A stretch of 64,000 nucleotides of DNA, taken from IMG/VR virus record IMGVR_UViG_3300032050_000122. One strand, written 5' to 3'. Source of the stretch: a virus. Of this stretch, positions 1 to 64,000 are shown piece by piece (position 1 is the first letter of the stretch; each line of letters begins with the position of its first letter). The notes under the pieces were generated by a model. The model did no database searches, was not told where the DNA came from, and saw nothing but the letters and a program-made list of their open reading frames with translations. The translations under genes were made by a program, and so were the position numbers.

Positions 1-98
1 ATTCACCCATATCGGCTTGCACTTCTTGCTTGCCGGCGATTTCGTGAATGTCAATGACACGCACGAATTCCAGATTTACAATCTGGTTCTCTTTGCCC

Positions 99-569
99 CT
101 AATGAATTTCATGGTATTTGACCCCTGACTCAAGAAGAATGCTTCTTGAGAAATCTAAATCAGCTTTCCACCGTTCAGGAATGTCTTTTGGACGTGGTAC
201 ACGTACTTCACTGATTCCTGCTTGAATCAATTCCACGGTGCATCGTGTACAAGGTGGACCACCCCATGGTTTCTTTGAAACCGCGTCAACAGCCCAGATG
301 TACATGGTACACCCTTTGATAGGGATTCCCACTCTCGCGGCAGCAAGAACGGCATTCATCTCCGCATGAACAACTAACTTGATCTTGGTGTCACGGTCGT
401 TTAACCGTTCAATAGTGTCTTTGATTTTACGTGGGAAGCCGTTGTAACCTGTACCACGTACCTCATTATCTGGACCAACAATCACACTTCCAACTTTGGT
501 TGATGGGTCTTTACTTTTGTTGGCCACAAACAAGCACATATCAAGAAAATGTCTGTCCCAATCGGTCAT
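99..569 (-). CDS. dCMP (deoxycytidylate) deaminase
   Basis: 156 aa ORF with the zinc-binding HAE motif (VVHAEMNA) and PCxxC (PPCTRC) characteristic of dCMP/cytidine deaminases; TAG stop. Confidence 0.85.
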   Translation of the reverse strand: MTDWDRHFLDMCLFVANKSKDPSTKVGSVIVGPDNEVRGTGYNGFPRKIKDTIERLNDRDTKIKLVVHAEMNAVLAAARVGIPIKGCTMYIWAVDAVSKKPWGGPPCTRCTVELIQAGISEVRVPRPKDIPERWKADLDFSRSILLESGVKYHEIH

Positions 570-766
570 TTGACACTCCTAGGAGGAATTATTCTATGGA
601 TGAGTTCTTCTTGGTCAGTTTCAGGAATCCGCATAGAAACCTGGGTTTCAGTTACACGTTCAACTATTGAACACTTGACACAGTGTCTGGTTTCAGGCAA
701 TATTCGTAACCGTGTTCTTGAAATTTGTTTCTTGCAAATTTCACAAAATCTTTCAATTGGAATCAT
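566..766 (-). CDS. small C4 zinc-finger protein (DksA/TraR-like)
   Basis: 66 aa with paired CxxC motifs (CEICKK ... CVKC); 4-nt overlap with the downstream gene. Confidence 0.4.
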   Translation of the reverse strand: MIPIERFCEICKKQISRTRLRILPETRHCVKCSIVERVTETQVSMRIPETDQEELIHRIIPPRSVK

Positions 767-963
767 ATAAATTCCTTACCACAAGCAGCACAATACTGTT
801 GACGCTCTTCATCGCGTACAATATCGTGTGGACAATGGCGTTGTAGATCACGCAGGGTTTTGTCAAGATGTCGTTGTTGATTCAGATAGTTCCGTTTAAT
901 CTTTCGTTGTTGAAGCAAGAGTTTCCTGCCCTTGACTCGTGCCTCATGAATCGTCATTGTCAA
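763..963 (-). CDS. hypothetical protein
   Basis: 66 aa ORF, basic and Cys-containing; operon-like 4-nt overlap with the next gene. Confidence 0.3.
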   Translation of the reverse strand: MTMTIHEARVKGRKLLLQQRKIKRNYLNQQRHLDKTLRDLQRHCPHDIVRDEERQQYCAACGKEFI

Positions 964-977
964 ACTCCTTTGAGAAA

Positions 978-1049
978 TGGGACCGGCTGGAATCGAACCA
1001 GCGACCTAGGAATTATGAGTTCCCTGCTCTGCCACTGAGCTACAGTCCC
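978..1049 (-). tRNA. tRNA-Met (anticodon CAT; could also be a lysidine Ile tRNA)
   Basis: Hand-folded cloverleaf: acceptor GGGACUG/CGGUCCC, D-arm GCUC-AGUGGCA-GAGC, anticodon loop CUCAUAA, T-arm GCUGG-UUCGAUU-CCAGC, discriminator A. No encoded CCA. Confidence 0.8.
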
Positions 1050-1305
1050 AAGGCCGGTGCAGCTTGGCGGGCTGCACCGCGAGCATTCGTACCACCACTT
1101 GGTTAGCCGGGTGTAGAATGACCAGTGTCCTGTTGAGGACGGCGCCGAAAGAAAGAGATTAGAAGCTATCGAAGAGGTTGCACTTTTTCATGGTACACCA
1201 TCCTTTCTTTGTTAAGGCCAAAGGGACACACTTGCTAATCGAACCATTCTGACATCCACTGCCTTAAGCCCGCTAGCCTAATTAAAGATTAGCGGGCTAA
1301 TGGAG

Positions 1306-2577
1306 TTACTTGGGAGCGGGAATCTGCATCATCATGTTGGGCGGCGTAGTACCCATGTAGTAGACAGGGTAACGGCCATCCCATTTTTCGTTCTGGACTT
1401 TCTGCAACTCAAGTTGCTTGAGTTGCACATACGCGGCCATGTTCTCTTTAGCCTTTTCGATTTCGTAGAACTTGGCATCAGCGAGCATCTTGATGCCGTC
1501 GGCTTCGGCCTTCTTGGTTTTCAAGATGGCATCTGCCTCACCTTGCGCCTTGAGAATCACAGCCTTGTTTGCTTCTTCTTGAGCTTTGGTCTTGCTGATC
1601 GCGATGTCCTTCTCTTGTTCAGCGTTATACACGGCAACCATCTTCTGGGAGATGGTGGGGTTCTTATACACGAAACCACCGGTAATACCGATGTTCGTGA
1701 TATTGATTCCCTTGGCCGCAAAGGTTTCTTTCACACCTTTGATGACCTTGCTGATGTGAGGCGTCGCAGATTTGCGAAGCGTTTCCATCGGAAGGTCCGT
1801 CACTTCAAGGCCGAAATCGGCCTGCACCTTGGCGCGAATTTCACTGTCCATAATTTGGGCCAGCGAACCATTGCGGTAGTTGTGCAGGAACTTGACCGCA
1901 GCATCACGGTCGTCGATTTTGGCCGTGACAGTCCAGCCAGTGCTGAACTCGATCGAGTCCGCGGTCATGACCCAAATCGCTTCATCCTTGCCGCCGGTGC
2001 CGCTATTCTTGTCGGCAGTCCATTCGCGAGTGACGGGAGCAATATCCACGACAATGAGCGTGGCCGCATCGTGCCACTTGCCGTTCGGACCCAGCCACTC
2101 ACGACCCGTCGCGATCCACTGTTGCGGAATCCGAACCTGCTTGGCGAACACGAGGTTCTTCTTGAGAAACTCTTCGTTGTTCGCAGCTTGTTGCTGAGCC
2201 GCATCGCCCTGGTACGGAATCAGGAACGCCTCTTCATGGCTGTTGATTTCCTTGTTGATCACTGGCTCGATAGGCCGGAGACAGCCTGTCGTACACAGAA
2301 GCAGCAGAGCACAGGTCGCGGTGAAGCTTTTCACCAACAACTTCTTGATGTCACCGTACAGAATCATTGCGATCACTCCGAGAACAAGTAGCCAACCTCC
2401 GCCGTATGCGAACTCCCGCATCTGCTGGTTGGTCACGGTTTCTTCCACGGCCTTTGCGTTGTTGATTTGTTTCGCGGCCGCGTTCGTTCGCTCGTATTGT
2501 GTACTCTGAAAGTACACAGCCCAAGCAACGCCATAGCCGATGAGCAACAACGCACAGACAATCAAACGAGACAACAT
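1306..2577 (-). CDS. SPFH/band-7 (prohibitin/flotillin/HflC-like) membrane protein
   Basis: 423 aa with N-terminal TM helix and a C-terminal Ala/Glu/Lys-rich coiled-coil (KAQEEANKAVILKAQGEADAIL...) typical of the SPFH family. Confidence 0.75.
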   Translation of the reverse strand: MLSRLIVCALLLIGYGVAWAVYFQSTQYERTNAAAKQINNAKAVEETVTNQQMREFAYGGGWLLVLGVIAMILYGDIKKLLVKSFTATCALLLLCTTGCLRPIEPVINKEINSHEEAFLIPYQGDAAQQQAANNEEFLKKNLVFAKQVRIPQQWIATGREWLGPNGKWHDAATLIVVDIAPVTREWTADKNSGTGGKDEAIWVMTADSIEFSTGWTVTAKIDDRDAAVKFLHNYRNGSLAQIMDSEIRAKVQADFGLEVTDLPMETLRKSATPHISKVIKGVKETFAAKGINITNIGITGGFVYKNPTISQKMVAVYNAEQEKDIAISKTKAQEEANKAVILKAQGEADAILKTKKAEADGIKMLADAKFYEIEKAKENMAAYVQLKQLELQKVQNEKWDGRYPVYYMGTTPPNMMMQIPAPK

Positions 2578-2996
2578 GACACGTTCCTTTCAAAGAGGGT
2601 AGATTTCCTTGACACGAATCTGTTCAACAAGGAAGTTGACCACAAAGTCAAACATCTCTTGTTCTTGAGCCGGCCCGAAACTTGCCGGCTTTCTTCGGTA
2701 CGAATCACAAGCGTACCACCTTCGACATTCACCCGAATCAAGTACCAGTCCCAATCCCTATAGGCACGCAGATGTCCTACCTTAAGGATGCGGTCCTCGG
2801 AATCAGAAGAGAGAATACGATTCCTTCCTCTGATCTTAGTTAGGACTTGATACAACTCACGGAATCGGGACTCAGCCCAAGCTTGAGCATCTTGGGCTAG
2901 AGTCCGATTCCTGACGGCTTTGATGATGTCCTTCATTTGTATATCACCGTGATGATGTTGTAGATTGTGACACAAATCACAACCAAGCACAGCCAT
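2562..2996 (-). CDS. hypothetical protein
   Basis: 144 aa ORF; start uncertain (internal Met MKDII possible). Confidence 0.3.
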   Translation of the reverse strand: MAVLGCDLCHNLQHHHGDIQMKDIIKAVRNRTLAQDAQAWAESRFRELYQVLTKIRGRNRILSSDSEDRILKVGHLRAYRDWDWYLIRVNVEGGTLVIRTEESRQVSGRLKNKRCLTLWSTSLLNRFVSRKSTLFERNVSCCLV

Positions 2997-3014
2997 TACT
3001 TAGTAGTATGTGTT

Positions 3015-4094
3015 TCACTGTTGAAACTTTCGGTGGTACCGTGCTTCCTTCGGGATACCGTCATCGGTGAGTTCACGGTAACGGAACGTAACCTGACTCC
3101 CCCTTGGAAACAATGGATTGTTAATCCAGTCAGGAACTTCTTTCTCTGGGTTGCAAATTGCCCACTCTTTGGCATAGACGATATTCTTGCCTTTGAGTTC
3201 ACGCTCGGCATCTGTGAACCCTGACAATTCGAGTCTTTTCCCGTTGAAGTTCGTAATCAGGGCACCCATCTTGCCGAGCAGTTTGCTGCCCTTATCGGTC
3301 TCTCGGCCAGTTGTGTAGCCCGTAACGATTGCTTCCGCATCATTGAAGTCTTTCACCTTCAAGATGTTGTAGCTACGTTTCGGTTCCCAACTTGCCGATG
3401 GCTTGCGAAGCATGATGCCTTCGCCGCCCTGGTCAACAACAGAATCCAACAACCGATTCAACTCGGTTACTGCGGCTGGCGTCGAAAACGGCATACGCCA
3501 CTGTGTATGTACTTGAAGATTTTCGGTGATCTTCAAGTTGCTACACAGATAGTTATGAACTTCTTCATACGATGACAACGGCGGCATGATTCCTGTGAAG
3601 TTTGCTTGCCACCAAGGGTAGCAACCTCGCAGAAACACCTTGTACGCTTGTACCGAGATGTCGCCATCTTGGAACAAAGAGTATGGCCAAGGCATGTCAA
3701 ACACCATGTATCTGACATTTCGCCAGCCCGAACCAGGGTTATGATCCTTGACCGTGGCTTGATTCGTCTGGAAGTTTCCACGACCAGACCACAATTCGCC
3801 ATCCAAACAAAAGTTTGGAAGTTGGTCAAGAAACCAATCCGGAGCGTAGATCACGTTACCATAACGTGACCACAGACCCGTGGCAATCACTTCGTTGACA
3901 CGAATGTGATCCTTCTCGGTGTTGGCATACGGAACTTGAGACGCGGGTTTACCACGACTTGCTCCGCCGTCCCAAAAAGCCCGCATACCATCTAATTTTT
4001 CGCTAGCAAACCAGCCAGCCGGCGAGTGCTTCTTCGGATCGTAAACATGAGCAAGTTGAACGTACTCACGTTTCAAAAGATTACGACTGGCCAT
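3015..4094 (-). CDS. ATP-dependent DNA ligase (phage T7/Chlorella-virus-type nucleotidyltransferase)
   Basis: 359 aa with motif I KLDGMRA (KxDGxR), motif III FCLDGELW, motif IV EGIMLRK and motif V LKVK. Confidence 0.8.
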   Translation of the reverse strand: MASRNLLKREYVQLAHVYDPKKHSPAGWFASEKLDGMRAFWDGGASRGKPASQVPYANTEKDHIRVNEVIATGLWSRYGNVIYAPDWFLDQLPNFCLDGELWSGRGNFQTNQATVKDHNPGSGWRNVRYMVFDMPWPYSLFQDGDISVQAYKVFLRGCYPWWQANFTGIMPPLSSYEEVHNYLCSNLKITENLQVHTQWRMPFSTPAAVTELNRLLDSVVDQGGEGIMLRKPSASWEPKRSYNILKVKDFNDAEAIVTGYTTGRETDKGSKLLGKMGALITNFNGKRLELSGFTDAERELKGKNIVYAKEWAICNPEKEVPDWINNPLFPRGSQVTFRYRELTDDGIPKEARYHRKFQQ

Positions 4095-4269
4095 ATTTTG
4101 CTCTCTCGGGGTGGTTGAATGTGAAGCGTTCGTGATCGCCGATGATGATCTCGCGTTCCATTCGTTTGCTCATCGTTTCGATTGTGACCCTTGACTCTTT
4201 GACTGGTGGCTCGGTGCAGCCAGCAGCGTGATCCAGACGCATTTGATGAATCCGTTCGTACTTGGTCAT
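4081..4269 (-). CDS. hypothetical small protein
   Basis: 62 aa ORF overlapping the ligase start by 14 nt. Confidence 0.3.
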   Translation of the reverse strand: MTKYERIHQMRLDHAAGCTEPPVKESRVTIETMSKRMEREIIIGDHERFTFNHPERAKYGQS

Positions 4270-4332
4270 TTGTCCAACTCCACATTGTTAAGGGTTGCAA
4301 AGTAACAATCATCAACTTTGAAATAATAACCA

Positions 4333-5154
4333 TTAGATGTTTGAAGGTTTTTCATCGGATTCCATATGCCAAGGGCAACTAAAACTGCCGGCGTGCTTGT
4401 GGCCACCGCCGCCGAATCGGGTACAGATTTCGCTAACGTCCATGCCGTTGGGATCGGAACGCAGCGAGTAGCAGAAACGCTTCTCTTTGTCCTTGTTCCA
4501 CCAGACGATTGCGAAAGGTTTGCCCTTTGCAAGTTCGCCGCCGATTTCCGATTGCAGGACGGTGGAGTTCACCATCGGAACTTTGTGACCCTCAAACTCG
4601 ATCTCGGTTGCCTGACTTACAGCTTTTTGAATCAGTTTCTCTTGGTACCGAAGGATTGATAAGCCTTGCGATGTACATAGAGTATGCCCTAGCTTGGTCA
4701 GCATTTCGCAATTGGCCATGCTAAAAGCATAAGACTGGATGCACGCATCGATCTCTTTGGACCGTGGAAGTTCCCATTTCCACAAATCACGGTCTTGGAT
4801 ATAAGGCAGAATCCACGGTGCTTCAAGGGTTGGATTGTAATATTCCCATGTGAGCATAGCACCGCACTTGTCAACGTCGTAGACATACTCAAACGGGTAC
4901 GACGGTACGAACCCTTCCATTTTGATTCTGGAAGATTTGTGGTGGTCGAGGATTTTGAGGGATTTATATTTGGCAGATTCCAGAGTCGCCCGATCAGGAC
5001 AGTAATCGACGCAAATTACGTCGTGGCCATCCAATGAGGGAATGCTGGTTTGGTAATAGACTGGAACCAAATCTGCTGTCAAATTGTGGAGATGAGCGTA
5101 ATAGGCCGCGAAGATTCCGTCGGCACAATTAGCATGGTAAAGGATGGTCGTCAT
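4333..5154 (-). CDS. DHH/DHHA1 family phosphoesterase (NrnA/RecJ-like)
   Basis: 273 aa with YHANCADG (motif I), ILDHHKS (DHH motif III) and the C-terminal DHHA1 signature FGGGGHKHA. Confidence 0.8.
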   Translation of the reverse strand: MTTILYHANCADGIFAAYYAHLHNLTADLVPVYYQTSIPSLDGHDVICVDYCPDRATLESAKYKSLKILDHHKSSRIKMEGFVPSYPFEYVYDVDKCGAMLTWEYYNPTLEAPWILPYIQDRDLWKWELPRSKEIDACIQSYAFSMANCEMLTKLGHTLCTSQGLSILRYQEKLIQKAVSQATEIEFEGHKVPMVNSTVLQSEIGGELAKGKPFAIVWWNKDKEKRFCYSLRSDPNGMDVSEICTRFGGGGHKHAGSFSCPWHMESDEKPSNI

Positions 5155-5164
5155 TTCTTTGTCC

Positions 5165-5590
5165 TTAAGAAAGTTGAACTTCGATGATCTTATCGCTGTT
5201 GTTCAGCGTGGCCGGAAACGCTTTTCCGACATGCTTTGGAAAGTTTTTCGGGGCACGAGTACAGGTAATCAGTAGACCACCTTTGTACGCCGGAGCCATT
5301 CGATACGCTGCATCCGAGGCAGCAGTCGTTGCCGGTCTTTGAAAGCCGATCTTTAATCGAGTCTTATCAAAGAAAACATTCACCGCTTCTTTCGGCTTGT
5401 AACCAAAAATCTCGGCAAAAGCCTTATTGCATTGTAGTCCATTTTTGAGAATGGCAACCATCGGCCGCTCTGCCCAAGCTGCTCCATACTTTGCAACACC
5501 TGATTGGAAGTTTCTCGAATTCGAACTTTGCATTTCCCAAGCCATGATGCGTTCCTTTAAGTAAAAGGTTACTCTTATACCGCCGGCCAA
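5165..5590 (-). CDS. hypothetical protein
   Basis: 141 aa ORF, no recognisable motif. Confidence 0.4.
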   Translation of the reverse strand: MAGGIRVTFYLKERIMAWEMQSSNSRNFQSGVAKYGAAWAERPMVAILKNGLQCNKAFAEIFGYKPKEAVNVFFDKTRLKIGFQRPATTAASDAAYRMAPAYKGGLLITCTRAPKNFPKHVGKAFPATLNNSDKIIEVQLS

Positions 5591-5616
5591 ACTGGACGGC
5601 GGTCAAAGGGGAACCC

Positions 5617-7053
5617 TTACATATACTCGCGTGCCCGAATGAAGTCGATGATTGCCTCGCTCCATCCACTGATGTGGACGAACTTGTTGTAGCCGATTCC
5701 ATTCTCATTGCAACTGATGTTGATGAGATAGTTGGAATCACCGAAGGCGTTTGCCTGAGACGGATCGAGCTTGCTGCCAGGAGTCTGGCAATCTTGCTCG
5801 TCCGTGATGACGATGACGCGGTCAGCCGTTCGCTGTTCCTGATAGACATAGTCCATGACTTGTTTCAGGAAGATGCCACCAGTACCGATTTGGTGCTGGA
5901 GTTGCAACTCACTGAACAGTCGAGACAACTCGAAACCACGCCGAGCCGGAATCTGCATCGTTGCATGACGCCGTGCCGAATCGCTACCGGCGGTAGCATA
6001 GATGACCGGATTTTCGGCGATCTCTTTGACGAGAATCGCCAACGCACCAGCGGCATCAAGACGCGACAGGTCGCTCTTGGCCGAGACCTTGCCCTGAGTC
6101 ATGGACCCCGAGGAATCCACGATCAGAACCGTCTTGCCGGGGAGCTTCGGAATCGTTTGGAGACAGCGAAGCATCATGTCTTCGATCATGTTCTGCCATG
6201 CCGGAACCGCACGGTAAGCCGCGATGAACCGGAAGGGAAGCACACGACCCAAATCAACATGCTTCGAGTACTCGACGACGAGTTCCTTGGCCACGCCGCT
6301 CTGTTCCATGTTGCGGAGATTCCGCAGGAACGCCAACGCACCGAGCTTGCCCTCTCTCATCAGACGCGTGAACGTCTCGCACTTGTCGGCTCCCGCAGAA
6401 AGCTCAACTTCCCAAGTATCGGGAGTCTTGAGAGTGCCTTCTGCCAACTTGTGGTAGAGGGAATCGGTGTGTCGTAGCAGGGACTTGGAGTGACCGTCTT
6501 TGTAAGTACGGTGCTTGATGGTGGCGGGGCCAACGTCAGCCGGTTTCGGATGACAGAGGAACATGGCGTCCCGGAGTTTGACCGCTCCATCACGATTATA
6601 CTTAGCCAAGGCGTACTCATTGAAGTTCCCGAAGGCTTTCGCCAGTCCTTTCTTGACTTGGGCAGAAATCGGGCACTTGCCATCTTTCCAGTAGATGGCA
6701 AGGAATTCTGCCAACTCGTCAGCACGCTGGATGATTTCCGGGAGCAGGTCTTTCACCAGTCCCTTGTGGCTATCCAGCCGAGCCATTTCACGTGCAATCA
6801 ACAACGGTACGTGCCGCAGTTTCTGATTCGTTCGGGCGTCGATCGCCATGTTCGCGACCTTCTGCGGATCGACCTGTTTGATGAGGCTCGCAATCCGCTT
6901 GGCGATCTTCTCGCCAGTTTCGTAGAACGTGTCTTCCCACAACATGCACGCCATCACGGATCGCCGAAGTTGTTCTTCGGGACTGACGTTGCTGGCGATT
7001 GCTCCGCCGTGGGTACGCTTGACAAGCTTGGGTGCCTTCACATTCGTCTTCAT
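5617..7053 (-). CDS. rsr: Ro60/Rsr ortholog (TROVE domain plus vWA domain)
   Basis: TROVE-like N-terminal region (HGGAIASN..., LRDAMFLCHPKP resembling the Ro60 LRLSHpKP motif) and C-terminal vWA domain with the Ro60-type MIDAS LIVDSSGSM. Start chosen at MKTNVKAP because of the strong RBS (AGGAGAgcatcATG); the ORF track extends to 7170. Confidence 0.75.
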   Translation of the reverse strand: MKTNVKAPKLVKRTHGGAIASNVSPEEQLRRSVMACMLWEDTFYETGEKIAKRIASLIKQVDPQKVANMAIDARTNQKLRHVPLLIAREMARLDSHKGLVKDLLPEIIQRADELAEFLAIYWKDGKCPISAQVKKGLAKAFGNFNEYALAKYNRDGAVKLRDAMFLCHPKPADVGPATIKHRTYKDGHSKSLLRHTDSLYHKLAEGTLKTPDTWEVELSAGADKCETFTRLMREGKLGALAFLRNLRNMEQSGVAKELVVEYSKHVDLGRVLPFRFIAAYRAVPAWQNMIEDMMLRCLQTIPKLPGKTVLIVDSSGSMTQGKVSAKSDLSRLDAAGALAILVKEIAENPVIYATAGSDSARRHATMQIPARRGFELSRLFSELQLQHQIGTGGIFLKQVMDYVYQEQRTADRVIVITDEQDCQTPGSKLDPSQANAFGDSNYLINISCNENGIGYNKFVHISGWSEAIIDFIRAREYM

Positions 7054-7241
7054 GATGCTCTCCTGGGATTGACAAAGCCACAGTTCATTGCGAAGCTCAT
7101 GACTTTTATAGTCCATGCTCCACAATTCCTGACCCATGACACTTATGGGTCTAATCATCGCTGCTTCCATTGTCTTATTCTTGTTTCTGCCGGAGTAATT
7201 GCTACTCGACGGCTACCACCGAATTTCTTTGTTAATTCAAT

Positions 7242-7282
7242 CTTCGGCTTGGGTCCACCGATGTAGAACCCAACGCCGAAGA
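7242..7282 (-). other. 13-bp bulged GC-rich hairpin with loop ...ATCGGTGG... between rsr and the upstream gene
   Basis: Minus-strand CTTCGGCGTTGGGT-tctacatcggtgg-ACCCAAGCCGAAG; no U-tract. The loop carries the CGGTGG core of the repeated box A. Confidence 0.4.
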
Positions 7283-7323
7283 TTGCAAAGGCACCTGTCA
7301 CATACAATGCTTCCGGGTGCATG

Positions 7324-7866
7324 TCAACTCCGTGGCAAATGCCAGACTGGGATGTTCGGTGGCAAGTAGCCCGAATAAAAAGCTTCTGCCCCGATCAAAT
7401 CACGCAGGAGTTTTAATGATTGGCGTCTCACTGTGACATAGTAGTAATCACACTGAGCGTCACGAACCGTGTCCCACACTTGGTACAACTGGTCCGTCTC
7501 AACGATTGCTTCACGTATCACATCCGCGTGGAACAAGTCTACTTCCAGCCTCTTGTTCAAGTCATTGCGAAATGACCGATTCAATGCCAGAAAGTCATTC
7601 AGTGTTTTACGCGTTGGATACCGGTTACACTCACCCAATTGTGGGTAAGACAGAAACTCTTCATTACGGCCCCTCAGCATCTCAAGATCAGTGTTTGGGT
7701 CTTGAGTGAGTAGGAAGGAATGTTCCCGCGGATCAAGAATCTCGCTATCAAGAGCGAGAGCCAGAATCGTTGGCCGTAATACCTCGATCCATGCAACGTC
7801 AACAGGTGGCGAGTCTTTCGAAGCCGTCAATAAGGCGGCTGCTAAGACAATCTCACAAGTGAACAC
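7324..7866 (-). CDS. hypothetical protein
   Basis: ORF track gives 7324..7908, which runs into tRNA-His. An in-frame GTG at 7866 is preceded by GGAGGG at a 7-nt spacing, giving about 180 aa. Confidence 0.45.
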   Translation of the reverse strand: MFTCEIVLAAALLTASKDSPPVDVAWIEVLRPTILALALDSEILDPREHSFLLTQDPNTDLEMLRGRNEEFLSYPQLGECNRYPTRKTLNDFLALNRSFRNDLNKRLEVDLFHADVIREAIVETDQLYQVWDTVRDAQCDYYYVTVRRQSLKLLRDLIGAEAFYSGYLPPNIPVWHLPRS

Positions 7867-7881
7867 ATAGATACCCTCCAG

Positions 7882-7958
7882 GGTGGTCGACGGGATTTGA
7901 ACCCGCAACCGCCGGAATCACAATCCGGTGCTCTGCCAGTTGAGCTACGACCAACATG
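7882..7958 (-). tRNA. tRNA-His (anticodon GTG)
   Basis: D-arm GCUC-AACUGGCA-GAGC, anticodon loop UUGUGAU, T-arm GCGGG-UUCAAAU-CCCGU, extra 5' G (G-1) opposite C73; one acceptor mismatch. Confidence 0.7.
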
Positions 7959-7993
7959 AATTTGCGGGAACAAGCGGAACGGCTGCTGCCCTT

Positions 7994-8044
7994 TCGGGCG
8001 ATCAAACCATCTTTGAAGTAACCGTTTCCTAACGCCACGCAAAC
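7994..8044 (-). promoter_or_regulatory. repeat unit copy 1 (box A 8015-8044 plus box-B-like 7994-8006) upstream of tRNA-His
   Basis: Minus strand GCGTGGCGTTaggaaaCGGTTACTTC then GGTTTGATCGCCCGAAAG; member of the repeat family at 8.0-11.6 kb. Confidence 0.5.
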
Positions 8045-8159
8045 ATTAAAGTGGGGAACAATCGCTGTAGTTAGCCGGTATCGAGCCGGCACCCTTGCGG
8101 GTTTCAAACCAAGAAGTAGCTACAACTATCACCACCACAAGAAGCATTAGAGGGATAAT

Positions 8160-8280
8160 AATCGACAACAGGGGTTGGTCTTTTGCTCTACCCACTGAGC
8201 TACAATCCATCCCGAGGGACTTCATGGCGGGATTCGAACCCACGACCTAAAGAAGTAACTGTTATCTACGCCACTCTAAT
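8160..8280 (-). ncRNA. candidate YrlA-like ncRNA: box A, then T-arm, hairpin and D-arm (permuted tRNA-like module), then closing stem and box-B-like
   Basis: Minus strand GAGTGGCGTAGATAACAGTTACTTC (8276-8252); T-arm GUGGG-UUCGAAU-CCCGC (8243-8227); hairpin GUCC-cucg-GGAU; GGAUUGUA plus D-arm GCUC-AGUGGGUA-GAGC (8200-8185); CUGUU (8171-8167) pairs with the AACAG of box A. No anticodon arm and no matching acceptor 3' strand. Confidence 0.45.
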
Positions 8281-8364
8281 AAGGTGCCGACGGCAGGATT
8301 CAAAATGGAGAGCCTGCGAAACAGGATCGTATCACCTGTGGTTAACCGCACAGATTACCACCCC

Positions 8365-8387
8365 GCTAAAGGGTGTGGCCACACCCC
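8365..8387 (-). terminator. possible weak terminator hairpin after the kinase gene
   Basis: Perfect palindrome GGGTGTGGCCACACCC followed by only UUU on the minus strand. Confidence 0.3.
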
Positions 8388-8409
8388 GTCCGCGTTCGTC
8401 GGCCTGATT

Positions 8410-8847
8410 TCATGCTAAGAACACTTCTTGATTCCAATAGGAAGGAACAATTTGTTCTTGAAGGTTCTTATGCATTGCCAAAATTGTGTTGACCGGTACC
8501 TTGTGCGTATTTCTACGCATTGCACGACTAACCGGACACATGTGGTACTTGATCACGTAATCGTGGCCTAATGCTTGAGCGATTCTGACATATGGAGCTA
8601 GTTCCATGAGAGTTGTGTTTGTGTTATCCACAATAAAAAGTGGACAGCGTTTCTCAACGAAGACCGCCGAGATGTAACAACGCAAACACCAATCATGAGC
8701 CTCACCCGCACGCTTAGGGTCGTACTGGTAAATACCATTGACTGTGTGAAAGTCATCAGCCGAGAAGATTTCACAATCTTCACCAGCATAGTTCTTCACA
8801 TAAGTTGATTTACCTGACCCAGGCAATCCTCGCATGATCCAGATCAT
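8410..8847 (-). CDS. P-loop kinase (polynucleotide kinase-like, AAA_33 type)
   Basis: 145 aa starting MIWIMRGLPGSGKSTYVKNY (Walker A) and resembling the T4 Pnk kinase domain N-terminus; RBS AAGGAAAG precedes the ATG. Confidence 0.65.
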   Translation of the reverse strand: MIWIMRGLPGSGKSTYVKNYAGEDCEIFSADDFHTVNGIYQYDPKRAGEAHDWCLRCYISAVFVEKRCPLFIVDNTNTTLMELAPYVRIAQALGHDYVIKYHMCPVSRAMRRNTHKVPVNTILAMHKNLQEQIVPSYWNQEVFLA

Positions 8848-8934
8848 GGTCTTTCCTTAAAAAGTTAATTGGTCCAGAGCCTTCACGGTAACACACCGTG
8901 GCCTGCCCAGCTTAAGCACTCTGGACCAAAAGGT

Positions 8935-9000
8935 ATCGGGGATTAAATCGGTCACAGCTTTTTCTAAGCATGAAGTAACCGTGACCAACGCCACCGAAAG
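8935..9000 (-). promoter_or_regulatory. repeat unit copy 3 (box B 8935-8948, hairpin, box A 8972-9000) upstream of the kinase gene
   Basis: Minus strand CTTTCGGTGGCGTTGGTCACGGTTACTTC ... GCTGTGACCG ATTTAATCCCCGAT; the GGTCAC/GTGACC stem covaries with other copies. Confidence 0.55.
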
Positions 9001-9004
9001 TTTG

Positions 9005-9265
9005 TTACTTGGGCTTCCACTCTTCGGGAATCTTTTCCTTGTCGTTGAAGATGTTGCCCATTCGAATCTTCCAGTCTTCACCTTCGGGAAGACCAGCATG
9101 GCGATACATGGTATCACCCACCATACGCCAAACTCCTGCCTGGGATTCCGGCGGCACGTAAGCCGCTCGTTGCATGATTTGTTTCAAGTCGTTGGCCAAC
9201 GCGACTTCCGTCGGCGGCAGAACTTCTTGAATGACAAACTTCACCAATCGATCAAGGTCTCGCAT
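9005..9265 (-). CDS. hypothetical protein
   Basis: 86 aa; RBS AAGGAAAAG upstream of ATG at 9265. Confidence 0.5.
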   Translation of the reverse strand: MRDLDRLVKFVIQEVLPPTEVALANDLKQIMQRAAYVPPESQAGVWRMVGDTMYRHAGLPEGEDWKIRMGNIFNDKEKIPEEWKPK

Positions 9266-9284
9266 GATTCTTTTCCTTAATAAG

Positions 9285-9402
9285 AGCGGGGATTAAACGA
9301 AATCAGTATTTAGTCCCACACTTGCGGGTTTACGGCCCGTAGTTGTGGGGCTTCTCCGGTCATGGTGGGGAAGTAACTGATCTCAAACGCCACCGCAAAA
9401 AG
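9285..9402 (-). promoter_or_regulatory. repeat unit copy 4 (box A 9370-9402, long structured loop, box B 9285-9298)
   Basis: Minus strand GCGGTGGCGTTTGAGATCAGTTACTTC ... ACTGAT ... GTTTAATCCCCGCTC; ATCAGT/ACTGAT stem. Confidence 0.5.
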
Positions 9403-9403
9403 A

Positions 9404-9682
9404 TCACTTCGTGGGAATCGGCTCAAGCGGACTCGTCGCCAAATGAATGGCAACGTGGTGAATCTTGTTGGTTTCTTTGTCAATGACCCACGACTCCTGC
9501 TCCTGGTAGAACCGATTCAGTTCGAAGATCGCTTCGATCGATTCGAGCCACCACCAAGAGGTTTCGCCTTCGTCGGCAACACCGATCAACCAGCGTGCAT
9601 CGGCGGGCTTACGCCCCACGAATCCTGACACGCGGGAAATTCCTTTGTAAACGACGTTGTCGTATTTCGTTTGCATGTTCAT
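9404..9682 (-). CDS. hypothetical protein
   Basis: Start moved to MNMQTKYD (ATG at 9682) because the longer ORF would run through the upstream repeat unit; RBS AAGGAAatgaacATG. Confidence 0.5.
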   Translation of the reverse strand: MNMQTKYDNVVYKGISRVSGFVGRKPADARWLIGVADEGETSWWWLESIEAIFELNRFYQEQESWVIDKETNKIHHVAIHLATSPLEPIPTK

Positions 9683-9697
9683 TTCCTTAAAAGAAGT

Positions 9698-9763
9698 ATC
9701 GGGGATTAAACGCTTAGGGTTGGCACTTTTAACAGAAGTATCCCTTAGCATACGCCACCGATG
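9698..9763 (-). promoter_or_regulatory. repeat unit copy 5 (box A 9735-9763, hairpin GCTAAGGG/CCCTAAGC, box B 9698-9711)
   Basis: Minus strand CATCGGTGGCGTATGCTAAGGGATACTTC tgttaaaagtgccaa CCCTAAGC GTTTAATCCCCGAT, then RBS and ATG. Confidence 0.55.
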
Positions 9764-9912
9764 ATTGTGAGCCTGGACTGCCATTCATTTATTTAACGCC
9801 CCGGTCCTGGCACCTGGTGCGTCTAACTCTGACGTTCCCATGTAACGCCACGCGAGTGTTGGGTTTTGCTAACCATAAGTGACCACACCAACAGGCCACC
9901 CTTCGATTCCTC

Positions 9913-10161
9913 CTAGAGTTGACCAGCGAGGTACAACAAAGCCGCCTTGAACGCCGCTCGATTGCTGCCGGGCGTCTTGGGAATTTCGTCCATCTTGTTT
10001 GTCATCTCTTTGTAGAGACGGGTCTGTTCGACATCCATCTCTTCGTGAGTCGCGTTCGGTTTCGATTCATACAACTGAAAGAACGTGACGATGGCACTGA
10101 GCGTTTTCAACTGCTGAGCCATCTCTAGGGACAGCGTCAGAATCAAAAGTTCCTTGAGCAT
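9913..10161 (-). CDS. hypothetical protein
   Basis: 82 aa; RBS AAGGAAAtgtctcATG. Confidence 0.5.
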   Translation of the reverse strand: MLKELLILTLSLEMAQQLKTLSAIVTFFQLYESKPNATHEEMDVEQTRLYKEMTNKMDEIPKTPGSNRAAFKAALLYLAGQL

Positions 10162-10188
10162 GAGACATTTCCTTTCGAGAAAGAATGG

Positions 10189-10347
10189 TTAAGGTTCAAC
10201 TGATGCGATGACCCATGACGATAGGACATCAAGGATTCTGTCGGCTTCGTCTTCCGACGTTTCTTGTCCAACGGTTTCCCATTCACCGTGAACAAAGACT
10301 TCAATATGCCAGTTGCCAGAATCGTCGTCCAATCGTTTTCGAATCAT
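10189..10347 (-). CDS. hypothetical small protein
   Basis: Start at MIRKRLDD (GGAG RBS) rather than 10401, which would overlap the upstream repeat unit; 52 aa. Confidence 0.4.
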   Translation of the reverse strand: MIRKRLDDDSGNWHIEVFVHGEWETVGQETSEDEADRILDVLSSWVIASVEP

Positions 10348-10423
10348 CTTGAAACTCCAAAACAGGGGCAAGTAACTAGCGTCAGAACCCCGATGACCCA
10401 ATTACCTACCCCTGTGATTCAAA

Positions 10424-10492
10424 ATCGGGGATTGTTCGCTACGGCTTTTCGTGCAAAGGTAGAAGTAACCGTAGCAATCGCCACCGAAAAAG
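10424..10492 (-). promoter_or_regulatory. repeat unit copy 6 (box A 10462-10492, hairpin GCTACGG/CCGTAGC, box B 10424-10437)
   Basis: Minus strand CTTTTTCGGTGGCGATTGCTACGGTTACTTC ... CCGTAGC GAACAATCCCCGAT. Confidence 0.55.
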
Positions 10493-10628
10493 CATGTACT
10501 CACGTTATCTGTTATTCTCTTCGACCTTCGGCATCATGCGTACTTTCCGAGTCAGACCACGCCGTGAGTACAACCCCATCCTCAAAAGGCAGGGGCGGGC
10601 CAGATGGGGACGGAACCCTTCTCCAGCA

Positions 10629-10838
10629 TCAGGCCGACTTTGCAGTCAGCTTATCCATGTACTTGGCCTTGTTCACGACGCCCCGACGAATCGAAGCGAG
10701 AACTTGGTTGGCACGTTTGACATGCCGTTCCGTGTACGTCTTACCGGCGAACTTCTCGGCGATGACACCTGCATCAAGCAGGGCACCGTCTTTGTCTCGA
10801 CCGAACTTGCTGACATTGGCTTTCGTGATGTTAATCAT
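10629..10838 (-). CDS. hypothetical protein
   Basis: Likely starts at MINITKANV (69 aa). The longer 10629..11003 frame overlaps a better-supported gene in another frame. Confidence 0.35.
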   Translation of the reverse strand: MINITKANVSKFGRDKDGALLDAGVIAEKFAGKTYTERHVKRANQVLASIRRGVVNKAKYMDKLTAKSA

Positions 10839-10872
10839 GGTTAGTGATTCCAATGAGTGTTGGGAAACGGGT

Positions 10873-11124
10873 TTAGGACGCCAGAAGATACACGCCGCGA
10901 GGCTTGTCGAAGACGATGGTCGCGATGACCACTGACTCCTCAACCTCGATGCCTTCGTCATTTTTGACCATTCGATTTTCCTTGACAACCTGTTGGTCGC
11001 CAAAGGCTTTCTTCACATTGGCCCGTCGTTCCGTGACGGCCCGACCGCGACCCGGCCAGATTCCACGAAGGGTAGCTTGACCGTGCTTGCGGCACTTGTC
11101 GATCAGAACTTGCACTTCATTCAT
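10873..11124 (-). CDS. hypothetical protein
   Basis: 83 aa; strong RBS AAGGAAAGtttcATG. Confidence 0.5.
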   Translation of the reverse strand: MNEVQVLIDKCRKHGQATLRGIWPGRGRAVTERRANVKKAFGDQQVVKENRMVKNDEGIEVEESVVIATIVFDKPRGVYLLAS

Positions 11125-11153
11125 GAAACTTTCCTTAAGTAAAGGGACCAGTG

Positions 11154-11221
11154 GGGGCCCGAGGATTTGAACCTCATCTCTGAGTTAAACTCAGGCTCTG
11201 CCAAGTTAAGCTAAAGCCCCA
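11154..11221 (-). tRNA. tRNA with atypical anticodon arm (possible anticodon UUA; or a 5-nt loop)
   Basis: D-arm GCUU-AACUUGGC-AGAGC and T-arm UGAGG-UUCAAAU-CCUCG. Anticodon arm CUGA-GUUUAAC-UCAG gives UUA with a 4-bp stem; the alternative is a 5-bp stem with loop UUUAA. Acceptor has a mismatch and GU pairs. Confidence 0.45.
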
Positions 11222-11224
11222 AAT

Positions 11225-11293
11225 CGGGGAACAAACGATTACGGGGTCACATCAACCAAAAGAAGTACCCGCAATCAAACGCCACCGAAAGCA
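11225..11293 (-). promoter_or_regulatory. repeat unit copy 7 (box A 11264-11293, hairpin GATTGCGGG/CCCCGTAATC, box B 11225-11238) upstream of the UUA tRNA
   Basis: Minus strand CTTTCGGTGGCGTTTGATTGCGGGTACTTC ... CCCCGTAATC GTTTGTTCCCCGAT. Confidence 0.5.
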
Positions 11294-11366
11294 CGACCGG
11301 GTGGAATCGAACCACCAACCTACGGTTTTGGAGACCGTCGCTCTGCCAATTGAGCTACTAGCCGCG
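11294..11366 (-). tRNA. tRNA-Trp (anticodon CCA), acceptor stem does not pair as read
   Basis: D-arm GCUC-AAUUGGCA-GAGC, anticodon arm ACGGU-CUCCAAA-ACCGU, T-arm GGUGG-UUCGAUU-CCACC. The 5' CGGCUAG and 3' CGGUCGU are not complementary, so this may be a pseudo-tRNA or I have misread the boundaries. Confidence 0.5.
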
Positions 11367-11374
11367 TTGTGTCC

Positions 11375-11492
11375 GGGATTAAGTCGAATCAGTATAGCAT
11401 CCTACCATTAGACGACGAAGGCAAGCCCTCGGTGGGATTCGAACCCACATCTCTTCTTTGACATAGAAGTAACCGATTCTAAACGCCACGGA
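11375..11492 (-). ncRNA. candidate YrlA-like ncRNA: box A, then T-arm, closed acceptor-like hairpin and D-arm, then stem and box B
   Basis: Minus strand CCGTGGCGTTTAGAATCGGTTACTTC (11492-11468); T-arm GUGGG-UUCGAAU-CCCAC (11450-11434); hairpin CGAGG-gcuugc-CUUCG; UC; D-arm GUCU-AAUGGU-AGGA (11415-11402); GAUUC pairs with the GAAUC of box A; TTAATCCCGG (11386-11375). Confidence 0.45.
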
Positions 11493-11567
11493 ACTAAGAA
11501 CCAGGGATTAACTGAGTCGGTGCCGCTGTTGCCAAATCTTGCGGCCTCAACACCCTTGCGGATGCTG

Positions 11568-11637
11568 ACAGGATTCGAACCTGCAATTACTTATGAAGTA
11601 TCCGATTCAATCGCCACTGGTAAGTTGTCAGACGATC
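11568..11637 (-). ncRNA. tRNA-like element: acceptor-like stem, box A in place of the D and anticodon arms, and a T-arm
   Basis: Minus strand CUGACAAcuuacCAGUGGCGAUUGAAUCGGAUACUUCauaaguaauuGCAGG-UUCGAAU-CCUGUCAG; box-B-like TTAATCCCTGG at 11514-11503. Confidence 0.35.
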
Positions 11638-11831
11638 ACCACGAGCAGGCCGAGCAGGAACGCGATTTCGTCGGGATGTTCATTCACCACGACGCATTCC
11701 AAATCGGAGTCGACATCGATTCGAGTCCGATTCCCATACTCATCGTCCGCCGGAAGTGGGACCAGAGCGAGGATCATTTCCGGACGAAGCCAAATCGAGT
11801 GGCCAGTCATCGTGCAAGTCAGACGAATCAT
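11628..11831 (-). CDS. hypothetical protein
   Basis: 67 aa, RBS AAGGAA; its 3' end overlaps the tRNA-like element. Confidence 0.35.
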   Translation of the reverse strand: MIRLTCTMTGHSIWLRPEMILALVPLPADDEYGNRTRIDVDSDLECVVVNEHPDEIAFLLGLLVVIV

Positions 11832-11854
11832 GCTGCGTTCCTTAAATGGAGGGT

Positions 11855-12181
11855 TCAGATCAACTCAAGCAGGAACTCTACAGTAAGTTCCAGCCGGTTA
11901 ATCCATTCTTTTGCTTCCGCGAGTTCCTGACACTTTCGCGTCAGTTCCGAATCGTACCCTTCGGGCCGATCCGCAAGTGCTTTCTTGAGCTTATCTCGAA
12001 GATGGCTCAGTTGTTTGGTTTGCATCGCAATGCCTTCATCGCGACGAGCAATCATCTCTTCCATCCGGTTGATTTGAAGCTGACGATCGGTGAGCTTCAT
12101 CATGTGATTCTTGAGCCGCTGACGCATACCCTCAAGAGCCTTAGCTTGGTTCAAAATCACAAGATCATCGGCTGCACTCAT
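11855..12181 (-). CDS. hypothetical coiled-coil protein
   Basis: 108 aa, heptad-rich. Confidence 0.45.
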   Translation of the reverse strand: MSAADDLVILNQAKALEGMRQRLKNHMMKLTDRQLQINRMEEMIARRDEGIAMQTKQLSHLRDKLKKALADRPEGYDSELTRKCQELAEAKEWINRLELTVEFLLELI

Positions 12182-12387
12182 TTGAGCATCTCATAAGTGT
12201 CACCCGCTACAGCAACGGGTATGTGGCGGAGAACCTCGTTCGGGTCCATATCGTTGGCTGCACAACGATTAACAGCGGCGTCAAGGTCGGTCATGATTCC
12301 CCAGGGAGTCACAATCCAAACCGCAAACGAGGTAATCGGAATCGGCCGACCAGTCAACGTGACTGTCTTTGCAACAAGGTCGATCAT
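12178..12387 (-). CDS. hypothetical protein
   Basis: 69 aa, 4-nt overlaps with both neighbours. Confidence 0.45.
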   Translation of the reverse strand: MIDLVAKTVTLTGRPIPITSFAVWIVTPWGIMTDLDAAVNRCAANDMDPNEVLRHIPVAVAGDTYEMLK

Positions 12388-12758
12388 AGGATCAGTTGTC
12401 CTGTTCGGTTGTTGACGGCAATCTTGATTTCACCGTCGAGTTTGGGTGTACCAATCGGGGCGTACGATTCATCCCCTGCGTTGTGTAGCGTGGCACCTGT
12501 CATGGCATCCTTACCTACGACCTCAGTGGGATCAATTACCTTTTTGCCCGGCAAGTATTTGTCAGGGCCACCCTTCTTCATGATTCCACCAAAGCAGGAC
12601 ATGCAGACTTCATAGCCAAAGCCGTCCTTACCACGTTTGAGAATCTTGTAGGGCTTGTCCTTTAAGGACTTGTTGCACATCTTGTTGGCACAACGTCCCT
12701 TACTTTTTGGCGGCTTGAGACTGATTAGCAAGGCGATCCCTCCGTTTTTGTGTTCCAC
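12384..12758 (-). CDS. hypothetical protein (Cys-rich, possible zinc binding)
   Basis: 124 aa with CxxxC...CxxC. Confidence 0.45.
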   Translation of the reverse strand: MEHKNGGIALLISLKPPKSKGRCANKMCNKSLKDKPYKILKRGKDGFGYEVCMSCFGGIMKKGGPDKYLPGKKVIDPTEVVGKDAMTGATLHNAGDESYAPIGTPKLDGEIKIAVNNRTGQLIL

Positions 12759-12845
12759 GCATCAAGGCCCAGTAGCCCGGCACCCAAGGTGTCGGAATCT
12801 TGGCCAGAATTTTTTGCGAATCTTTCACGTCTTTGCAACGCATGG

Positions 12846-12950
12846 TTAACGTCCTTTGATGTTCATGATCAAGACTACGACGCCAACAATCAGGAACGAC
12901 ACGCCCAAGATTATGGCAACAGGCAAACTCATGGTCGGGTTGAGCATCAT
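12846..12950 (-). CDS. possible 34-aa single-TM miniprotein
   Basis: Not on the ORF track (under 60 aa). MMLNPTMSLPVAIILGVSFLIVGVVVLIMNIKGR with GGAG RBS 7 nt upstream, immediately downstream of the tRNA-like element. Confidence 0.3.
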   Translation of the reverse strand: MMLNPTMSLPVAIILGVSFLIVGVVVLIMNIKGR

Positions 12951-12966
12951 AACAAATCTCCAAGTT

Positions 12967-13032
12967 GCGGGGGTGGGCTTCGAACCCACAAACAGGTAGC
13001 TAGCCTTCGCTTTGCCAGTTAGCGTACCCCGC
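12967..13032 (-). ncRNA. tRNA-like element lacking an anticodon arm
   Basis: Acceptor GCGGGG/CCCCGC, 3-bp D-arm CGC-UAACUGGCAAA-GCG, T-arm GUGGG-UUCGAAG-CCCAC, but only AAGGCUAGCUACCUGUUU where the anticodon arm belongs; about 66 nt. Confidence 0.4.
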
Positions 13033-13307
13033 GATAATCCCTCTGGGACCGTAAATCCCAGAGGGCGATAAGCCGGGACGTAGCCCGGTACAAATTGTAC
13101 TCTATCTAACCGAAAAGCACCAGCGGTGTGTTCCGCAAGAATTTAGGTGCCTTCGGCCGATTCTTGCTCCATCGAAAACCTACAACCCAGGACTTTACGG
13201 GTCTCTTGGGCGTCGATAGGCTCAAGGCCGAGTTTGGCGGATAGCCGTAAGCAGACAGCAGACAAACTAAGACGGCTCCGCCGATCAAATCGAACAAGGG
13301 CGACTCC

Positions 13308-14363
13308 TTACTTGGAGACCAAAAGCTTGGTGCCACGCGGCAAGATGCGATTCACGCTCTTGCTCTGAATGAAGATGTCGTAGTTGCCGTGGTTGCCCGG
13401 CACGATCTTGGCGTGCTGGTCACGCGGCAGACCGATTAGGTCGCGGGCTTCGGGGCCACCGTAAATCTTCTTGGTGCGGCCGGTGTTCTTCTCTTGGATG
13501 AGAACCTCTTTCGAGGGCTGAACCTTTTCCGGCTTCACCAACTGGTAGAAGGCCGTACCGGGGATGTAATCCTTGCCGGTCTGGTCTTCCACAAAGTTGC
13601 GGATGATCGATTCGTTGGCGACCGTGAACAGTCGGAAGCTCGCCGCCAAATCGTCGAGTTGCTTCTTGACGTTGACCTTCGAGAGGTCCGGCGTCGCCTT
13701 GAAGAAGCCCTTCGTCTGAGTGATACCGCGGGCACGATTGTCCATGTAGTTGGATACCGCGTTCGAGGTTTCATCACTCATCTTCCGCGTGCCGATCTCG
13801 GTCAGTTCCCACTCGTTGACATTGTCAACCGCAATTCCGAACTGACGACAGAAGATGTCGCGGCGACCGACGGGAAGCTGGAACGCGAACGTCCAGTTGC
13901 CCTTGTCTTCGCGATTCACCATCATCCGTTTCAGGTCGGAAGCCGTGGTGAACACCGAGTTGAGTTCTTCACCGTCCGTAATCGGATGGATCAGGAAGCT
14001 CGTGTTTTCGTCGGTCGGCACGTTGTCGAACAGTGCGATGGCCGAAGCGACGGCATCGAACAAAGCGGTCCCACCACCGGGATTGTAGTTCGTGTGGTCC
14101 AGGTCGGGAATCATGTTCACGTTGGCGTGCTTGAACAGCGGTTCATTCACGCGGTCGTTGAACGTAATCAGGGACACGTAGACATCCTGATTCTTGAGGG
14201 CCGACTTGCGTTGCAGCGTCGCCTTGAGGTTGTTGAATGTCTGCCGAACCGAAGCGGTCAGTCGGCTGTGGCCAATTGAACTGGACGAATCCAGCACGAT
14301 GGCAATGTAGGTCTTCTGCCGGGGCTTGGTGACGCGACGCTTGGTGGTTGTGGTGCGAGCCAT
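13308..14363 (-). CDS. vWA domain protein (second MIDAS protein in the window)
   Basis: N-terminal vWA with IVLDSSSSIGHS (DxSxS), TALFDAV and ITDGEE; about 170 aa of unknown C-terminal domain. ATG at 14363 (MARTTTT); the ORF track extends to a TTG at 14381. Confidence 0.6.
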   Translation of the reverse strand: MARTTTTKRRVTKPRQKTYIAIVLDSSSSIGHSRLTASVRQTFNNLKATLQRKSALKNQDVYVSLITFNDRVNEPLFKHANVNMIPDLDHTNYNPGGGTALFDAVASAIALFDNVPTDENTSFLIHPITDGEELNSVFTTASDLKRMMVNREDKGNWTFAFQLPVGRRDIFCRQFGIAVDNVNEWELTEIGTRKMSDETSNAVSNYMDNRARGITQTKGFFKATPDLSKVNVKKQLDDLAASFRLFTVANESIIRNFVEDQTGKDYIPGTAFYQLVKPEKVQPSKEVLIQEKNTGRTKKIYGGPEARDLIGLPRDQHAKIVPGNHGNYDIFIQSKSVNRILPRGTKLLVSK

Positions 14364-14377
14364 GATTTTGGTGTCCT

Positions 14378-14662
14378 TCAAGAGTGAAATTTTGTGGAAA
14401 GAAATTCGGCGATGGCTTGCTCTAAAGCAGCCATTCGTGATTCGTTGCTAATATGGCTGGCGGTGACTTCTTCACCATTATCGTGGATGAAGATTCCCAC
14501 CGCCGCCCATTTCCGTATGACCGCTTCCATGCTACTCCTTGTTGGAAATCGCATTGCGAAGACCAGCAGCAGCGGCAGCAGCGAGCAGGCTTTGGAAACC
14601 GGCTTCAATCTGTCCGATACTGAACTGATAAACGGCAAGGCCAACGAGACCTGCCACCGCAA
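14378..14662 (-). CDS. hypothetical protein
   Basis: 94 aa ORF. Confidence 0.35.
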   Translation of the reverse strand: MRWQVSLALPFISSVSDRLKPVSKACSLLPLLLVFAMRFPTRSSMEAVIRKWAAVGIFIHDNGEEVTASHISNESRMAALEQAIAEFLSTKFHS

Positions 14663-14689
14663 TGTATGTCTTGTACCCGTTCAACATGG

Positions 14690-15214
14690 TCATCTCCCGG
14701 TTGGTCTGGGATCACCACAGTGTTCCCAGCGTTCGATTCGTTCTCCATTCACTTCTTCAACCACAAGATATTCGAAGAAGTAGGAGAACTGTCCTGGTCC
14801 TTCGGTTTTGATACCGTAGGTTTTGTGACGCAAGTCGAGAAGATTCTTACCCTGCCAAACCGTTTTGATCTTCGGTTTCGGATCGAATCGACTCGACGGT
14901 TCATAGCCTTCACGCATCTGCAATCGATACGTGTGCATCAAGCTTTGAAGCTCTTCGGCTTGGCGCTTTGTTTCGGCCTTGGCCCACAATCGGGCTTTCG
15001 GTCCCTTTGCCATCTCTTCGATGGCGATGACGATTACCTCGTCACCGACTTTTGGTTCTTCCCGCCAGTCACCATTGTGGTAAATCTTATTGTCGAGATC
15101 ACAATAAAACTCACGTTGTTGACTGTTGTGGAAGAAAATGTTTCGCGGGCTTTCAGGACTCTGAATGAATCCGAACTTCCCCTTCTTGTCGTAATGACAA
15201 ACGGTGCCTGTCAT
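14690..15214 (-). CDS. cold-shock-domain-containing protein
   Basis: Start at MTGTVCHYDKKGKFGFIQ (CSD RNP-like motif) with RBS GAGGA; 174 aa. Confidence 0.5.
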   Translation of the reverse strand: MTGTVCHYDKKGKFGFIQSPESPRNIFFHNSQQREFYCDLDNKIYHNGDWREEPKVGDEVIVIAIEEMAKGPKARLWAKAETKRQAEELQSLMHTYRLQMREGYEPSSRFDPKPKIKTVWQGKNLLDLRHKTYGIKTEGPGQFSYFFEYLVVEEVNGERIERWEHCGDPRPTGR

Positions 15215-15701
15215 AGTCGTCCTCAATTTTGAAGTAGGTCTTGAAAATCGACCCCTTGCTTTCCAAGAGTTCAGCCAGTTCATTTTCCTCGATGCAACGG
15301 CGAATCTCTGACGCCTTCGTCTTGAGATACGCCTCGTAATCCTTGACAAACTCTGGCCGATTCTGCTTTGTCAACTTGAACTTGAACAAATGAAAGAGTT
15401 CGAGAACTGTCGAAGACTTCATTCGTTCGTAGTAAGGGAACAAAGGATTCTCTCTTGGCAAGCTCTGTGCCCAAGGGCCACAGTTGTCAAGGACTTCCAT
15501 ATCGAGCGTTGCACACCCCGTCGATTCCATTCGAAACCTGACCAATGCCGCGTGAACCCGTTTTAAGGACTCACGTTTCTCTTTGATGCAAAGAAGTTCA
15601 AAAAGAACTCGATCGCGATTCTTACCGCAAACTTTGCAAGGTACAGACGTTGACTTGTTGTTGCACTTCTTGCAAATCGGCAGGTCTTTAATCCTTGTCA
15701 T
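15153..15701 (-). CDS. hypothetical protein (N-terminal zinc ribbon)
   Basis: 182 aa; CKKC...CKVC near the N-terminus. Confidence 0.4.
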   Translation of the reverse strand: MTRIKDLPICKKCNNKSTSVPCKVCGKNRDRVLFELLCIKEKRESLKRVHAALVRFRMESTGCATLDMEVLDNCGPWAQSLPRENPLFPYYERMKSSTVLELFHLFKFKLTKQNRPEFVKDYEAYLKTKASEIRRCIEENELAELLESKGSIFKTYFKIEDDYDRHRLSLRQEGEVRIHSES

Positions 15702-16234
15702 GGTTTCCTCGATTTAAGCGTAGATTTACTTACAGCGCAGAATGGTTCTGCACAAAGGGGCCGAATCATTTTTCATTTAGGATTTGGTCACTTAGAGAAG
15801 TGACATCCTTAGCTCTTGTCCTAAGAGCCATGATCCAAAACATCCCGCTTTGTCATCGGACGTTGCTAAGCAACTTCTTCGCAGAGCCAATCAGGTCGGA
15901 TAGTGTGGATGTCGTTACAGCGGGCTTCCGTCTCGCTAATCTTCTCGAAGATAGACGAGCCAGGTATGGCCGCTTTCATCACACTGTTGACCATTTGAAA
16001 TTTTTGGCCAATCTTGAACTCACTGAACGGTTTTTGCAATCGCCTACGAGCCGGTGAATCCATTGATCCTCTCCCCCAGGATGCCTGAGTATTGACTCAT
16101 GGCGATATGCTGGCGAACCAGCTGATCGCGTTCGAGTTCGGACAGCTTGTCGTATTGGCTGCCCATCATGTAGCGGTGCAGCATTTCGATTCGCAAGTCC
16201 AGTTCACGTTTTTCTTCAACGAGCGTTTCCATAA

Positions 16235-17206
16235 TCAGTAGCTCCTGCAAATGGCGTCAAATTCCTCGTCACGCATTCCCATCGACTGTTGGTCGAGAGT
16301 CTTGCAGCGGGCTTGCGATTGCTCAAGGGTCATGTTGCGGAAGATATGGTCACTGTGGACAATATCCCAAATCTCTTGAGCCAGAGCAAACGTATGCCAC
16401 TGGAAGGTCTCACTGATTCGCAGCCGATGTTCGGCAATCCGAATGCTCGGTTTGATGCCACCCGGCTTGCAAACCAGTTGGTCAATCGCGGTGATGAAAT
16501 CGCTGCCGACTTCGTTACCGCACAACCAACCGTAAATTGCAAGCTGAACAGCCCAACTCTCGTTGAGTTCTTCGAGACGTTGGTCACGGTTAATCATCAT
16601 TCCATGATGCATGGCTGGGATGCAGTTCTTGTGTGGGCCAGTGAAATCGGCACCACGAATCCGCAAGTAACCCGGCATCGGACTGATTCCCGACTTGCTA
16701 CAGTAGCCATTCACCTTGAAGTCCAAGGTGACATTGATTCCGCTTTTGTGGTTGAAGGACACGTCCGGTTTACCCAAGAACGTGACCCCTGACACACTCT
16801 TCGTGACGCCTTCTTTTTGTCCATTGACCACGCCACGAACTTCGATTTCAAAACGCGGTGTACCAACCGCTTGTTCCAAATCCGACATTAGGTCAGCCAA
16901 CGCACCTGAGTGCTTGTAGCAATCGAAAGCGTGACGACCGTTGTCCCATGCCCAGTCCCAATGGTGTCGTTCGACCTGAGCTTCAAAGAGCGTTCTCAAA
17001 TCGAAACGAGGGTCATTGCCTTTACCGAACAACGCTTCGTGCATCCAACTCTTCACGTAAGCATCGAAGGCGGACCCGATCGACATTGGCTGAGTTTGCT
17101 TGTCTCGTGTTGGACGATTCTCAGACAGGTATCTGAGGTAATAGTCCTCGGCGTTCTGCTTGAATGCTGCGATGCTCGTCGGGCTGAGGTACTCAAGTTT
17201 CCTCAT
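16235..17206 (-). CDS. putative PD-(D/E)xK-type nuclease
   Basis: 323 aa; candidate catalytic GKPDVSF ... LDFKVNGYC (D...D/ExK). Confidence 0.4.
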   Translation of the reverse strand: MRKLEYLSPTSIAAFKQNAEDYYLRYLSENRPTRDKQTQPMSIGSAFDAYVKSWMHEALFGKGNDPRFDLRTLFEAQVERHHWDWAWDNGRHAFDCYKHSGALADLMSDLEQAVGTPRFEIEVRGVVNGQKEGVTKSVSGVTFLGKPDVSFNHKSGINVTLDFKVNGYCSKSGISPMPGYLRIRGADFTGPHKNCIPAMHHGMMINRDQRLEELNESWAVQLAIYGWLCGNEVGSDFITAIDQLVCKPGGIKPSIRIAEHRLRISETFQWHTFALAQEIWDIVHSDHIFRNMTLEQSQARCKTLDQQSMGMRDEEFDAICRSY

Positions 17207-17840
17207 TGTTGCTCCTTAGGAATCGGTTCTTGATGACATCGAAGATACGGCTTGCAGTCACGTAGTGTATACCCGTCTTTTCCTGAATTTCCCTAAAGGT
17301 ATAACCCTGACACTTCAAGTCGAAAATCTTTCGTTCCTCTTCCGTCAAAACAGCAAGCTGAATCTCTTCATCAAGAATCATCTTACGGAGCGGACTCATC
17401 TCTCTGCCAGCCACTTCCCGGTTGGGCAGAATCTTTTTGTCTTCTTGTCCAATCACATACCTCGCATGGGTTGATAGCGGAATCAACCGATCTCGATGTA
17501 TGAACCGACCACACGCTTCGTGCATCCGGTAGGATACAAACTTTCCAAAAGAATCAGTTTTCATTTTTTCAACGTCGTGACAGGCTTTAACCAAAGCAAG
17601 AGCAGCTTCACTTACAAGGTCTTTCGATTTCTTTGGTTCTAAAGCTCCGTAGCATCCAGCGATGTACACGACCAGTTTCAAGTGTCCTGTTACAATCTCT
17701 TCGATGACACTCTTATCCCCAGCCTTGAGCTTGACTACCAGTTCGTCTAATCGTTCCTTGGTAATCTTAGGCGAAGGAACTTTGCTGAATGGATAACGAA
17801 TCGAACACGGCCTTGTCTTCTTACCAAGTAGGAACATCAA
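17193..17840 (-). CDS. sigma-70 family sigma factor (phage-encoded)
   Basis: 215 aa; region-2-like DLVSEAALALVKACHDV and C-terminal region-4 HTH YTFREIQEKTGIHYVTASRIF. Confidence 0.6.
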   Translation of the reverse strand: MMFLLGKKTRPCSIRYPFSKVPSPKITKERLDELVVKLKAGDKSVIEEIVTGHLKLVVYIAGCYGALEPKKSKDLVSEAALALVKACHDVEKMKTDSFGKFVSYRMHEACGRFIHRDRLIPLSTHARYVIGQEDKKILPNREVAGREMSPLRKMILDEEIQLAVLTEEERKIFDLKCQGYTFREIQEKTGIHYVTASRIFDVIKNRFLRSNNEET

Positions 17841-17923
17841 CCTCCTTCTTAGCGTTCCTTAGCTGGGCTTTCCGTAATCCGTTTAATTCCTATTCCTAAG
17901 TCTCCGATTCGGAATCTGGCAGG

Positions 17924-17946
17924 AATCAAATCGCCGATTTGATTCT
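17924..17946. promoter_or_regulatory. palindrome GAATCAAATC-gcc-GATTTGATTC (operator or parS-like), copy 3
   Basis: Perfect 10-bp inverted repeat; same half-sites as the palindromes at 37035 and 37318. Confidence 0.5.
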
Positions 17947-18208
17947 TGCGAGTTTCGCCTAGTTCACAAAAGGAACAGGGCGCGACCGTTTCGAGATGTC
18001 AACCGAACCGAACCGAATTAGACCATAAAACGGGCGCACTGTGCAAGAGGAATTGAGCAAGGAAAACGCATTTTCTGGGAAATTTTTGCGCAACCGTGCG
18101 CAACCTCTTTCGCGTTAACGTGTTACGTTCATTTCAAAAAGCAACGCGCTGCCCATGGCGCGAAAAATTACCTAAGAAGTTTCCCCTATAGGTAGTTTTC
18201 CAATGTAA

Positions 18209-18667
18209 TCAAATCGGTGGATAACTCCATTTCGATTTGATTCGGTAGTAAGTTTGGATTTGGAAATCGTCTAACGTCGTTAGACGCCCACCACTCGGAT
18301 CCAAAACCTTACCGTTCACCCATGCAATCGCATGACGCTGCCCATTGATTTCGCCAGTCAAGACACCATTGCTACCGTCAAGAATTTTTTCAAACGGTAG
18401 ATGAATCTCAACAGGCCCACCTATGCCACCGGGACTCTCAAGCATGGCAATCGGTTCGTATGTCGTGGTCACGAATCCTAACCTATCCCCAAGGTAGATT
18501 AACTCTTGAGGGTGGAAACCTCTGCGACAGTTTGGTTCAGTAAGATTCGGCCAGCGTATCTCGCTACCATCATGGCCAATGGCTTTGATGACAGACCAAG
18601 TAGGCCAGCCGATAACATAGGACCAAGCTGTTGGCAGACAGGACCAGCGATTGGGTTGGTAGGTCAT
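18209..18667 (-). CDS. hypothetical protein (possible Cys/His peptidase)
   Basis: 152 aa with candidate Cys (CLPTAW) and His (GQRHAIAWVNG) motifs; weak. Confidence 0.35.
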   Translation of the reverse strand: MTYQPNRWSCLPTAWSYVIGWPTWSVIKAIGHDGSEIRWPNLTEPNCRRGFHPQELIYLGDRLGFVTTTYEPIAMLESPGGIGGPVEIHLPFEKILDGSNGVLTGEINGQRHAIAWVNGKVLDPSGGRLTTLDDFQIQTYYRIKSKWSYPPI

Positions 18668-18939
18668 TTCTGCTCACACATGACTGTGCCGGGCGGTGGC
18701 GGTGTTGGGGTAATCACTTGAGGTTGTGGAGTCTTAATGCCACAACGAATCTTTGAACCACGGTTGATGTCTTCGAGAATCTTGTACGCTGGGTCTTGTT
18801 CCCAATAGAACACAATGATATCTCGGTCTGTGCTGATAACGCTGATGATTCTCTTTGGACCGAGTTCACTCAGGAAGTCAGCCGCTTTCAAATGAGAAAC
18901 ACCGCTGGTTAAGCTGAACGATTTTGTCAGTGCTGTCAT
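18664..18939 (-). CDS. hypothetical protein
   Basis: 91 aa ORF. Confidence 0.35.
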   Translation of the reverse strand: MTALTKSFSLTSGVSHLKAADFLSELGPKRIISVISTDRDIIVFYWEQDPAYKILEDINRGSKIRCGIKTPQPQVITPTPPPPGTVMCEQK

Positions 18940-18978
18940 CGGCGTTTGTCCTTGTGTTTGTCGGAACGAGGACGGCGT

Positions 18979-19488
18979 CTACGATTTTCGCCGTCGTGAG
19001 CGGGGCATCTTGCGCACTTGCCGCTTTTTGGTGCCCGGTGCCCGTACACCTTTTCTTTTCTTGCCATAGGTTCCCCAAATCTTCTCGTTGATTTCCTGAT
19101 AGGTTTCAGGTGGGATAGGCTTACCACCCATAACCATTCTTGTGTTCAGAATCCCAAACGGGTGACCCTTGACCCATGACCCACCGTTAAAGACAAGTAG
19201 AGTCGGTGGCCATCCATACGCGATTACAACGGGTTGGCGTGTGGCTCTGTGCAACTCTTCACACAGAAGCATCTCACCATTCGTGGGGTGTGGACCTTTA
19301 ATCTCGATCCAGGTGTTCCACCCAGGGAGATAGAAGTCCGGTAAGTATGAACCAGAAGGTAAAGGGAACCTTCGTGATTCATAGGTCCAAGGAACATCAA
19401 ACATGTTGAACAACATGCAGTATTTGGCCTCAGTCCGAGAACGAAACTGAACGCCACAATACAATGTTGGTTTTGCTTTTATTGGCAT
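18979..19488 (-). CDS. PD-(D/E)xK nuclease-like protein with basic C-terminal tail
   Basis: FRSRTEAKYCMLF ... YLPDFYL ... WIEIKG matches the E...PD...(E/D)xK restriction-endonuclease-fold core. Confidence 0.45.
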   Translation of the reverse strand: MPIKAKPTLYCGVQFRSRTEAKYCMLFNMFDVPWTYESRRFPLPSGSYLPDFYLPGWNTWIEIKGPHPTNGEMLLCEELHRATRQPVVIAYGWPPTLLVFNGGSWVKGHPFGILNTRMVMGGKPIPPETYQEINEKIWGTYGKKRKGVRAPGTKKRQVRKMPRSRRRKS

Positions 19489-19700
19489 GTGTGCAACCCG
19501 CAGTCATCACAGGCTTCATGGTAATCAGAACCGCCACCATAGTCATGGTGCGTCCATGATCGTTTGTTTGGATGGTCACAAACTGATTGCAAGAATGCGA
19601 GTTCTGCTTTCAGAATCTCTGCATCCTTTTTCAAAAGCTTCTCTCGAAGCTTTAGCTCGGCGAGCTTGGTTCGGATATTGTCAATGCTCCAGTCGGACAT
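19479..19700 (-). CDS. hypothetical protein
   Basis: 73 aa ORF; overlaps neighbours in other frames. Confidence 0.3.
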   Translation of the reverse strand: MSDWSIDNIRTKLAELKLREKLLKKDAEILKAELAFLQSVCDHPNKRSWTHHDYGGGSDYHEACDDCGLHTCQ

Positions 19701-19870
19701 TGTGACACCTGGTCCTTAATCTCTTGAGCCGTGGCACCTTGGATGTTGACCCAAGGTCTCTTTGACAGATCAAAGACACTTGACAACTGCAAACAGTTGC
19801 CACCGTGTTCACACTTGTCGCTGTCCCAATGAACAGTCAACTCTTCTCGTTTGTAATCACGCTTTGCCAT
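19652..19870 (-). CDS. divergent 4Fe-4S mono-cluster protein (Fer4_19-like)
   Basis: 72 aa with WDSDKCEHGGNC ... QCPTGAL. Confidence 0.5.
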   Translation of the reverse strand: MAKRDYKREELTVHWDSDKCEHGGNCLQLSSVFDLSKRPWVNIQGATAQEIKDQVSQCPTGALTISEPSSPS

Positions 19871-19944
19871 GATACACCTTGTATGGCGGTCCCCAGGCCA
19901 TTCTCCCTCGCACGGGAGAATTTGTGCGAAGACCCAGGGACCAT

Positions 19945-20015
19945 TAGACTCAGAAGGATTCGAACCCTCTCTAACGGGTCCAACGCCCGTTGTGCTACCG
20001 TTACACTATGAGTCA
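19945..20015 (-). tRNA. tRNA-Gln (anticodon TTG), noncanonical G33
   Basis: D-arm GUGU-AACGGUA-GCAC, anticodon arm ACGGG-CGUUGGA-CCCGU, T-arm GAGGG-UUCGAAU-CCUUC, acceptor GACUCA/UGAGUC with U1-U72 mispair. Confidence 0.5.
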
Positions 20016-20101
20016 ACGTACCCGCTTGGGTGGTCTGCTCTGCGTTCGCAGTCGTTCCACGCACCCTAGACGCTACGGCACTCTGCCAAGCGGGCTTACA
20101 A

Positions 20102-20365
20102 TCACTTCTTGATCAGAGCCAGGATGGCATTGATCACGGTTTGCAAATCCAACTTCTGGCCAGAGAACAGACTGAGAACAAGCGGCAAGAGAACCGCCAA
20201 AATCGTCACCAATCCGACGCCCTGAGCTTGTGCCTGCTTGACGGCTTCACTGAGCTTTGTCTCGGCGTCGCGACCGTACTGGTACGCAACGCTCTTCAAA
20301 AGCATTCGCAGCGTTCCCTGTTGATTTGCACCGACGACACCTGCAAGGTGTTGAGCTTCGATCAT
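20102..20365 (-). CDS. small membrane protein
   Basis: 87 aa with a hydrophobic segment (VGLVTILAVLLPLVLSLF). Confidence 0.4.
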   Translation of the reverse strand: MIEAQHLAGVVGANQQGTLRMLLKSVAYQYGRDAETKLSEAVKQAQAQGVGLVTILAVLLPLVLSLFSGQKLDLQTVINAILALIKK

Positions 20366-21525
20366 TTATCCTTCTCCAAGTAAGTTGCTCCGACACACTT
20401 GAGACACAAGCGTCCCAAGTGAATGTCAGTGCGTTCAACAATCGGTTTGACCACGCAGCCCTCACGATAGTGCTGTGCAATCAAAGATTGACCGTCGCTC
20501 AAGTTCACAACCAGATCGAAGCTGTAATCGTGAACGCCAAGGAATGGCACCCACGGTACATCCGGTGCCGCGTCGCGAGCTTCTTGAGCATTCAGCCAGC
20601 GGCCGTCGTCAAGAATGTCGAACACAGCAATCGAGACTGGCTTGTCTTGAGTGTGGCCGTACTTCAAGGTCTGCACGTTGCCGTAGACTTCACCGTACAA
20701 AATCTTTCCCGGATTATCACGGCACCACTTCTCAATTTCCGGTTCATGGCTCAACGCCGTCCACCACATGTTCCGCGACTTTGTCGGAGAATGTAGGCGA
20801 TCGAAAATCTGTTGACAGCGTTCTTCATCAGGGATGTTTGTGTCCTTGTTCAGAACACGTTCCCGCAACCAATTCATTGTGATATGGTCATAGGTCGGGA
20901 ACTCTTTCTTCCACTCGGTCCGAGAACCACAGTGCATCACACCGTCTTGATAGACGTACCGTGCGTTAGCTCCGTGAATCTTCTCGGTGATCCAAACCTT
21001 CTCGCCAGGAATCAACAAGTGATGATACTTGCGGAAGGCATCGAGATCGTACTTCGGACTGTTGAGGCTTGGAGCCTTGGCAACTTCACCGCCAAGAATC
21101 AAGCCGTTTGCTGCTCGCTGCTCACCTGGCATCGGCGGTTCGTAGTGAGTGACGCCCAACTGCTGAGCAACGTCTTGACCCAAGACGCTACCTTCCGGTG
21201 CCGGAATCATCAGACCAAACGAAACAACACCACGCAGCTTCATAGCCTTGACGCGGTGTGTACCATCAGCCTTGGCTTTTGGCATGAGGAAGTCGAACTC
21301 TTTCCGGTTTGTGTCCACCACCGAATCAGGCGGAAGATACGCACCAAGAGCGACACCTTGCCAGTCTTGGGTTCGGACGATACAGGTGTATCCGCCGAAG
21401 ACTCGAACGATACTGAGCGAATCAGCGTTTGGGTGCTTGGTCAATTCGATTGGCACAATCTCCACCTGATGTGTGCTATTTGACATGGTGCTTACCTCGT
21501 TTGTTGAGTTCCCTGATTTCATCAT
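20362..21525 (-). CDS. ATP-dependent RNA ligase (Rnl2/Rnl5-DraRnl type, KxHG)
   Basis: 387 aa; nucleotidyltransferase motif I ITEKIHGANARYVY (KIHG as in T4 Rnl2) preceded by an N-terminal OB-like domain. Confidence 0.65.
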   Translation of the reverse strand: MMKSGNSTNEVSTMSNSTHQVEIVPIELTKHPNADSLSIVRVFGGYTCIVRTQDWQGVALGAYLPPDSVVDTNRKEFDFLMPKAKADGTHRVKAMKLRGVVSFGLMIPAPEGSVLGQDVAQQLGVTHYEPPMPGEQRAANGLILGGEVAKAPSLNSPKYDLDAFRKYHHLLIPGEKVWITEKIHGANARYVYQDGVMHCGSRTEWKKEFPTYDHITMNWLRERVLNKDTNIPDEERCQQIFDRLHSPTKSRNMWWTALSHEPEIEKWCRDNPGKILYGEVYGNVQTLKYGHTQDKPVSIAVFDILDDGRWLNAQEARDAAPDVPWVPFLGVHDYSFDLVVNLSDGQSLIAQHYREGCVVKPIVERTDIHLGRLCLKCVGATYLEKDK

Positions 21526-21919
21526 GAAGGATATGAAACTTGATTATAGTTTCATCGCTTTGTGGTTTGCCACCTTTGAGTCTAGGAATATCCCAGTAAG
21601 CAAGTAGTATCTCTGCTTGTCTTTTCTTCGTGAAAAGAAAAGGCAGAAGAAGTTTGCAGACATAAATTGCATCATCACTTGACACAAACCATGTAATGTA
21701 ATCGCTACCATTAACATTGTTTGATGTCCTGGGATCAGAGACAGCACCTATTCCTAAAATTTGACGCACTCGCCGGACAGTGGCGAAATGCGTCATGTCG
21801 ATTTTAACCTTAGGTGTAAAACTAGGGTTAATTGAAGTCTTCGATTTGTTGAGTAGCAAATCAACATTTGCTTCGCCATCAACGATACCGGCTGTCCAAC
21901 TTAAAAGACTACTATCCAT
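21476..21919 (-). mobile_element. free-standing LAGLIDADG homing endonuclease
   Basis: 147 aa with WTAGIVDGEANV; overlaps both flanking genes. Confidence 0.65.
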
Positions 21920-24185
21920 GACGAACTACGCATTGTGGACCTTCGCAATAGCGTTCATCAATCCCATCGCTACCACGAAGCTTGGACCAATCGATGGGCT
22001 TGATGCTGAGCAAACGATGCTTGTACTCATCCTCAGTAATCCCTTCTTCGGGCATTTGTGCATACACACCTTTTGGAGTGATTGGCAACATTGCCACGCT
22101 CTTCGTCAAAGGAGCGATACTACTGAGAACAGGTTCAATGTCTTCTTCCTCATGGTTCTCGTCGTACTCGTAGATTTTCACTTCGACGTTCTCAGAGAAC
22201 TCGAACGTGGCTTTGAACTCACGGAACGAGTTAATGCTGGGAAGCTTCTTGTTGAAAACCTCAATACGTTCAGCAAGACTCATGTACTGGTCGAGTACCG
22301 AATCGGCTTGTAAGAACGCTTGGACCGTTGGCCACAGATGATATTTCAGATTCCACTTGGGTCTGAAATTCAACGTGTTGCTCACAGCGTTGTCCGACCA
22401 TTCTCGTTGTAACAAGCACAACATGCTTGCCTGTTCCCACAAGCTGACTCGTTTGAAACCAGTCTTGTGTACCGGGAACTCAAATACAACCGTGCCCTTC
22501 GGATCAAAGATTTCCGGTTCGTTCGGCACACCTGCATCAACCAGGATTTGGTAGACCGGTGAGTTACGCGACAACCGGACTCGACGAATCATGAACTCGA
22601 AATTCGGACGATTGAACCCTGCATTCTGTCCAGGGAGATTCGGTGTCGTGCCGCCGGGCTTGATGGTCGTGTGCCGGATCGGATCAGGAATGCCTGCTTC
22701 CGAATTGCACCAGTGCGACACATTACGAGTCTTCTCGTAACCCTGACGCAGGTTCTTAATCAGCTTGTGAGTGCCGATCTTGTCCGACCATTCAGCGACG
22801 TTGATGATGCTGGCACCAATACGACGATTCCGGTACATAACCGAATTCGTTTCAGGCCGATGCGTCGGCAACAGTGTTACCGTTGTGGCATACACAGTTG
22901 CATACTCAACAGCCTTGAGCCATGCTTCGTCACTGTGACATCGCATGGGAACCGTTTCAACGAGTGTGCAAAGCTCTTTATCTTCGAGAGGTTGTTCGCC
23001 ACAAGGATTAAAAGCAATCGCTCTGTCCAACCTCAAGCCATCCATCGACTTACCAATACGACCGAATGGCAAGTTAACCTTATTGATGTATCCAGGCTCG
23101 CCATTGAGAATCACCCTTTTTGCGATTTCACCAAGACGCTCGAAGTCTTCACTGGTTTCCAGGAACACCGAATTGTTCGACATGTAGCCCCAGTCCTTAC
23201 GGTAGGGATACTTGTCGTACTGTTTCAGGTCCATCACTTCGTCGATTGTTCCTGCACAGAGTTCGGCTGATCGTCGGACATTGCCCGCCACCACGCAACA
23301 GCCAGTACAATTGGCGAGGTCAGTCTTAAGAAGAACCGAGTCATACCATTCCTCACAAGCGTACTGTTCCATCAGCATTTCAATGCGTTGATGAAACTTG
23401 ATCAGAGGAGCCGGACCAGAACAGACGCCACCGAATCCACGAATCGGGGCACCCTCTTCACGAATCTCGTCGTAGATGAATCTCGGTTTCGGGGAACCTT
23501 TTTCCCGAAAACTTGTAATCAGGGCTTTGGTGGAATCGCACCAACCTTCACGACTGTCAGGGATGACATAGTCGTAAGTTCCCTTCGGATTGTAGACCGT
23601 CAATTCATCTTGACGTTCTGGTAGGAATCCTACACCGACGCCGCACATGAGCATGTCCATCATCCAATGGATATCATTCTCAAGTGTCTCACCGATGATT
23701 GTGAATCCACAATTTTGCAGAGCAGCCGAACCACGTTCGTAAACGAAGTCCGAACCCATCGCCCAAAGTCCGCGACCGGGAGGTAGCCATTCCATCTTGT
23801 ACATCGACACCGCGAAGTGGCGTGCGTACACCTGCCAGAATGATTCGTCCCACGGAATATGGTTCTTAATGTACCAATCCTTGCGAATCGAAAACGTTCC
23901 TTGAGTCGCACGGATGATTGTATCGGGCCACCACTCTTGACAAGTCTCTAAAGGGTCTACAAAATCATGTACAAGAATTTGTCCCTTTTGACATGAACCA
24001 CAATACTCTCTCCCAGTCTTGAGATCAAGTTTGATTGACGGTTGCCGGCAATTTTTGCAGATGTTTCGCGAGTATGTCCTGAAATACAGGAACTCTCCGA
24101 AACCATTGTAGCCAAAGTCTGGAGTCATACTCCTAATCTCTTCAAGCGTAGACTCGACTAACTTGAATCGTTCTTTTACAAACAC
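21912..24185 (-). CDS. nrdJ: class II (B12-dependent) ribonucleotide reductase, NrdJ-like
   Basis: 757 aa with the active-site motif NPCGEQ and large RNR-like size. Confidence 0.7.
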   Translation of the reverse strand: MFVKERFKLVESTLEEIRSMTPDFGYNGFGEFLYFRTYSRNICKNCRQPSIKLDLKTGREYCGSCQKGQILVHDFVDPLETCQEWWPDTIIRATQGTFSIRKDWYIKNHIPWDESFWQVYARHFAVSMYKMEWLPPGRGLWAMGSDFVYERGSAALQNCGFTIIGETLENDIHWMMDMLMCGVGVGFLPERQDELTVYNPKGTYDYVIPDSREGWCDSTKALITSFREKGSPKPRFIYDEIREEGAPIRGFGGVCSGPAPLIKFHQRIEMLMEQYACEEWYDSVLLKTDLANCTGCCVVAGNVRRSAELCAGTIDEVMDLKQYDKYPYRKDWGYMSNNSVFLETSEDFERLGEIAKRVILNGEPGYINKVNLPFGRIGKSMDGLRLDRAIAFNPCGEQPLEDKELCTLVETVPMRCHSDEAWLKAVEYATVYATTVTLLPTHRPETNSVMYRNRRIGASIINVAEWSDKIGTHKLIKNLRQGYEKTRNVSHWCNSEAGIPDPIRHTTIKPGGTTPNLPGQNAGFNRPNFEFMIRRVRLSRNSPVYQILVDAGVPNEPEIFDPKGTVVFEFPVHKTGFKRVSLWEQASMLCLLQREWSDNAVSNTLNFRPKWNLKYHLWPTVQAFLQADSVLDQYMSLAERIEVFNKKLPSINSFREFKATFEFSENVEVKIYEYDENHEEEDIEPVLSSIAPLTKSVAMLPITPKGVYAQMPEEGITEDEYKHRLLSIKPIDWSKLRGSDGIDERYCEGPQCVVRHG

Positions 24186-24194
24186 AGATGACCC

Positions 24195-24671
24195 CTAAAT
24201 GTGTGACCAATTCTTACGACTGAGTATTAAAGAAATCGTGATGTAGTTCACATTGAACATTCTTCCTAGAGCGGCTTTAGACATAGTTCCTTCTAGCTCA
24301 CGAATCTTCAAAACTTCTATCTCAGTCAATTTCGCTTGACTATGGTTCTCACCACGATTATCTTTGCGGCCAGTTTGAAAAGCATGAATTATATTCTCAG
24401 AAACAGTTCCAAGAAATAAATGTTCTGGCTTTACACAAATCGGGTTTTCGCACTCATGACAAACTTGCAACTCTCCCGGCTCTTTATGGTAATGAAACCA
24501 ATAAGAGAATCGAGAGGCTATGTAATTGACACGATCAATTGTTATTGTGCCATAGCCGTCTCGATTCGGTCTACCTAACCAAAGCCAACAATCTTCTGTC
24601 TTACTGACATTGGCCCAATACGTCACAATCGCTTTTGGCGTTATGAGGGGCATTGGCCTGTAGTAACCCAT
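24195..24671 (-). mobile_element. HNH homing endonuclease
   Basis: 158 aa; CWLWLG...DGYG...HECENPICVKPEHLFLGT, typical of the phage HNH_3 family. Confidence 0.65.
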
Positions 24672-25056
24672 CAGGTTCCCTTGGTATAGGTCCGAAAGAG
24701 CAGTAAACGGGAGCGTCTTTGATCCCGGTCAGCTTGCCACCGTTATAGGTGATGGTAAAACGGTAGCCATTTTCAGTCGTCAAAATCCAGACACCCGGCT
24801 TGTCGGGTAATCCTTTGACCCACCTTGGTGGCGGCATGTACTCTGTACCTTCACTCTGACAAGTGAGGTACTGTTTGCAGTTCTCAAGTTGAATTGGAAT
24901 ATCTTGCTTGGGCGGAGTATACCCCTCCGGCAGCATAGCAAAGAGAGCGTTCCAATCTTGCCAACATTTGTCATCACCGAAGTTGTCTCGAATTTTCCTT
25001 ATTTGATTGAAGAGCTTGTCTTCTCTTTCCTCATAAATCTCACCGACGATGGACAT
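24601..25056 (-). CDS. hypothetical protein
   Basis: 151 aa ORF. Confidence 0.4.
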   Translation of the reverse strand: MSIVGEIYEEREDKLFNQIRKIRDNFGDDKCWQDWNALFAMLPEGYTPPKQDIPIQLENCKQYLTCQSEGTEYMPPPRWVKGLPDKPGVWILTTENGYRFTITYNGGKLTGIKDAPVYCSFGPIPREPDGLLQANAPHNAKSDCDVLGQCQ

Positions 25057-25194
25057 GATTCATCCTCGATTTCTTTCCAAATTTTTCGGATGATAGCATC
25101 ACGACGGTCGATCTCACCTTGGGCACAACACCACAAGGTGGCAACCGTCGCTACTAATCCGAAAACAGACAGGCCGTAAAACACCAAGAAGATT

Positions 25195-25584
25195 TCATTC
25201 GGCACAATGCACATTCTTCTCGTACTTGCTGTGATGAATCCATTCACCAGCACGAGTCCAAAAGCCCCAGTTCCGAAGCTTGCCTGTGCAGAAGCAAAGT
25301 GTAATCGCTTTCTTCTCGATTACAACTTGGTGTTTCCAAGTGGCTGGACGGTATAAGAAGCTACCCGGTCCATACCATTTCTTTCCGGTTGGCGTGACTT
25401 CCCAGTAGCCACCCCACAAGATTAGTGAGTAGAAGTTCCACGGATGATCGTGCAAACATTCGTCGTCACTTGCAACGAAAATGTGGAGATACACTCGACA
25501 CCATGAGAGGACTAAAATCTTTAGCCGCCACATGTAGTCGGCGTTATCTCCACGAGTGATTCGTTCCCATTGGAACATCTTCAT
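25195..25584 (-). CDS. hypothetical protein (HxH cupin-like?)
   Basis: 129 aa; LHDHPW motif. Confidence 0.35.
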   Translation of the reverse strand: MKMFQWERITRGDNADYMWRLKILVLSWCRVYLHIFVASDDECLHDHPWNFYSLILWGGYWEVTPTGKKWYGPGSFLYRPATWKHQVVIEKKAITLCFCTGKLRNWGFWTRAGEWIHHSKYEKNVHCAE

Positions 25585-25913
25585 GTTTGTTGTCCTAATT
25601 GGTCCGCAAAGCGTTGCTGAAGAAGTTTGTATTCTTGGTGGAGAGTGTTGAAAGATTGTTCAAGCTCTGCCTTGTCTCGATACAGAGTTTGAAGTTCGTC
25701 GTCAAGGTTTTCGAATCGCCGACGCCAATGCTCTTTGGCTTTCTTGAATTCAGTCTCCACCTTGACTGCGTAGTTTCGAGCAACCGCCAGGAGTTCCAAA
25801 TCGACGCTCATATGATCCCTTCCAAGATGAAAATTGAGACAACGGTTTGTGTTTCGCATTCCTCGCAATAACCACCGCCCTGGTCTGGTTCGACCTCGGT
25901 GGTGTAATCGCAA
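25581..25913 (-). CDS. hypothetical protein
   Basis: 110 aa, partly coiled-coil. Confidence 0.35.
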   Translation of the reverse strand: MRLHHRGRTRPGRWLLRGMRNTNRCLNFHLGRDHMSVDLELLAVARNYAVKVETEFKKAKEHWRRRFENLDDELQTLYRDKAELEQSFNTLHQEYKLLQQRFADQLGQQT

Positions 25914-26019
25914 TCCTCATTCGAGCAGATGCCAGGAGCAACCGAATCGGAGATGTACGCTTCGCACAAATCGACCGGACTGGCATAGCCTTCAATCTCG
26001 GCGAGCTTGTCTGATTTGC

Positions 26020-26379
26020 TCATCTGCAATACACCGAAAGGTAAAGGTACCAGTTGCTAGGACCGAACAGCTTTTTGATTTCGTCATCCGAGTCACTTGT
26101 CAACACATAGATGCCGACGCCTTCGGCAGCCATCTTTGTGAAGTCACGAATTTGAGCGTCCGTGAATTTGTATGACGCGGCATTCTTACACTCAATCCAG
26201 CGAGTCCCGTAACCACGGTGACATGCAAACAAGTCAGGGAATCCTGCTTGATACATATTGCCGTGAGTTGATTTCACGAACCAGCCTTCAAGAGTGAGAC
26301 GTTTGATGATCGCCTGTTGGATATACCATTCAGGACCATGACCACCTTTGGGCTTGAATGGTTTCATCTGGTTACTCAC
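26020..26379 (-). CDS. VRR-NUC domain nuclease
   Basis: 119 aa; GFPDLFACH ... WIECK (PD-(D/E)xK of the VRR-NUC type). Confidence 0.6.
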   Translation of the reverse strand: MSNQMKPFKPKGGHGPEWYIQQAIIKRLTLEGWFVKSTHGNMYQAGFPDLFACHRGYGTRWIECKNAASYKFTDAQIRDFTKMAAEGVGIYVLTSDSDDEIKKLFGPSNWYLYLSVYCR

Positions 26380-26683
26380 TTACTTGGTTCGCCTTCACAA
26401 GAGCGAGAAGAGTAATCGCCTGGTCGATCTTGTTGTCATCTGCACCAGACAGAAGCTCATGAATCAATTCGTTGGTTCGACGCAGCTTGTACGTCATGTC
26501 CGATTCGACAACGATCTTGAACCACACACTGTCGTGGTGTTTGTCGATCGAATCAGTCAGCGACTTCTTGATCGCCTTGATCCCGATTTTTCTTTTTGCG
26601 GCCATAGCTGCGAATCTCCTTGTACTTGGTGCGAAGGCGTTTGAGTGCTTCTTTGAGTAGTAGTTGTTCACGAAGGTCTTCAT
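26372..26683 (-). CDS. hypothetical protein
   Basis: 103 aa ORF. Confidence 0.35.
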   Translation of the reverse strand: MKTFVNNYYSKKHSNAFAPSTRRFAAMAAKRKIGIKAIKKSLTDSIDKHHDSVWFKIVVESDMTYKLRRTNELIHELLSGADDNKIDQAITLLALVKANQVSE

Positions 26684-26900
26684 ACTCCATCAAAGCATAA
26701 TGTTCCCACTGTGCTTCTGGGAGTAGATTCCAAATCTCGACAACATCACGCAACTCGTGAACCGTGATGTCAGCGGTCAACTTCTGAATGGCAGCGATGA
26801 AATCCTCATCGCCTTTTTCAAGGCGATGAGATTCTTTCGTCAGTTGCTTCTCCGAGACGCCGCTCATTTTCAAGAATTTTTCTAGCACGGACTTCTCCAA
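26553..26900 (-). CDS. hypothetical protein
   Basis: 115 aa ORF. Confidence 0.35.
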   Translation of the reverse strand: MEKSVLEKFLKMSGVSEKQLTKESHRLEKGDEDFIAAIQKLTADITVHELRDVVEIWNLLPEAQWEHYALMEYEDLREQLLLKEALKRLRTKYKEIRSYGRKKKNRDQGDQEVAD

Positions 26901-27228
26901 TCAGGGTAAGCAACTGTTCTTTGCACATTTTCTGGTAATCGTAAATCCCTAACGACCGAGCCAGAATACGTAGAGCGGTAACAGTCATTGTTGCCGTGTC
27001 CGAGTCGCGAATCTTATCCAACAAGGCAGAGAACAACTCTCGTTCGTTCTTTTCAAGAAGAATGAAGAGTTGCTCTCTTTCAATCGCAGTTGCCTTGTTG
27101 ATTAGTTCTTGAACATCATTTCGATTGACGTAGTAATCCAAGCTCCTAGCCTGGAGATACTTCCGTCTCGCCATTGTCAGGAAGTCCGGGAGGGTCTTCA
27201 TTCGATGATGCCTCAAGACGTTTCTCAC
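26818..27228 (-). CDS. hypothetical protein
   Basis: 136 aa ORF. Confidence 0.35.
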   Translation of the reverse strand: MRNVLRHHRMKTLPDFLTMARRKYLQARSLDYYVNRNDVQELINKATAIEREQLFILLEKNERELFSALLDKIRDSDTATMTVTALRILARSLGIYDYQKMCKEQLLTLIGEVRARKILENERRLGEATDERISSP

Positions 27229-27418
27229 ATTCCATCAGCACCCGATTCATGAAACGAGTCGCCGTGTTGTGAAGAAGCGATTCTTCTTTTGTCAACTCAC
27301 GTTCGCATTTGATACCGGACAACTGCATACGTGTCTCGTGTGCAGCTTTAGGCGCGTCGAGTGGACTCATAATATGAACCCTCCCATTAGGATTACTACT
27401 GACGCCTTGATGTTTCAA
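27146..27418 (-). CDS. hypothetical protein
   Basis: 90 aa ORF. Confidence 0.35.
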   Translation of the reverse strand: MKHQGVSSNPNGRVHIMSPLDAPKAAHETRMQLSGIKCERELTKEESLLHNTATRFMNRVLMECEKRLEASSNEDPPGLPDNGETEVSPG

Positions 27419-30040
27419 TCATTTGTCGGCCCATGACTTAAGCCCAATCATCCAGTCCATCTTAATCAAAGGTACTTTTGGACGGATAGATTCAACTGAT
27501 TCATCAACGATACGTTTAACCTCGGCGGAATACTGCGGGTCGGTAACACACATGATCTCGTCGTGAATGTTCATACCGATTACACGCCATGGATTCACAC
27601 CATGAGGTTGAATGTTCCAGATGTTGCGTTGCAACTTCTTAGTCGCCTGTGCCCCGCTGCTTTGAATCTGGTGGTTCGCAGCAGCACGCATTGAACTCGC
27701 TTGGATGCTGAAAGCAGCACCGAACAGTGCTGACCTTGTTGCACCCTCAGCCATTTGCATTCGCGGATTCTTCAAGCTTCTTACGAGCCTGATCTTGATG
27801 TCTTTCCAAGCTCTTGGAGGTTTCTCTCCGAGCATGAAGAGAGCCTTACAGATTTTATTCTCAAGAGTGAAGTACCTTGGGAATCCGAAGAGGGACTCGA
27901 TTTTGTCAGCAGGCTCGTGCCATTCGACGCGGCTACCTATTCCACCTGGTTGTCGCATGGAACAGAACTGATCGACAATTCTTTGTCGAGCAACGCCAAC
28001 CTGTTTGAACTGTCGTCCGAATTCTGTGAAGGCTTTGTTTGCGGTTTCAAGATCGACGCCCAATCGGTCTTGAAGGGTTGGTCCTTCTCCACCATAAAAC
28101 ATAGCGAAGACAGCGGACTTTGCCTTGGTGTACAGGTCTTTTCCATCGTTCATACCCTTGGTGGCCTTAAGCGATTTGTATGTATGTTCGGGATACACAT
28201 GGATACCGAACAACGCATGAATCGCTTTACCATCTTTGTCGCAAGATGGACAATAGACCTCATTGGTCGGACTTACCGCTTTGTTGAGCTTGCACTTCTT
28301 GCAGACCTTGTCCGAGTTGCGTTCGCGTTTCGTACAGGCCGGGCAGTAGATGTCACCTGATTCGATGACCATTTGCCCGTCGCAGTATTCACACGTTAGC
28401 AGAGCTTTTCGTAAGTCTGGATCGTTGTAGCAAGCCTCAGCAAGTGTGACTTCAAATCCTGCAAAGTCTCCTCCATCAAGAGAAAATCCTTCCCACGCCA
28501 ATGGAAAGCAGCTGCGTACTTCCTTTGTCTTGTTAATCCCTTGGGCGTTGAGACCGTCTGTTCCTGACATACGAGAGGACAAGGCCCCAATGACTTTGAA
28601 ACTTGCGTGAAATCTCCCAGCAAGAATAAGCTTGTCGTAGATTTCAATTTCTTTGGTGGCCTTACGAGCGTCGAGGACGTTCTTGGCTCTGATTGCTGCC
28701 GGGTGCGGGACTTTACCTTTTGAGCCACAATGTTCACACTCCACATTTGAAGGTGCGATAACCGTTTTGATGATTAACGATTTCTCACCTGTCAATTCGC
28801 CAACCAATTCGGAAACTTGTTCGCAAGCTTCCTCGACTTCGATTTCATTGGCCGCTGACGCATTACACTTGGGGCAAGGCATTTCTTGCTTTGCCATTGC
28901 TTCAAGAAGAACTTTCTTGGTGCTGCCCTTGAGTACAAGTTTGCTGGCAGGATCAAGTAGTTCGTTGATGTAATGCTTTACTTCGCGTGGACCAGTTGGA
29001 ATGACTTTCTTTTTCTCAATAGCACTCTTCTTAAGGGCTTTGAGCTTGTCGATGTCGATTCGAAATCCCTTCCAACGAACGGCAGCCACCATACAAGCCA
29101 ACTCGGAATCATCATCGCCTTGAGCAGGACGACCAAAGTGTTTCCAAAGTCCGCGAGTATAAATCACATCATCGGTTGCATACTCCCTTGCCAAAGGATT
29201 ATATGCCCAATGATTGATATGGTGTTTGATTACTTGTGGCCATGCTTCTCTTGCGAGTTTTTTCTTATTTGTTTTGCTACCAAACTTCTTCGCGAACGGT
29301 ACAGCTTTTGCGAACGGAGCATAGCCGTACTCGGCAGGCCACCAGCGACGATCGACTTCGACGTCGGTGAAGCGTAGAACTTTCTCAGGTGGAATACCTA
29401 AAGCGTCTACCGCTAATGCTTTCAATGCACTACTCGGTGCGAACTTCAAAACGACATCTTTGAAATCGGGGTTGACGACTTTCTCTTCATCCACGATATC
29501 GTAGACTTGCCATTTCTTACCTTTTTCTTTCTTGCGAGCAAAGTAAATGTCCTTTAATTCGATTCGTCTTTCCAACTCAGCAGCAAGCTGCCAAGCAAGT
29601 GCTGTAGGTACTCTACGAATTCGAATGTCGCCGCGATCCATTGTAGACTGGTATTCAGTTTTTCTGGCCCACAGCATTAGATCGCAAGCAGAGACAGGCT
29701 TCAAACAAGGACCATCACGACCCATAGGTTCGAGATCGGCAAGCCTATCAATGATGTCTTCAGGGTAATCGTCATGGTCATGCCACAGTGAGAAGATTGT
29801 ATAAATCTTACACATGTGGAAAAAATCAAATGCTAGATTGAATCCACAAATTCCTCCAGGGTGGTTCACAATCATTTCAATCAATGCGAGTGTCTTGCTG
29901 ATAGGCTCTTTCCAAATTGAGTACAATTCAATTGGACCGTCGCCAATGGCATATTGAAGAAGCACTCCCATACCATGGAGACCACAAGTTTCAAAATCTA
30001 GAAAGATTGGGTCATGCGTATTTCCAGTAGTATCCACCAC
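27419..30040 (-). CDS. family A DNA polymerase with 3'-5' exonuclease and zinc-finger insertions
   Basis: 873 aa; Exo I FLDFETCGL, Pol A motif B KAKSAVFAMFYGGEG, motif C NIHDEIMCV; inserted CxxC...CxxC ribbons. Confidence 0.8.
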   Translation of the reverse strand: MVDTTGNTHDPIFLDFETCGLHGMGVLLQYAIGDGPIELYSIWKEPISKTLALIEMIVNHPGGICGFNLAFDFFHMCKIYTIFSLWHDHDDYPEDIIDRLADLEPMGRDGPCLKPVSACDLMLWARKTEYQSTMDRGDIRIRRVPTALAWQLAAELERRIELKDIYFARKKEKGKKWQVYDIVDEEKVVNPDFKDVVLKFAPSSALKALAVDALGIPPEKVLRFTDVEVDRRWWPAEYGYAPFAKAVPFAKKFGSKTNKKKLAREAWPQVIKHHINHWAYNPLAREYATDDVIYTRGLWKHFGRPAQGDDDSELACMVAAVRWKGFRIDIDKLKALKKSAIEKKKVIPTGPREVKHYINELLDPASKLVLKGSTKKVLLEAMAKQEMPCPKCNASAANEIEVEEACEQVSELVGELTGEKSLIIKTVIAPSNVECEHCGSKGKVPHPAAIRAKNVLDARKATKEIEIYDKLILAGRFHASFKVIGALSSRMSGTDGLNAQGINKTKEVRSCFPLAWEGFSLDGGDFAGFEVTLAEACYNDPDLRKALLTCEYCDGQMVIESGDIYCPACTKRERNSDKVCKKCKLNKAVSPTNEVYCPSCDKDGKAIHALFGIHVYPEHTYKSLKATKGMNDGKDLYTKAKSAVFAMFYGGEGPTLQDRLGVDLETANKAFTEFGRQFKQVGVARQRIVDQFCSMRQPGGIGSRVEWHEPADKIESLFGFPRYFTLENKICKALFMLGEKPPRAWKDIKIRLVRSLKNPRMQMAEGATRSALFGAAFSIQASSMRAAANHQIQSSGAQATKKLQRNIWNIQPHGVNPWRVIGMNIHDEIMCVTDPQYSAEVKRIVDESVESIRPKVPLIKMDWMIGLKSWADK

Positions 30041-30242
30041 TTGATTTCTGCCTCCCTGAAAGTACTCGTAGGTGCCTATAAGCTCTTCTGCCGATTCCCT
30101 TACCTATGTAGAAATACGGGTCACTACTTGTTGGGTCAGTGTACCCGTATACGTAGTAATCAGTCAAGTGGGACATCCGTTGCAAGGAGAGTTCGCAGAT
30201 CGTCCCATAGCATGGGACACAAAGCCTTTTCACCTGACACAC
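30012..30242 (-). pseudogene. truncated GIY-YIG endonuclease-like ORF
   Basis: YVYGYTDP...PYFYIGKG.GRR...H (N-terminal half of a GIY-YIG domain) in a 76-aa ORF overlapping the polymerase start. Confidence 0.4.
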
Positions 30243-30405
30243 GACACTTACAGCTAATCAGGTGCGGAGCGTACTGGCGAGTTGTGAAGAACATCGGCGT
30301 GTTGCAGATTGTGCAAGTCCGATACGGCACATCTTTGCCAGCTTCAAGCAAGGCTTTGACATAATCAAAGCTAGGCTTCTTCGTTGGCCCTTGTGAGGTC
30401 GTCAT
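30160..30405 (-). CDS. hypothetical Cys-rich protein
   Basis: 81 aa with CTIC...CKC. Confidence 0.3.
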   Translation of the reverse strand: MTTSQGPTKKPSFDYVKALLEAGKDVPYRTCTICNTPMFFTTRQYAPHLISCKCRVSGEKALCPMLWDDLRTLLATDVPLD

Positions 30406-30562
30406 TGTTTGGGTCTTCCTCAGTGATAGTGCTGATTCGTCTTCTTATAGCCGAATCATGTGGATCAGGTCGATGAATGATTTGTGTGTTGACGCCAAGT
30501 TCCCCACAAGTGGGGCACCTGGCATCAGCTAACACTTTGCTGCAACCCCTACACCACTTCAT
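30371..30562 (-). CDS. zinc-ribbon protein
   Basis: 63 aa with CRGC...CPTC. Confidence 0.35.
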   Translation of the reverse strand: MKWCRGCSKVLADARCPTCGELGVNTQIIHRPDPHDSAIRRRISTITEEDPNNDDLTRANEEA

Positions 30563-30953
30563 CTGGCTTCACCTTGAGCTTCAAGGATTCGTGGTCCGAT
30601 TGCAGATTCGCATGAGTCAAGGTCAATGCCTTGTGTTCATTTTGAATCTTGTCGAAGACCGCTTGCCAAGTCTTCTGGTCTTTGTCGGCTTGTTCCTTGA
30701 CAAGTTGGACTTGCAACTCGGCTTTCTCGCTCGCAGCCCGAAGATTCAAAATCTCGGTCTTGAGCTTCTCGTTTTCATCTTGCAGCTCTTTCAGCTTCGG
30801 AGTCGCAGTACCATCCACTGTTGCCTTGGTCACTTCATCGACCAGAACATCTGCAAAATCTTCACAGAGTTGTACATCCATGAGCTTGCGTTTGTTGTTC
30901 GTGCGGGTCCAGATTCGAGCGGCAATGCCGCGTGCTTCATCCATTGTCAACAT
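30549..30953 (-). CDS. hypothetical coiled-coil protein
   Basis: 134 aa. Confidence 0.4.
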   Translation of the reverse strand: MLTMDEARGIAARIWTRTNNKRKLMDVQLCEDFADVLVDEVTKATVDGTATPKLKELQDENEKLKTEILNLRAASEKAELQVQLVKEQADKDQKTWQAVFDKIQNEHKALTLTHANLQSDHESLKLKVKPDEVV

Positions 30954-31755
30954 TACGTGGTTCTCCGTTGAAGGAAGGATATTCTTCCTTTAGGGACTTA
31001 AAGAGTTCTTCCGTGCTAATGACACCAGATGTCCAAGCTAACGTCCGTGTAGCAATGTTCGGACCAACAGAGTCCGTAATCAAGTCTTGGACTTCAAACA
31101 TCTCTCGCATGTTGCGAACAACTTTGGCCTTCTGGTCAGAGGTTATGACGCTCTTCTTTGGTGTGATTGCGACATCAAGACTCTCGCCACGGAGCTTCGC
31201 CTGTTTGATCTTGACCACAGTGTCGATCCGGCCTTGCCGAGATGGAATCTCATGCAAGGCTTTGATCTGGTCCTGTGTTAGGAACCCTGCTGCGATTTCC
31301 AATTGAATGTCGGGTTCAAGATCGAGGATCAAGTAACGAGTTGTCACCCAGCCGGTGGACTGACCCACACGCTTGGCAACTTCCCGCAACTGCAATCCTT
31401 TATCCCTGAACCACTTGATTGCCTGAGCTTCCTGGAACATGTTCAAGTCTTTGCGTTCCAGATTCTCGATGAGATTCAAGGAACGAGCTTGATCTTCGGA
31501 CAAGTCCCGAATCGTACCAGGAATGTGGGTCCACTTCAACAGCTTGCAAGAGTAGAGGCGACGGTGACCCACGACCATCATGTACTCGTAGCCGTCCTTG
31601 TTGTAAGGACGAACTACGATAGGTTGCATGAGTCCATTCTCTCGAATGGACTCGACAATCGTTTGCACGTCAATCGGTGCAAGCTTTTGATGACGACAGT
31701 TCCAGTTTTCCTCGTCGGAAAAGATTTTCTTGATTTCAAGCTGTTGTACTTGCAT
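30937..31755 (-). CDS. ParB-like nuclease domain protein
   Basis: 272 aa; N-terminal ParB/Srx fold with VVGHRRL. Confidence 0.6.
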   Translation of the reverse strand: MQVQQLEIKKIFSDEENWNCRHQKLAPIDVQTIVESIRENGLMQPIVVRPYNKDGYEYMMVVGHRRLYSCKLLKWTHIPGTIRDLSEDQARSLNLIENLERKDLNMFQEAQAIKWFRDKGLQLREVAKRVGQSTGWVTTRYLILDLEPDIQLEIAAGFLTQDQIKALHEIPSRQGRIDTVVKIKQAKLRGESLDVAITPKKSVITSDQKAKVVRNMREMFEVQDLITDSVGPNIATRTLAWTSGVISTEELFKSLKEEYPSFNGEPRNVDNG

Positions 31756-32198
31756 TAAGTGCCTCGTTTGTTCAATGCCTGAATCTCTTCACAGAGAATG
31801 TCTCGCAAAGCCTGATCCCTTAGAGGCACAGGATTGAATCTATCGTAGTCCTTAAAAGTATCAAGAAATTCAAATAGTATTTTCGCCTGCTCGATTTTAA
31901 TAATCAAATAAGGTGAAATACGATTCAAGAAATTTCTTAATTCTTCTCGTTGAACATCCCATTGCCAAGATTCTTTTCTATTTCCTCTTAAATCTTTCCT
32001 GGATCGAGGAGTGCCAATTCCAGTAATAACTACCAAGTAGTCCATTAACTTGTAGTTAGTATTGCTGATTGCCACAAATGGTATATAAGGAATTGCATGG
32101 GTTACTTTTTGTGGCTTCTGCCTACAGATTGTGATAGTACCTTCACCATCAATCAATCCAGCAATATAAGCAGCTTGGTTGTCTGTGATGTTTTTCAT
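31755..32198 (-). mobile_element. free-standing LAGLIDADG homing endonuclease
   Basis: 147 aa with AYIAGLIDGEGT. Confidence 0.65.
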
Positions 32199-34117
32199 TG
32201 ATCCCAGTTGATTTGGTTATTCAACTCTCCCATGCTGAGGGCTTGAAGCTTCTTCTTCTTCTTCAAGTTGTTAAGAACCAATTCATCACTTGGTAAATGG
32301 ATCAAATCAATGATGGTAGCCCCTCTGTTCACATCCATTCCCATACGATGTATTCGGTCTTCTGACTGCTGTCTGGATTCAGCATTGAAATCATTCGAGT
32401 AATATACGATTGTTGGGCTAGCCGTTAAGGTCAAACCCATACCAGCCGCACTAGGCTGACCAATGAATACTAATCGACGAATTTCCTTATCATTTTGAAA
32501 TTTCAACAACAGTGCTTTAGCATCAAGTCCTTCAAAAGAACTTGCCCAACCACGGCCATCAACACGAATCCATTCCCACTGATTCTTCTTCGCTATTTCA
32601 ACACAGCGATCAACAGAACCAGTGAACCCCGCATAGACAACGAGACGCCCAACGTCGTCGTGTTCGTCAAACAGGTCCGAAAGGACTTGTTCCTTCGCAG
32701 ATTCGACTTGCGTTGCAACGCGAGTATACGAAGTAACTTCGCCCGATCCGTCGCAATGCGGACACGCTTTCTCACCAGTTTGAAACGTGCCTTCCGGGAT
32801 TTCAAGCCCTTCATATTGTCTCCGCATCATTTCGTCATATTGGTCGTCCGGACCAACGTAGATGAAATCGATCGCAGTACGCTCGCCCTTGCAGAGCGGA
32901 CACGTTTCCGTGCCGATCGCTTGTTCGTCATACTGAAAGCCATCGGAGAGTTCTCTCAACAGAGTGAGAGTTTTGATTCCACTGTTGCCTTGAGCCACAA
33001 GCAGCTTCGCGGCATTGACGATGTTCTGACTCGGCTTGATACGAATTTCCCGGTATTGCTTTTCGGGAAGATCGAGGCAATCTTTTTTCAATTTCACAAG
33101 AACCAGGCCATTCATTCTCTTATAGAGATAAGCGACTTCATTCTTGCTCGGCTGGTACGGGTGAGCATCTTCCATGATTTCATCATGTTGATTTTCATAC
33201 TTGCCGCAGGTCTTGCATTTCTTCTCGTCATCAAGCCAAGATTCCAACGCGGAGTACGTACCCGCGACGCCTTCCGCTTGTTTCATAATCGCAAGACGCG
33301 ATCTGAACTTCTCAGGGTTGCCCTCTTTCAAGAAGCCAGGACAAGCGATGTTACATAATGACCACCAATCCACCGGACTCTTGGGAGCCGGCGAACCAGA
33401 CATCAGAATGACATAGCCCTGTTCGCCCCAGTGTTCGCGGATGTAATCGGCCATCCACTTGGCAGCTTGTGTACGCGCCGCGGTATGCGTTTTGCATCGT
33501 GATGCTTCATCGAACACAATGCCTTGCGGCGGTTCGGCACCTTGCGGCCAATTCTTGCAAAGTTCGCGGAACGCTTCGTAGGTGTGGAATCGAGGACGAA
33601 CCTTGGAGTTCCATTTGTCGAACTCAAGCTGCACCGAGTACATGGCGGACTTCGGTGCAATCCAGTACCAACTCTTGGCATTGGATTGTTCCATGGCACT
33701 GATTGTCGAGAGCGTCTTGCCAGTACCCATCTCGGCGGCGATGACGCAGTAGTGACGAATCAGTTCAAACGCCGCAATGTCAATTTGATGTTGCCGGAGT
33801 TCAGGACGCCAAACAATATTGCTTGTGTCGAGAGGCTTGTCGAACCAGACATAAGGATCGCCGCCAGCAAGAAAGTCAAGCTGGAAACGATTATGTTGGG
33901 AGTCACTAAGACTCCAAGCCTTAATCGGCGGGTCTTTGAACCCATGCCAAGTTGTACCCTCAAGAGCTTTGAGTTCTTCGGTTATCTTTTTGTTAAAAGC
34001 ATACGAAGCCCAAAGCCGGTCACGCTTCTTCGTGAACGTGACCGGGTATCGATAATCCCCAATTTGGATTTTAAGGACTTTTGGAACACCTTCTTGGAAT
34101 GTCAAATCAGTGAACAT
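32195..34117 (-). CDS. SF2 (SNF2/DEAH-like) helicase with zinc-ribbon insertions
   Basis: 640 aa; Walker A AAEMGTGKT, motif II VFDEAS, motif VI QSEDRIHRMG; CxxC ribbons. Confidence 0.65.
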   Translation of the reverse strand: MFTDLTFQEGVPKVLKIQIGDYRYPVTFTKKRDRLWASYAFNKKITEELKALEGTTWHGFKDPPIKAWSLSDSQHNRFQLDFLAGGDPYVWFDKPLDTSNIVWRPELRQHQIDIAAFELIRHYCVIAAEMGTGKTLSTISAMEQSNAKSWYWIAPKSAMYSVQLEFDKWNSKVRPRFHTYEAFRELCKNWPQGAEPPQGIVFDEASRCKTHTAARTQAAKWMADYIREHWGEQGYVILMSGSPAPKSPVDWWSLCNIACPGFLKEGNPEKFRSRLAIMKQAEGVAGTYSALESWLDDEKKCKTCGKYENQHDEIMEDAHPYQPSKNEVAYLYKRMNGLVLVKLKKDCLDLPEKQYREIRIKPSQNIVNAAKLLVAQGNSGIKTLTLLRELSDGFQYDEQAIGTETCPLCKGERTAIDFIYVGPDDQYDEMMRRQYEGLEIPEGTFQTGEKACPHCDGSGEVTSYTRVATQVESAKEQVLSDLFDEHDDVGRLVVYAGFTGSVDRCVEIAKKNQWEWIRVDGRGWASSFEGLDAKALLLKFQNDKEIRRLVFIGQPSAAGMGLTLTASPTIVYYSNDFNAESRQQSEDRIHRMGMDVNRGATIIDLIHLPSDELVLNNLKKKKKLQALSMGELNNQINWDQ

Positions 34118-34157
34118 TAAAAATATCCTGTATGAGTGTGAAAGGTATCTAGCTCAG

Positions 34158-34418
34158 CTAGTTCTTGAAGATAAGGAAGGCGATGACTTCCAGAACTGTC
34201 AAGCCGATAGCGAGAATCCAAAGATTGCGACACACGCTAGTTGACAGCATAGTGTAGCTGTCTCTGACCACTGTTGCCAGAATCGCTGCACCGAATAGAC
34301 CACCAACAAACAAGTGACAGGCATCTTTGAAAAGATCGTCGGGATGAATCTGACCAGAAGCTGGCATCAGGAATCGGCCGATGCCAAAAGCGATTGTCAA
34401 GATTAGAACGTAGATCAT
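34158..34418 (-). CDS. small membrane protein
   Basis: 86 aa, two or three hydrophobic helices. Confidence 0.4.
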   Translation of the reverse strand: MIYVLILTIAFGIGRFLMPASGQIHPDDLFKDACHLFVGGLFGAAILATVVRDSYTMLSTSVCRNLWILAIGLTVLEVIAFLIFKN

Positions 34419-34445
34419 TTCAACAACCGCCTTTTGGTTTGGTTT

Positions 34446-34940
34446 TCATTTCTTCTCCAAGAGCTTGAAGGTTTTATCCTTCAAAGGAACCTTTGAGTAG
34501 TTCACCCAAAGTTGACCCATTTCTCTCTTCTCCATGTCCATCAGGACAAGATTCGTGAAGTGCCTATATGACGCAAGAGCAGACTCAGAACAACCGGCTA
34601 TGAAAGCCACGAGCCATTGTTGTAGAGTCCCGCTTACAATCACATACTCTTCATCGAAGCTGACGGTGAAGTTGAGATTGCATTCTTCAATGATCTCGAT
34701 TCTATCACGTTCTTTCGGGCACTTGAGTAAGTACACGTAATGCTCGTGTCTTAACAATGACCCAAGATTCGTGAAGTTGCATGGCACATCCTTGAAGTCT
34801 GTCAAGGTTGCCAAGTATGCAAGCGAATGATTCGGTGGTAGCCGTAAGCTGTCGATCTTAGGCGACTTCTCAAAGCTCTTGATAAGCTGCAAGAAGTTGT
34901 TCATATCGACAACTGTCTTGCCCATGAATGCTATTTGCAT
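34446..34940 (-). CDS. hypothetical protein
   Basis: 164 aa ORF. Confidence 0.45.
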   Translation of the reverse strand: MQIAFMGKTVVDMNNFLQLIKSFEKSPKIDSLRLPPNHSLAYLATLTDFKDVPCNFTNLGSLLRHEHYVYLLKCPKERDRIEIIEECNLNFTVSFDEEYVIVSGTLQQWLVAFIAGCSESALASYRHFTNLVLMDMEKREMGQLWVNYSKVPLKDKTFKLLEKK

Positions 34941-35015
34941 GTGTCACCCTTAAGAGATGGGCGGGAGGGAATAGTAATCGCCGCTCAACAACCACTAACA
35001 TCTCAACCGCCCAAA

Positions 35016-35072
35016 CTGACTTGCTGGGACTCGAACCCAGTGCCCTCGCTAGCGAGGTATCCAATCAAGTCA
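35016..35072 (-). ncRNA. tRNA-like minihelix (acceptor stem, hairpin, T-arm; no D or anticodon arm)
   Basis: Minus strand UGACUUG-auuggaua-CCUCGCuaGCGAGG-gca-CUGGG-UUCGAGU-CCCAG-CAAGUCA-g; perfect 7-bp acceptor and canonical T-arm, 57 nt. Confidence 0.35.
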
Positions 35073-35104
35073 ACACAACTGACTACCCAGTTGTCAAGGA
35101 TCAA

Positions 35105-35836
35105 CTATCGGTCCCGCTTGGGTTGGCCTTCTTCCTTCTTGACCACTTCGACTTCCGATTCCTTCGGGTTGGCAAACTTCGTCGCCTGCTCGATGATTTC
35201 TTCCATCGACGGAATGCTGAACTGAGTCGAGCACTGGGTGGCGACGGGACCGTGCCACTTGTACTTGTCAGTCTTGATGAGGTTTGCCTTGAGCGTCATC
35301 GGACGCGGGCCTTGGCCAGGATCGCCGTTCGGGAAATCGGCCGTGATGTGGGCCGGATTCGGCGGACGCGGACAGAACGAACGGATGTTCGGGGCTTCAC
35401 GGCGGCTCGTCTTGCTGTTGCAGTAGAACGTGGCGAAGCAACGAGCGGGCAGTTCAGGAACCCAGAACAGGAACTCGATACCGTACATGCAGCCCGAGTC
35501 CTTGATTTCCGACTTCTCTTTGATCGTCAAGAACGTCGTCGATTTCGGATCGTAGCTGCTGAGAATGCCTTCACCGATCTGCATGGCCTTGTAACGCCAC
35601 GCAATCGCGAGGACGTTGAACTCAGCGGTCAGGTCTTCGATCTTGTCCTTCTGACGGACGAGACCGTAGCGGCCGATTCCAATGAGTCCTTCTTTGCACG
35701 CATTGCTGTTCCCGCCATAGAGCGAGATGTACGGGAGGAAAGACCCAGCGGCGACAACATCGCCCCAAGCCTTGTCGTCCTGCGTGTGGACCGACATCGG
35801 AAAATTCTGATTGAGAGTGGAAAGGTCTGTGGACAT
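35105..35836 (-). CDS. hypothetical protein
   Basis: Start moved to MSTDLSTLN (ATG at 35836); 243 aa. Confidence 0.45.
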   Translation of the reverse strand: MSTDLSTLNQNFPMSVHTQDDKAWGDVVAAGSFLPYISLYGGNSNACKEGLIGIGRYGLVRQKDKIEDLTAEFNVLAIAWRYKAMQIGEGILSSYDPKSTTFLTIKEKSEIKDSGCMYGIEFLFWVPELPARCFATFYCNSKTSRREAPNIRSFCPRPPNPAHITADFPNGDPGQGPRPMTLKANLIKTDKYKWHGPVATQCSTQFSIPSMEEIIEQATKFANPKESEVEVVKKEEGQPKRDR

Positions 35837-36003
35837 TGTGTAAAGTCTCTTGAAGAAATACTTTTGGTAAGGTAACAGTATTTTGACCATGAACTGTCAA
35901 TCATGCTTCAGGGTGCATTGGTCGTAAGAATCCTGAAATCCGGCCTGTACTTAATCAGATACAGTATCAACCTGATCAGCCACAGGCCGGGATACTGCTT
36001 CGA

Positions 36004-36978
36004 TTACGCAGCCGCGACAGGAGCATTCAGCTTGGCGACTTCTTGCGCCGCTTCCTGAGCCTTGCGTTGAGCACGTTCGGCCGCAGCCTGAACGCGTTCC
36101 GCTTCGGCCGTCTTCTTGCGTTGTTCGTCCTTGGCCTTGGCGGCTTCGATCGAACGATTGTCAAGATGCACGGCGTACTTGAGGCCGAGAAGGAATCCTT
36201 CTTCGGCGGTCTTGATTCCAGCTTCACGACAAAGCTGGGGTCCGATGACCGGCGTCTCAAGCTCTTGCTTGATTTCGGCGGTCTTGCGGGCACGGGCGAC
36301 GGCGACGAAGCCTTCCGGATTCGCAGCGCGACCTTGACGACGGGCCTTGTCGAGTTCTTGCTTGCGGGCCTGAACGGTTCCGCCGAACTCTTGAGGATTC
36401 ATCGACTGGGCGCGATCAATGAACGCGGCCTGTTCGTCTTCCGGCAGCTTGGCCAGGACGTAGGCGTTGCTCAGGTTGATTTTGCCACCATCGACGAGGG
36501 CACCGACGGCTGCCGTCAGCTTCGTGAGGCCGAGGCGTTCCTTGAGCCACGTGTCGCTCTTGTGCAACTTCTGAGCCATCTGGCTGAAAGTCGTCAGAGG
36601 ATTGCGGCCCATGAGACGCTGGAGAGCCTTGCTGTACTCGACAGGCTTGGTCTCGATCTTGTGGATGTTACCGAGAATCTGCGCTTCCTCGACTTCGGCG
36701 TCGCTCATCGAGCGAACCTGGGCGGGAATCGTTTCCTTGCCGGCGTCGAGCGACCCGGTGTAACGATGCAGACCTTCGATGATTCCGTAGAACAGTTCGC
36801 CAGTGGTGGCGTCCTTCACTTCGCGGACGAGGATGGGATTCAGGATGCCGACATCCTTGATGGAATCAACCAACTGAATGTACTCGACATTCGTGCGGTT
36901 GACACCACGCAACGCAACCGGATTCTCGCGAATCTGGCTGAGCGGGATGTGCTTCAATTGGGTCAACTCATTGGACAT
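36004..36978 (-). CDS. ParB-like partition/DNA-binding protein
   Basis: IPLSQIRENPVALR ... GILNPILVR ... GLHR (ParB N-domain) and an Ala/Glu/Lys-rich C-terminus; start at MSNELTQ with GGAG RBS. Confidence 0.65.
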   Translation of the reverse strand: MSNELTQLKHIPLSQIRENPVALRGVNRTNVEYIQLVDSIKDVGILNPILVREVKDATTGELFYGIIEGLHRYTGSLDAGKETIPAQVRSMSDAEVEEAQILGNIHKIETKPVEYSKALQRLMGRNPLTTFSQMAQKLHKSDTWLKERLGLTKLTAAVGALVDGGKINLSNAYVLAKLPEDEQAAFIDRAQSMNPQEFGGTVQARKQELDKARRQGRAANPEGFVAVARARKTAEIKQELETPVIGPQLCREAGIKTAEEGFLLGLKYAVHLDNRSIEAAKAKDEQRKKTAEAERVQAAAERAQRKAQEAAQEVAKLNAPVAAA

Positions 36979-37034
36979 GGAACAAACTCCAGAGTGTGTT
37001 GCGATTCGTCGATCGCAGGTTGAAAATCGTTCAC

Positions 37035-37055
37035 GAATCAAATCTGATTTGATTC
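37035..37055. promoter_or_regulatory. perfect palindrome GAATCAAATC-t-GATTTGATTC (parS or operator-like), copy 1
   Basis: Located 57 bp upstream of the ParB-like gene start within a 300-bp dyad-symmetric divergent region. Confidence 0.5.
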
Positions 37056-37317
37056 ACGGTGAAGCGGAACAGCCTCATATAGCATGGTCCGAAATGGCGT
37101 TTCTTGTTTCAACAATTCCGGCGGAACTCGCCTATTATAATGGCGCGTTTTGCGCCCTACTAATTTCTTCCTTTCCCTTACTCTCTTATAGCGAAGCTAG
37201 TTAGAACGGTTTGCATTAAAAGAGTAAGGGAAAGAGGGAAAAAATAGTAGGTCAACAATTCTTGAAACAATTTCGCCCGTTTCGGACCATGCTAATTAGA
37301 CCGTTCCGCTATCTTGT

Positions 37318-37338
37318 GAATCTAATCAGATTTGATTC
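37318..37338. promoter_or_regulatory. palindrome GAATCTAATC-a-GATTTGATTC (one mismatch), copy 2
   Basis: Just upstream of the primase-polymerase start; flanks the large inverted repeat centred near 37190. Confidence 0.45.
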
Positions 37339-37355
37339 GTAAATGGAGGATTCCT

Positions 37356-40058
37356 GTGCTGAGAAGCGAAGCAATCAAAAAATTGCTCGTTGCTAAAACC
37401 CATGCTGACCTAGCAGAAATGTATTCCAAAAACATGGAAGTTCAATTCAACGTCGCACAAGATGGTGGCGACCGGATTGAGGAAGATTTCAAAGGGCGAA
37501 CACTCCACAGTTATACCGATGGTATTAACAAGTGGAGCCACTTTCGGATTCCGCGTAATGCGAAGACCGAACCCGAAGATAATGATTGCCCCGTATACGG
37601 GGACATCTATCAACATGCCGAAGGCGTTGGCATGACGGGTTGGGACTGGCAGAATCGCTTGAGCCGATGGGTCGCCTACGATTTCGACGCCATGACAGGT
37701 CACTCGGATAAGCACGAGAAGAAGATGACCGACGAGGAGCTTCAACAACTCCGAGAAGTAGTATCCGCGATTCCGTGGGTCACTATCCGATTATCAACGT
37801 CAGGCAAGGGTATCCACCTGTACGTGATGCTTGACCCAGTACCCACGCAGAATCATACGGAACACGCCGCCCTCGCTCGGGCGATTCTTGGGTTGATGGC
37901 TTCGATTACTGGCTATGATTTCCAATCGAAGGTTGACACCTGCGGCGGTAATATGTGGGTCTGGCATCGTAAGATGACCGGCACCAAAGGATTATCCGTC
38001 GTAAAGCAAGGAACGATTCTTACGGACATTCCACAGAATTGGCGTGATCACATTCGCGTCGTGAGTGGTGCGTCGCGTCGCACGTTGCCTGCATTCGTTA
38101 CGGAGAACAGCGAAGCGAATCCGAATCTTGAAGACATGTTTGAGGAAGTAACTGGCACGAAGACTTTGATTCCGCTCGACAATGAACACAAGCGATTAAT
38201 CGCTTTCATGCACGAGAACAGATGTTGTGCCTGGTGGGATCAAGATCATCACATGCTTGTCACGCACACGGTACACCTACAAGAAGCTTTCAACAAGCTG
38301 AATCTTAAGGGAGTGTTCAAGACAAATGCGAAAGGTGAAAATTACGGCCAAGACCATAACTGCTTCGCTTATCCACTTAGAAGGGGTGCTTGGGCAGTTC
38401 GTCGGTATACACCGGGGGTTGCCGAGGAATCGACGTGGGATCAAGATGGGCAAGGATGGACTCGATGCTACTTCAATCGAGAACTTGATCTCGCAACTGC
38501 GTGTCGCGCATTCAATGCTAATGAAGATGAGAGCGGAGGTTATGTCTTTCGAGAAGCAGAAGTTGCAGCCAAAGCCGCAACTCTCCTTGGAATCGACCTT
38601 GGCATCCCTTCCTGGGCTAATACTCGATCCGCCCTGATTAAAAAGGGCAAGGATGGAAAGTACATTGCTCAGATGGACGCGACCGAACATGATGACCCAC
38701 GAGAGATGACCCAATGGAATCGTAAGGGGAAGAAGTGGTCACGTGTCTTGAGCGGTAAAGCAGAGGTTGCACCCGAGACTGAGGGTCGTAACTATGACGA
38801 AGTTTGCCGGCATATAATCAGTTCGGCCCATTCCAATTTGGGCTGGCTGTTACGTGCAGAGAAAGAATGGATTGACGAACCATTGAATCATGTGTCCATT
38901 GGCTTGAAAGGAATCGTCGGCAAGCAAGCTCTTGTAGATACGATCCTAGGCGAAGCGGCTCTCAAGCCGTGGAAAATCGTGTGCAGACCGTTCGAGCCTG
39001 AGTATCCCAAGATCGCGGGTCGTGTGTGGAATCGGAACGCACCACAATTGCGATTCCGACCCACGAATGCGGACACGCTCTCGTATCCGACATGGCTCAA
39101 GATTCTTACACATTGCGGTAAGAGTCTGAACGAACCAATCAAAAAGAATAACTGGGCCAAGAGTGCAGGTATTCTTACTGGTGCTGATTACTTGAAGGTA
39201 TGGCTCGCATCGCTATTTCAAGAGCCGCTGTGTCCATTACCTTACTTGTTCTTTTATGGGCCACAAGATAGTGGTAAATCTATCTTCCATGAAAGCATCA
39301 GGAATTGTTTGGTTACGTCAGGCGTCGTGCGTGCGGATACAGCCCTGATTAATCAGCAGGGTTTCAATAGTGAATTGGAAAAAGCTGTTCTGTGTGTCGT
39401 TGAAGAAACGAACATGAAGAAGAACAAAGTGGCCTATAATCGAATTAAGGATTGGGTCACTTCCGAAGAGCTTCCTATTCACCCGAAGACAAAGACACCC
39501 TACAGTGTTCTTAACACAACACACTGGGTGCAGACGGCGAATGAGGCAGACGCCGTACCTGTGATGGAAGGTGACACCCGAATCGTTATGGCTTATGTCG
39601 ATGAGCTTTCTCCTACGGATAAAATTCCTAAAAAGATTCTCATGCAAAAGCTGATGAAGGAAGCACCTGACTTCATCGCAGAGTTGTTGCGAATTCAACT
39701 TCCAGATTCTAACGACCGTTTGAACGTGCCAGTGATTGCAACCGAGGAAAAGATCAGGGCACAGCAAGCGAGCCAGAGCTATCTTGATATGTTCTTGGCT
39801 GAGCGTTATTATCATGTTCCTGGCGAAACGATTCTGTTCAAGCAACTCGTTGAAGAGTTCCATGAATGGTTGCCGGGTAATGAACGTGATAACTGGATGA
39901 TGAAAACTATTGGAGAATCGTTGCCGGATAAATACGTTAAGGGACGTAGTACGTCCACTAACCAAGTTATCGTTGGTAACATCTCCAAAAACAAAGATGC
40001 AAAGCCAGGCAAGGCTTTGGTTATTCGCAACGAAAAACTCGTACCATCGGAGACCTAA
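37356..40058 (+). CDS. primase-polymerase (AEP prim-pol) fused to a D5/SF3-like P-loop helicase
   Basis: N-terminal prim-pol motif TIRLSTSGKGIHLYVML; C-terminal Walker A YGPQDSGKS; GTG start with GGAGG RBS (track start 37332 is a TTG). Confidence 0.7.
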   Translation: MLRSEAIKKLLVAKTHADLAEMYSKNMEVQFNVAQDGGDRIEEDFKGRTLHSYTDGINKWSHFRIPRNAKTEPEDNDCPVYGDIYQHAEGVGMTGWDWQNRLSRWVAYDFDAMTGHSDKHEKKMTDEELQQLREVVSAIPWVTIRLSTSGKGIHLYVMLDPVPTQNHTEHAALARAILGLMASITGYDFQSKVDTCGGNMWVWHRKMTGTKGLSVVKQGTILTDIPQNWRDHIRVVSGASRRTLPAFVTENSEANPNLEDMFEEVTGTKTLIPLDNEHKRLIAFMHENRCCAWWDQDHHMLVTHTVHLQEAFNKLNLKGVFKTNAKGENYGQDHNCFAYPLRRGAWAVRRYTPGVAEESTWDQDGQGWTRCYFNRELDLATACRAFNANEDESGGYVFREAEVAAKAATLLGIDLGIPSWANTRSALIKKGKDGKYIAQMDATEHDDPREMTQWNRKGKKWSRVLSGKAEVAPETEGRNYDEVCRHIISSAHSNLGWLLRAEKEWIDEPLNHVSIGLKGIVGKQALVDTILGEAALKPWKIVCRPFEPEYPKIAGRVWNRNAPQLRFRPTNADTLSYPTWLKILTHCGKSLNEPIKKNNWAKSAGILTGADYLKVWLASLFQEPLCPLPYLFFYGPQDSGKSIFHESIRNCLVTSGVVRADTALINQQGFNSELEKAVLCVVEETNMKKNKVAYNRIKDWVTSEELPIHPKTKTPYSVLNTTHWVQTANEADAVPVMEGDTRIVMAYVDELSPTDKIPKKILMQKLMKEAPDFIAELLRIQLPDSNDRLNVPVIATEEKIRAQQASQSYLDMFLAERYYHVPGETILFKQLVEEFHEWLPGNERDNWMMKTIGESLPDKYVKGRSTSTNQVIVGNISKNKDAKPGKALVIRNEKLVPSET

Positions 40059-40061
40059 CCA

Positions 40062-40256
40062 ATGGATGCGATTAACGAAGCCTTCAAAGAACTTACGCCA
40101 GAAGATCGTGATGCTCTAATGGCAGCATTTGATGAACTGATTCCGTTCGTTGTCAAGCTAAGCAACAACAGGTTTTTAGGTGCCCACTGTGGGGAAGATT
40201 CCAGCTTGACTGTGGTCGAAACCAATGGCTACTGGTTTGTGGGTACAATCAAATGA
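40062..40256 (+). CDS. hypothetical protein
   Basis: 64 aa ORF. Confidence 0.35.
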   Translation: MDAINEAFKELTPEDRDALMAAFDELIPFVVKLSNNRFLGAHCGEDSSLTVVETNGYWFVGTIK

Positions 40257-40528
40257 AAGTCATAGCAATTGATGATCCAAGACGTATGGCAATCCGGTTC
40301 TTGAGCCAAGAAATTAGGCTCAAGCATCCGGGTTGCAATATCTTGGTAATCGCAGCAAATCATGTCAAGCTTGAAAGTCTATGCAAAGTAGATTATTGCT
40401 TCTTGACTGAGGCTGAACCCTGTGAGGTTGAAGCTTTGAATGGAAAGTTCTACACTCTTAAGGAGGTAGAAACAATGAGAGAATATCACGCGGAAGTGAT
40501 GGCTCTATTACCGGAGATTCTTGCATGA
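40253..40528 (+). CDS. hypothetical protein
   Basis: 91 aa; 4-nt overlaps. Confidence 0.4.
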   Translation: MKVIAIDDPRRMAIRFLSQEIRLKHPGCNILVIAANHVKLESLCKVDYCFLTEAEPCEVEALNGKFYTLKEVETMREYHAEVMALLPEILA

Positions 40529-41163
40529 AGTTGCTTGATCTCTTTTGTGGTGCTGGTGGTTGCTCAATGGGTTATGCTCGTGCAGGGTTTACTTGTACGG
40601 GTATAGACATCAACCCGCATCCTGATTATCCCTTTGAGTTCTTACTCGACGATGCGTTGTGTATTGACTTTAGGGATTACGATGTTGTTCACGCTTCACC
40701 GCCCTGCCAATTGTTCTCAGTGTCCGCTTCTGGTGACGGAGGCGGACATCCAGATTACGTAGAACCGATTCGAGAACGTCTACGTGCATGGGGTGGGCCT
40801 TATGTAATCGAGAACGTGGTTGGTTGTCCACTGATTGATCCTATCATGCTTTGCGGAACAGAATTTAATCTGCAAGCTAAGTGTGAGGATGGAATCGTTA
40901 GACAACTACGACGGCACCGATTATTTGAGTCGAATGTTGCACTCCAGAACAATGGCGGCTGCAAACATAGTGGACGAGCAATCTCCGTAGTAGGTCATTC
41001 AGGTGGCGTGAAGGCAACTCGTTCTGGAGAGTATCAAGCCACCAAAGCTACTGCTAAGATTGCAATGGGCATTGACTGGATGTTGCACGAGGACATCACT
41101 CAAGCTATACCGCCAGCATACACTGAACACATAGGCCGACAAATCATGGAGTATCTTGCATGA
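40525..41163 (+). CDS. DNA cytosine-5 methyltransferase (short, Dcm-like)
   Basis: Motif I DLFCGAGG, motif IV PPCQ, motif VI ENV; only 212 aa. Confidence 0.7.
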   Translation: MKLLDLFCGAGGCSMGYARAGFTCTGIDINPHPDYPFEFLLDDALCIDFRDYDVVHASPPCQLFSVSASGDGGGHPDYVEPIRERLRAWGGPYVIENVVGCPLIDPIMLCGTEFNLQAKCEDGIVRQLRRHRLFESNVALQNNGGCKHSGRAISVVGHSGGVKATRSGEYQATKATAKIAMGIDWMLHEDITQAIPPAYTEHIGRQIMEYLA

Positions 41164-42032
41164 GCGAAGACCTGTTGCGTCTGTACGCAGACCTCGACGA
41201 CACGGCAGTCACACGTGAGAACTACGTTCGTGCACCATTCAACTATCCTGGCAACAAGAAGGAATCACTCGAACACTTACTCCCCTTACTCCCCACTACG
41301 GATGTTTGGGTTGATGTGTTTGGTGGCACTGGAGTTGTCACTCTTAATCGGCGTCCTTCGAGACTCGAAGTCTTTAATGACCGATGGAGTGGCATTGTTG
41401 CTTTCTATCGTTGCATTCGTGAACCTGCGAAGCTCGACGCACTAATCGACAGACTTCGATTGTGCGTCCACTCGCGTGAAGAGTTCATGTGGTGCAAACA
41501 AACGTGGGAGAATCCCACGGACGACATCGAACGTGCGGCACGTTGGTACTACATGATCCAATGTAGTTTCGCTTGTCGTGGGTTGTTCTTCGGACGTATT
41601 CTTGGACCGGCTACGCCGATTGCCAAGAAGATTTCCGAAAATCTCCCGTTGTTCTATGAAGTGCATCTTCGGATGCGAGATGTCCAAGTTGAAAACCTGG
41701 ACTTTCGAGAATGCTTCAAGGACTACGATTCTTCACAAACAGTCTTTTACCTTGATCCACCCTACTACGAAAACAACATCTACGCTGTCAACTTCACAAA
41801 GCAAGACCATGTGGAAATGCTCGACAAGGTTTTCAAGCTGAAAGGCTTTGTTGCTTTGTCTGGGTATAAGAACGATTTGTACGACAAGTTTCCTTGGGAC
41901 TCAGTACACAAATGGTCACGCCAAGACAAGATGGCTACAATGTCTACGAAAACTGATACCAGTTGCGTAGCTGGGTTGGATATTGAGCGTGAGGAGAAAA
42001 CTGAGTACCTCTGGATAAAGGAATCGTGGTAA
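41160..42032 (+). CDS. DNA N6-adenine methyltransferase (Dam/D12 class)
   Basis: FNYPGNK, DVFGGTG (FxGxG) and DPPY motifs. Confidence 0.7.
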   Translation: MSEDLLRLYADLDDTAVTRENYVRAPFNYPGNKKESLEHLLPLLPTTDVWVDVFGGTGVVTLNRRPSRLEVFNDRWSGIVAFYRCIREPAKLDALIDRLRLCVHSREEFMWCKQTWENPTDDIERAARWYYMIQCSFACRGLFFGRILGPATPIAKKISENLPLFYEVHLRMRDVQVENLDFRECFKDYDSSQTVFYLDPPYYENNIYAVNFTKQDHVEMLDKVFKLKGFVALSGYKNDLYDKFPWDSVHKWSRQDKMATMSTKTDTSCVAGLDIEREEKTEYLWIKESW

Positions 42033-42033
42033 A

Positions 42034-42543
42034 ATGTACAAACCAATTACAGGTTGGTCTATCGAACATTTGTTCAAATTTTGTGGCAAAATCCAAAAGA
42101 CTGATTTTCATTGGCTCTGGACTGGGACCATCTGTAAAAGAGATGGCTATGGCATATTTACTATTAGGAACAATAATTATTATGCTCATAGAATTTCTTG
42201 GTTTGTACACCATCAAGAAGACCCTGGAGTTAACTTTGTACTGCACAAAGTTGATTGTCATTTACGACTTTGCATAAACCCAAATCATTTATATTTGGGT
42301 TCAAAATCGGACAACAATTTTGATCGTACTTTGAATGGAACTAACATCCAACAAGGAAGTTTTAATGGCAATACTAAATTCTCAGATGAAAACATCTTAG
42401 ATATTAGACACCGTTATCAGGCAGGAGAAACACAAAAGTCACTTGCTAAATTTTATGCTGTACACAAGTGTACTATTTACAGAATCGTAAATAACATAAG
42501 ATTTGCAACTGTTGGAGATAAAACAAAATGTCTCACAAACTAA
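42034..42543 (+). mobile_element. HNH homing endonuclease
   Basis: HWLWTG...DGYG...HR.SW...CHLRLCINPNHLYLG; paralogous to the HNH gene at 24195. Confidence 0.65.
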
Positions 42544-43142
42544 TGGCGCACCTTAACGGCCATTTGCTCTGTTCTATCGACGTAGAAACAACTGGCTCCC
42601 GACCCGGCTTTCATGACATCATCCAAATTGCGGTGATTCCATTGGACGGGTTGTTAAAGCCTGACGGGAATCGAATACCCTTCCTGTTGGACATGTGTCC
42701 GAAGCGGCCGCAAAACGCCGAGCCGGATGCAATGGCTTGTAACAAGCGAGAGCTTGCCGAGCTTGTTCTCAGGGGTGTCGACGCCGATCGTGCTGCTGAT
42801 CTTTTTGTTGAATGGGTCGAGAATCAAAAGCTCGGCTTCAACAAACGGATTATGCCGTTAGGTGCAAACTGGCCTTTTGATCGTTCGCACATCATGGAGT
42901 GGCTCGGACCCAAGACATATGAAATGTTGTTCGATTCGCAGTTCCGAGACACGATGACCGTGGCGACGTTCCTCAATGATCTTGCTTCGATTCGTGGGCT
43001 ACCTTACCCGTACCCCAAAGTGAACCTGAGCTACCTCTGCAACATCTTCCGCATCGAACGGACGAAGTCACACGATGCGACTGATGATGCACGGGTCACG
43101 GCCGAAGTGTATGCGAATCTTCTCAAGCAATTCGGTGCTTGA
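42528..43142 (+). CDS. DEDDh 3'-5' exonuclease (DnaQ-like)
   Basis: Exo I CSIDVETTG and Exo III HDATDDARVTAEVY. Confidence 0.65.
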   Translation: MSHKLMAHLNGHLLCSIDVETTGSRPGFHDIIQIAVIPLDGLLKPDGNRIPFLLDMCPKRPQNAEPDAMACNKRELAELVLRGVDADRAADLFVEWVENQKLGFNKRIMPLGANWPFDRSHIMEWLGPKTYEMLFDSQFRDTMTVATFLNDLASIRGLPYPYPKVNLSYLCNIFRIERTKSHDATDDARVTAEVYANLLKQFGA

Positions 43143-43654
43143 TGAGTATTATCAAGCATTTCAAAAATGAGTCTATGTCTGAGTACATAGACAAGGTGGT
43201 GTTAATGGGCGACCAACCCAAGGCACCTTTAGGAGTGATCATGACAGAGCCAATCAAAAACGACAAGTTTGTTGTGAAGGACTCCGGCGAACGGCGACAG
43301 TTTGAAACTGGTGCAGTTCGAGACAAGGCTGTTGGTAAGGGTCGCTTCGACCTGATTCCTGCTTATCCTCTGCATCGGTTGGCCAAGCTTTACGAAGCTG
43401 GTGCAATCAAGTATGCAGATCGAAATTGGGAAAAGGGAATGCCGACTGGTCAGTTCATGGATAGTGCTTTCCGGCACTTGATGAACTACCAAGACGGTGA
43501 TCGTAGTGAAGATCACCTGACGGCTGTCGTTTGGAACATGTTCGGGTTGATTTGGACCCAAGAGATGGTCAAACGCGGCAAGCTCCCGGAATCGTTACTC
43601 ACGCTTCCTGAACCGAAAGAACTCGATGGGACAACGCAAGACGTACCTTTCTAA
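43139..43654 (+). CDS. hypothetical protein
   Basis: 171 aa; conserved-looking RLAKLYEAGAIKYADRNWEKG segment of unknown function. Confidence 0.45.
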   Translation: MMSIIKHFKNESMSEYIDKVVLMGDQPKAPLGVIMTEPIKNDKFVVKDSGERRQFETGAVRDKAVGKGRFDLIPAYPLHRLAKLYEAGAIKYADRNWEKGMPTGQFMDSAFRHLMNYQDGDRSEDHLTAVVWNMFGLIWTQEMVKRGKLPESLLTLPEPKELDGTTQDVPF

Positions 43655-43660
43655 CGTCGG

Positions 43661-43734
43661 GGCGGCATAGCTCAATTGGATAGAGCGTCGGTCTACGAAG
43701 CCGAAGGTTGGGAGTTCGAATCTCTCTGTCGCTA
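43661..43734 (+). tRNA. tRNA-Arg (anticodon ACG)
   Basis: Acceptor GGCGGCA/UGUCGCU, D-arm GCUC-AAUUGGAUA-GAGC, anticodon arm UCGGU-CUACGAA-GCCGA, T-arm GGGAG-UUCGAAU-CUCUC. Confidence 0.75.
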
Positions 43735-43843
43735 ATGTTGATTCGCGTCAGGATCAACAACACGCACTTGGTGCGGTCTCTGTAACTGGGCTTACATAAG
43801 CAGGCTTACCAGAGCTATGCAAGACTCCTAACGGAGTAGTCCG

Positions 43844-44209
43844 ATGGCAATCACAATCACCGAGATCAATATTCGGAAGCCCCAATATCTTGATTCTCGG
43901 CTCCTGGCGTTTGTTACTGTAGTCTTCGATAACTGCTTCGCAATCACGGACCTACGGCTATTGCAGCTTAAAGACGGTCCTTTCCTGGCGATGCCTTCGA
44001 AGAAAGCATCTACACCATGTCAGCATTGCAGACGTAAGAATACGTTTGATTGCCGATACTGCGGTAAGTGCGGCAAACTCTTGGAGTTCAAAGCGGAAGA
44101 GCATTTCGACGTAGCTTTTCCAATCAACAACGAGTTCCGACAATTTATGTTGCAGTCCATTCTTGAGAAATACAAGAATGAAACTGCCAACGAAGCTGGT
44201 GCCAAGTAA
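43844..44209 (+). CDS. SpoVG-like protein with zinc-ribbon insertion
   Basis: ITDLRLLQLKDGPFLAMPSKKAS ... HFDVAFPINNEFRQFM matches SpoVG (NGLFVAMPSKR ... DIAHPIN), interrupted by CQHC...CRYCGKCGK. Confidence 0.55.
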   Translation: MAITITEINIRKPQYLDSRLLAFVTVVFDNCFAITDLRLLQLKDGPFLAMPSKKASTPCQHCRRKNTFDCRYCGKCGKLLEFKAEEHFDVAFPINNEFRQFMLQSILEKYKNETANEAGAK

Positions 44210-44247
44210 GAGGAAATCAGGGCACCCATGACGAATGGAATCGTGAC

Positions 44248-44319
44248 GCTAGCATAGCTCAATGGTAGAGCAGCTGTTTTGTAAGCAGCCGGTTGGGGGT
44301 TCAAGTCCCTCTGCTAGCT
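44248..44319 (+). tRNA. tRNA-Thr (anticodon TGT)
   Basis: Perfect acceptor GCUAGCA/UGCUAGC, D-arm GCUC-AAUGGU-AGAGC, anticodon loop UUUGUAA, T-arm GGGGG-UUCAAGU-CCCUC. Confidence 0.8.
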
Positions 44320-44331
44320 CTGGAGGTATCT

Positions 44332-44751
44332 ATGAGCATACTGTTTTTGGATATTGATGGTGTCTTAAATGGACACCAGAGACATGCCAATGGGTATTGT
44401 GGTATTGATTCCCACTGTATGAGCAACCTGAACCATGTAATCGCACAAACCAAATGTCTGGTTGTAATCAGTTCCGCTTGGCGGTACATGATGCCAGAAG
44501 CCATGACGATTACTGGCTTTGAGTATCTACTCAAGAGTCACGGTCTGAATGGTAGTGTCTACGGTTACACGGAACGTGACGAAGTAATCTCGAAACGCGA
44601 AGATCAGATTCTGGCCTACCCCAAACAAGGCAAGTGGGCCGTGGTTGATGATCTTCCTTTGCAGATCGAAAACTTTGTTCGCACGGATGGAACTATTGGA
44701 ATGCAACGGCATGAAGCCGAACGATTGATCGGCCTGTTAACTCAGGGGTAG
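44332..44751 (+). CDS. small HAD-family phosphatase (Pnk phosphatase-domain-like)
   Basis: Start at MSILFLDIDGVLNG (HAD motif I DxDGV) with GGAGG RBS; about 139 aa; 3' end overlaps tRNA-Val by about 20 nt. Confidence 0.55.
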   Translation: MSILFLDIDGVLNGHQRHANGYCGIDSHCMSNLNHVIAQTKCLVVISSAWRYMMPEAMTITGFEYLLKSHGLNGSVYGYTERDEVISKREDQILAYPKQGKWAVVDDLPLQIENFVRTDGTIGMQRHEAERLIGLLTQG

Positions 44752-44802
44752 AGTGCCAGCTTTACACGCTGGAGGTCGCAGGTTCAAATCCTGCACAGGC
44801 TA
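44731..44802 (+). tRNA. tRNA-Val (anticodon TAC)
   Basis: Acceptor GGCCUGU/ACAGGCU, D-arm ACUC-AGGGGUA-GAGU, anticodon arm CCAGC-UUUACAC-GCUGG, T-arm GCAGG-UUCAAAU-CCUGC. Confidence 0.75.
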
Positions 44803-44912
44803 TTCCCTACGAGCTTTTAAGTGGCACCACTGTTATCGTGGTTCTGGGAAATGAGAAAGGTGGACCCGGCGTATCCGGGGTGAATACCCAGCTAGGGAAC
44901 CAGGAGACAGCT

Positions 44913-45506
44913 ATGTTTAAGTTACTCTTGATCAGTCTAATGTTAGGCGCGACTCCTGCGGAGATCACGCAAAGTACAGTCAAAGTAGATTATCGATTCG
45001 ACGACAACGTCCTTGTCGGGTCTGGAACGATAATCGAAACCACCGACGTGAGCTTTAGTGTACTGACGTGTTCGCATTGCGTCCGACATCATGCACCCAA
45101 AGGAAAGAGCAAAATCATTCTCCAAGATGGTCGAAGCTATCCAGCAACGATTATCAAGATTGACCCGGATCGTGACCTCTGCCTCTTGAAGTCAAACTTC
45201 AAGATAGAGATCAAACCTTCCGAATTTGCTGACGATGATTACAAACCTGGAACAAAGATTCAGGTGTCAGGGTTCTCGGCAGGTAAGTTCTACTCACTAC
45301 GGAATGGGACCGTGACCAATGACTTCGGTTGGAAAGTCATTGACGGAGATAAAGTCGTCTCACAGATTCTGAATGTGTACGCCGTACAAGGTGATTCGGG
45401 TGGTGGCGTGTTTAGAGATGGCAAACAGATAGGTGTTCTATGGGGCGGTACCCCTGGCGGCATCTATGTGAATCGGATGGATACGATTAAGTCGTTCTTG
45501 AAGTAG
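44913..45506 (+). CDS. secreted trypsin-like (S1) serine protease
   Basis: Signal-peptide-like MFKLLLISLMLGA; catalytic triad contexts TCSHC, DLCLL, GDSGGG; GGAG RBS. Confidence 0.65.
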   Translation: MFKLLLISLMLGATPAEITQSTVKVDYRFDDNVLVGSGTIIETTDVSFSVLTCSHCVRHHAPKGKSKIILQDGRSYPATIIKIDPDRDLCLLKSNFKIEIKPSEFADDDYKPGTKIQVSGFSAGKFYSLRNGTVTNDFGWKVIDGDKVVSQILNVYAVQGDSGGGVFRDGKQIGVLWGGTPGGIYVNRMDTIKSFLK

Positions 45507-45512
45507 TGGTTA

Positions 45513-45585
45513 GCGGGTGTAGCTCAATTGGCAGAGCGTCAGTTTTCCAAACTGGATGTTGAGGGTTCGAGTCCCTCTACCCGCA
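45513..45585 (+). tRNA. tRNA-Gly (anticodon TCC)
   Basis: Acceptor GCGGGUG/UACCCGC, D-arm GCUC-AAUUGGC-AGAGC, anticodon arm UCAGU-UUUCCAA-ACUGG, T-arm GAGGG-UUCGAGU-CCCUC. Confidence 0.8.
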
Positions 45586-45740
45586 CTATGCCTGATCGTC
45601 TTACCTTTGGCAAGGCAGCCGGTCAGGACAGCGGTGGATTAGAGCGTGTGGGGCTACACCACCAGGCTGGTTACGGGTAGAGAGGTTGTGCCAACAGCCA
45701 TACTGTAATCGGTCAAGCCCTTCCTTTTAGGAGATTCACA

Positions 45741-46178
45741 ATGATTGCAGGCACTGTCCTTATCTCAAGGAACAATGATGAGGCTCTAAACACAAGTCCC
45801 GGCCATTGGAATCATTGTGCCATCTACGTGGGCGGTGGACGCATTATCCATTCTCTACGTGATCAAGGTGTTGTCGAAACAGTCTATGGCGAATGGCTCG
45901 CTTATGACTGTACTTGGGTTTCCTTGATTCCTATTGACGTGTCGGTCGGATACAAAGCTGCATTCAAAGCGACACAGCTTGTAGGGTTGCCTTATCGAAT
46001 GCTCTCAAGCGTGTTTCTGCGTGCTAGGAATCTTAACCGTGGGATCAATTGTGTTGATGCAGCGGTAAGAGTACCCTACGAGTACGCTTTAGGAAAGAGC
46101 CTCAGTTCGATACATTGGCCTGACCATGTAATCGAATTGACTGGCGTGTTTAAGAAGGGTCCAACAAGTTCTGATTAA
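45741..46178 (+). CDS. hypothetical protein (possible Cys/His hydrolase)
   Basis: 145 aa; GHWNHCAIYVGGGRIIHS. Confidence 0.4.
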   Translation: MIAGTVLISRNNDEALNTSPGHWNHCAIYVGGGRIIHSLRDQGVVETVYGEWLAYDCTWVSLIPIDVSVGYKAAFKATQLVGLPYRMLSSVFLRARNLNRGINCVDAAVRVPYEYALGKSLSSIHWPDHVIELTGVFKKGPTSSD

Positions 46179-46183
46179 TTCTC

Positions 46184-46256
46184 GGGCCGTTAGTTCTAAT
46201 CGGGAAAACGCTGGCCTTGCAAGCCGGAGTCAAGGGTTCGAATCCCTTACGGTCCA
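46184..46256 (+). tRNA. tRNA-Ala (anticodon TGC)
   Basis: Acceptor GGGCCGU/ACGGUCC with the G3-U70 Ala identity pair, anticodon arm CUGGC-CUUGCAA-GCCGG, T-arm AAGGG-UUCGAAU-CCCUU. Confidence 0.75.
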
Positions 46257-46257
46257 A

Positions 46258-46330
46258 TCCCTGGTAGCACAACTGGTAGTGCAACTCGCTGTTAACGAGT
46301 AGATTGTAGGTTCGAATCCTACCTAGGGAG
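46258..46330 (+). tRNA. tRNA-Asn (anticodon GTT)
   Basis: D-arm GCAC-AACUGGUA-GUGC, anticodon arm ACUCG-CUGUUAA-CGAGU, T-arm GUAGG-UUCGAAU-CCUAC. Confidence 0.75.
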
Positions 46331-46418
46331 CTTGACAGGTGAATTGTGGCATTAAGGGAAACGGCGGAACAGGCTTATGCCTAAGTACCATATGGTTCTC
46401 TCCACATACCTGTCACCT

Positions 46419-46490
46419 CGGTGCGTTGCTGGAAGGTCATAGCGTGTGGTTTGGGACCACAAGACGAGAGTTCGATTCTCTCCGTGCCGA
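46419..46490 (+). tRNA. tRNA-Pro (anticodon TGG)
   Basis: Acceptor CGGUGCG/CGUGCCG (two GU pairs), 3-bp D-stem, anticodon arm UGUGG-UUUGGGA-CCACA, T-arm GAGAG-UUCGAUU-CUCUC. Confidence 0.65.
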
Positions 46491-46503
46491 TTAAAACGAA
46501 AAA

Positions 46504-46536
46504 GCCCGCAATGGTAAAACCATTGCGGGCTTTTTT
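46504..46536. terminator. bidirectional rho-independent terminator
   Basis: AAAAA-GCCCGCAATGG-uaaaa-CCATTGCGGGC-TTTTTT; ends the plus-strand tRNA block and the convergent minus-strand structural operon. Confidence 0.8.
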
Positions 46537-46539
46537 CGT

Positions 46540-47091
46540 TTACACGTTTGCGAGGACAACCGGAGTGTCGTAGACGATAATCACGCGGGCCTTACCCGCC
46601 GTGACATTGGTGTCACCAAGGGCCGAACCGTTGGTCACAACACCATTCAAATCAAACGCCGTTTGAGCCGCAACCAATGCGAGAGCATCGGCAGGAACCG
46701 CACCGACTTGACTGTTCTTGGTCAGAGCCGCGGTGATGCCAAGCTGATCGACATTGCCACCGTTCGGGCCAAGGCCAAGCTTGACGGTCGTGCCGCCACC
46801 AACGACCAGTTCAGTAATCTGAATGATCGCAAGCTTGACTTTGGAACCTGCCGGAATCGTGCAGACATTTTTGTACTTGGTCGCATTGCCAGTGAAGTCG
46901 ATGATTTCATCGACTTTCACTTCTTTGAGTCCAGCCGGATCAGTCATCACTTCGGCGCGAAGTTGCTCCAAAGTAATTTCCTGCTCTTGAGACTGAGACT
47001 TGGACAAACCTCGGTCGTCGGTGACCGAGGTAAAATTCTTGACTGCGATCTTGTCGGTCGTGAAGTCAAGATTGGGAATAACTGTTGCCAT
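46540..47091 (-). CDS. putative virion structural protein (paralog 1)
   Basis: 183 aa sharing TDPAGL.EV..D, PAGSKVKLA and C-terminal VYDxPVVLANV with the adjacent gene. Confidence 0.45.
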   Translation of the reverse strand: MATVIPNLDFTTDKIAVKNFTSVTDDRGLSKSQSQEQEITLEQLRAEVMTDPAGLKEVKVDEIIDFTGNATKYKNVCTIPAGSKVKLAIIQITELVVGGGTTVKLGLGPNGGNVDQLGITAALTKNSQVGAVPADALALVAAQTAFDLNGVVTNGSALGDTNVTAGKARVIIVYDTPVVLANV

Positions 47092-47111
47092 ATGTCAAAT
47101 CTCCAAAAAGG

Positions 47112-47672
47112 TTAGACGTTTGCCAAAACAACGGGTTTGTCGTAGACCAACAGCACACGAACGCTGCCAGCGGTCAATTCACCATCAGAGAGTGAACCGT
47201 CAGCATTCACTGTTGCACAGAGGTCAATTGCCGTTTCGGCTGCGATAAGCGAAGCAGCATCAGCTGGTACGCTACCGATTTGATAGTTAGCTGCAAGGTT
47301 TGCAGCACCTTGAAGCAGCAATGCCGGTGTTCCTGCGTTAGTTCCGATAGCCAACGAGTCACCAGTACCGTCATCTGTCACAGTCGACAGAATCTGGAAC
47401 TTTGCAAGTTTGACTTTCGACCCGGCAGGAAGCGTAGCAATTTCTACGTATGCTGCACCGAGAGCAGTCAAATCAAAAGTACGGTCAATACGCACTTCTT
47501 GAAGACCGGCAGGATCAGTGAACAACCGCTCATGCAGTTCGTCCAGCGTGATTTCCACAGGTACACTCAATTGTCGCGTAGTACCATCGCCAAGCAAAAC
47601 AGACTGCTTGCGAATCACAGGGACCACATCAGGTCCAGTGAATTGCAAGGTAGTCGATGGAGTTGAGGCCAT
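47112..47672 (-). CDS. putative virion structural protein (paralog 2)
   Basis: 186 aa; tandem paralog of 46540..47091. Confidence 0.45.
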   Translation of the reverse strand: MASTPSTTLQFTGPDVVPVIRKQSVLLGDGTTRQLSVPVEITLDELHERLFTDPAGLQEVRIDRTFDLTALGAAYVEIATLPAGSKVKLAKFQILSTVTDDGTGDSLAIGTNAGTPALLLQGAANLAANYQIGSVPADAASLIAAETAIDLCATVNADGSLSDGELTAGSVRVLLVYDKPVVLANV

Positions 47673-47675
47673 AAA

Positions 47676-47948
47676 TCATATCTCCCTTTTTGTACATGTT
47701 TGACAGAAGGCTGGACCCACTGGTAAACCGAGTAGAGTACATTGGTCTACTAATCGGCTACCAAGTGGACATTTGACACGGACACCGATTATTCGGTACT
47801 TACAAGGTTTGTAAGTTTGAACAAATCGGTAAGCGTCCGTTGGATCGCGAACATAGTTCGCTGGTGGTTCCCATGTAGGTGGTGAACCACGCATTGGGAA
47901 TGTAATACTCCCATCGCCTTGCAATTTTGCTCCCGGTGGCAGATTCAT
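47676..47948 (-). CDS. hypothetical protein
   Basis: 90 aa. Confidence 0.4.
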   Translation of the reverse strand: MNLPPGAKLQGDGSITFPMRGSPPTWEPPANYVRDPTDAYRFVQTYKPCKYRIIGVRVKCPLGSRLVDQCTLLGLPVGPAFCQTCTKREI

Positions 47949-48886
47949 TAGCCTACTCCTTCACCAACAGGGTTGAATGGGTCCGAAATTGGGTAGTTCG
48001 GATATTCATAGGAGTTCGGTTTAGGAATCTGGTACGGATCAAGGGTCGTGTCAGCGTGCCAGCCTTCAATATCGTGCCAACCAGTATCCCAGCCAACTGC
48101 TTCAACTGTTGCTCCAACACCTTGGACAACGCCAAGAGGATTGTTGTAGTACACTGAGACAATACCGTCAGAAAAATTCAAACGGTGTTTTTCCCAAATC
48201 TCGCAAGGCAAAAACAGATTACGTTCATACGGTGGACCCAACATTGCGTAGTAGGTTACACCTTGACTAAAAGTTGTATCAGACAACTTATAGTGAACGT
48301 AGCTTTCAACCAACCCATCCCTGCTATCCCACACGAAAGGATCAATGCTTGGGTCTGGAAAACCTTGTGCATCGTGTGCTGCTAAGTACACTCTGCATGT
48401 AGCTGATCCAGCACTGTAGCCAAGACCTTGCATGAACTCAGTAGCAGGTGCCTCGTTTGAAGAAAAAGTTTCGTCAAACGGCATCTTGGCATCACGTTGC
48501 CAGTTTCGAATATACACTTTCGGTTCTGCCCCAGCACCATTGCTACCAATGGTGTGGGCAAAACTAATTGTGATTCGCAGTCGGATACTATCCTGGCCAC
48601 CGACCCACGGACGTTTATCCAGACGAAGTCCACGACGTAAGATAGTCCCTTTCTTACCATATTTTTGAGTGGCGGAATCTATGCAAATTCCAGTTCCACC
48701 TTCAAAGCCCATTATGTTGCCGACGTTCTTGCCAATCATAGGGCGTCCCGACATAGGAGACAACCCATATGGTTGCAAATTGTTGGAATAGGAATCCATG
48801 TTTGTCAGCTTGAGAACTTTGGTCAACAAACCAGCAGTAAGAAGTTCACCATCCCAAGTGACTTCGTCGCCATAGGTTAGAGCCAT
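47948..48886 (-). CDS. putative tail/baseplate structural protein
   Basis: 312 aa, Gly/Pro/aromatic-rich; position in the tail module. Confidence 0.4.
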   Translation of the reverse strand: MALTYGDEVTWDGELLTAGLLTKVLKLTNMDSYSNNLQPYGLSPMSGRPMIGKNVGNIMGFEGGTGICIDSATQKYGKKGTILRRGLRLDKRPWVGGQDSIRLRITISFAHTIGSNGAGAEPKVYIRNWQRDAKMPFDETFSSNEAPATEFMQGLGYSAGSATCRVYLAAHDAQGFPDPSIDPFVWDSRDGLVESYVHYKLSDTTFSQGVTYYAMLGPPYERNLFLPCEIWEKHRLNFSDGIVSVYYNNPLGVVQGVGATVEAVGWDTGWHDIEGWHADTTLDPYQIPKPNSYEYPNYPISDPFNPVGEGVG

Positions 48887-51800
48887 ACTGGCACCTGCAT
48901 TGTGTACTCGCCACTTGGACCTTTAGAAACTAAAGCCCAAGTGCCCGAAGGGATGCTTTCACCGCCAGCAATCTGCAATTGCTTAACAGTAACGGACGTT
49001 GCCGCACCTGTCAAACCACTCTTGTAGATGTTGACGGTATAAGTACCAGCACTACCGCCAGTCACAACGCCTGGGTATGTAGAAGTACCACCTGTTGGCA
49101 GGAAATATCTCTGGACCGATTGCTTCGTTGTAGTCTGGGTACGTCTACCAGCTGTGCTATCACCACTTGTCGTTGAGGGTAACTCAGTTGTGACTTTGTC
49201 AGTCCACATAAGTGGCTGAATCATTACCCACATACCCGGTTCATGTTTGACCGGGTTATCCCGATCGTAAGACGCATCAATGGCTTTGGAGATTACACTT
49301 TTCTTACCCACACCTTTTGGATATGAATCCAAAAGATACTCAGGCAGACCCTTGTTAGAAACCCGTCGAATCTTAGCAGGTATAGCCGAAGTATTAACTA
49401 CTTGAGGATTCGTACTCAAATCGAAGTTCTGGTTTACCGGCGGGTACAAGTCCGGTTTTTCTTCGGCCAATTCACCGATACTGTTTTCGACTTCTGGCGA
49501 AACAATCGGATTCAATTCCTCTGCACCAGGATTTGGACTACCATCATGTGGACGGTCTCGACCATCTTCAAATTCCATAGGTTCATCAGCCGGTGGACGA
49601 CCGCTGCTACTGATATCACCACCAGCAGTTTCACCAACATTCTGACTACCTACTTCATCATTGATATCAGGGTAGAAGAAGAACTTGTCAGGATTCGCAC
49701 CGGGGTATTTGTGCATCTCACCGATTCGCACAGGCACCCAAACACTAAAGTCAATTTCCATTGCGTCACTGTCCAAGCTTGCACTTTGGACAACGCCAAC
49801 TACTGGCTCATCAGACACGGCTCTCAAATCGATGGTGACCGAATCGAAAGTCTCAAGTCTGAGTTTGTGCAACGGCGTCTTGAATTTCACCAACTTCCAT
49901 GTGTTTGCTTTTCTGATAATCCAAAACGTCGAACTCAAATCAACTAGCCGCGTATTTGTGTACGCGTAGTAGTTGTAGGTTTGCTCATGGCAACCATACT
50001 TCGCCATGTTAGCACGAAGAATGATTTTGTTGTCCTTACTACCGACATCAGAAGCTGCGAATCCTGTTTGAGGCCCGTAGAAAACCTTATAGGATGCTAC
50101 GAACTTTGTGACCAGTTCCTCGGTTGTTGTGTGATGAATCTCAAGAGTCTTCTCTTCAATATCACACAAATCAATCGAGTCTACTGGTGCACCTTCCGGC
50201 ACTAAGTACAACAGATAGAAGATATCTTCTTTCAACCAGATTGCACAACGTGCTTGGAACGCAATTTCCTTCAAAGCATCAAACAGATTCTTCCGCTCGA
50301 ACAAACAGAAGTGCATAGGGAATGCACCAAGTTGTGCCCGAACTGTGTTGAAGCTAGTGGTATCGCAATCGAACGGTGCAGCAGGATAAGGCACACCACT
50401 ATAGGTGTGAATCAAATACTGCAAAATGTCGGCCGTGTTTGGGCCAACTGGCGAAATAAGATCGACGTAAATTTGATCTTCCCAGCCGCTTGAGAAGCTG
50501 GAGTCTCGACTCAAATTGAAGTACGTCTTCTTATTTTCATCACGTACATGCTGACCATTCACCGACGACGTTGTTGTCCTAACAATACCGGTTCCGGTGT
50601 CAGCGGTGACCAACTCAATGTCGTTGATGTAACTCAACGGTTGCTTGAGTGTAATCATTGTTGCGGTAACGCCAGGACCACCATCTCCGGCCACGAAGTT
50701 CTGGTAACTAACTGTGTAATAGTTAGTTGGAACCGCAGTCATCAATTTGGTGCCGTCGTAATCGCGAATAGCGTACACGCCCAAAACCGCACAAGGCAGC
50801 ATCGCTGCTACCCAACGCATTGGAAGATCGCTCACCCACTTGATACGAGTACCAGCCTTGACGAAGACAAAACCAGGATTACTGTCCACAATGATTTTGT
50901 CAGCGGCTTTTTTCGTGATGTCGATTTCAGTGACCAGACCCATGTCTGCTATGAAGTTGTCCGGGAATCCGAATTCACTTTTATCAGACACGTTGGCACT
51001 GGTGTATTTCTCGACACTAGACTCGCCGACTTCGACATGCGTCAAGAATGGTTTCTTGGGCGTTATCGAAGTGATGTTTAAGATACTGTCCCCACGCGGA
51101 CTCGAAGGTAGTGCAGAGATGACTCCGGTGACAATCAATTCACCGATTTCAAATGTTGCAGGCACGCCCATTGGGAACGACTGGCCATTGAACAAAATGA
51201 CAGAGTCCTTCTCAAACTTCTTCTGTGCCTCAATCTGCTGAGTAATCGCTGACACACTATCCAGCATTCGTTGGCCTTCGTTCAGCAATTTAGTGGCACT
51301 ATCCATCATGCCCTGACCCTGTTGGTAATCAGGGTCATCAGGGTTCTGTTCAAACGGCCCAACATCCTCACCCATGCCAGCAGAGTTTGTCTGCAACACG
51401 CTACCAGCCGTGTATAATGCTTGGGCGTAAGCATCCGAAAACTGTTTGGCCATGAACAGATTCTGCAAGTCAGCTTCGAGTTTTGGATCGTGCAACCCAA
51501 TGCTATCCATCAAGGTTGCATTGCCGACCAGATCAAGACTGACCGATGGAACCTTGAGGCAGGTTCCAAAAGGCATGGGCCAAGCCTTACCGATTACGCT
51601 GTCATCCAACTGAGGAAAGTCGCCTTCTTCTGGCGAGAATCCGATTTCTGCATCTTCCAATTGGCTCACAATATCGAAAGACATCGTCCGATTAACTTCA
51701 ACCCAAACAATGGGCGAGTTGATAACGCCTTCAAAAATCACGAACTTATCATTGAAGTTAAGTTGTGTGAACCACTGGTAGATCAAGACCTTTTTCTTGT

Positions 51801-52086
51801 GGATGTCGCGTGTGTTGTAAATCGTTTTGATCGAACCATCTGTATCGCTCAATGTAATCGAGACGGACTGTGAGTTCGACGCATTCGAGATATTCACAAC
51901 ATCATCAAGGTTAGCCAACTTGAGAATCTTACCTTGTAACTGCGGCACAGCTTGATGCGCACCGCGATCACAATAGTATTGGGGCGGACGGTTCTCCCCA
52001 TCCCAAAAGATTGCTACAACGACGAGTGGTTCCCCACCCAGCTTTGTAGTAATCTGCGTCAATGCTGCTGTTGAGATATTTTTCAT
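48877..52086 (-). CDS. large tail/baseplate (fiber or hub-like) structural protein
   Basis: 1069 aa immediately downstream of the distal tail genes. Confidence 0.45.
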   Translation of the reverse strand: MKNISTAALTQITTKLGGEPLVVVAIFWDGENRPPQYYCDRGAHQAVPQLQGKILKLANLDDVVNISNASNSQSVSITLSDTDGSIKTIYNTRDIHKKKVLIYQWFTQLNFNDKFVIFEGVINSPIVWVEVNRTMSFDIVSQLEDAEIGFSPEEGDFPQLDDSVIGKAWPMPFGTCLKVPSVSLDLVGNATLMDSIGLHDPKLEADLQNLFMAKQFSDAYAQALYTAGSVLQTNSAGMGEDVGPFEQNPDDPDYQQGQGMMDSATKLLNEGQRMLDSVSAITQQIEAQKKFEKDSVILFNGQSFPMGVPATFEIGELIVTGVISALPSSPRGDSILNITSITPKKPFLTHVEVGESSVEKYTSANVSDKSEFGFPDNFIADMGLVTEIDITKKAADKIIVDSNPGFVFVKAGTRIKWVSDLPMRWVAAMLPCAVLGVYAIRDYDGTKLMTAVPTNYYTVSYQNFVAGDGGPGVTATMITLKQPLSYINDIELVTADTGTGIVRTTTSSVNGQHVRDENKKTYFNLSRDSSFSSGWEDQIYVDLISPVGPNTADILQYLIHTYSGVPYPAAPFDCDTTSFNTVRAQLGAFPMHFCLFERKNLFDALKEIAFQARCAIWLKEDIFYLLYLVPEGAPVDSIDLCDIEEKTLEIHHTTTEELVTKFVASYKVFYGPQTGFAASDVGSKDNKIILRANMAKYGCHEQTYNYYAYTNTRLVDLSSTFWIIRKANTWKLVKFKTPLHKLRLETFDSVTIDLRAVSDEPVVGVVQSASLDSDAMEIDFSVWVPVRIGEMHKYPGANPDKFFFYPDINDEVGSQNVGETAGGDISSSGRPPADEPMEFEDGRDRPHDGSPNPGAEELNPIVSPEVENSIGELAEEKPDLYPPVNQNFDLSTNPQVVNTSAIPAKIRRVSNKGLPEYLLDSYPKGVGKKSVISKAIDASYDRDNPVKHEPGMWVMIQPLMWTDKVTTELPSTTSGDSTAGRRTQTTTKQSVQRYFLPTGGTSTYPGVVTGGSAGTYTVNIYKSGLTGAATSVTVKQLQIAGGESIPSGTWALVSKGPSGEYTMQVPVWL

Positions 52087-53126
52087 TGTAGTACCTGAAA
52101 GTCAAACTCGACCTCGTAAGAGCCGCAGTTTTTGTCGTTGGTGCATACCACTTGCGCATCAGGAGTGATAATGATTCCGTTCCACACCACTCCAAAATGA
52201 TCCGTTAATTGGACACTCAGTCCAATTGTGTCAGCAAAGAATCGAAGCAACTCTTGACTTCTATTCCGAGTCAAGTTGGTGAACTTGAACTTAAGAATCT
52301 CAGTAATCGACCATATCGGGTCACGAAAGATAATCGTGTCCCCACCGCGTGTTTGATCTTTAACACGCTTGAGACTGATACTGTCAATGTCCCCAAGCTC
52401 TGGTACTACAAGAGTAACAGTTGTTGAGCCGTAAGTTAAAATTACTGGCCCGTATACAAGCGAATCTGACGGTACATTAACGGGAATATTTGCAGACGGA
52501 GACGGTACAACAATGTTGAACGTCTTGACAGCGTCTTTCTTGAAGTAAGAGACGCTTTGCGTAATCGTCAAAGACGTAGTTGCTGGGGCTGTATAAGTTC
52601 CAACAAGGACTACAGCTTGTGAAACTGTCAGCGTGCTTGCAAGTGCACGAGAAGGAACAACACTATGAGTAATCGCCAAGCCTTGAATAACCGCTTGAGG
52701 GTTTACACTCGCAGCTTGCTGTGTGATTACCAGTGCCGTCGCAGCTTCAATGTTGTAAGTTGGAGCCGCAGTTTGAGTCAGGCTCAAAATATTGACGACA
52801 TCAAGATTCAAAATTTGTGTAACAGCAACTGCCTGTGACACATTGAATGGTTGATTCGTGCTTACGTTCTGATGCGAACATTGTACCGATTGAGTTAGGT
52901 ACAAAGGCTGTTCAACAATCTGGCCGATGATTCCCGAGTCTGGGTCGCCTTGCGTAATCGGCAAGAACTGGGCGACGCTGATATTGATGATCGCCATTAG
53001 ACAACTCCAGTAGAAAGCGGAAGGAGAAGGATTCGAACCTCCGGATGCCATAGGCATCGCCGGTTTAGCAAACCGGTACAATAAGCCACTCTGCCATCCC
53101 TCCGAAAAGAGGGACCGTGTTGCCAC
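52083..53126 (-). CDS. tail protein with internal TQ-rich repeats
   Basis: 347 aa with repeated LTITQSV / VAVTQIL-like segments. Confidence 0.4.
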   Translation of the reverse strand: MATRSLFSEGWQSGLLYRFAKPAMPMASGGSNPSPSAFYWSCLMAIINISVAQFLPITQGDPDSGIIGQIVEQPLYLTQSVQCSHQNVSTNQPFNVSQAVAVTQILNLDVVNILSLTQTAAPTYNIEAATALVITQQAASVNPQAVIQGLAITHSVVPSRALASTLTVSQAVVLVGTYTAPATTSLTITQSVSYFKKDAVKTFNIVVPSPSANIPVNVPSDSLVYGPVILTYGSTTVTLVVPELGDIDSISLKRVKDQTRGGDTIIFRDPIWSITEILKFKFTNLTRNRSQELLRFFADTIGLSVQLTDHFGVVWNGIIITPDAQVVCTNDKNCGSYEVEFDFQVLQ

Positions 53127-53141
53127 GGTCCCTCGTTCAAT

Positions 53142-53720
53142 TTACGCCGATGTCGTGTAGGTGATGTTCAATTGATCACCGCTCGACACTGGGACGGGCG
53201 AAGCGAAGGCCGCTGTTGCCCACAATTTTCCGGTCGTGCCGCTCTTGGCACTTCCGCTTGTCACAAAGATTCCGTAAACCGTTCCACCACCGCCGTTGAT
53301 GTTGAACACGCAGGCGGAGGCATTTGTCACGGTACGGACACCAGCACTGGCCGTTCCACTCGTCCAGCTTACACGCGTCGACTGCGAGTAGGCAATGAAC
53401 TCGGTCCAACCAGCATGGCTGTTCATTACGTCGGCATTGTCCAAAGCCGAGAAACCGGCGTTGTCAATGAAGCCGATGTACCACGCGTTCTGTGCAATCT
53501 GCGTTGCACTATTGAACATGACGTTGAACAGCGTATTGACACCTTCATTGGTGATGTTGTTCAGCGTGTCATGCACGCCAATCAACTTACCACCACGATA
53601 TTGTTCCATCTTCACCGGGTTCCGAAATTTCAGGAACTGGGTGAGACTTCGATTTCGTTCCGCAACGAAATCGATTTGGTCCTTGACAGAAAAAGCTCGG
53701 ACATCGTTATTCATTTTCAT
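53142..53720 (-). CDS. putative distal tail protein
   Basis: 192 aa directly downstream of the tape measure gene. Confidence 0.35.
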   Translation of the reverse strand: MKMNNDVRAFSVKDQIDFVAERNRSLTQFLKFRNPVKMEQYRGGKLIGVHDTLNNITNEGVNTLFNVMFNSATQIAQNAWYIGFIDNAGFSALDNADVMNSHAGWTEFIAYSQSTRVSWTSGTASAGVRTVTNASACVFNINGGGGTVYGIFVTSGSAKSGTTGKLWATAAFASPVPVSSGDQLNITYTTSA

Positions 53721-53728
53721 CTCCAGGG

Positions 53729-56700
53729 TTAAGCATTTCCACGCCGTTGTTCGCGACGTATGATTTTCATGACTGCACGAGCAGTCTGTTCAGGACTGTC
53801 AGAACCGCTAACATTGAAGGTCATGTTACCGATACTGCTGTTCGTCACGGTTCCACCGTTTGCATATCCACCACCGCGTGGTGCATCACCACGATTCATG
53901 CGAACAAGTGTCGCATAAAACTTCTGCGTCGATTCCGGATTCATAACAAATTCGCCGCGTCGTGCACGAATCATTACATTGTCCGGACCGAAGTTGGAAA
54001 ACATGTTTCCAATCAAACCACCCTCTGCGTACCCTTGCGGGTTAACCATATCTCCATTTATGATTACAGGCGGTGGAGCCGGTGGTGGGATCACTACCGG
54101 TGGCGGGATGTTAATGGTTACCGGTGTCGGCCCATTCTGAATAACCGGCAAAGGTATTGCGCCAGGTTGTGGCGGTCCTACCGGTGCCTGTGGTGGCCCA
54201 TTCTGAATGACCGGCAAAGGTATTGCGCCAGCAGGTGCTGGTGGCCCCATCAACCCTGGTGCCGGTGCTGCTGGTGCGCCTGGTCCCCCAAGGAGTCCTG
54301 GTAGCACGATTCCAGCAATGCCAGATAGCCCTGTTCTGATTCTTTCAGCCAGAGTTCTTAACGCTTCTGGTGCTTGGTCTATAGCACGCTGGACACCATC
54401 CATTCCTTGCTGTCCTGCATTCACCAGTATATCACGCGCACGTCGTACTCTTTCAGCCTCTGCACGTGCATTGGCTTCAGCAACAGTTGTCTCAGCCCTA
54501 GTCCGATTCTCAGTGGCTTCCGTAAGGCGTGCCATAGCCACACGAAGTGCCTCAGACCCGGCCGTAGTATTTACCAAACCATCAGCCCGCGGTGCAGTAG
54601 ATAAGAGACCTCGACCACGTTGAAATCGATCAAACAGTTCAGCAATCGCTCTTGCTGCTTCTTGTGCTCTGGCAATATCTTCCGGCCTACCAGAGGCAAC
54701 AGCAACAGAATTCAAACGTGTCGCTTCCTCAATAGCTTCCTGCAACATTCTAGCTCGCTGACGAGTTAGAGCGTCCGCACCTTCCGAGCCTAATGAGGAC
54801 GCACCAGCTACAGTTCTTGGGTCTGGTACAAACCCTCGAATCTCATTCAGTGTTGTTTGAGCTTGTCGAAGCTGCTCAATTTGCGCCTGCCTTGCCGCTA
54901 CAGCCTCAGCCGTTGCTCGATCAGTATTCCGAGCAATCTCTGCCAAGATACCAATCTGTTCACGTTGATTAGCTTCACTCCGGCGTCTTGCCTCAGCATT
55001 CTGGAACAAAGCTTCCAATGCAATTCTCTGGTTCTGCAATTGCAGAGTCAAAGCCGCAACTTCTTGCTCAGTAGGTGCACGCCTACGAGCTTGGTCTGCT
55101 TGTTCTTGAGTGATTGCACCAGTACGCAAAGCCTCAGCAATACCAGCTTCAATCGATGCTGGCAACTGTTCAATACGAGCAATCTGTTGGTCGATTGTTC
55201 TATTGATTTCAGCAGATGCAAGTCGACCACCGGCAGCACCCTGGAAGTTCTCGCGTGGAGTTCCGTCCGGCGTAAGCAACCGATTAGGCAGACGAGCAAC
55301 ATTACGCTGACCTTCTTGAACCAACCGGACCTGATTACGCAGTTCTTGGTTGATTGCTTGAAGTGCAGCTTGTTGAGCTGCCAGTCGTTGTCGGCGTCTC
55401 GCTTCGAACGCTTCTTCCGCAGCATTGAGTCGTCTCGCTGCTTCTTCCCGCTCACGATTGAATGGGTTAAAGGTTTGATCTTGACGCGTAGACCTTGCTC
55501 GGAATTCAGCGTTGCGTCTCGAAGACTGCGCACGAATGTCATATTCTTGTTCAGTCAACTGACGAAGCTCAGCCATCTTTCGGCGTGCCGTAGCAATACT
55601 AACTGCGTCACCCTTAGCTTCAAGTTGTGCAATTTCTTCGGTCAGTCGCTGTTTACGATCTCGAATCAAGCTAAGCTGATTATTTGCACCAGCATCTTGA
55701 GCATTCAACAATTTCGCGGCATTATTTTGCTGCGAAGCACTTGTGAATGGTGTAGTTTGCGATACGTCAGCAGCACTCTTCAACCGATCCTGGAACGATT
55801 CCTTGTCAGTCTTTTCTGCAAGGTCTTGAACTCGACTCAACGATTCCGAGATTTGAGACTCGGCTTGTTTTGCGATAGCTTCCAGTGCTTCGATCTGTGC
55901 TGCAAAAGCACCAAAAACCGATTTGCTAGAGGCTTCGATTTCCTGGCCAAGAGTATGTACTCGTTCCCGTTGCAAGTCAGCTTGACGATTCAATTCGGCA
56001 TTAACTGGCAAGAAAGTAGCAGCAATTGCTGCTGTTCCTTCTTGCAAAGCTGTCCGTGTAAGCTGACGTTGTCCGGCTGCCCAAGTGTTAGAACGCTCCA
56101 TCGATTCGCGAGCAGCCGTGTTAAAGGCGGCCATCGCCTCTCGATTTTCTCTTGTTGCTCGACTAAGAAGGCCGACTCCTTCGGCAATTCTTTCAATCAG
56201 CTGAGCAACAAGAACTGCACCAGTCGCAACCGCAGCAATAGGTTCGACAAGTGCTGCAATCAATCGACCAGTGTCAATGATTACATTCGAAAGGCCACCA
56301 GCACGATCCGCCATGTTGAGGATCGTATTGATAATTTGCGGCCCAATTTGACCGACAAAAGCCGTTCTAATTTTCTCAAGCTCGTCATTCCACCGACCTG
56401 TCGCATCCACAACTCGCAAAGCAGCGTCAGCGGTATTGTTTAATCCTTCAACATTGTCTAAAGGATTACCACCACGTTGCCGTGCTTGAAAGGAATCAGC
56501 GACAGACAGACCACCACCAGCACGACGGCTTTGAACAGCTTGTCGTGCCTGGATGTTGCCTTCATCAATGTTACGATTGATGTACTGAAGTGCCCCGCCC
56601 AATCGTTGGGCTTGAATCAATTGTTGCGGGCTAAAGATTCCATCGCCAGCCATCAAGTCACGCATTCGTTGCGTAGGCCGTTCGATCGAATTCATTACCG

Positions 56701-57667
56701 CGCCGAGTTGAGTCATAACCTCGGCATCAGAGATGCCTGTGGCCTTCAACTCTTCCATCAACAAGGCAACTTCGGAGAAACTGATCCCGAGGCGTTGAGC
56801 TTGCGAAGATACGCGACCAAGTGATCCAGAAATCGCTTCAACGCCGATACCAGATTGAGCCAAGTGGATCAACTGATTACTAACGTGTTGCGATTCCTCA
56901 GCCGTCAGTTGGAAAGCACGAGTAACAGCAGTAATCGCTGTTGCTGCTGCTGGTCCAGTAGAACCAGTTACCTCAGCAAGACGGATAGCCGAATTAGTGA
57001 TCGCATCAATTTGGTCAGCACTTTGTGCCCCACCTTGATCAGCAGCAATTCTACCAATGTTGGCCGTATCTTGCAGCGACCGGCCGTAGGCCAAAGAAAG
57101 ATTAGTAAACCGTTCAGACAGTTGATCGGCACTTACACCAAGCTCTTGGTGCAGAGCGACAATACGTCCGACCGATTCTTGGTACTCAGCAGCAGCCGTA
57201 ATCGAGTTACCGATAGCACCGGCAATGTCCAAGAAGACACGCCGAATGACTGTAACTGTCAACAGCCGGAAGATGCCGTCCCATGCAAAAGTGAATGCCT
57301 TAGCATGTTCGACACCAGCTTTACCAGTCTTGGCCGAAGCTTGAGTCAACTTGTCCAGAGAGTCAGCGGCTCTCTGAGTAGCTCCTGCGATTGCAGTCAA
57401 AGCTGCTGACTGTTGGGTTTGTGCAGCAGTCAAGGCTTGTACAGCTTTTGTCGTTGCTTCGGTAGCTGCTTTTTGAGCAGCCATTGCAGTATTCATTGCC
57501 TGCAATTGTTGTTCAATCTTTGCAGTCGAAGTTGCAAAACCGTTGAACGCAGCACCCGCAGATTGCAGGTTCTTGTTCATATCAACAATGGCTTGACCGA
57601 TTGCATCTACCGACGCGATAAACTGTGAGGCGTCAAGTGTTACTTGTGTTTGAGCAGGTGTTGCCAT
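53729..57667 (-). CDS. tail tape measure protein
   Basis: 1312 aa, long Ala/Gln/Glu/Arg-rich coiled-coil and Pro-rich C-terminal region, located between the chaperone-like and distal tail genes. Confidence 0.75.
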   Translation of the reverse strand: MATPAQTQVTLDASQFIASVDAIGQAIVDMNKNLQSAGAAFNGFATSTAKIEQQLQAMNTAMAAQKAATEATTKAVQALTAAQTQQSAALTAIAGATQRAADSLDKLTQASAKTGKAGVEHAKAFTFAWDGIFRLLTVTVIRRVFLDIAGAIGNSITAAAEYQESVGRIVALHQELGVSADQLSERFTNLSLAYGRSLQDTANIGRIAADQGGAQSADQIDAITNSAIRLAEVTGSTGPAAATAITAVTRAFQLTAEESQHVSNQLIHLAQSGIGVEAISGSLGRVSSQAQRLGISFSEVALLMEELKATGISDAEVMTQLGAVMNSIERPTQRMRDLMAGDGIFSPQQLIQAQRLGGALQYINRNIDEGNIQARQAVQSRRAGGGLSVADSFQARQRGGNPLDNVEGLNNTADAALRVVDATGRWNDELEKIRTAFVGQIGPQIINTILNMADRAGGLSNVIIDTGRLIAALVEPIAAVATGAVLVAQLIERIAEGVGLLSRATRENREAMAAFNTAARESMERSNTWAAGQRQLTRTALQEGTAAIAATFLPVNAELNRQADLQRERVHTLGQEIEASSKSVFGAFAAQIEALEAIAKQAESQISESLSRVQDLAEKTDKESFQDRLKSAADVSQTTPFTSASQQNNAAKLLNAQDAGANNQLSLIRDRKQRLTEEIAQLEAKGDAVSIATARRKMAELRQLTEQEYDIRAQSSRRNAEFRARSTRQDQTFNPFNREREEAARRLNAAEEAFEARRRQRLAAQQAALQAINQELRNQVRLVQEGQRNVARLPNRLLTPDGTPRENFQGAAGGRLASAEINRTIDQQIARIEQLPASIEAGIAEALRTGAITQEQADQARRRAPTEQEVAALTLQLQNQRIALEALFQNAEARRRSEANQREQIGILAEIARNTDRATAEAVAARQAQIEQLRQAQTTLNEIRGFVPDPRTVAGASSLGSEGADALTRQRARMLQEAIEEATRLNSVAVASGRPEDIARAQEAARAIAELFDRFQRGRGLLSTAPRADGLVNTTAGSEALRVAMARLTEATENRTRAETTVAEANARAEAERVRRARDILVNAGQQGMDGVQRAIDQAPEALRTLAERIRTGLSGIAGIVLPGLLGGPGAPAAPAPGLMGPPAPAGAIPLPVIQNGPPQAPVGPPQPGAIPLPVIQNGPTPVTINIPPPVVIPPPAPPPVIINGDMVNPQGYAEGGLIGNMFSNFGPDNVMIRARRGEFVMNPESTQKFYATLVRMNRGDAPRGGGYANGGTVTNSSIGNMTFNVSGSDSPEQTARAVMKIIRREQRRGNA

Positions 57668-58200
57668 TAGTTCAACTTCTTTCTAATTAGATAATCCGTT
57701 ATGGCAGGAATCCTTTGAAGACCTGTTCGTTCCAAGTAATCAATAAACGCGGCGGTCCCAAATTGGTAACTCTTCCAATTCAGTCGCTCGTCGTTAATCT
57801 CGTAGTACAACACAGTGTTGTCGTAGTTGAAGCTCCAAGATTTACCATTGTTGGTAAACACTCGGTTCGAAGGTGTCGAGAATGCCCGAGCGGCATCTGG
57901 TGTTTTAAGGACACCTTCGTAGTATTCAACATAGCCATTCACTGGCGAATTTTGTTTGGGCCGTTTGGCCAGTTTCTTCTTAAACGCTGCGGGGCTAGAA
58001 GCCGCCGCCATACCGATTGCATCTTGCAAATTAAGAAGCGTCCCGCGTGCAAATCCTGTTCGGACTGGCACGCGGGGTAACGCTGCCTCAACAAACTTTC
58101 TGGCCGCATTTCGCATTTCAAGTGCGATAGCTTTTTTGAAAGCATCTGAGAATTCGGCTCGTTTGAACTCGAATCCCGCGATAGTGATGTTGACTTTCAT
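57667..58200 (-). CDS. putative tail assembly chaperone
   Basis: 177 aa immediately upstream of the tape measure gene. Confidence 0.35.
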   Translation of the reverse strand: MKVNITIAGFEFKRAEFSDAFKKAIALEMRNAARKFVEAALPRVPVRTGFARGTLLNLQDAIGMAAASSPAAFKKKLAKRPKQNSPVNGYVEYYEGVLKTPDAARAFSTPSNRVFTNNGKSWSFNYDNTVLYYEINDERLNWKSYQFGTAAFIDYLERTGLQRIPAITDYLIRKKLN

Positions 58201-58346
58201 TTAGAACCTCGGTCCGCCTGCTTTCATGAGTTCGATTTTCTCATCGACCTCTTCATAGTCGCGGATTTGAGAGTAAGCTATTAACTGTGCTTGCGCCCAG
58301 ACATTACATTCGTCCCATGACGTTTCGATTCCTGGCGGTCTTATGC

Positions 58347-58877
58347 CTATTCGTTCGCAGGCCCGCCAGATTGCGTAGTCGTGGGTTCGTCCTCTTGGGA
58401 TGTACCGCTCGACACTTGTGTCTCCTGCGATTGTATAAAACGCCGGCGAGCTTCCTCAAGTTTCTGCTCGTCGAGGTTGTTGGCAATGAAGACACCACGG
58501 GAAATCAGATTCCGCTCGATGGAACTGAATCCCGCCTTTTTGAGTTCTTCCTCAAAGTTCAGCCACGTACTCGGGTCTTTGATGTCAATCGTTTCCCATT
58601 CCAACCCTTCGGTTGCTTCAAGGGACTTGATCAACATGTAGTAGGTCTGTTTCGTGACCCGCTGCCTGACTGCTGCTTGGTACTTGACATCCTTGAAGTT
58701 CTGCTCTTTCACCCCACCTGGCTTCATAATCCAGGGTACCTTAGGTTCGGGGCAGAGTCGTTCGAAGTCGGTGTAATCAAGCACGGCTCGTGCCTTGAAA
58801 ACGATCTGACCGTCACCCCGAGGGATGACGATCAGTTCTTCGTTCGGACCCTTAATCTCTTGGCCCAGAATACGCAT
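58347..58877 (-). CDS. putative tail assembly chaperone
   Basis: 176 aa acidic protein between the major tail and tape measure genes. Confidence 0.35.
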   Translation of the reverse strand: MRILGQEIKGPNEELIVIPRGDGQIVFKARAVLDYTDFERLCPEPKVPWIMKPGGVKEQNFKDVKYQAAVRQRVTKQTYYMLIKSLEATEGLEWETIDIKDPSTWLNFEEELKKAGFSSIERNLISRGVFIANNLDEQKLEEARRRFIQSQETQVSSGTSQEDEPTTTQSGGPANE

Positions 58878-58889
58878 TAGATGCCTCGC

Positions 58890-60002
58890 TTATTGGTCAA
58901 CGCGGGTAACAGTTGCCTGGGTCAGATTGCACTTACCCGAACATGCAATCATGGCCGTTTTGGTATCGTGCTGGAGTTCCTCGTAACGGAACTCAGCAAG
59001 GTCGATGATTTCCTTCTGTGCCGAAGAGCAAGGAGGAACGTACTCGATACGGAGAGTAACGCAGTACGGTTCGCAAGGATCGGAACCGGCACTGACCCAA
59101 GTCGATGCCTGACCTTGCTTCTTGAGAACATCTTCGACCGTCAGAGCTTCGCCGGTGCTGGACTTGACAAAAATCCAGCCGAAGTCCAACTTGACTTCCA
59201 ACGGTTCTTCATCACCGTTCCGCACCGAGTCGAGCTTGCCGCGATTCTTCTTGTACTCACGAGCTTTCTTCTCCGTGTAGGAGAAGCTACCGTCACCAAG
59301 ACGGACTTGAAGCGTGTGAGGCAGAACATCAACCGCAGCGTTGTTCTGAACTGCGACAGCCAACACCGGAGTGAAGGTAATCGAAGTCGTGAACGTGGAG
59401 TCAATCTTGGATGTGACCGTGTACTCGGTTGTATCCTGCTGGTTTGGATCGAGGTTGGTAAACGTCACAACATCACCAACAGCGATTACCGCACCCGCAC
59501 CAGAATCCACAACCGTGGTCGAAGCGCCAGCGGCATAAGCCGGAACGCCAGGAACGCTTGTGGCATGAGTGATGGTGATGGCAGCCGGTGCGCTGGTCAT
59601 CAACGAGACGCTCGAACTTCCGATTGCAGGCTGGTTGATACCAGCCAAGTCGCCTTGGAAGGTAACAGTGAAAGGGCCAGTTGCTGTGGTTCCAGCAACA
59701 GCCACATTGCCGGCACCGATGGAAGTCAAAGCTTCCAAAGCTGCCTGAGCCGCCGCAGCGGTGTACGTCGAAATCGCCGCAGTCGATTCGCCATTGAACG
59801 TCAGCACGTAGCTGCCCGAATCAATCGTGCCGCTAAACGTAATCGTTTGCTGCTCGTCGGTTCCGGCGTTGTTGACAAGATAGCCAGTGGGTCCACCATT
59901 GGCCGTACCATATCCGTCGAGGATATAGATTTCAGCGTTCTTGAGGTCAAAGTACGCGTAAGACGTATTGACCGGAATACCCTTGAGGTACTTCATGTTC
60001 AA
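58890..60002 (-). CDS. major tail protein (with Ig-like C-terminal region?)
   Basis: 370 aa Thr/Ala/Gly-rich beta-type protein in the canonical position upstream of the chaperones and tape measure. Confidence 0.5.
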   Translation of the reverse strand: MNMKYLKGIPVNTSYAYFDLKNAEIYILDGYGTANGGPTGYLVNNAGTDEQQTITFSGTIDSGSYVLTFNGESTAAISTYTAAAAQAALEALTSIGAGNVAVAGTTATGPFTVTFQGDLAGINQPAIGSSSVSLMTSAPAAITITHATSVPGVPAYAAGASTTVVDSGAGAVIAVGDVVTFTNLDPNQQDTTEYTVTSKIDSTFTTSITFTPVLAVAVQNNAAVDVLPHTLQVRLGDGSFSYTEKKAREYKKNRGKLDSVRNGDEEPLEVKLDFGWIFVKSSTGEALTVEDVLKKQGQASTWVSAGSDPCEPYCVTLRIEYVPPCSSAQKEIIDLAEFRYEELQHDTKTAMIACSGKCNLTQATVTRVDQ

Positions 60003-60010
60003 AACTCCTG

Positions 60011-60544
60011 TTAAGTGTCCAAGTACATACAGTAGTAGGCTTGGACCGTTGATTGTGTCAATTTCACGCTGGGGTCCATCTGACCGAAGTGATGAATCAC
60101 AATCGGGTCAGACTCTTCGGTATCGAGTACGAGGCATCCTACTGCGGAGCCATCGTCGTCGGTTCCATTACCGAGTTTGAACACGGTAATACTGGGAGCA
60201 AAAGTAGCAAACACGCGGCCTACCGAAGTATCGTGAGTATAGACATTGTTGCCAGTCAATTGAGTTTCGACCAAGAAGTTCATGGTAATCGTGTACTTGT
60301 CACGGCCATGACATTCCCTCACTAAAGGCCCATCCATTCGCATTTCTGTCCATGTTGGCAAGCGGTTAATGATTTTACCGTTCTTGTCAATATGTTCAGT
60401 AAGCTCGACGTAGACCTTAATCTTGTCTTTAAGTTGGTCGTTGAACCAAGTATAAAGAGAAGCTCGAATCCAACGAATGATGTGTTCTTTGTTAATCATT
60501 GTGCATCCCTTGATCAATTTCAAGATCGTTGCACGCTGAATCAC
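60011..60544 (-). CDS. head-tail joining or tail terminator-like protein
   Basis: 177 aa; position only. Confidence 0.3.
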   Translation of the reverse strand: MIQRATILKLIKGCTMINKEHIIRWIRASLYTWFNDQLKDKIKVYVELTEHIDKNGKIINRLPTWTEMRMDGPLVRECHGRDKYTITMNFLVETQLTGNNVYTHDTSVGRVFATFAPSITVFKLGNGTDDDGSAVGCLVLDTEESDPIVIHHFGQMDPSVKLTQSTVQAYYCMYLDT

Positions 60545-60965
60545 TCAGCAGTTGTGCTGGTGGAACACCTTGCGTGTCTGTCATCGTGAGTACCCAGCCA
60601 TAGGCACTAATCAATTCGGTGATACTCGAAATGGCCCATCGTGTGCCATTGTGTACGATGTAATCTTCCATGGTTGGCACAAAATCGACAGGGACATCTT
60701 CTGCATCGAGGATGCAGACATGCTTAGCCGTGTCAAAGTGTCCACCGTAATTGAACTGGCTGTTGGCTGGCTTGAACTGTCTTTTGCTGCCTTCGTCCAA
60801 CACGACAGCCAGAGACACATTCAGGACAGTTTTCGGTTTTTCGATTTCGCCGGTACGAGTGTCAACTGTTTGCGACCCGTAGCGGTAAATATCAATTGGA
60901 GTTCCATAATCCAATTTCAATTTATACAACACATTTTTGATGTAGGCTGCACCGCCGGGTGTCAT
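60492..60965 (-). CDS. head-tail joining protein (putative)
   Basis: 157 aa; position only. Confidence 0.3.
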   Translation of the reverse strand: MTPGGAAYIKNVLYKLKLDYGTPIDIYRYGSQTVDTRTGEIEKPKTVLNVSLAVVLDEGSKRQFKPANSQFNYGGHFDTAKHVCILDAEDVPVDFVPTMEDYIVHNGTRWAISSITELISAYGWVLTMTDTQGVPPAQLLSDSACNDLEIDQGMHND

Positions 60966-60969
60966 CAGT

Positions 60970-61227
60970 TCACTCCTTGGGTTTGCAAAGGCTCAAACAT
61001 TCGTTCAGTGAATCATACAATGGCTTAAATTGTTTTGCAATTTCAGCGATTGCAGTCTCCAACTGTTCTTGTTTCGAATATAAGAGCACTGGAACTTTCA
61101 CATCTGGGACAGGAGCATCGGCAACGACAATATGACAATCTTCAATTGACGATATTTCGAAGCCGTAATCCTTTAGCACACGACAGACTTTATCGGCGTC
61201 GTGGCCTACAACGCAGATACGAATCAT
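60970..61227 (-). CDS. hypothetical protein
   Basis: 85 aa. Confidence 0.35.
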   Translation of the reverse strand: MIRICVVGHDADKVCRVLKDYGFEISSIEDCHIVVADAPVPDVKVPVLLYSKQEQLETAIAEIAKQFKPLYDSLNECLSLCKPKE

Positions 61228-61577
61228 TTCTGAATCCTCCGCTCCAAATCCGCGATCTTCTCTCGAAGATCGTTATTCTCACACGTGAGATTCTGGATTT
61301 GCTCCTTCATTTTCATGTTTTCCATTAGCGTTGCGACATTCGCAGTTTGAATGTCAACAACTTTTTGTTGCACTTCAACGAGTTTTAATTCCAGCCTTTG
61401 CATCTTTGAATCTTGCTGGAGAATCGTTTCTTTGTAACTCGTCAAAAGGAAAGCAGCACCTTCTTGGTCTTCTTTCTTTTTCTGCGACAAGGCTTCCTTT
61501 ATCTTTGTGATAATCGGTACGATAGCAGCAGAAATTGCCATCAAGACTGCAACCCATTCTGTTGAAATAGGTTCCAT
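61224..61577 (-). CDS. hypothetical coiled-coil protein
   Basis: 117 aa. Confidence 0.35.
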   Translation of the reverse strand: MEPISTEWVAVLMAISAAIVPIITKIKEALSQKKKEDQEGAAFLLTSYKETILQQDSKMQRLELKLVEVQQKVVDIQTANVATLMENMKMKEQIQNLTCENNDLREKIADLERRIQK

Positions 61578-61588
61578 GTTTAAGCTCC

Positions 61589-62209
61589 TTATACCCGGAC
61601 CAAATCAATTTCTTCCGGGTCACGTAGATATGGTTTCAGGTAAGTCCAAGCTCGGAAACTAGGAATACCTGCACGCATATAGTCAGGTATGAAGGATCGA
61701 TCGTAACCAGTTCTGACGTTGCTATACGTCTGCGAAGCAGTAGCAAGGATGTCAGCTTCACGATCAGGGTCATACCCTTGAATGAGCTTTATTGCAATTT
61801 CAAAGCAAGCCTTTTTGATGTCTTCCGGAATCTCATCATCCGGGTCGCCAGCGGTGTTGACACCGCAAACAAGTACCGGACTTGGACCCCGTGGAAACTG
61901 ATGAACTTGGCTTGTTTCAGCTTTGATTCCTACGAAATTCAAGCGATCAATCATCTCGGTCGCTTCGTGCATTGCAGACTTTTTGTCCACGTTTCTTGCA
62001 CGTTTCCACGCTGTAGAGCGTAGACGATTATCAAAGTAGTTGTTTGCTTCCGAGAGAGTCCCGTAAGCATCCAAATACTCGGAGTTGTATGGCATACAAC
62101 TCTGCATAGGAAACAGATTGTTGAGACAAGCCAAGTTCAAATTGGCTTGATTACCTTGGGCTTGTACAAGGGTCAACGTGTTATCAACGGAGATGTCAAT
62201 AATTGCCAT
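61589..62209 (-). CDS. putative head-tail connector protein
   Basis: 206 aa; position between the capsid-proximal gene and the tail genes. Confidence 0.3.
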   Translation of the reverse strand: MAIIDISVDNTLTLVQAQGNQANLNLACLNNLFPMQSCMPYNSEYLDAYGTLSEANNYFDNRLRSTAWKRARNVDKKSAMHEATEMIDRLNFVGIKAETSQVHQFPRGPSPVLVCGVNTAGDPDDEIPEDIKKACFEIAIKLIQGYDPDREADILATASQTYSNVRTGYDRSFIPDYMRAGIPSFRAWTYLKPYLRDPEEIDLVRV

Positions 62210-63996
62210 TAGTTAACCCTCACGCCTTGGTACTCAAGTTCAACTTCGTACAGATCACCGTTGCAAATTCCTCCCCGCGAAGTCGAAGTGATTTCGGCCG
62301 GGTCAGTTAGTAAAAACCCAGTCCACATTTCGCCCTTCCAGTTTGTCATCTGAATACGATCCCCAAGGAAGTCCAAGAGGAATCGTCGCAGTTCATAAGC
62401 CTTCCGTTGATTTATGACAAACTTGTATTTCAGCTTACGATTAGCACTCTTCTTCACATAAGAGTAAGTGTCGCCACAAATCGTTCGCTTAATACTTACT
62501 GCCGCTACGTTCCCTTCCGAATCACTGTACTCTGGATTCGGCAACACAATCGCTCGCGTTGCACTTTGATAGACTGTTGACCCACTTGGAATTGGGCAAC
62601 ATTCAATATCAGGTGTCGGCCCACTTGTAGTCGTTGGCTTCGAGCCACCAAATGTTACAATAACATTTGGTACTTGAATAATACCACCAGCACCATCGGC
62701 TTTTGGGTGTTCTTCGGTGAACACCATAGTGCTGGTCAGACTACGATTCAAAATCATCGTCAGGCCGACACTTTGTGTGACGGCCAGCGTCTGACTTACT
62801 GACTTGTTCCGTTGAACATCAACAACAACGTCATGGTCCAAACCAGACAGTGTGTTAGATGCGTTTCGTAATGGACCACCGACGACCAACTGTGATACTA
62901 GAAGAAGGTTCGATGCCGATTGCTCGATAATCTTCAAGTAACTAACAGTTTGTGCAATCGTCACAGTCTGCGAGACTGTTCTATTGAAGATCGCAGCAAC
63001 TGCAACAGTTTGTGTTGCGGTCAGTTCTTGAAACTGTTGGTCAAGGTGTGGATCATATTGAGTGACCACATCTTGGGTAATCGTCAGTTCGTTGCCGACA
63101 CCAGTCGTCTTGACTTCGACAACACTCTGAGTGATTGTCAGGCTGTTACTTGCGTCAGTTGGAATGAACTGGAAGTAATCAGCAGCCTGGTTCAGTATCA
63201 AGGAATTCGAAGCACTCTTCGACACTTCCAATTCTACTGCAACCGATTGGCTAAGTGTTAGCCCTTGTTCAACACTTTGAGTAGGTGAAGCAACCAAATG
63301 CGATTGTGTAATTGTCAGAGTGCTAGTAACACTCCTATTAACAATCTTATTGGCTACTACATCTTCACTTGTTGTCGCTTCATCAGTGGCAAGACGACCA
63401 AATACTTTGATTCCTACTACCGATTCCGATAGTGTAGGAGCGTCGGTTGCCGTTCTGATGTACGTCAAACTAGCAGCAGCAGACTCACTGATCGTAGGTG
63501 CGTCAGTAGCAGTTCGATCAAGAATTGCTACCCAGTCAACAGCTTCACTCAGCGTAGGTGCATCTGTCGTTGTCCGTTGAATGTCAGCAACACGATCAAC
63601 CGATTCCGACAGCGTAGGTGCATCAGTTGTTGTTCTTGTCTGAGCAACAATTGCGACTACTGATTCTGAAACAGTCGGCGTGTCAGCCGTACTACGTGGT
63701 TGCAGCGTTACGACAACCGCAGAGTCAGACAAAGTCGGCGAGTCAAAAGCTGCATCGCCAAATACGCCTACGGCTGCTGCACTTTCAGAAATCGTTGTCG
63801 CATCTACCGTAGTACGGTAAAAGTCGCCAGTTCGATCTACCGACTCAGAAGTAGTCGGTGTATCAGTTGTTGTCCGTTGCAGAGCTTGAACCGCACTTGC
63901 CGATTCGGACAGCGTCGGTGTGTCCGTTGTCGTTCGGATATTAAGGACAGCATCGCCAAGTAGGATGTTACCTAGAAGGCTGTCACTTGTTCCCAA
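62209..63996 (-). CDS. capsid-associated protein with N-terminal tandem TTDAPTLSESV repeats (possibly partial at the window edge)
   Basis: 595 aa from the first ATG inside the window; the ORF may continue upstream past 64000. About ten 19-aa repeats, then a TITQS/SNSL-rich domain and a Cys-containing C-terminus. Confidence 0.45.
   Translation of the reverse strand: MGTSDSLLGNILLGDAVLNIRTTTDTPTLSESASAVQALQRTTTDTPTTSESVDRTGDFYRTTVDATTISESAAAVGVFGDAAFDSPTLSDSAVVVTLQPRSTADTPTVSESVVAIVAQTRTTTDAPTLSESVDRVADIQRTTTDAPTLSEAVDWVAILDRTATDAPTISESAAASLTYIRTATDAPTLSESVVGIKVFGRLATDEATTSEDVVANKIVNRSVTSTLTITQSHLVASPTQSVEQGLTLSQSVAVELEVSKSASNSLILNQAADYFQFIPTDASNSLTITQSVVEVKTTGVGNELTITQDVVTQYDPHLDQQFQELTATQTVAVAAIFNRTVSQTVTIAQTVSYLKIIEQSASNLLLVSQLVVGGPLRNASNTLSGLDHDVVVDVQRNKSVSQTLAVTQSVGLTMILNRSLTSTMVFTEEHPKADGAGGIIQVPNVIVTFGGSKPTTTSGPTPDIECCPIPSGSTVYQSATRAIVLPNPEYSDSEGNVAAVSIKRTICGDTYSYVKKSANRKLKYKFVINQRKAYELRRFLLDFLGDRIQMTNWKGEMWTGFLLTDPAEITSTSRGGICNGDLYEVELEYQGVRVN
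63390..63940 (-). repeat. tandem repeats of about 57 bp encoding R-T-T-T-D-A-P-T-L-S-E-S-V-D-x-V-A repeats
   Basis: Seen as recurring protein motif in the translation of 62209..63996. Confidence 0.5.
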
Positions 63997-64000
63997 TTTT

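What the first reader, a model, noticed from the sequence alone, without database searches (positions are those of the whole stretch)
37030..37345. About 300-bp dyad-symmetric divergent region with parS/operator-like palindromes next to a ParB gene
Between the ParB-like gene (minus strand, start 36978) and the primase-polymerase gene (plus strand, start 37356), the sequence is largely a long imperfect inverted repeat: GCGGAACAG...CATGGTCCGAAA versus TTTCGGACCATG...CCGTTCCGC, and CCTTTCCCTTACTCTCTT versus AAGAGTAAGGGAAAGAGG. It is flanked by the perfect palindrome GAATCAAATC-T-GATTTGATTC (37035-37055) and a one-mismatch copy (37318-37338). A third copy sits at 17924-17946 upstream of the sigma factor gene. 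This looks like a ParB or repressor binding site plus a possible replication origin at the head of the replication module.
Basis: seen in the sequence. Interest (0 to 1): 0.6.

Follow-up and report, generated by a model that had tools for sequence, protein, structure and literature searches.

The report
Mirror-symmetric phage replication control region
Between a ParB-like gene and a primase-helicase gene of an uncultured phage lies a roughly 310-bp mirror-image DNA region capped at both ends by a protein-binding box that is conserved across the whole phage family. It most likely switches the two replication operons on and off, and it may also be where replication starts.

Summary
Window 37030-37343 is a 314-nt imperfect inverted repeat (fold z = -13 to -15) capped by the palindromes at 37035-55 and 37318-38.

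Comparison with about 40 related viral contigs (primase 40-67% identical) changes what matters:
- The ParB-like gene, the intergenic region and the primase are syntenic almost everywhere.
- The 9-mer AATCAAATC (tandem AATCA pentamers) sits at both ends of that region. 78 of 79 exact copies in 412 kb lie inside it.
- About 24 of 33 distinct regions are long dyads whose arm sequences are lineage-specific yet mirror each other, usually around a non-symmetric AT-rich centre.

Arm mismatches show no G:U excess and Rfam finds nothing, so a one-strand RNA hairpin is unlikely. The boxes also bracket other promoter regions: the sigma-factor gene in this phage and the second ParB gene in relative L069. 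There is no ParA, no fixed half-site spacing, and ParB1 has lost two of the three GERRxR arginines.

Best reading (about 0.5): a mirror-duplicated divergent promoter/operator region controlled by a conserved phage DNA-binding protein, probably one of the two ParB-likes. A palindromic bidirectional origin remains possible (about 0.25) but unproven. This is a new variant of known kinds and of moderate interest.

The parts
37035..37055 (.). Left A-box palindrome GAATCAAATC-T-GATTTGATTC, lying 57-77 nt upstream of the ParB1 start codon
   Evidence: The core 9-mer is conserved at the ParB-proximal end of the intergenic region in relatives.
37318..37338 (.). Right A-box palindrome GAATCTAATC-A-GATTTGATTC, lying 18-38 nt upstream of the primase GTG
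   Evidence: It is conserved in L001 and at the primase-proximal end in relatives.
37030..37078 (.). Outer left arm of the long dyad; pairs with 37295-37343
   Evidence: repeat I1: 49 nt, 80% complementary.
37295..37343 (.). Outer right arm of the long dyad
   Evidence: repeat I1.
37080..37117 (.). Middle left arm. It includes CATGGTCCGAAA and TTGTTTCAACAATT. On the minus strand it gives the candidate outward promoter TTGAAA (37112-37107) -17- GACCAT (37089-37084).
   Evidence: repeat I2. The promoter assignment is weak, because hits of this score are common in the window.
37257..37294 (.). Middle right arm. On the plus strand it gives the candidate outward promoter TTGAAA (37262-37267) -17- GACCAT (37285-37290).
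   Evidence: repeat I2. The 32 nt at 37241-37272 are invariant between the window and L001.
37118..37155 (+). Insert present only in the left arm. It contains TATAATGG (TATAAT at 37136-37141) and two mini-hairpins. It is a candidate rightward promoter that would give the primase mRNA a roughly 210-nt structured leader.
   Evidence: The TATAATGG element is conserved in L001 and L009, and similar elements occur in L034 and L043.
37156..37251 (.). Inner dyad. Its left side is pyrimidine-rich (CCTACTAATTTCTTCCTTTCCCTTACTCTCTT) and its right side purine-rich, around a 14-nt centre at 37196-37209.
   Evidence: repeats I3 and I4.
36004..36978 (-). ParB1, a ParB-like protein with an HTH domain and a degenerate arginine patch (DGLHRY). 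It is transcribed divergently from the primase gene.
   Evidence: It is syntenic in 40 of 47 relatives.
37356..40058 (+). Prim-pol (AEP) fused to an SF3/D5-type helicase (DUF5906), 900 aa
30937..31755 (-). ParB2, a second and more canonical ParB-like protein (GHRR, ENLERKDL). It is an alternative candidate for the protein that binds the A-boxes.
   Evidence: It is syntenic in relatives. In L069 its promoter is bracketed by A-boxes.
17923..17945 (.). A-box pair GAATCAAATC-GCC-GATTTGATTC, in the leader region upstream of the sigma-factor gene (17193-17840, minus strand)
   Evidence: It is exactly conserved in L049. The sigma-factor assignment rests.
18206..18243 (.). A-box pair TAATCAAATC-N18-GATTTGATTC, at the upstream edge of the same sigma-gene control region
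   Evidence: It is exactly conserved in L049 and L118.

Best explanation
The region is the shared control region of two divergent replication operons. Leftward runs ParB1, orf261, SNF2, ParB2 and PolA. Rightward runs the primase-helicase, the methyltransferases and an exonuclease.

The region is built as two mirror-image copies of one regulatory cassette around an AT-rich centre. Each cassette ends, next to its gene, in one or more 'A-boxes' with the core AATCAAATC (tandem AATCA pentamers). In this phage the boxes are arranged as a 21-bp palindrome.

A conserved phage DNA-binding protein, most probably ParB1 or ParB2, binds these boxes. The boxes bracket the promoters and lie in the transcribed leaders or at the promoter edges. 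Occupancy would therefore shut down, or time, both operons together. The same protein would also act on the sigma-factor gene, which carries the same boxes.

The two arms stay alike because the same set of factors must act on both promoters. Occasional sequence exchange between the inverted copies probably helps.

Shown here: the dyad, its conservation as a property rather than as a sequence, the box conservation and its restriction to this region, and the bracketing of other promoters.

Inferred: which protein binds, repression as the outcome, and the positions of the promoters.
For: - The dyad is highly non-random and unique in the window.
- ParB1, the intergenic region and the primase are syntenic in 40 of 47 loci.
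- 78 of 79 exact A-box 9-mers in 412 kb of relatives lie in the intergenic region. 29 of 37 loci have them, and 20 have them in both halves.
- Long dyads occur in about 24 of 33 distinct intergenic regions.
- With the A-boxes masked, arm-to-arm scores within a genome are 41-111. Scores against arms of non-close relatives are at background, about 21.
- 25 of 87 arm position pairs covary among four related phages, a level reached by 0 of 500 shuffles. Slid controls give 4-8.
- Arm mismatches are 307 transversion-type, 70 G:T and 90 A:C. This is the random 4:1:1 ratio, which points to symmetry at the double-stranded DNA level and not to an RNA hairpin on one strand.
- The symmetric arms are separated by a non-symmetric AT-rich centre, median 60 nt and 75% AT.
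- Several relatives have matching outward-facing promoter candidates in both arms that place the boxes in the leaders: L022/L019 TAGACA-17-TAATAT, L036 TTGCAA-N-AATAAT, L042 TTTACT-17-TATTAT.
- The boxes bracket other promoter regions. One is the sigma gene upstream region, conserved in L049 despite indels. The other is a strong TTGAAA-17-TATACT promoter of ParB2 in L069.
- In L030/L039 the dyad stays at the point of divergence although small ORFs separate it from the primase gene.
- The ParB-likes are the only recognisable sequence-specific HTH proteins in the module.
- The ParB1 profile matches Spo0J, Noc and KorB over the N-domain plus HTH (E = 1.6e-23).
- KorB is a precedent for a ParB-family operator-binding repressor (PMC11790492).
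Against: - No promoter in the window's own region is statistically convincing. The symmetric TTGAAA-17-GACCAT hits score 9.9 bits, and 63 hits that good occur in the window, mostly in coding sequence. The host and its promoter consensus are unknown.
- The binding protein is not identified. The variable residues of the ParB1 recognition helix do not track box changes cleanly.
- Half-site spacing of 0-29 nt is unlike a rigid ParB dimer site.
- Continuous arm similarity over 100-180 bp is more than a few operator sites need.
- Between the two closest genomes, substitutions are mostly one-sided. Neither strong per-site selection nor rapid homogenisation is therefore visible.
- DnaA-box clusters at the primase-proximal position in L034 and L035 fit an origin at least as well.
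Confidence: 0.5

Rival explanations
1. The region is a palindromic bidirectional replication origin, possibly in addition to holding promoters. The A-box pentamer arrays on both sides would be loading sites where the neighbouring prim-pol/SF3 helicase, or a ParB-like recruiter, assembles in opposite orientations. The AT-rich centre would be the unwinding element. Divergent transcription would supply negative supercoiling. This resembles HSV oriL/oriS, the SV40 core origin, and the SaPI and P4 origins.
For: - The layout of inverted repeat, AT-rich centre and inverted repeat is conserved.
- The region sits at the head of the replication module, next to an SF3-type helicase-primase.
- The boxes are tandem and inverted pentamers (AATCA repeated). 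From my own knowledge, this resembles the GAGGC pentamers of SV40 site II and the short repeats bound by other SF3 initiators.
- Relatives L034 and L035 carry 4-5 perfect DnaA boxes (TTATCCACA) within about 90 bp at the primase-proximal position.
- The symmetry is conserved although long palindromes are costly to maintain.
Against: - The boxes also bracket the promoters of the sigma-factor gene and of ParB2 (L069), where an origin is not expected.
- GC skew changes sign at both ends of the 9-kb plus-strand gene block. It therefore tracks transcription, and the residual replication term is about 0.005-0.01.
- The helicase-primase has no recognisable origin-binding domain after the helicase.
- The centre of the window's own dyad is only 60-64% AT.
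- No functional data exist.
Confidence: 0.25
2. The region is transcribed and acts as a long hairpin RNA. This could be a structured leader, an RNase III target or a non-coding RNA. One version starts at the TATAAT promoter at 37136, which would put the 96-nt inner hairpin at the 5' end of the primase mRNA.
For: - The RNA fold energy is -156 kcal/mol with z = -15.
- A TATAATGG element conserved in L001 and L009 lies just upstream of the inner hairpin.
- The right A-box abuts the primase RBS.
Against: - Arm mismatches show no G:U enrichment on either strand (70 G:T, 90 A:C and 307 other, the random ratio).
- No Rfam family matches. There are only sub-threshold generic hairpin hits.
- In most relatives the centre is a 40-130-nt non-pairing stretch.
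- No terminator follows the hairpin.
- If both strands were transcribed and folded, the wobble test would be blind, so this reading is not fully excluded.
Confidence: 0.1
3. The dyad has no function of its own. On this view only the boxes and promoters matter. The symmetry would be a passive by-product of an ancestral inverted duplication, kept alike by gene conversion between inverted repeats.
For: - Inverted repeats are known to undergo concerted evolution (my own knowledge).
- Arm identity is only about 80-90% and is patchy.
- Some relatives (L009, L014, L024, L029, L034, L035) have weak or short dyads.
- Substitutions between the window and L001 are mostly one-sided.
Against: - The symmetry persists across lineages whose primases are only 40-55% identical and whose arm sequences are unalignable.
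- Long palindromes are prone to deletion, so persistence without selection is unlikely.
Confidence: 0.1
4. The region is a mobile or recombination element. The candidates are a MITE, an invertible promoter switch (inverton) or a protelomerase telomere-resolution site.
For: - The region has terminal inverted repeats.
- It contains an asymmetric promoter-like insert (37118-37155) that would change target if the segment between the outer arms inverted.
Against: - It is single-copy in the window.
- Its position is conserved in all relatives.
- The insert has the same orientation in the window, L001, L009, L034 and L043.
- No recombinase or protelomerase was found among the scanned ORFs.
- The dyad centre is not a perfect palindrome.
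Confidence: 0.03

Closest known systems
KorB and its OB operators of IncP plasmid RK2 (ParB-family global repressor)
   Same: - A protein with a ParB N-domain and HTH is encoded in the element.
- Short palindromic sites lie in or near several promoter regions, including those of replication genes and divergent promoters.
- No dedicated centromere role is required.
- The ParB1 family profile matches KorB structures 8qa8 and 1r71.
- KorB's mechanism is described in PMC11790492.
   Different: - KorB keeps the GERRxR CTP-binding motif, acts with KorA or TrbA, and has the partner IncC (a ParA).
- Here ParB1 has GLHR(F/Y)x, and no ParA or KorA-like protein was found.
- OB is a 13-bp palindrome with fixed geometry. 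The A-boxes are 9-10-nt units with spacers of 0-29 nt and either relative orientation.
- RK2 has no long mirror-symmetric control region.
Herpes simplex virus oriL/oriS and the SV40 core origin (palindromic origins inside divergent promoter regions). This comparison rests on my own knowledge and was not checked in a paper here.
   Same: - A long dyad with an AT-rich centre lies between divergently transcribed replication genes.
- Short initiator-binding repeats sit in inverted orientation on both arms.
- A virus-encoded helicase lies next to or acts on the site.
- The same sites also regulate the flanking promoters.
   Different: - Origin activity is not shown here.
- The arms are imperfect and are usually separated by about 60 nt of non-symmetric sequence.
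- The boxes also occur at non-origin promoters.
- The candidate binding protein is a ParB-like HTH protein, not an OBP or a large-T-antigen origin-binding domain.
Dispersed centromere or operator palindromes of linear plasmid-prophage N15 (SopB sites). This comparison rests on my own knowledge.
   Same: - Several copies of a palindrome bound by a ParB-family protein are scattered in regulatory regions of a phage genome, near replication and control genes.
   Different: - N15 has SopA (a ParA), a protelomerase and a plasmid-prophage lifestyle. None of these is evident here.
- N15 has no long dyad.
Iteron-flanked AT-rich origins next to primase/helicase genes (SaPI ori, phage P4 ori/crr). This comparison rests on my own knowledge.
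   Same: - Repeated short boxes lie on both sides of an AT-rich stretch, adjacent to a primase-helicase gene.
   Different: - Those iterons are bound by the Rep or alpha protein itself, and the regions are not long dyads.
- The binding protein here is unknown.

Membership tests
ParABS partition system (parS centromere) | A ParB protein with a ParB N-terminal domain and an HTH domain is encoded next to the site | tested here: met
   ParB1 matches ParB_N at 51.6 bits and HTH_ParB at 31 bits, both above the gathering thresholds. The family profile matches Spo0J, Noc and ParB structures at E = 1e-23 to 1e-17.
ParABS partition system (parS centromere) | A cognate ParA ATPase gene, and a ParA-interaction motif LG(R/K)GL in ParB | tested here: not met
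   No ParA, CbiA or AAA_31 hit was found in the about 45 window ORFs scanned. The conserved neighbour orf261 has no Walker A motif. Neither ParB N-terminus has an LG(R/K)GL motif. About 48 kb of the roughly 112-kb genome was not seen.
ParABS partition system (parS centromere) | CTP-binding GERRxR arginine patch (Box II) and ENLQRxDL (Box III) | tested here: not met
   In ParB1, GERRYRA is replaced by DGLHR(F/Y)(S/T)A, which keeps 1 of 3 arginines, and Box III reads ANIHKxET. ParB2 keeps GHRR and ENLERKDL, so this feature is partly met for ParB2.
ParABS partition system (parS centromere) | A roughly 16-bp palindromic site with fixed half-site geometry | tested here: not met
   The boxes are 9-10-nt units. 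Gaps between paired boxes range from 0 to 29 nt, and both convergent and divergent arrangements occur.
KorB-type ParB-family operator regulon | The same palindromic box occurs in or near several promoter regions of the element | tested here: met
   The boxes lie at the ParB1/primase intergenic region, at the sigma-gene upstream region, and around the ParB2 promoter in L069.
KorB-type ParB-family operator regulon | The ParB-family protein binds the box and represses transcription | not testable with these tools
   This needs EMSA or ChIP and reporter assays. The comparison of helix-turn-helix sequence with box sequence was inconclusive.
Palindromic viral origin (HSV oriL / SV40 core type) | A long dyad with an AT-rich centre lies between divergent replication genes, with inverted short initiator boxes on both arms | tested here: met
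   This is an anatomical match only.
Palindromic viral origin (HSV oriL / SV40 core type) | Replication initiates at the site | not testable with these tools
   GC skew gives no signal independent of transcription. DnaA-box clusters in L034 and L035 are only a hint.
Protelomerase telomere-resolution site (telRL) | A perfect central palindrome plus a protelomerase gene | tested here: not met
   The centre at 37196-37209 is non-palindromic and the arms are 78-82% complementary. No protelomerase or recombinase was found among the scanned ORFs.
Known structured RNA family (Rfam) | A match to a covariance model at the gathering score, with wobble-tolerant covariation | tested here: not met
   Only sub-threshold hits to generic miRNA-precursor hairpins were found. 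G:U pairs are not enriched among arm mismatches.
MITE or inverton | Multiple copies or alternative orientations, and an associated recombinase | tested here: not met
   The region is single-copy. Its position and the orientation of its insert are fixed in relatives. No recombinase was found.

The most novel reading that the evidence does not exclude
The conserved mirror-symmetric region is the lytic origin of an uncultured family of roughly 110-kb siphophages. On this reading, arrays of AATCA pentamers on both sides load the prim-pol/SF3 helicase in opposite orientations, as in the SV40 and HSV origins. A CTP-motif-degenerate ParB-like protein gates this loading and the two divergent replication operons through the same boxes. 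The arm-to-arm symmetry is selected because both strands must present the same loading platform. That would be a bacterial-virus counterpart of eukaryotic viral palindromic origins, with a ParB-fold protein as the origin gatekeeper.
Probability: 0.2. Interest if true: 0.75.

Novelty: new variant of a known kind. Interest (0 to 1): 0.55.

Why it matters
The functions of phage ParB-like proteins that lack a ParA partner are largely unknown. A recent survey of the ParB-CTPase fold leaves most phage members unassigned (PMC12704722).

This case offers a conserved and easily testable pairing:
- a 9-10-bp box with more than 1000-fold positional enrichment;
- two candidate binding proteins;
- three kinds of target promoter: the two replication operons, a sigma-factor gene and a ParB gene.

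It also shows a 200-400-bp dyad symmetry that is conserved as a property while its sequence turns over. Such conservation is usually taken as evidence for RNA structure, but here the mismatch spectrum argues for symmetry at the DNA level.

If the region is also the origin, it would give an entry point to replication initiation by prim-pol/SF3 helicases in an uncultured phage family that has no relatives among isolated phages.

Tried and rejected
- **Equal 283-bp spacing.** Both box pairs in the window are 283 bp apart, which looked like phasing or looping. I rejected this because L001 has 307 bp, L049 has 337 bp, and relatives range from 203 to 452 bp with no helical phase.
- **ECF-type promoter.** GGAAC-N15-TCCGA occurs in both arms, but it is not conserved in the near-identical L001.
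- **Small leader ORFs.** ORFs start at the ATG in GGACCATGCTA in both arms. They have no RBS, and the only other 12-mer match (5127) is inside a coding region.
- **Covariation between the ParB1 recognition helix and box variants.** This was suggestive: loci with WISGRL or WINGRL lack the box, and L034/L035 have CCATCACATC instead. It was not clean, because KD versus RD and KA versus QA go both ways.
- **Sigma-70 position weight matrix scan to place promoters.** Hits in the window's region are not above the background of coding sequence.
- **Shared phage-specific promoter motif.** None was found among the 34 intergenic gaps.
- **Other arm blocks elsewhere in the window.** None was found apart from the A-boxes.
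- **Closest cultured phages.** The primase, PolA and DNA searches found nothing useful, and ParB1 gave only generic hits at about 30% identity.
- **Host identification.** The genome-contig scan gave a single contig binned in a Methanomassiliicoccales MAG, which is probably mis-binned.
- **Box-pair scan of IMG/VR.** Only 11 of 119 stretches belonged to relatives, and most were probably chance matches. The scan did, however, reveal the ParB2 promoter bracket in L069.
- **Literature search.** No paper describing this arrangement was found.
- **Structure prediction.** I did not run it, because it would not identify the protein that binds the boxes.

Full report
**1.

Window 37030-37343 is a 314-nt imperfect inverted repeat made of three consecutive arm pairs:
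- 37030-78 with 37295-343
- 37080-117 with 37257-294
- 37156-195 with 37210-251

The arms are 78-82% complementary. As a single strand the region folds far better than shuffled sequence: z = -13.4 with DNA parameters and -15.3 with RNA parameters. A self-reverse-complement alignment gives z = 28. It is the only long dyad in the 64-kb window.

The terminal palindromes are at 37035-55 (perfect) and 37318-38 (one half-site mismatch). No such 21-mer is expected by chance.

- The 'third copy' is at 17923-45 and has a 3-nt spacer.
- A fourth pair at 18206-43 has an 18-nt spacer.
- The left arm holds an asymmetric 38-nt insert (37118-55) that contains TATAAT.

One is a ParB-like protein with ParB_N and HTH_ParB domains. 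The other is a 900-aa protein with AEP primase motifs, a Walker A motif and DUF5906.

**2. Comparative evidence**

The phage has no cultured relatives by DNA, primase or PolA searches. IMG/VR, however, holds 47 loci with a primase 39-99% identical. In 40 of them a ParB1 homologue is divergently adjacent. The wider module is also syntenic: PolA, ParB2, SNF2, orf261 and ParB1 on one side, and the primase, orf64 and a D12 methyltransferase on the other.

Two features of the intergenic region are conserved.

*The A-box.*
- The 9-mer AATCAAATC occurs in 29 of 37 distinct regions, and in 20 of them in both halves.
- 78 of 79 exact copies in 412 kb lie inside the intergenic region. That is 3.7 copies per kb inside against 0.003 per kb outside.
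- The core is (D)AATCAAATC(A), which is tandem AATCA pentamers.
- The arrangement is loose. Gaps between paired boxes range from 0 to 29 nt. Pairs are convergent on the ParB side and mostly divergent on the primase side. The distance between the left and right boxes is 203-452 bp without helical phasing.
- The equal 283-bp spacing of the window's two box pairs is therefore coincidence. L001 has 307 bp and L049 has 337 bp.
- Lineages without this box carry other terminal inverted motifs at the same places, for example CCATCACATC/GATGTGATGG and GAATCTCTAGAGATTC.

*The dyad.*
- About 24 of 33 distinct intergenic regions contain a dyad spanning 150-435 bp. L069 has one as well.
- The sequences differ between lineages. 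With the boxes masked, arm-to-arm scores within a genome are 41-111. Scores against the arms of any non-close relative sit at background, about 21.
- In four related phages, 25 of 87 arm position pairs changed on both sides while staying complementary. This level was reached by 0 of 500 shuffles, and slid controls gave 4-8.

**3. What kind of symmetry this is**

- Among 467 mismatched arm positions across 26 regions, 307 are transversion-type, 70 are G:T and 90 are A:C. That is the random 4:1:1 ratio. A hairpin selected in RNA from one strand should be enriched in G:U, and Rfam finds nothing above threshold.
- The arms are usually separated by a non-symmetric centre, median 60 nt and about 70% AT. 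On average the centre is the most AT-rich point, 75% against 50% in the flanks. That layout is poor for cruciform extrusion. It fits two mirrored cassettes around a spacer.
- Between the window and its 90%-identical relative L001, substitutions are mostly one-sided. Homogenisation of the arms, if it occurs, is therefore episodic.
- In L030 and L039 the dyad stays next to ParB1 at the point of divergence although small ORFs separate it from the primase gene.

**4. What the boxes do**

The boxes bracket promoter regions beyond this locus.
- In the window, and exactly conserved in L049 despite surrounding indels, two box pairs flank the control region of a sigma-factor gene.
- In relative L069, two inverted boxes 69 nt apart enclose a TTGAAA-17-TATACT promoter directly upstream of ParB2. 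Its position-weight-matrix score of 15.6 is higher than anything in the window.
- Several relatives show matching outward-facing promoter candidates in both arms that put the boxes in the leaders.

In the window itself, the promoter candidates (TTGAAA-17-GACCAT in both arms, and TATAAT at 37136) are not above background. Promoter positions here remain inferred.

**5. The candidate binding proteins**

- The ParB1 family profile matches Spo0J, Noc and KorB over the N-domain and HTH (E = 1.6e-23). However, the GERRxR patch reads GLHR(F/Y)x and Box III reads ANIHKxET.
- ParB2 is more canonical, with GHRR and ENLERKDL.
- No ParA, LG(R/K)GL motif, protelomerase, recombinase or Cro/CI-like protein was found among the scanned ORFs.
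- Helix-versus-box covariation was only suggestive.

These findings argue against a partition centromere. They favour a KorB-like operator system (PMC11790492) whose nucleotide dependence is unknown. CTP-independent and otherwise atypical ParB-fold proteins are known (PMC12260392, PMC12704722).

**6. The origin question**

Points in favour:
- The layout of inverted repeat, AT-rich centre and inverted repeat.
- The neighbouring SF3 helicase-primase.
- The pentamer nature of the boxes.
- Clusters of 4-5 perfect DnaA boxes at the primase-proximal position in L034 and L035.

Points against:
- The boxes also occur at other promoters.
- GC skew simply follows gene orientation at both ends of the 9-kb plus-strand block.

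The two roles are not mutually exclusive. From my own knowledge, the SV40 and HSV origins also sit in divergent promoter regions.

**7. Verdict**

The feature is real, conserved and functional.
- Best explanation (0.5): a mirror-duplicated divergent promoter/operator region for the two replication operons, bracketed by boxes for a conserved phage regulator that is probably ParB-like.
- Main rival (0.25): a palindromic bidirectional origin.
- Lesser rivals: a long hairpin RNA (0.1), a symmetry with no function of its own (0.1), and a mobile or recombination site (0.03).

It is a new variant of known kinds. Interest is 0.55.

Noticed in passing
window 35017-35072 (minus strand): A tRNA-like mini-element lies in the 164-nt gap between orf261 and orf164. 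It has an acceptor-like stem (GACTTG/CAAGTC), a T-arm (CTGGG-TTCGAGT-CCCAG) and one extra hairpin. ARAGORN does not call it, and the only Rfam hit is a weak one to mascRNA (25 bits against a gathering score of 42.5). T-loop-like GGGTTCGA 8-mers also occur in the gaps at 7955-8409, 11366-11519 and 12616-13307.
   Followed up: partly
window 5617-7170 (minus strand): This ORF encodes a TROVE/Ro60-like protein with a vWA domain. Ro60 orthologues usually work with Y-RNA-like partners that contain tRNA-like modules. The tRNA-like elements above could be such partners.
   Followed up: no
L034:2657-2751 and L035:2352-2431: Two relatives carry 4-5 perfect DnaA boxes (TTATCCACA) within about 90 bp just upstream of the primase gene, at the position where other relatives have A-boxes. 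Their ParB-proximal palindrome is a variant, CCATCACATC..GATGTGATGG.
   Followed up: partly
L069:3352-3460: In this relative, two inverted A-boxes 69 nt apart bracket a near-consensus promoter (TTGAAA-17-TATACT) directly upstream of the second ParB gene.
   Followed up: yes
window 43139-43654 (plus strand): This ORF has the N-terminal domain of a MazZ-like dATP/dGTP diphosphohydrolase (PF18909, 71 bits). It lies near C5 and N6 DNA methyltransferase genes (40525-42032). This may point to modified DNA bases. No PurZ was looked for.
   Followed up: no
window 20362-21525, 44293-44751 and 43661-46491: The window holds an RNA-repair and translation toolkit: an RNA ligase, a HAD domain of the 'Swiss army knife' RNA repair proteins, and 12 tRNA genes, 7 of which are clustered at 43.6-46.5 kb.
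   Followed up: no
window 31755-32198 (minus strand): A LAGLIDADG homing endonuclease ORF is inserted between the SNF2 helicase gene and ParB2, with start and stop overlapping its neighbours. The primase matches in L026 and L050 span about 3.7 kb, against about 2.7 kb in the other loci, which suggests an intein or intron insertion.
   Followed up: no
window 46492-46542: A 24-bp GC-rich inverted repeat is flanked by A-runs and T-runs at the point where the plus-strand gene block meets the minus-strand structural genes. It is probably a bidirectional terminator.
   Followed up: no
window 43844-44209 (plus strand): This ORF encodes a SpoVG homologue with a zinc-ribbon insertion.
   Followed up: no
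L050 (CALKWP010000106.1): The only hit in the species-representative genomes is a 30-kb contig binned in an 'uncultured Methanomassiliicoccales archaeon' MAG. It is probably a mis-binned phage contig, so the host remains unknown.
   Followed up: no
window 35105-35890 (minus strand): orf261, directly downstream of ParB1, is conserved in 38 related loci but has no Pfam or PHROG match and no Walker motif.
   Followed up: partly
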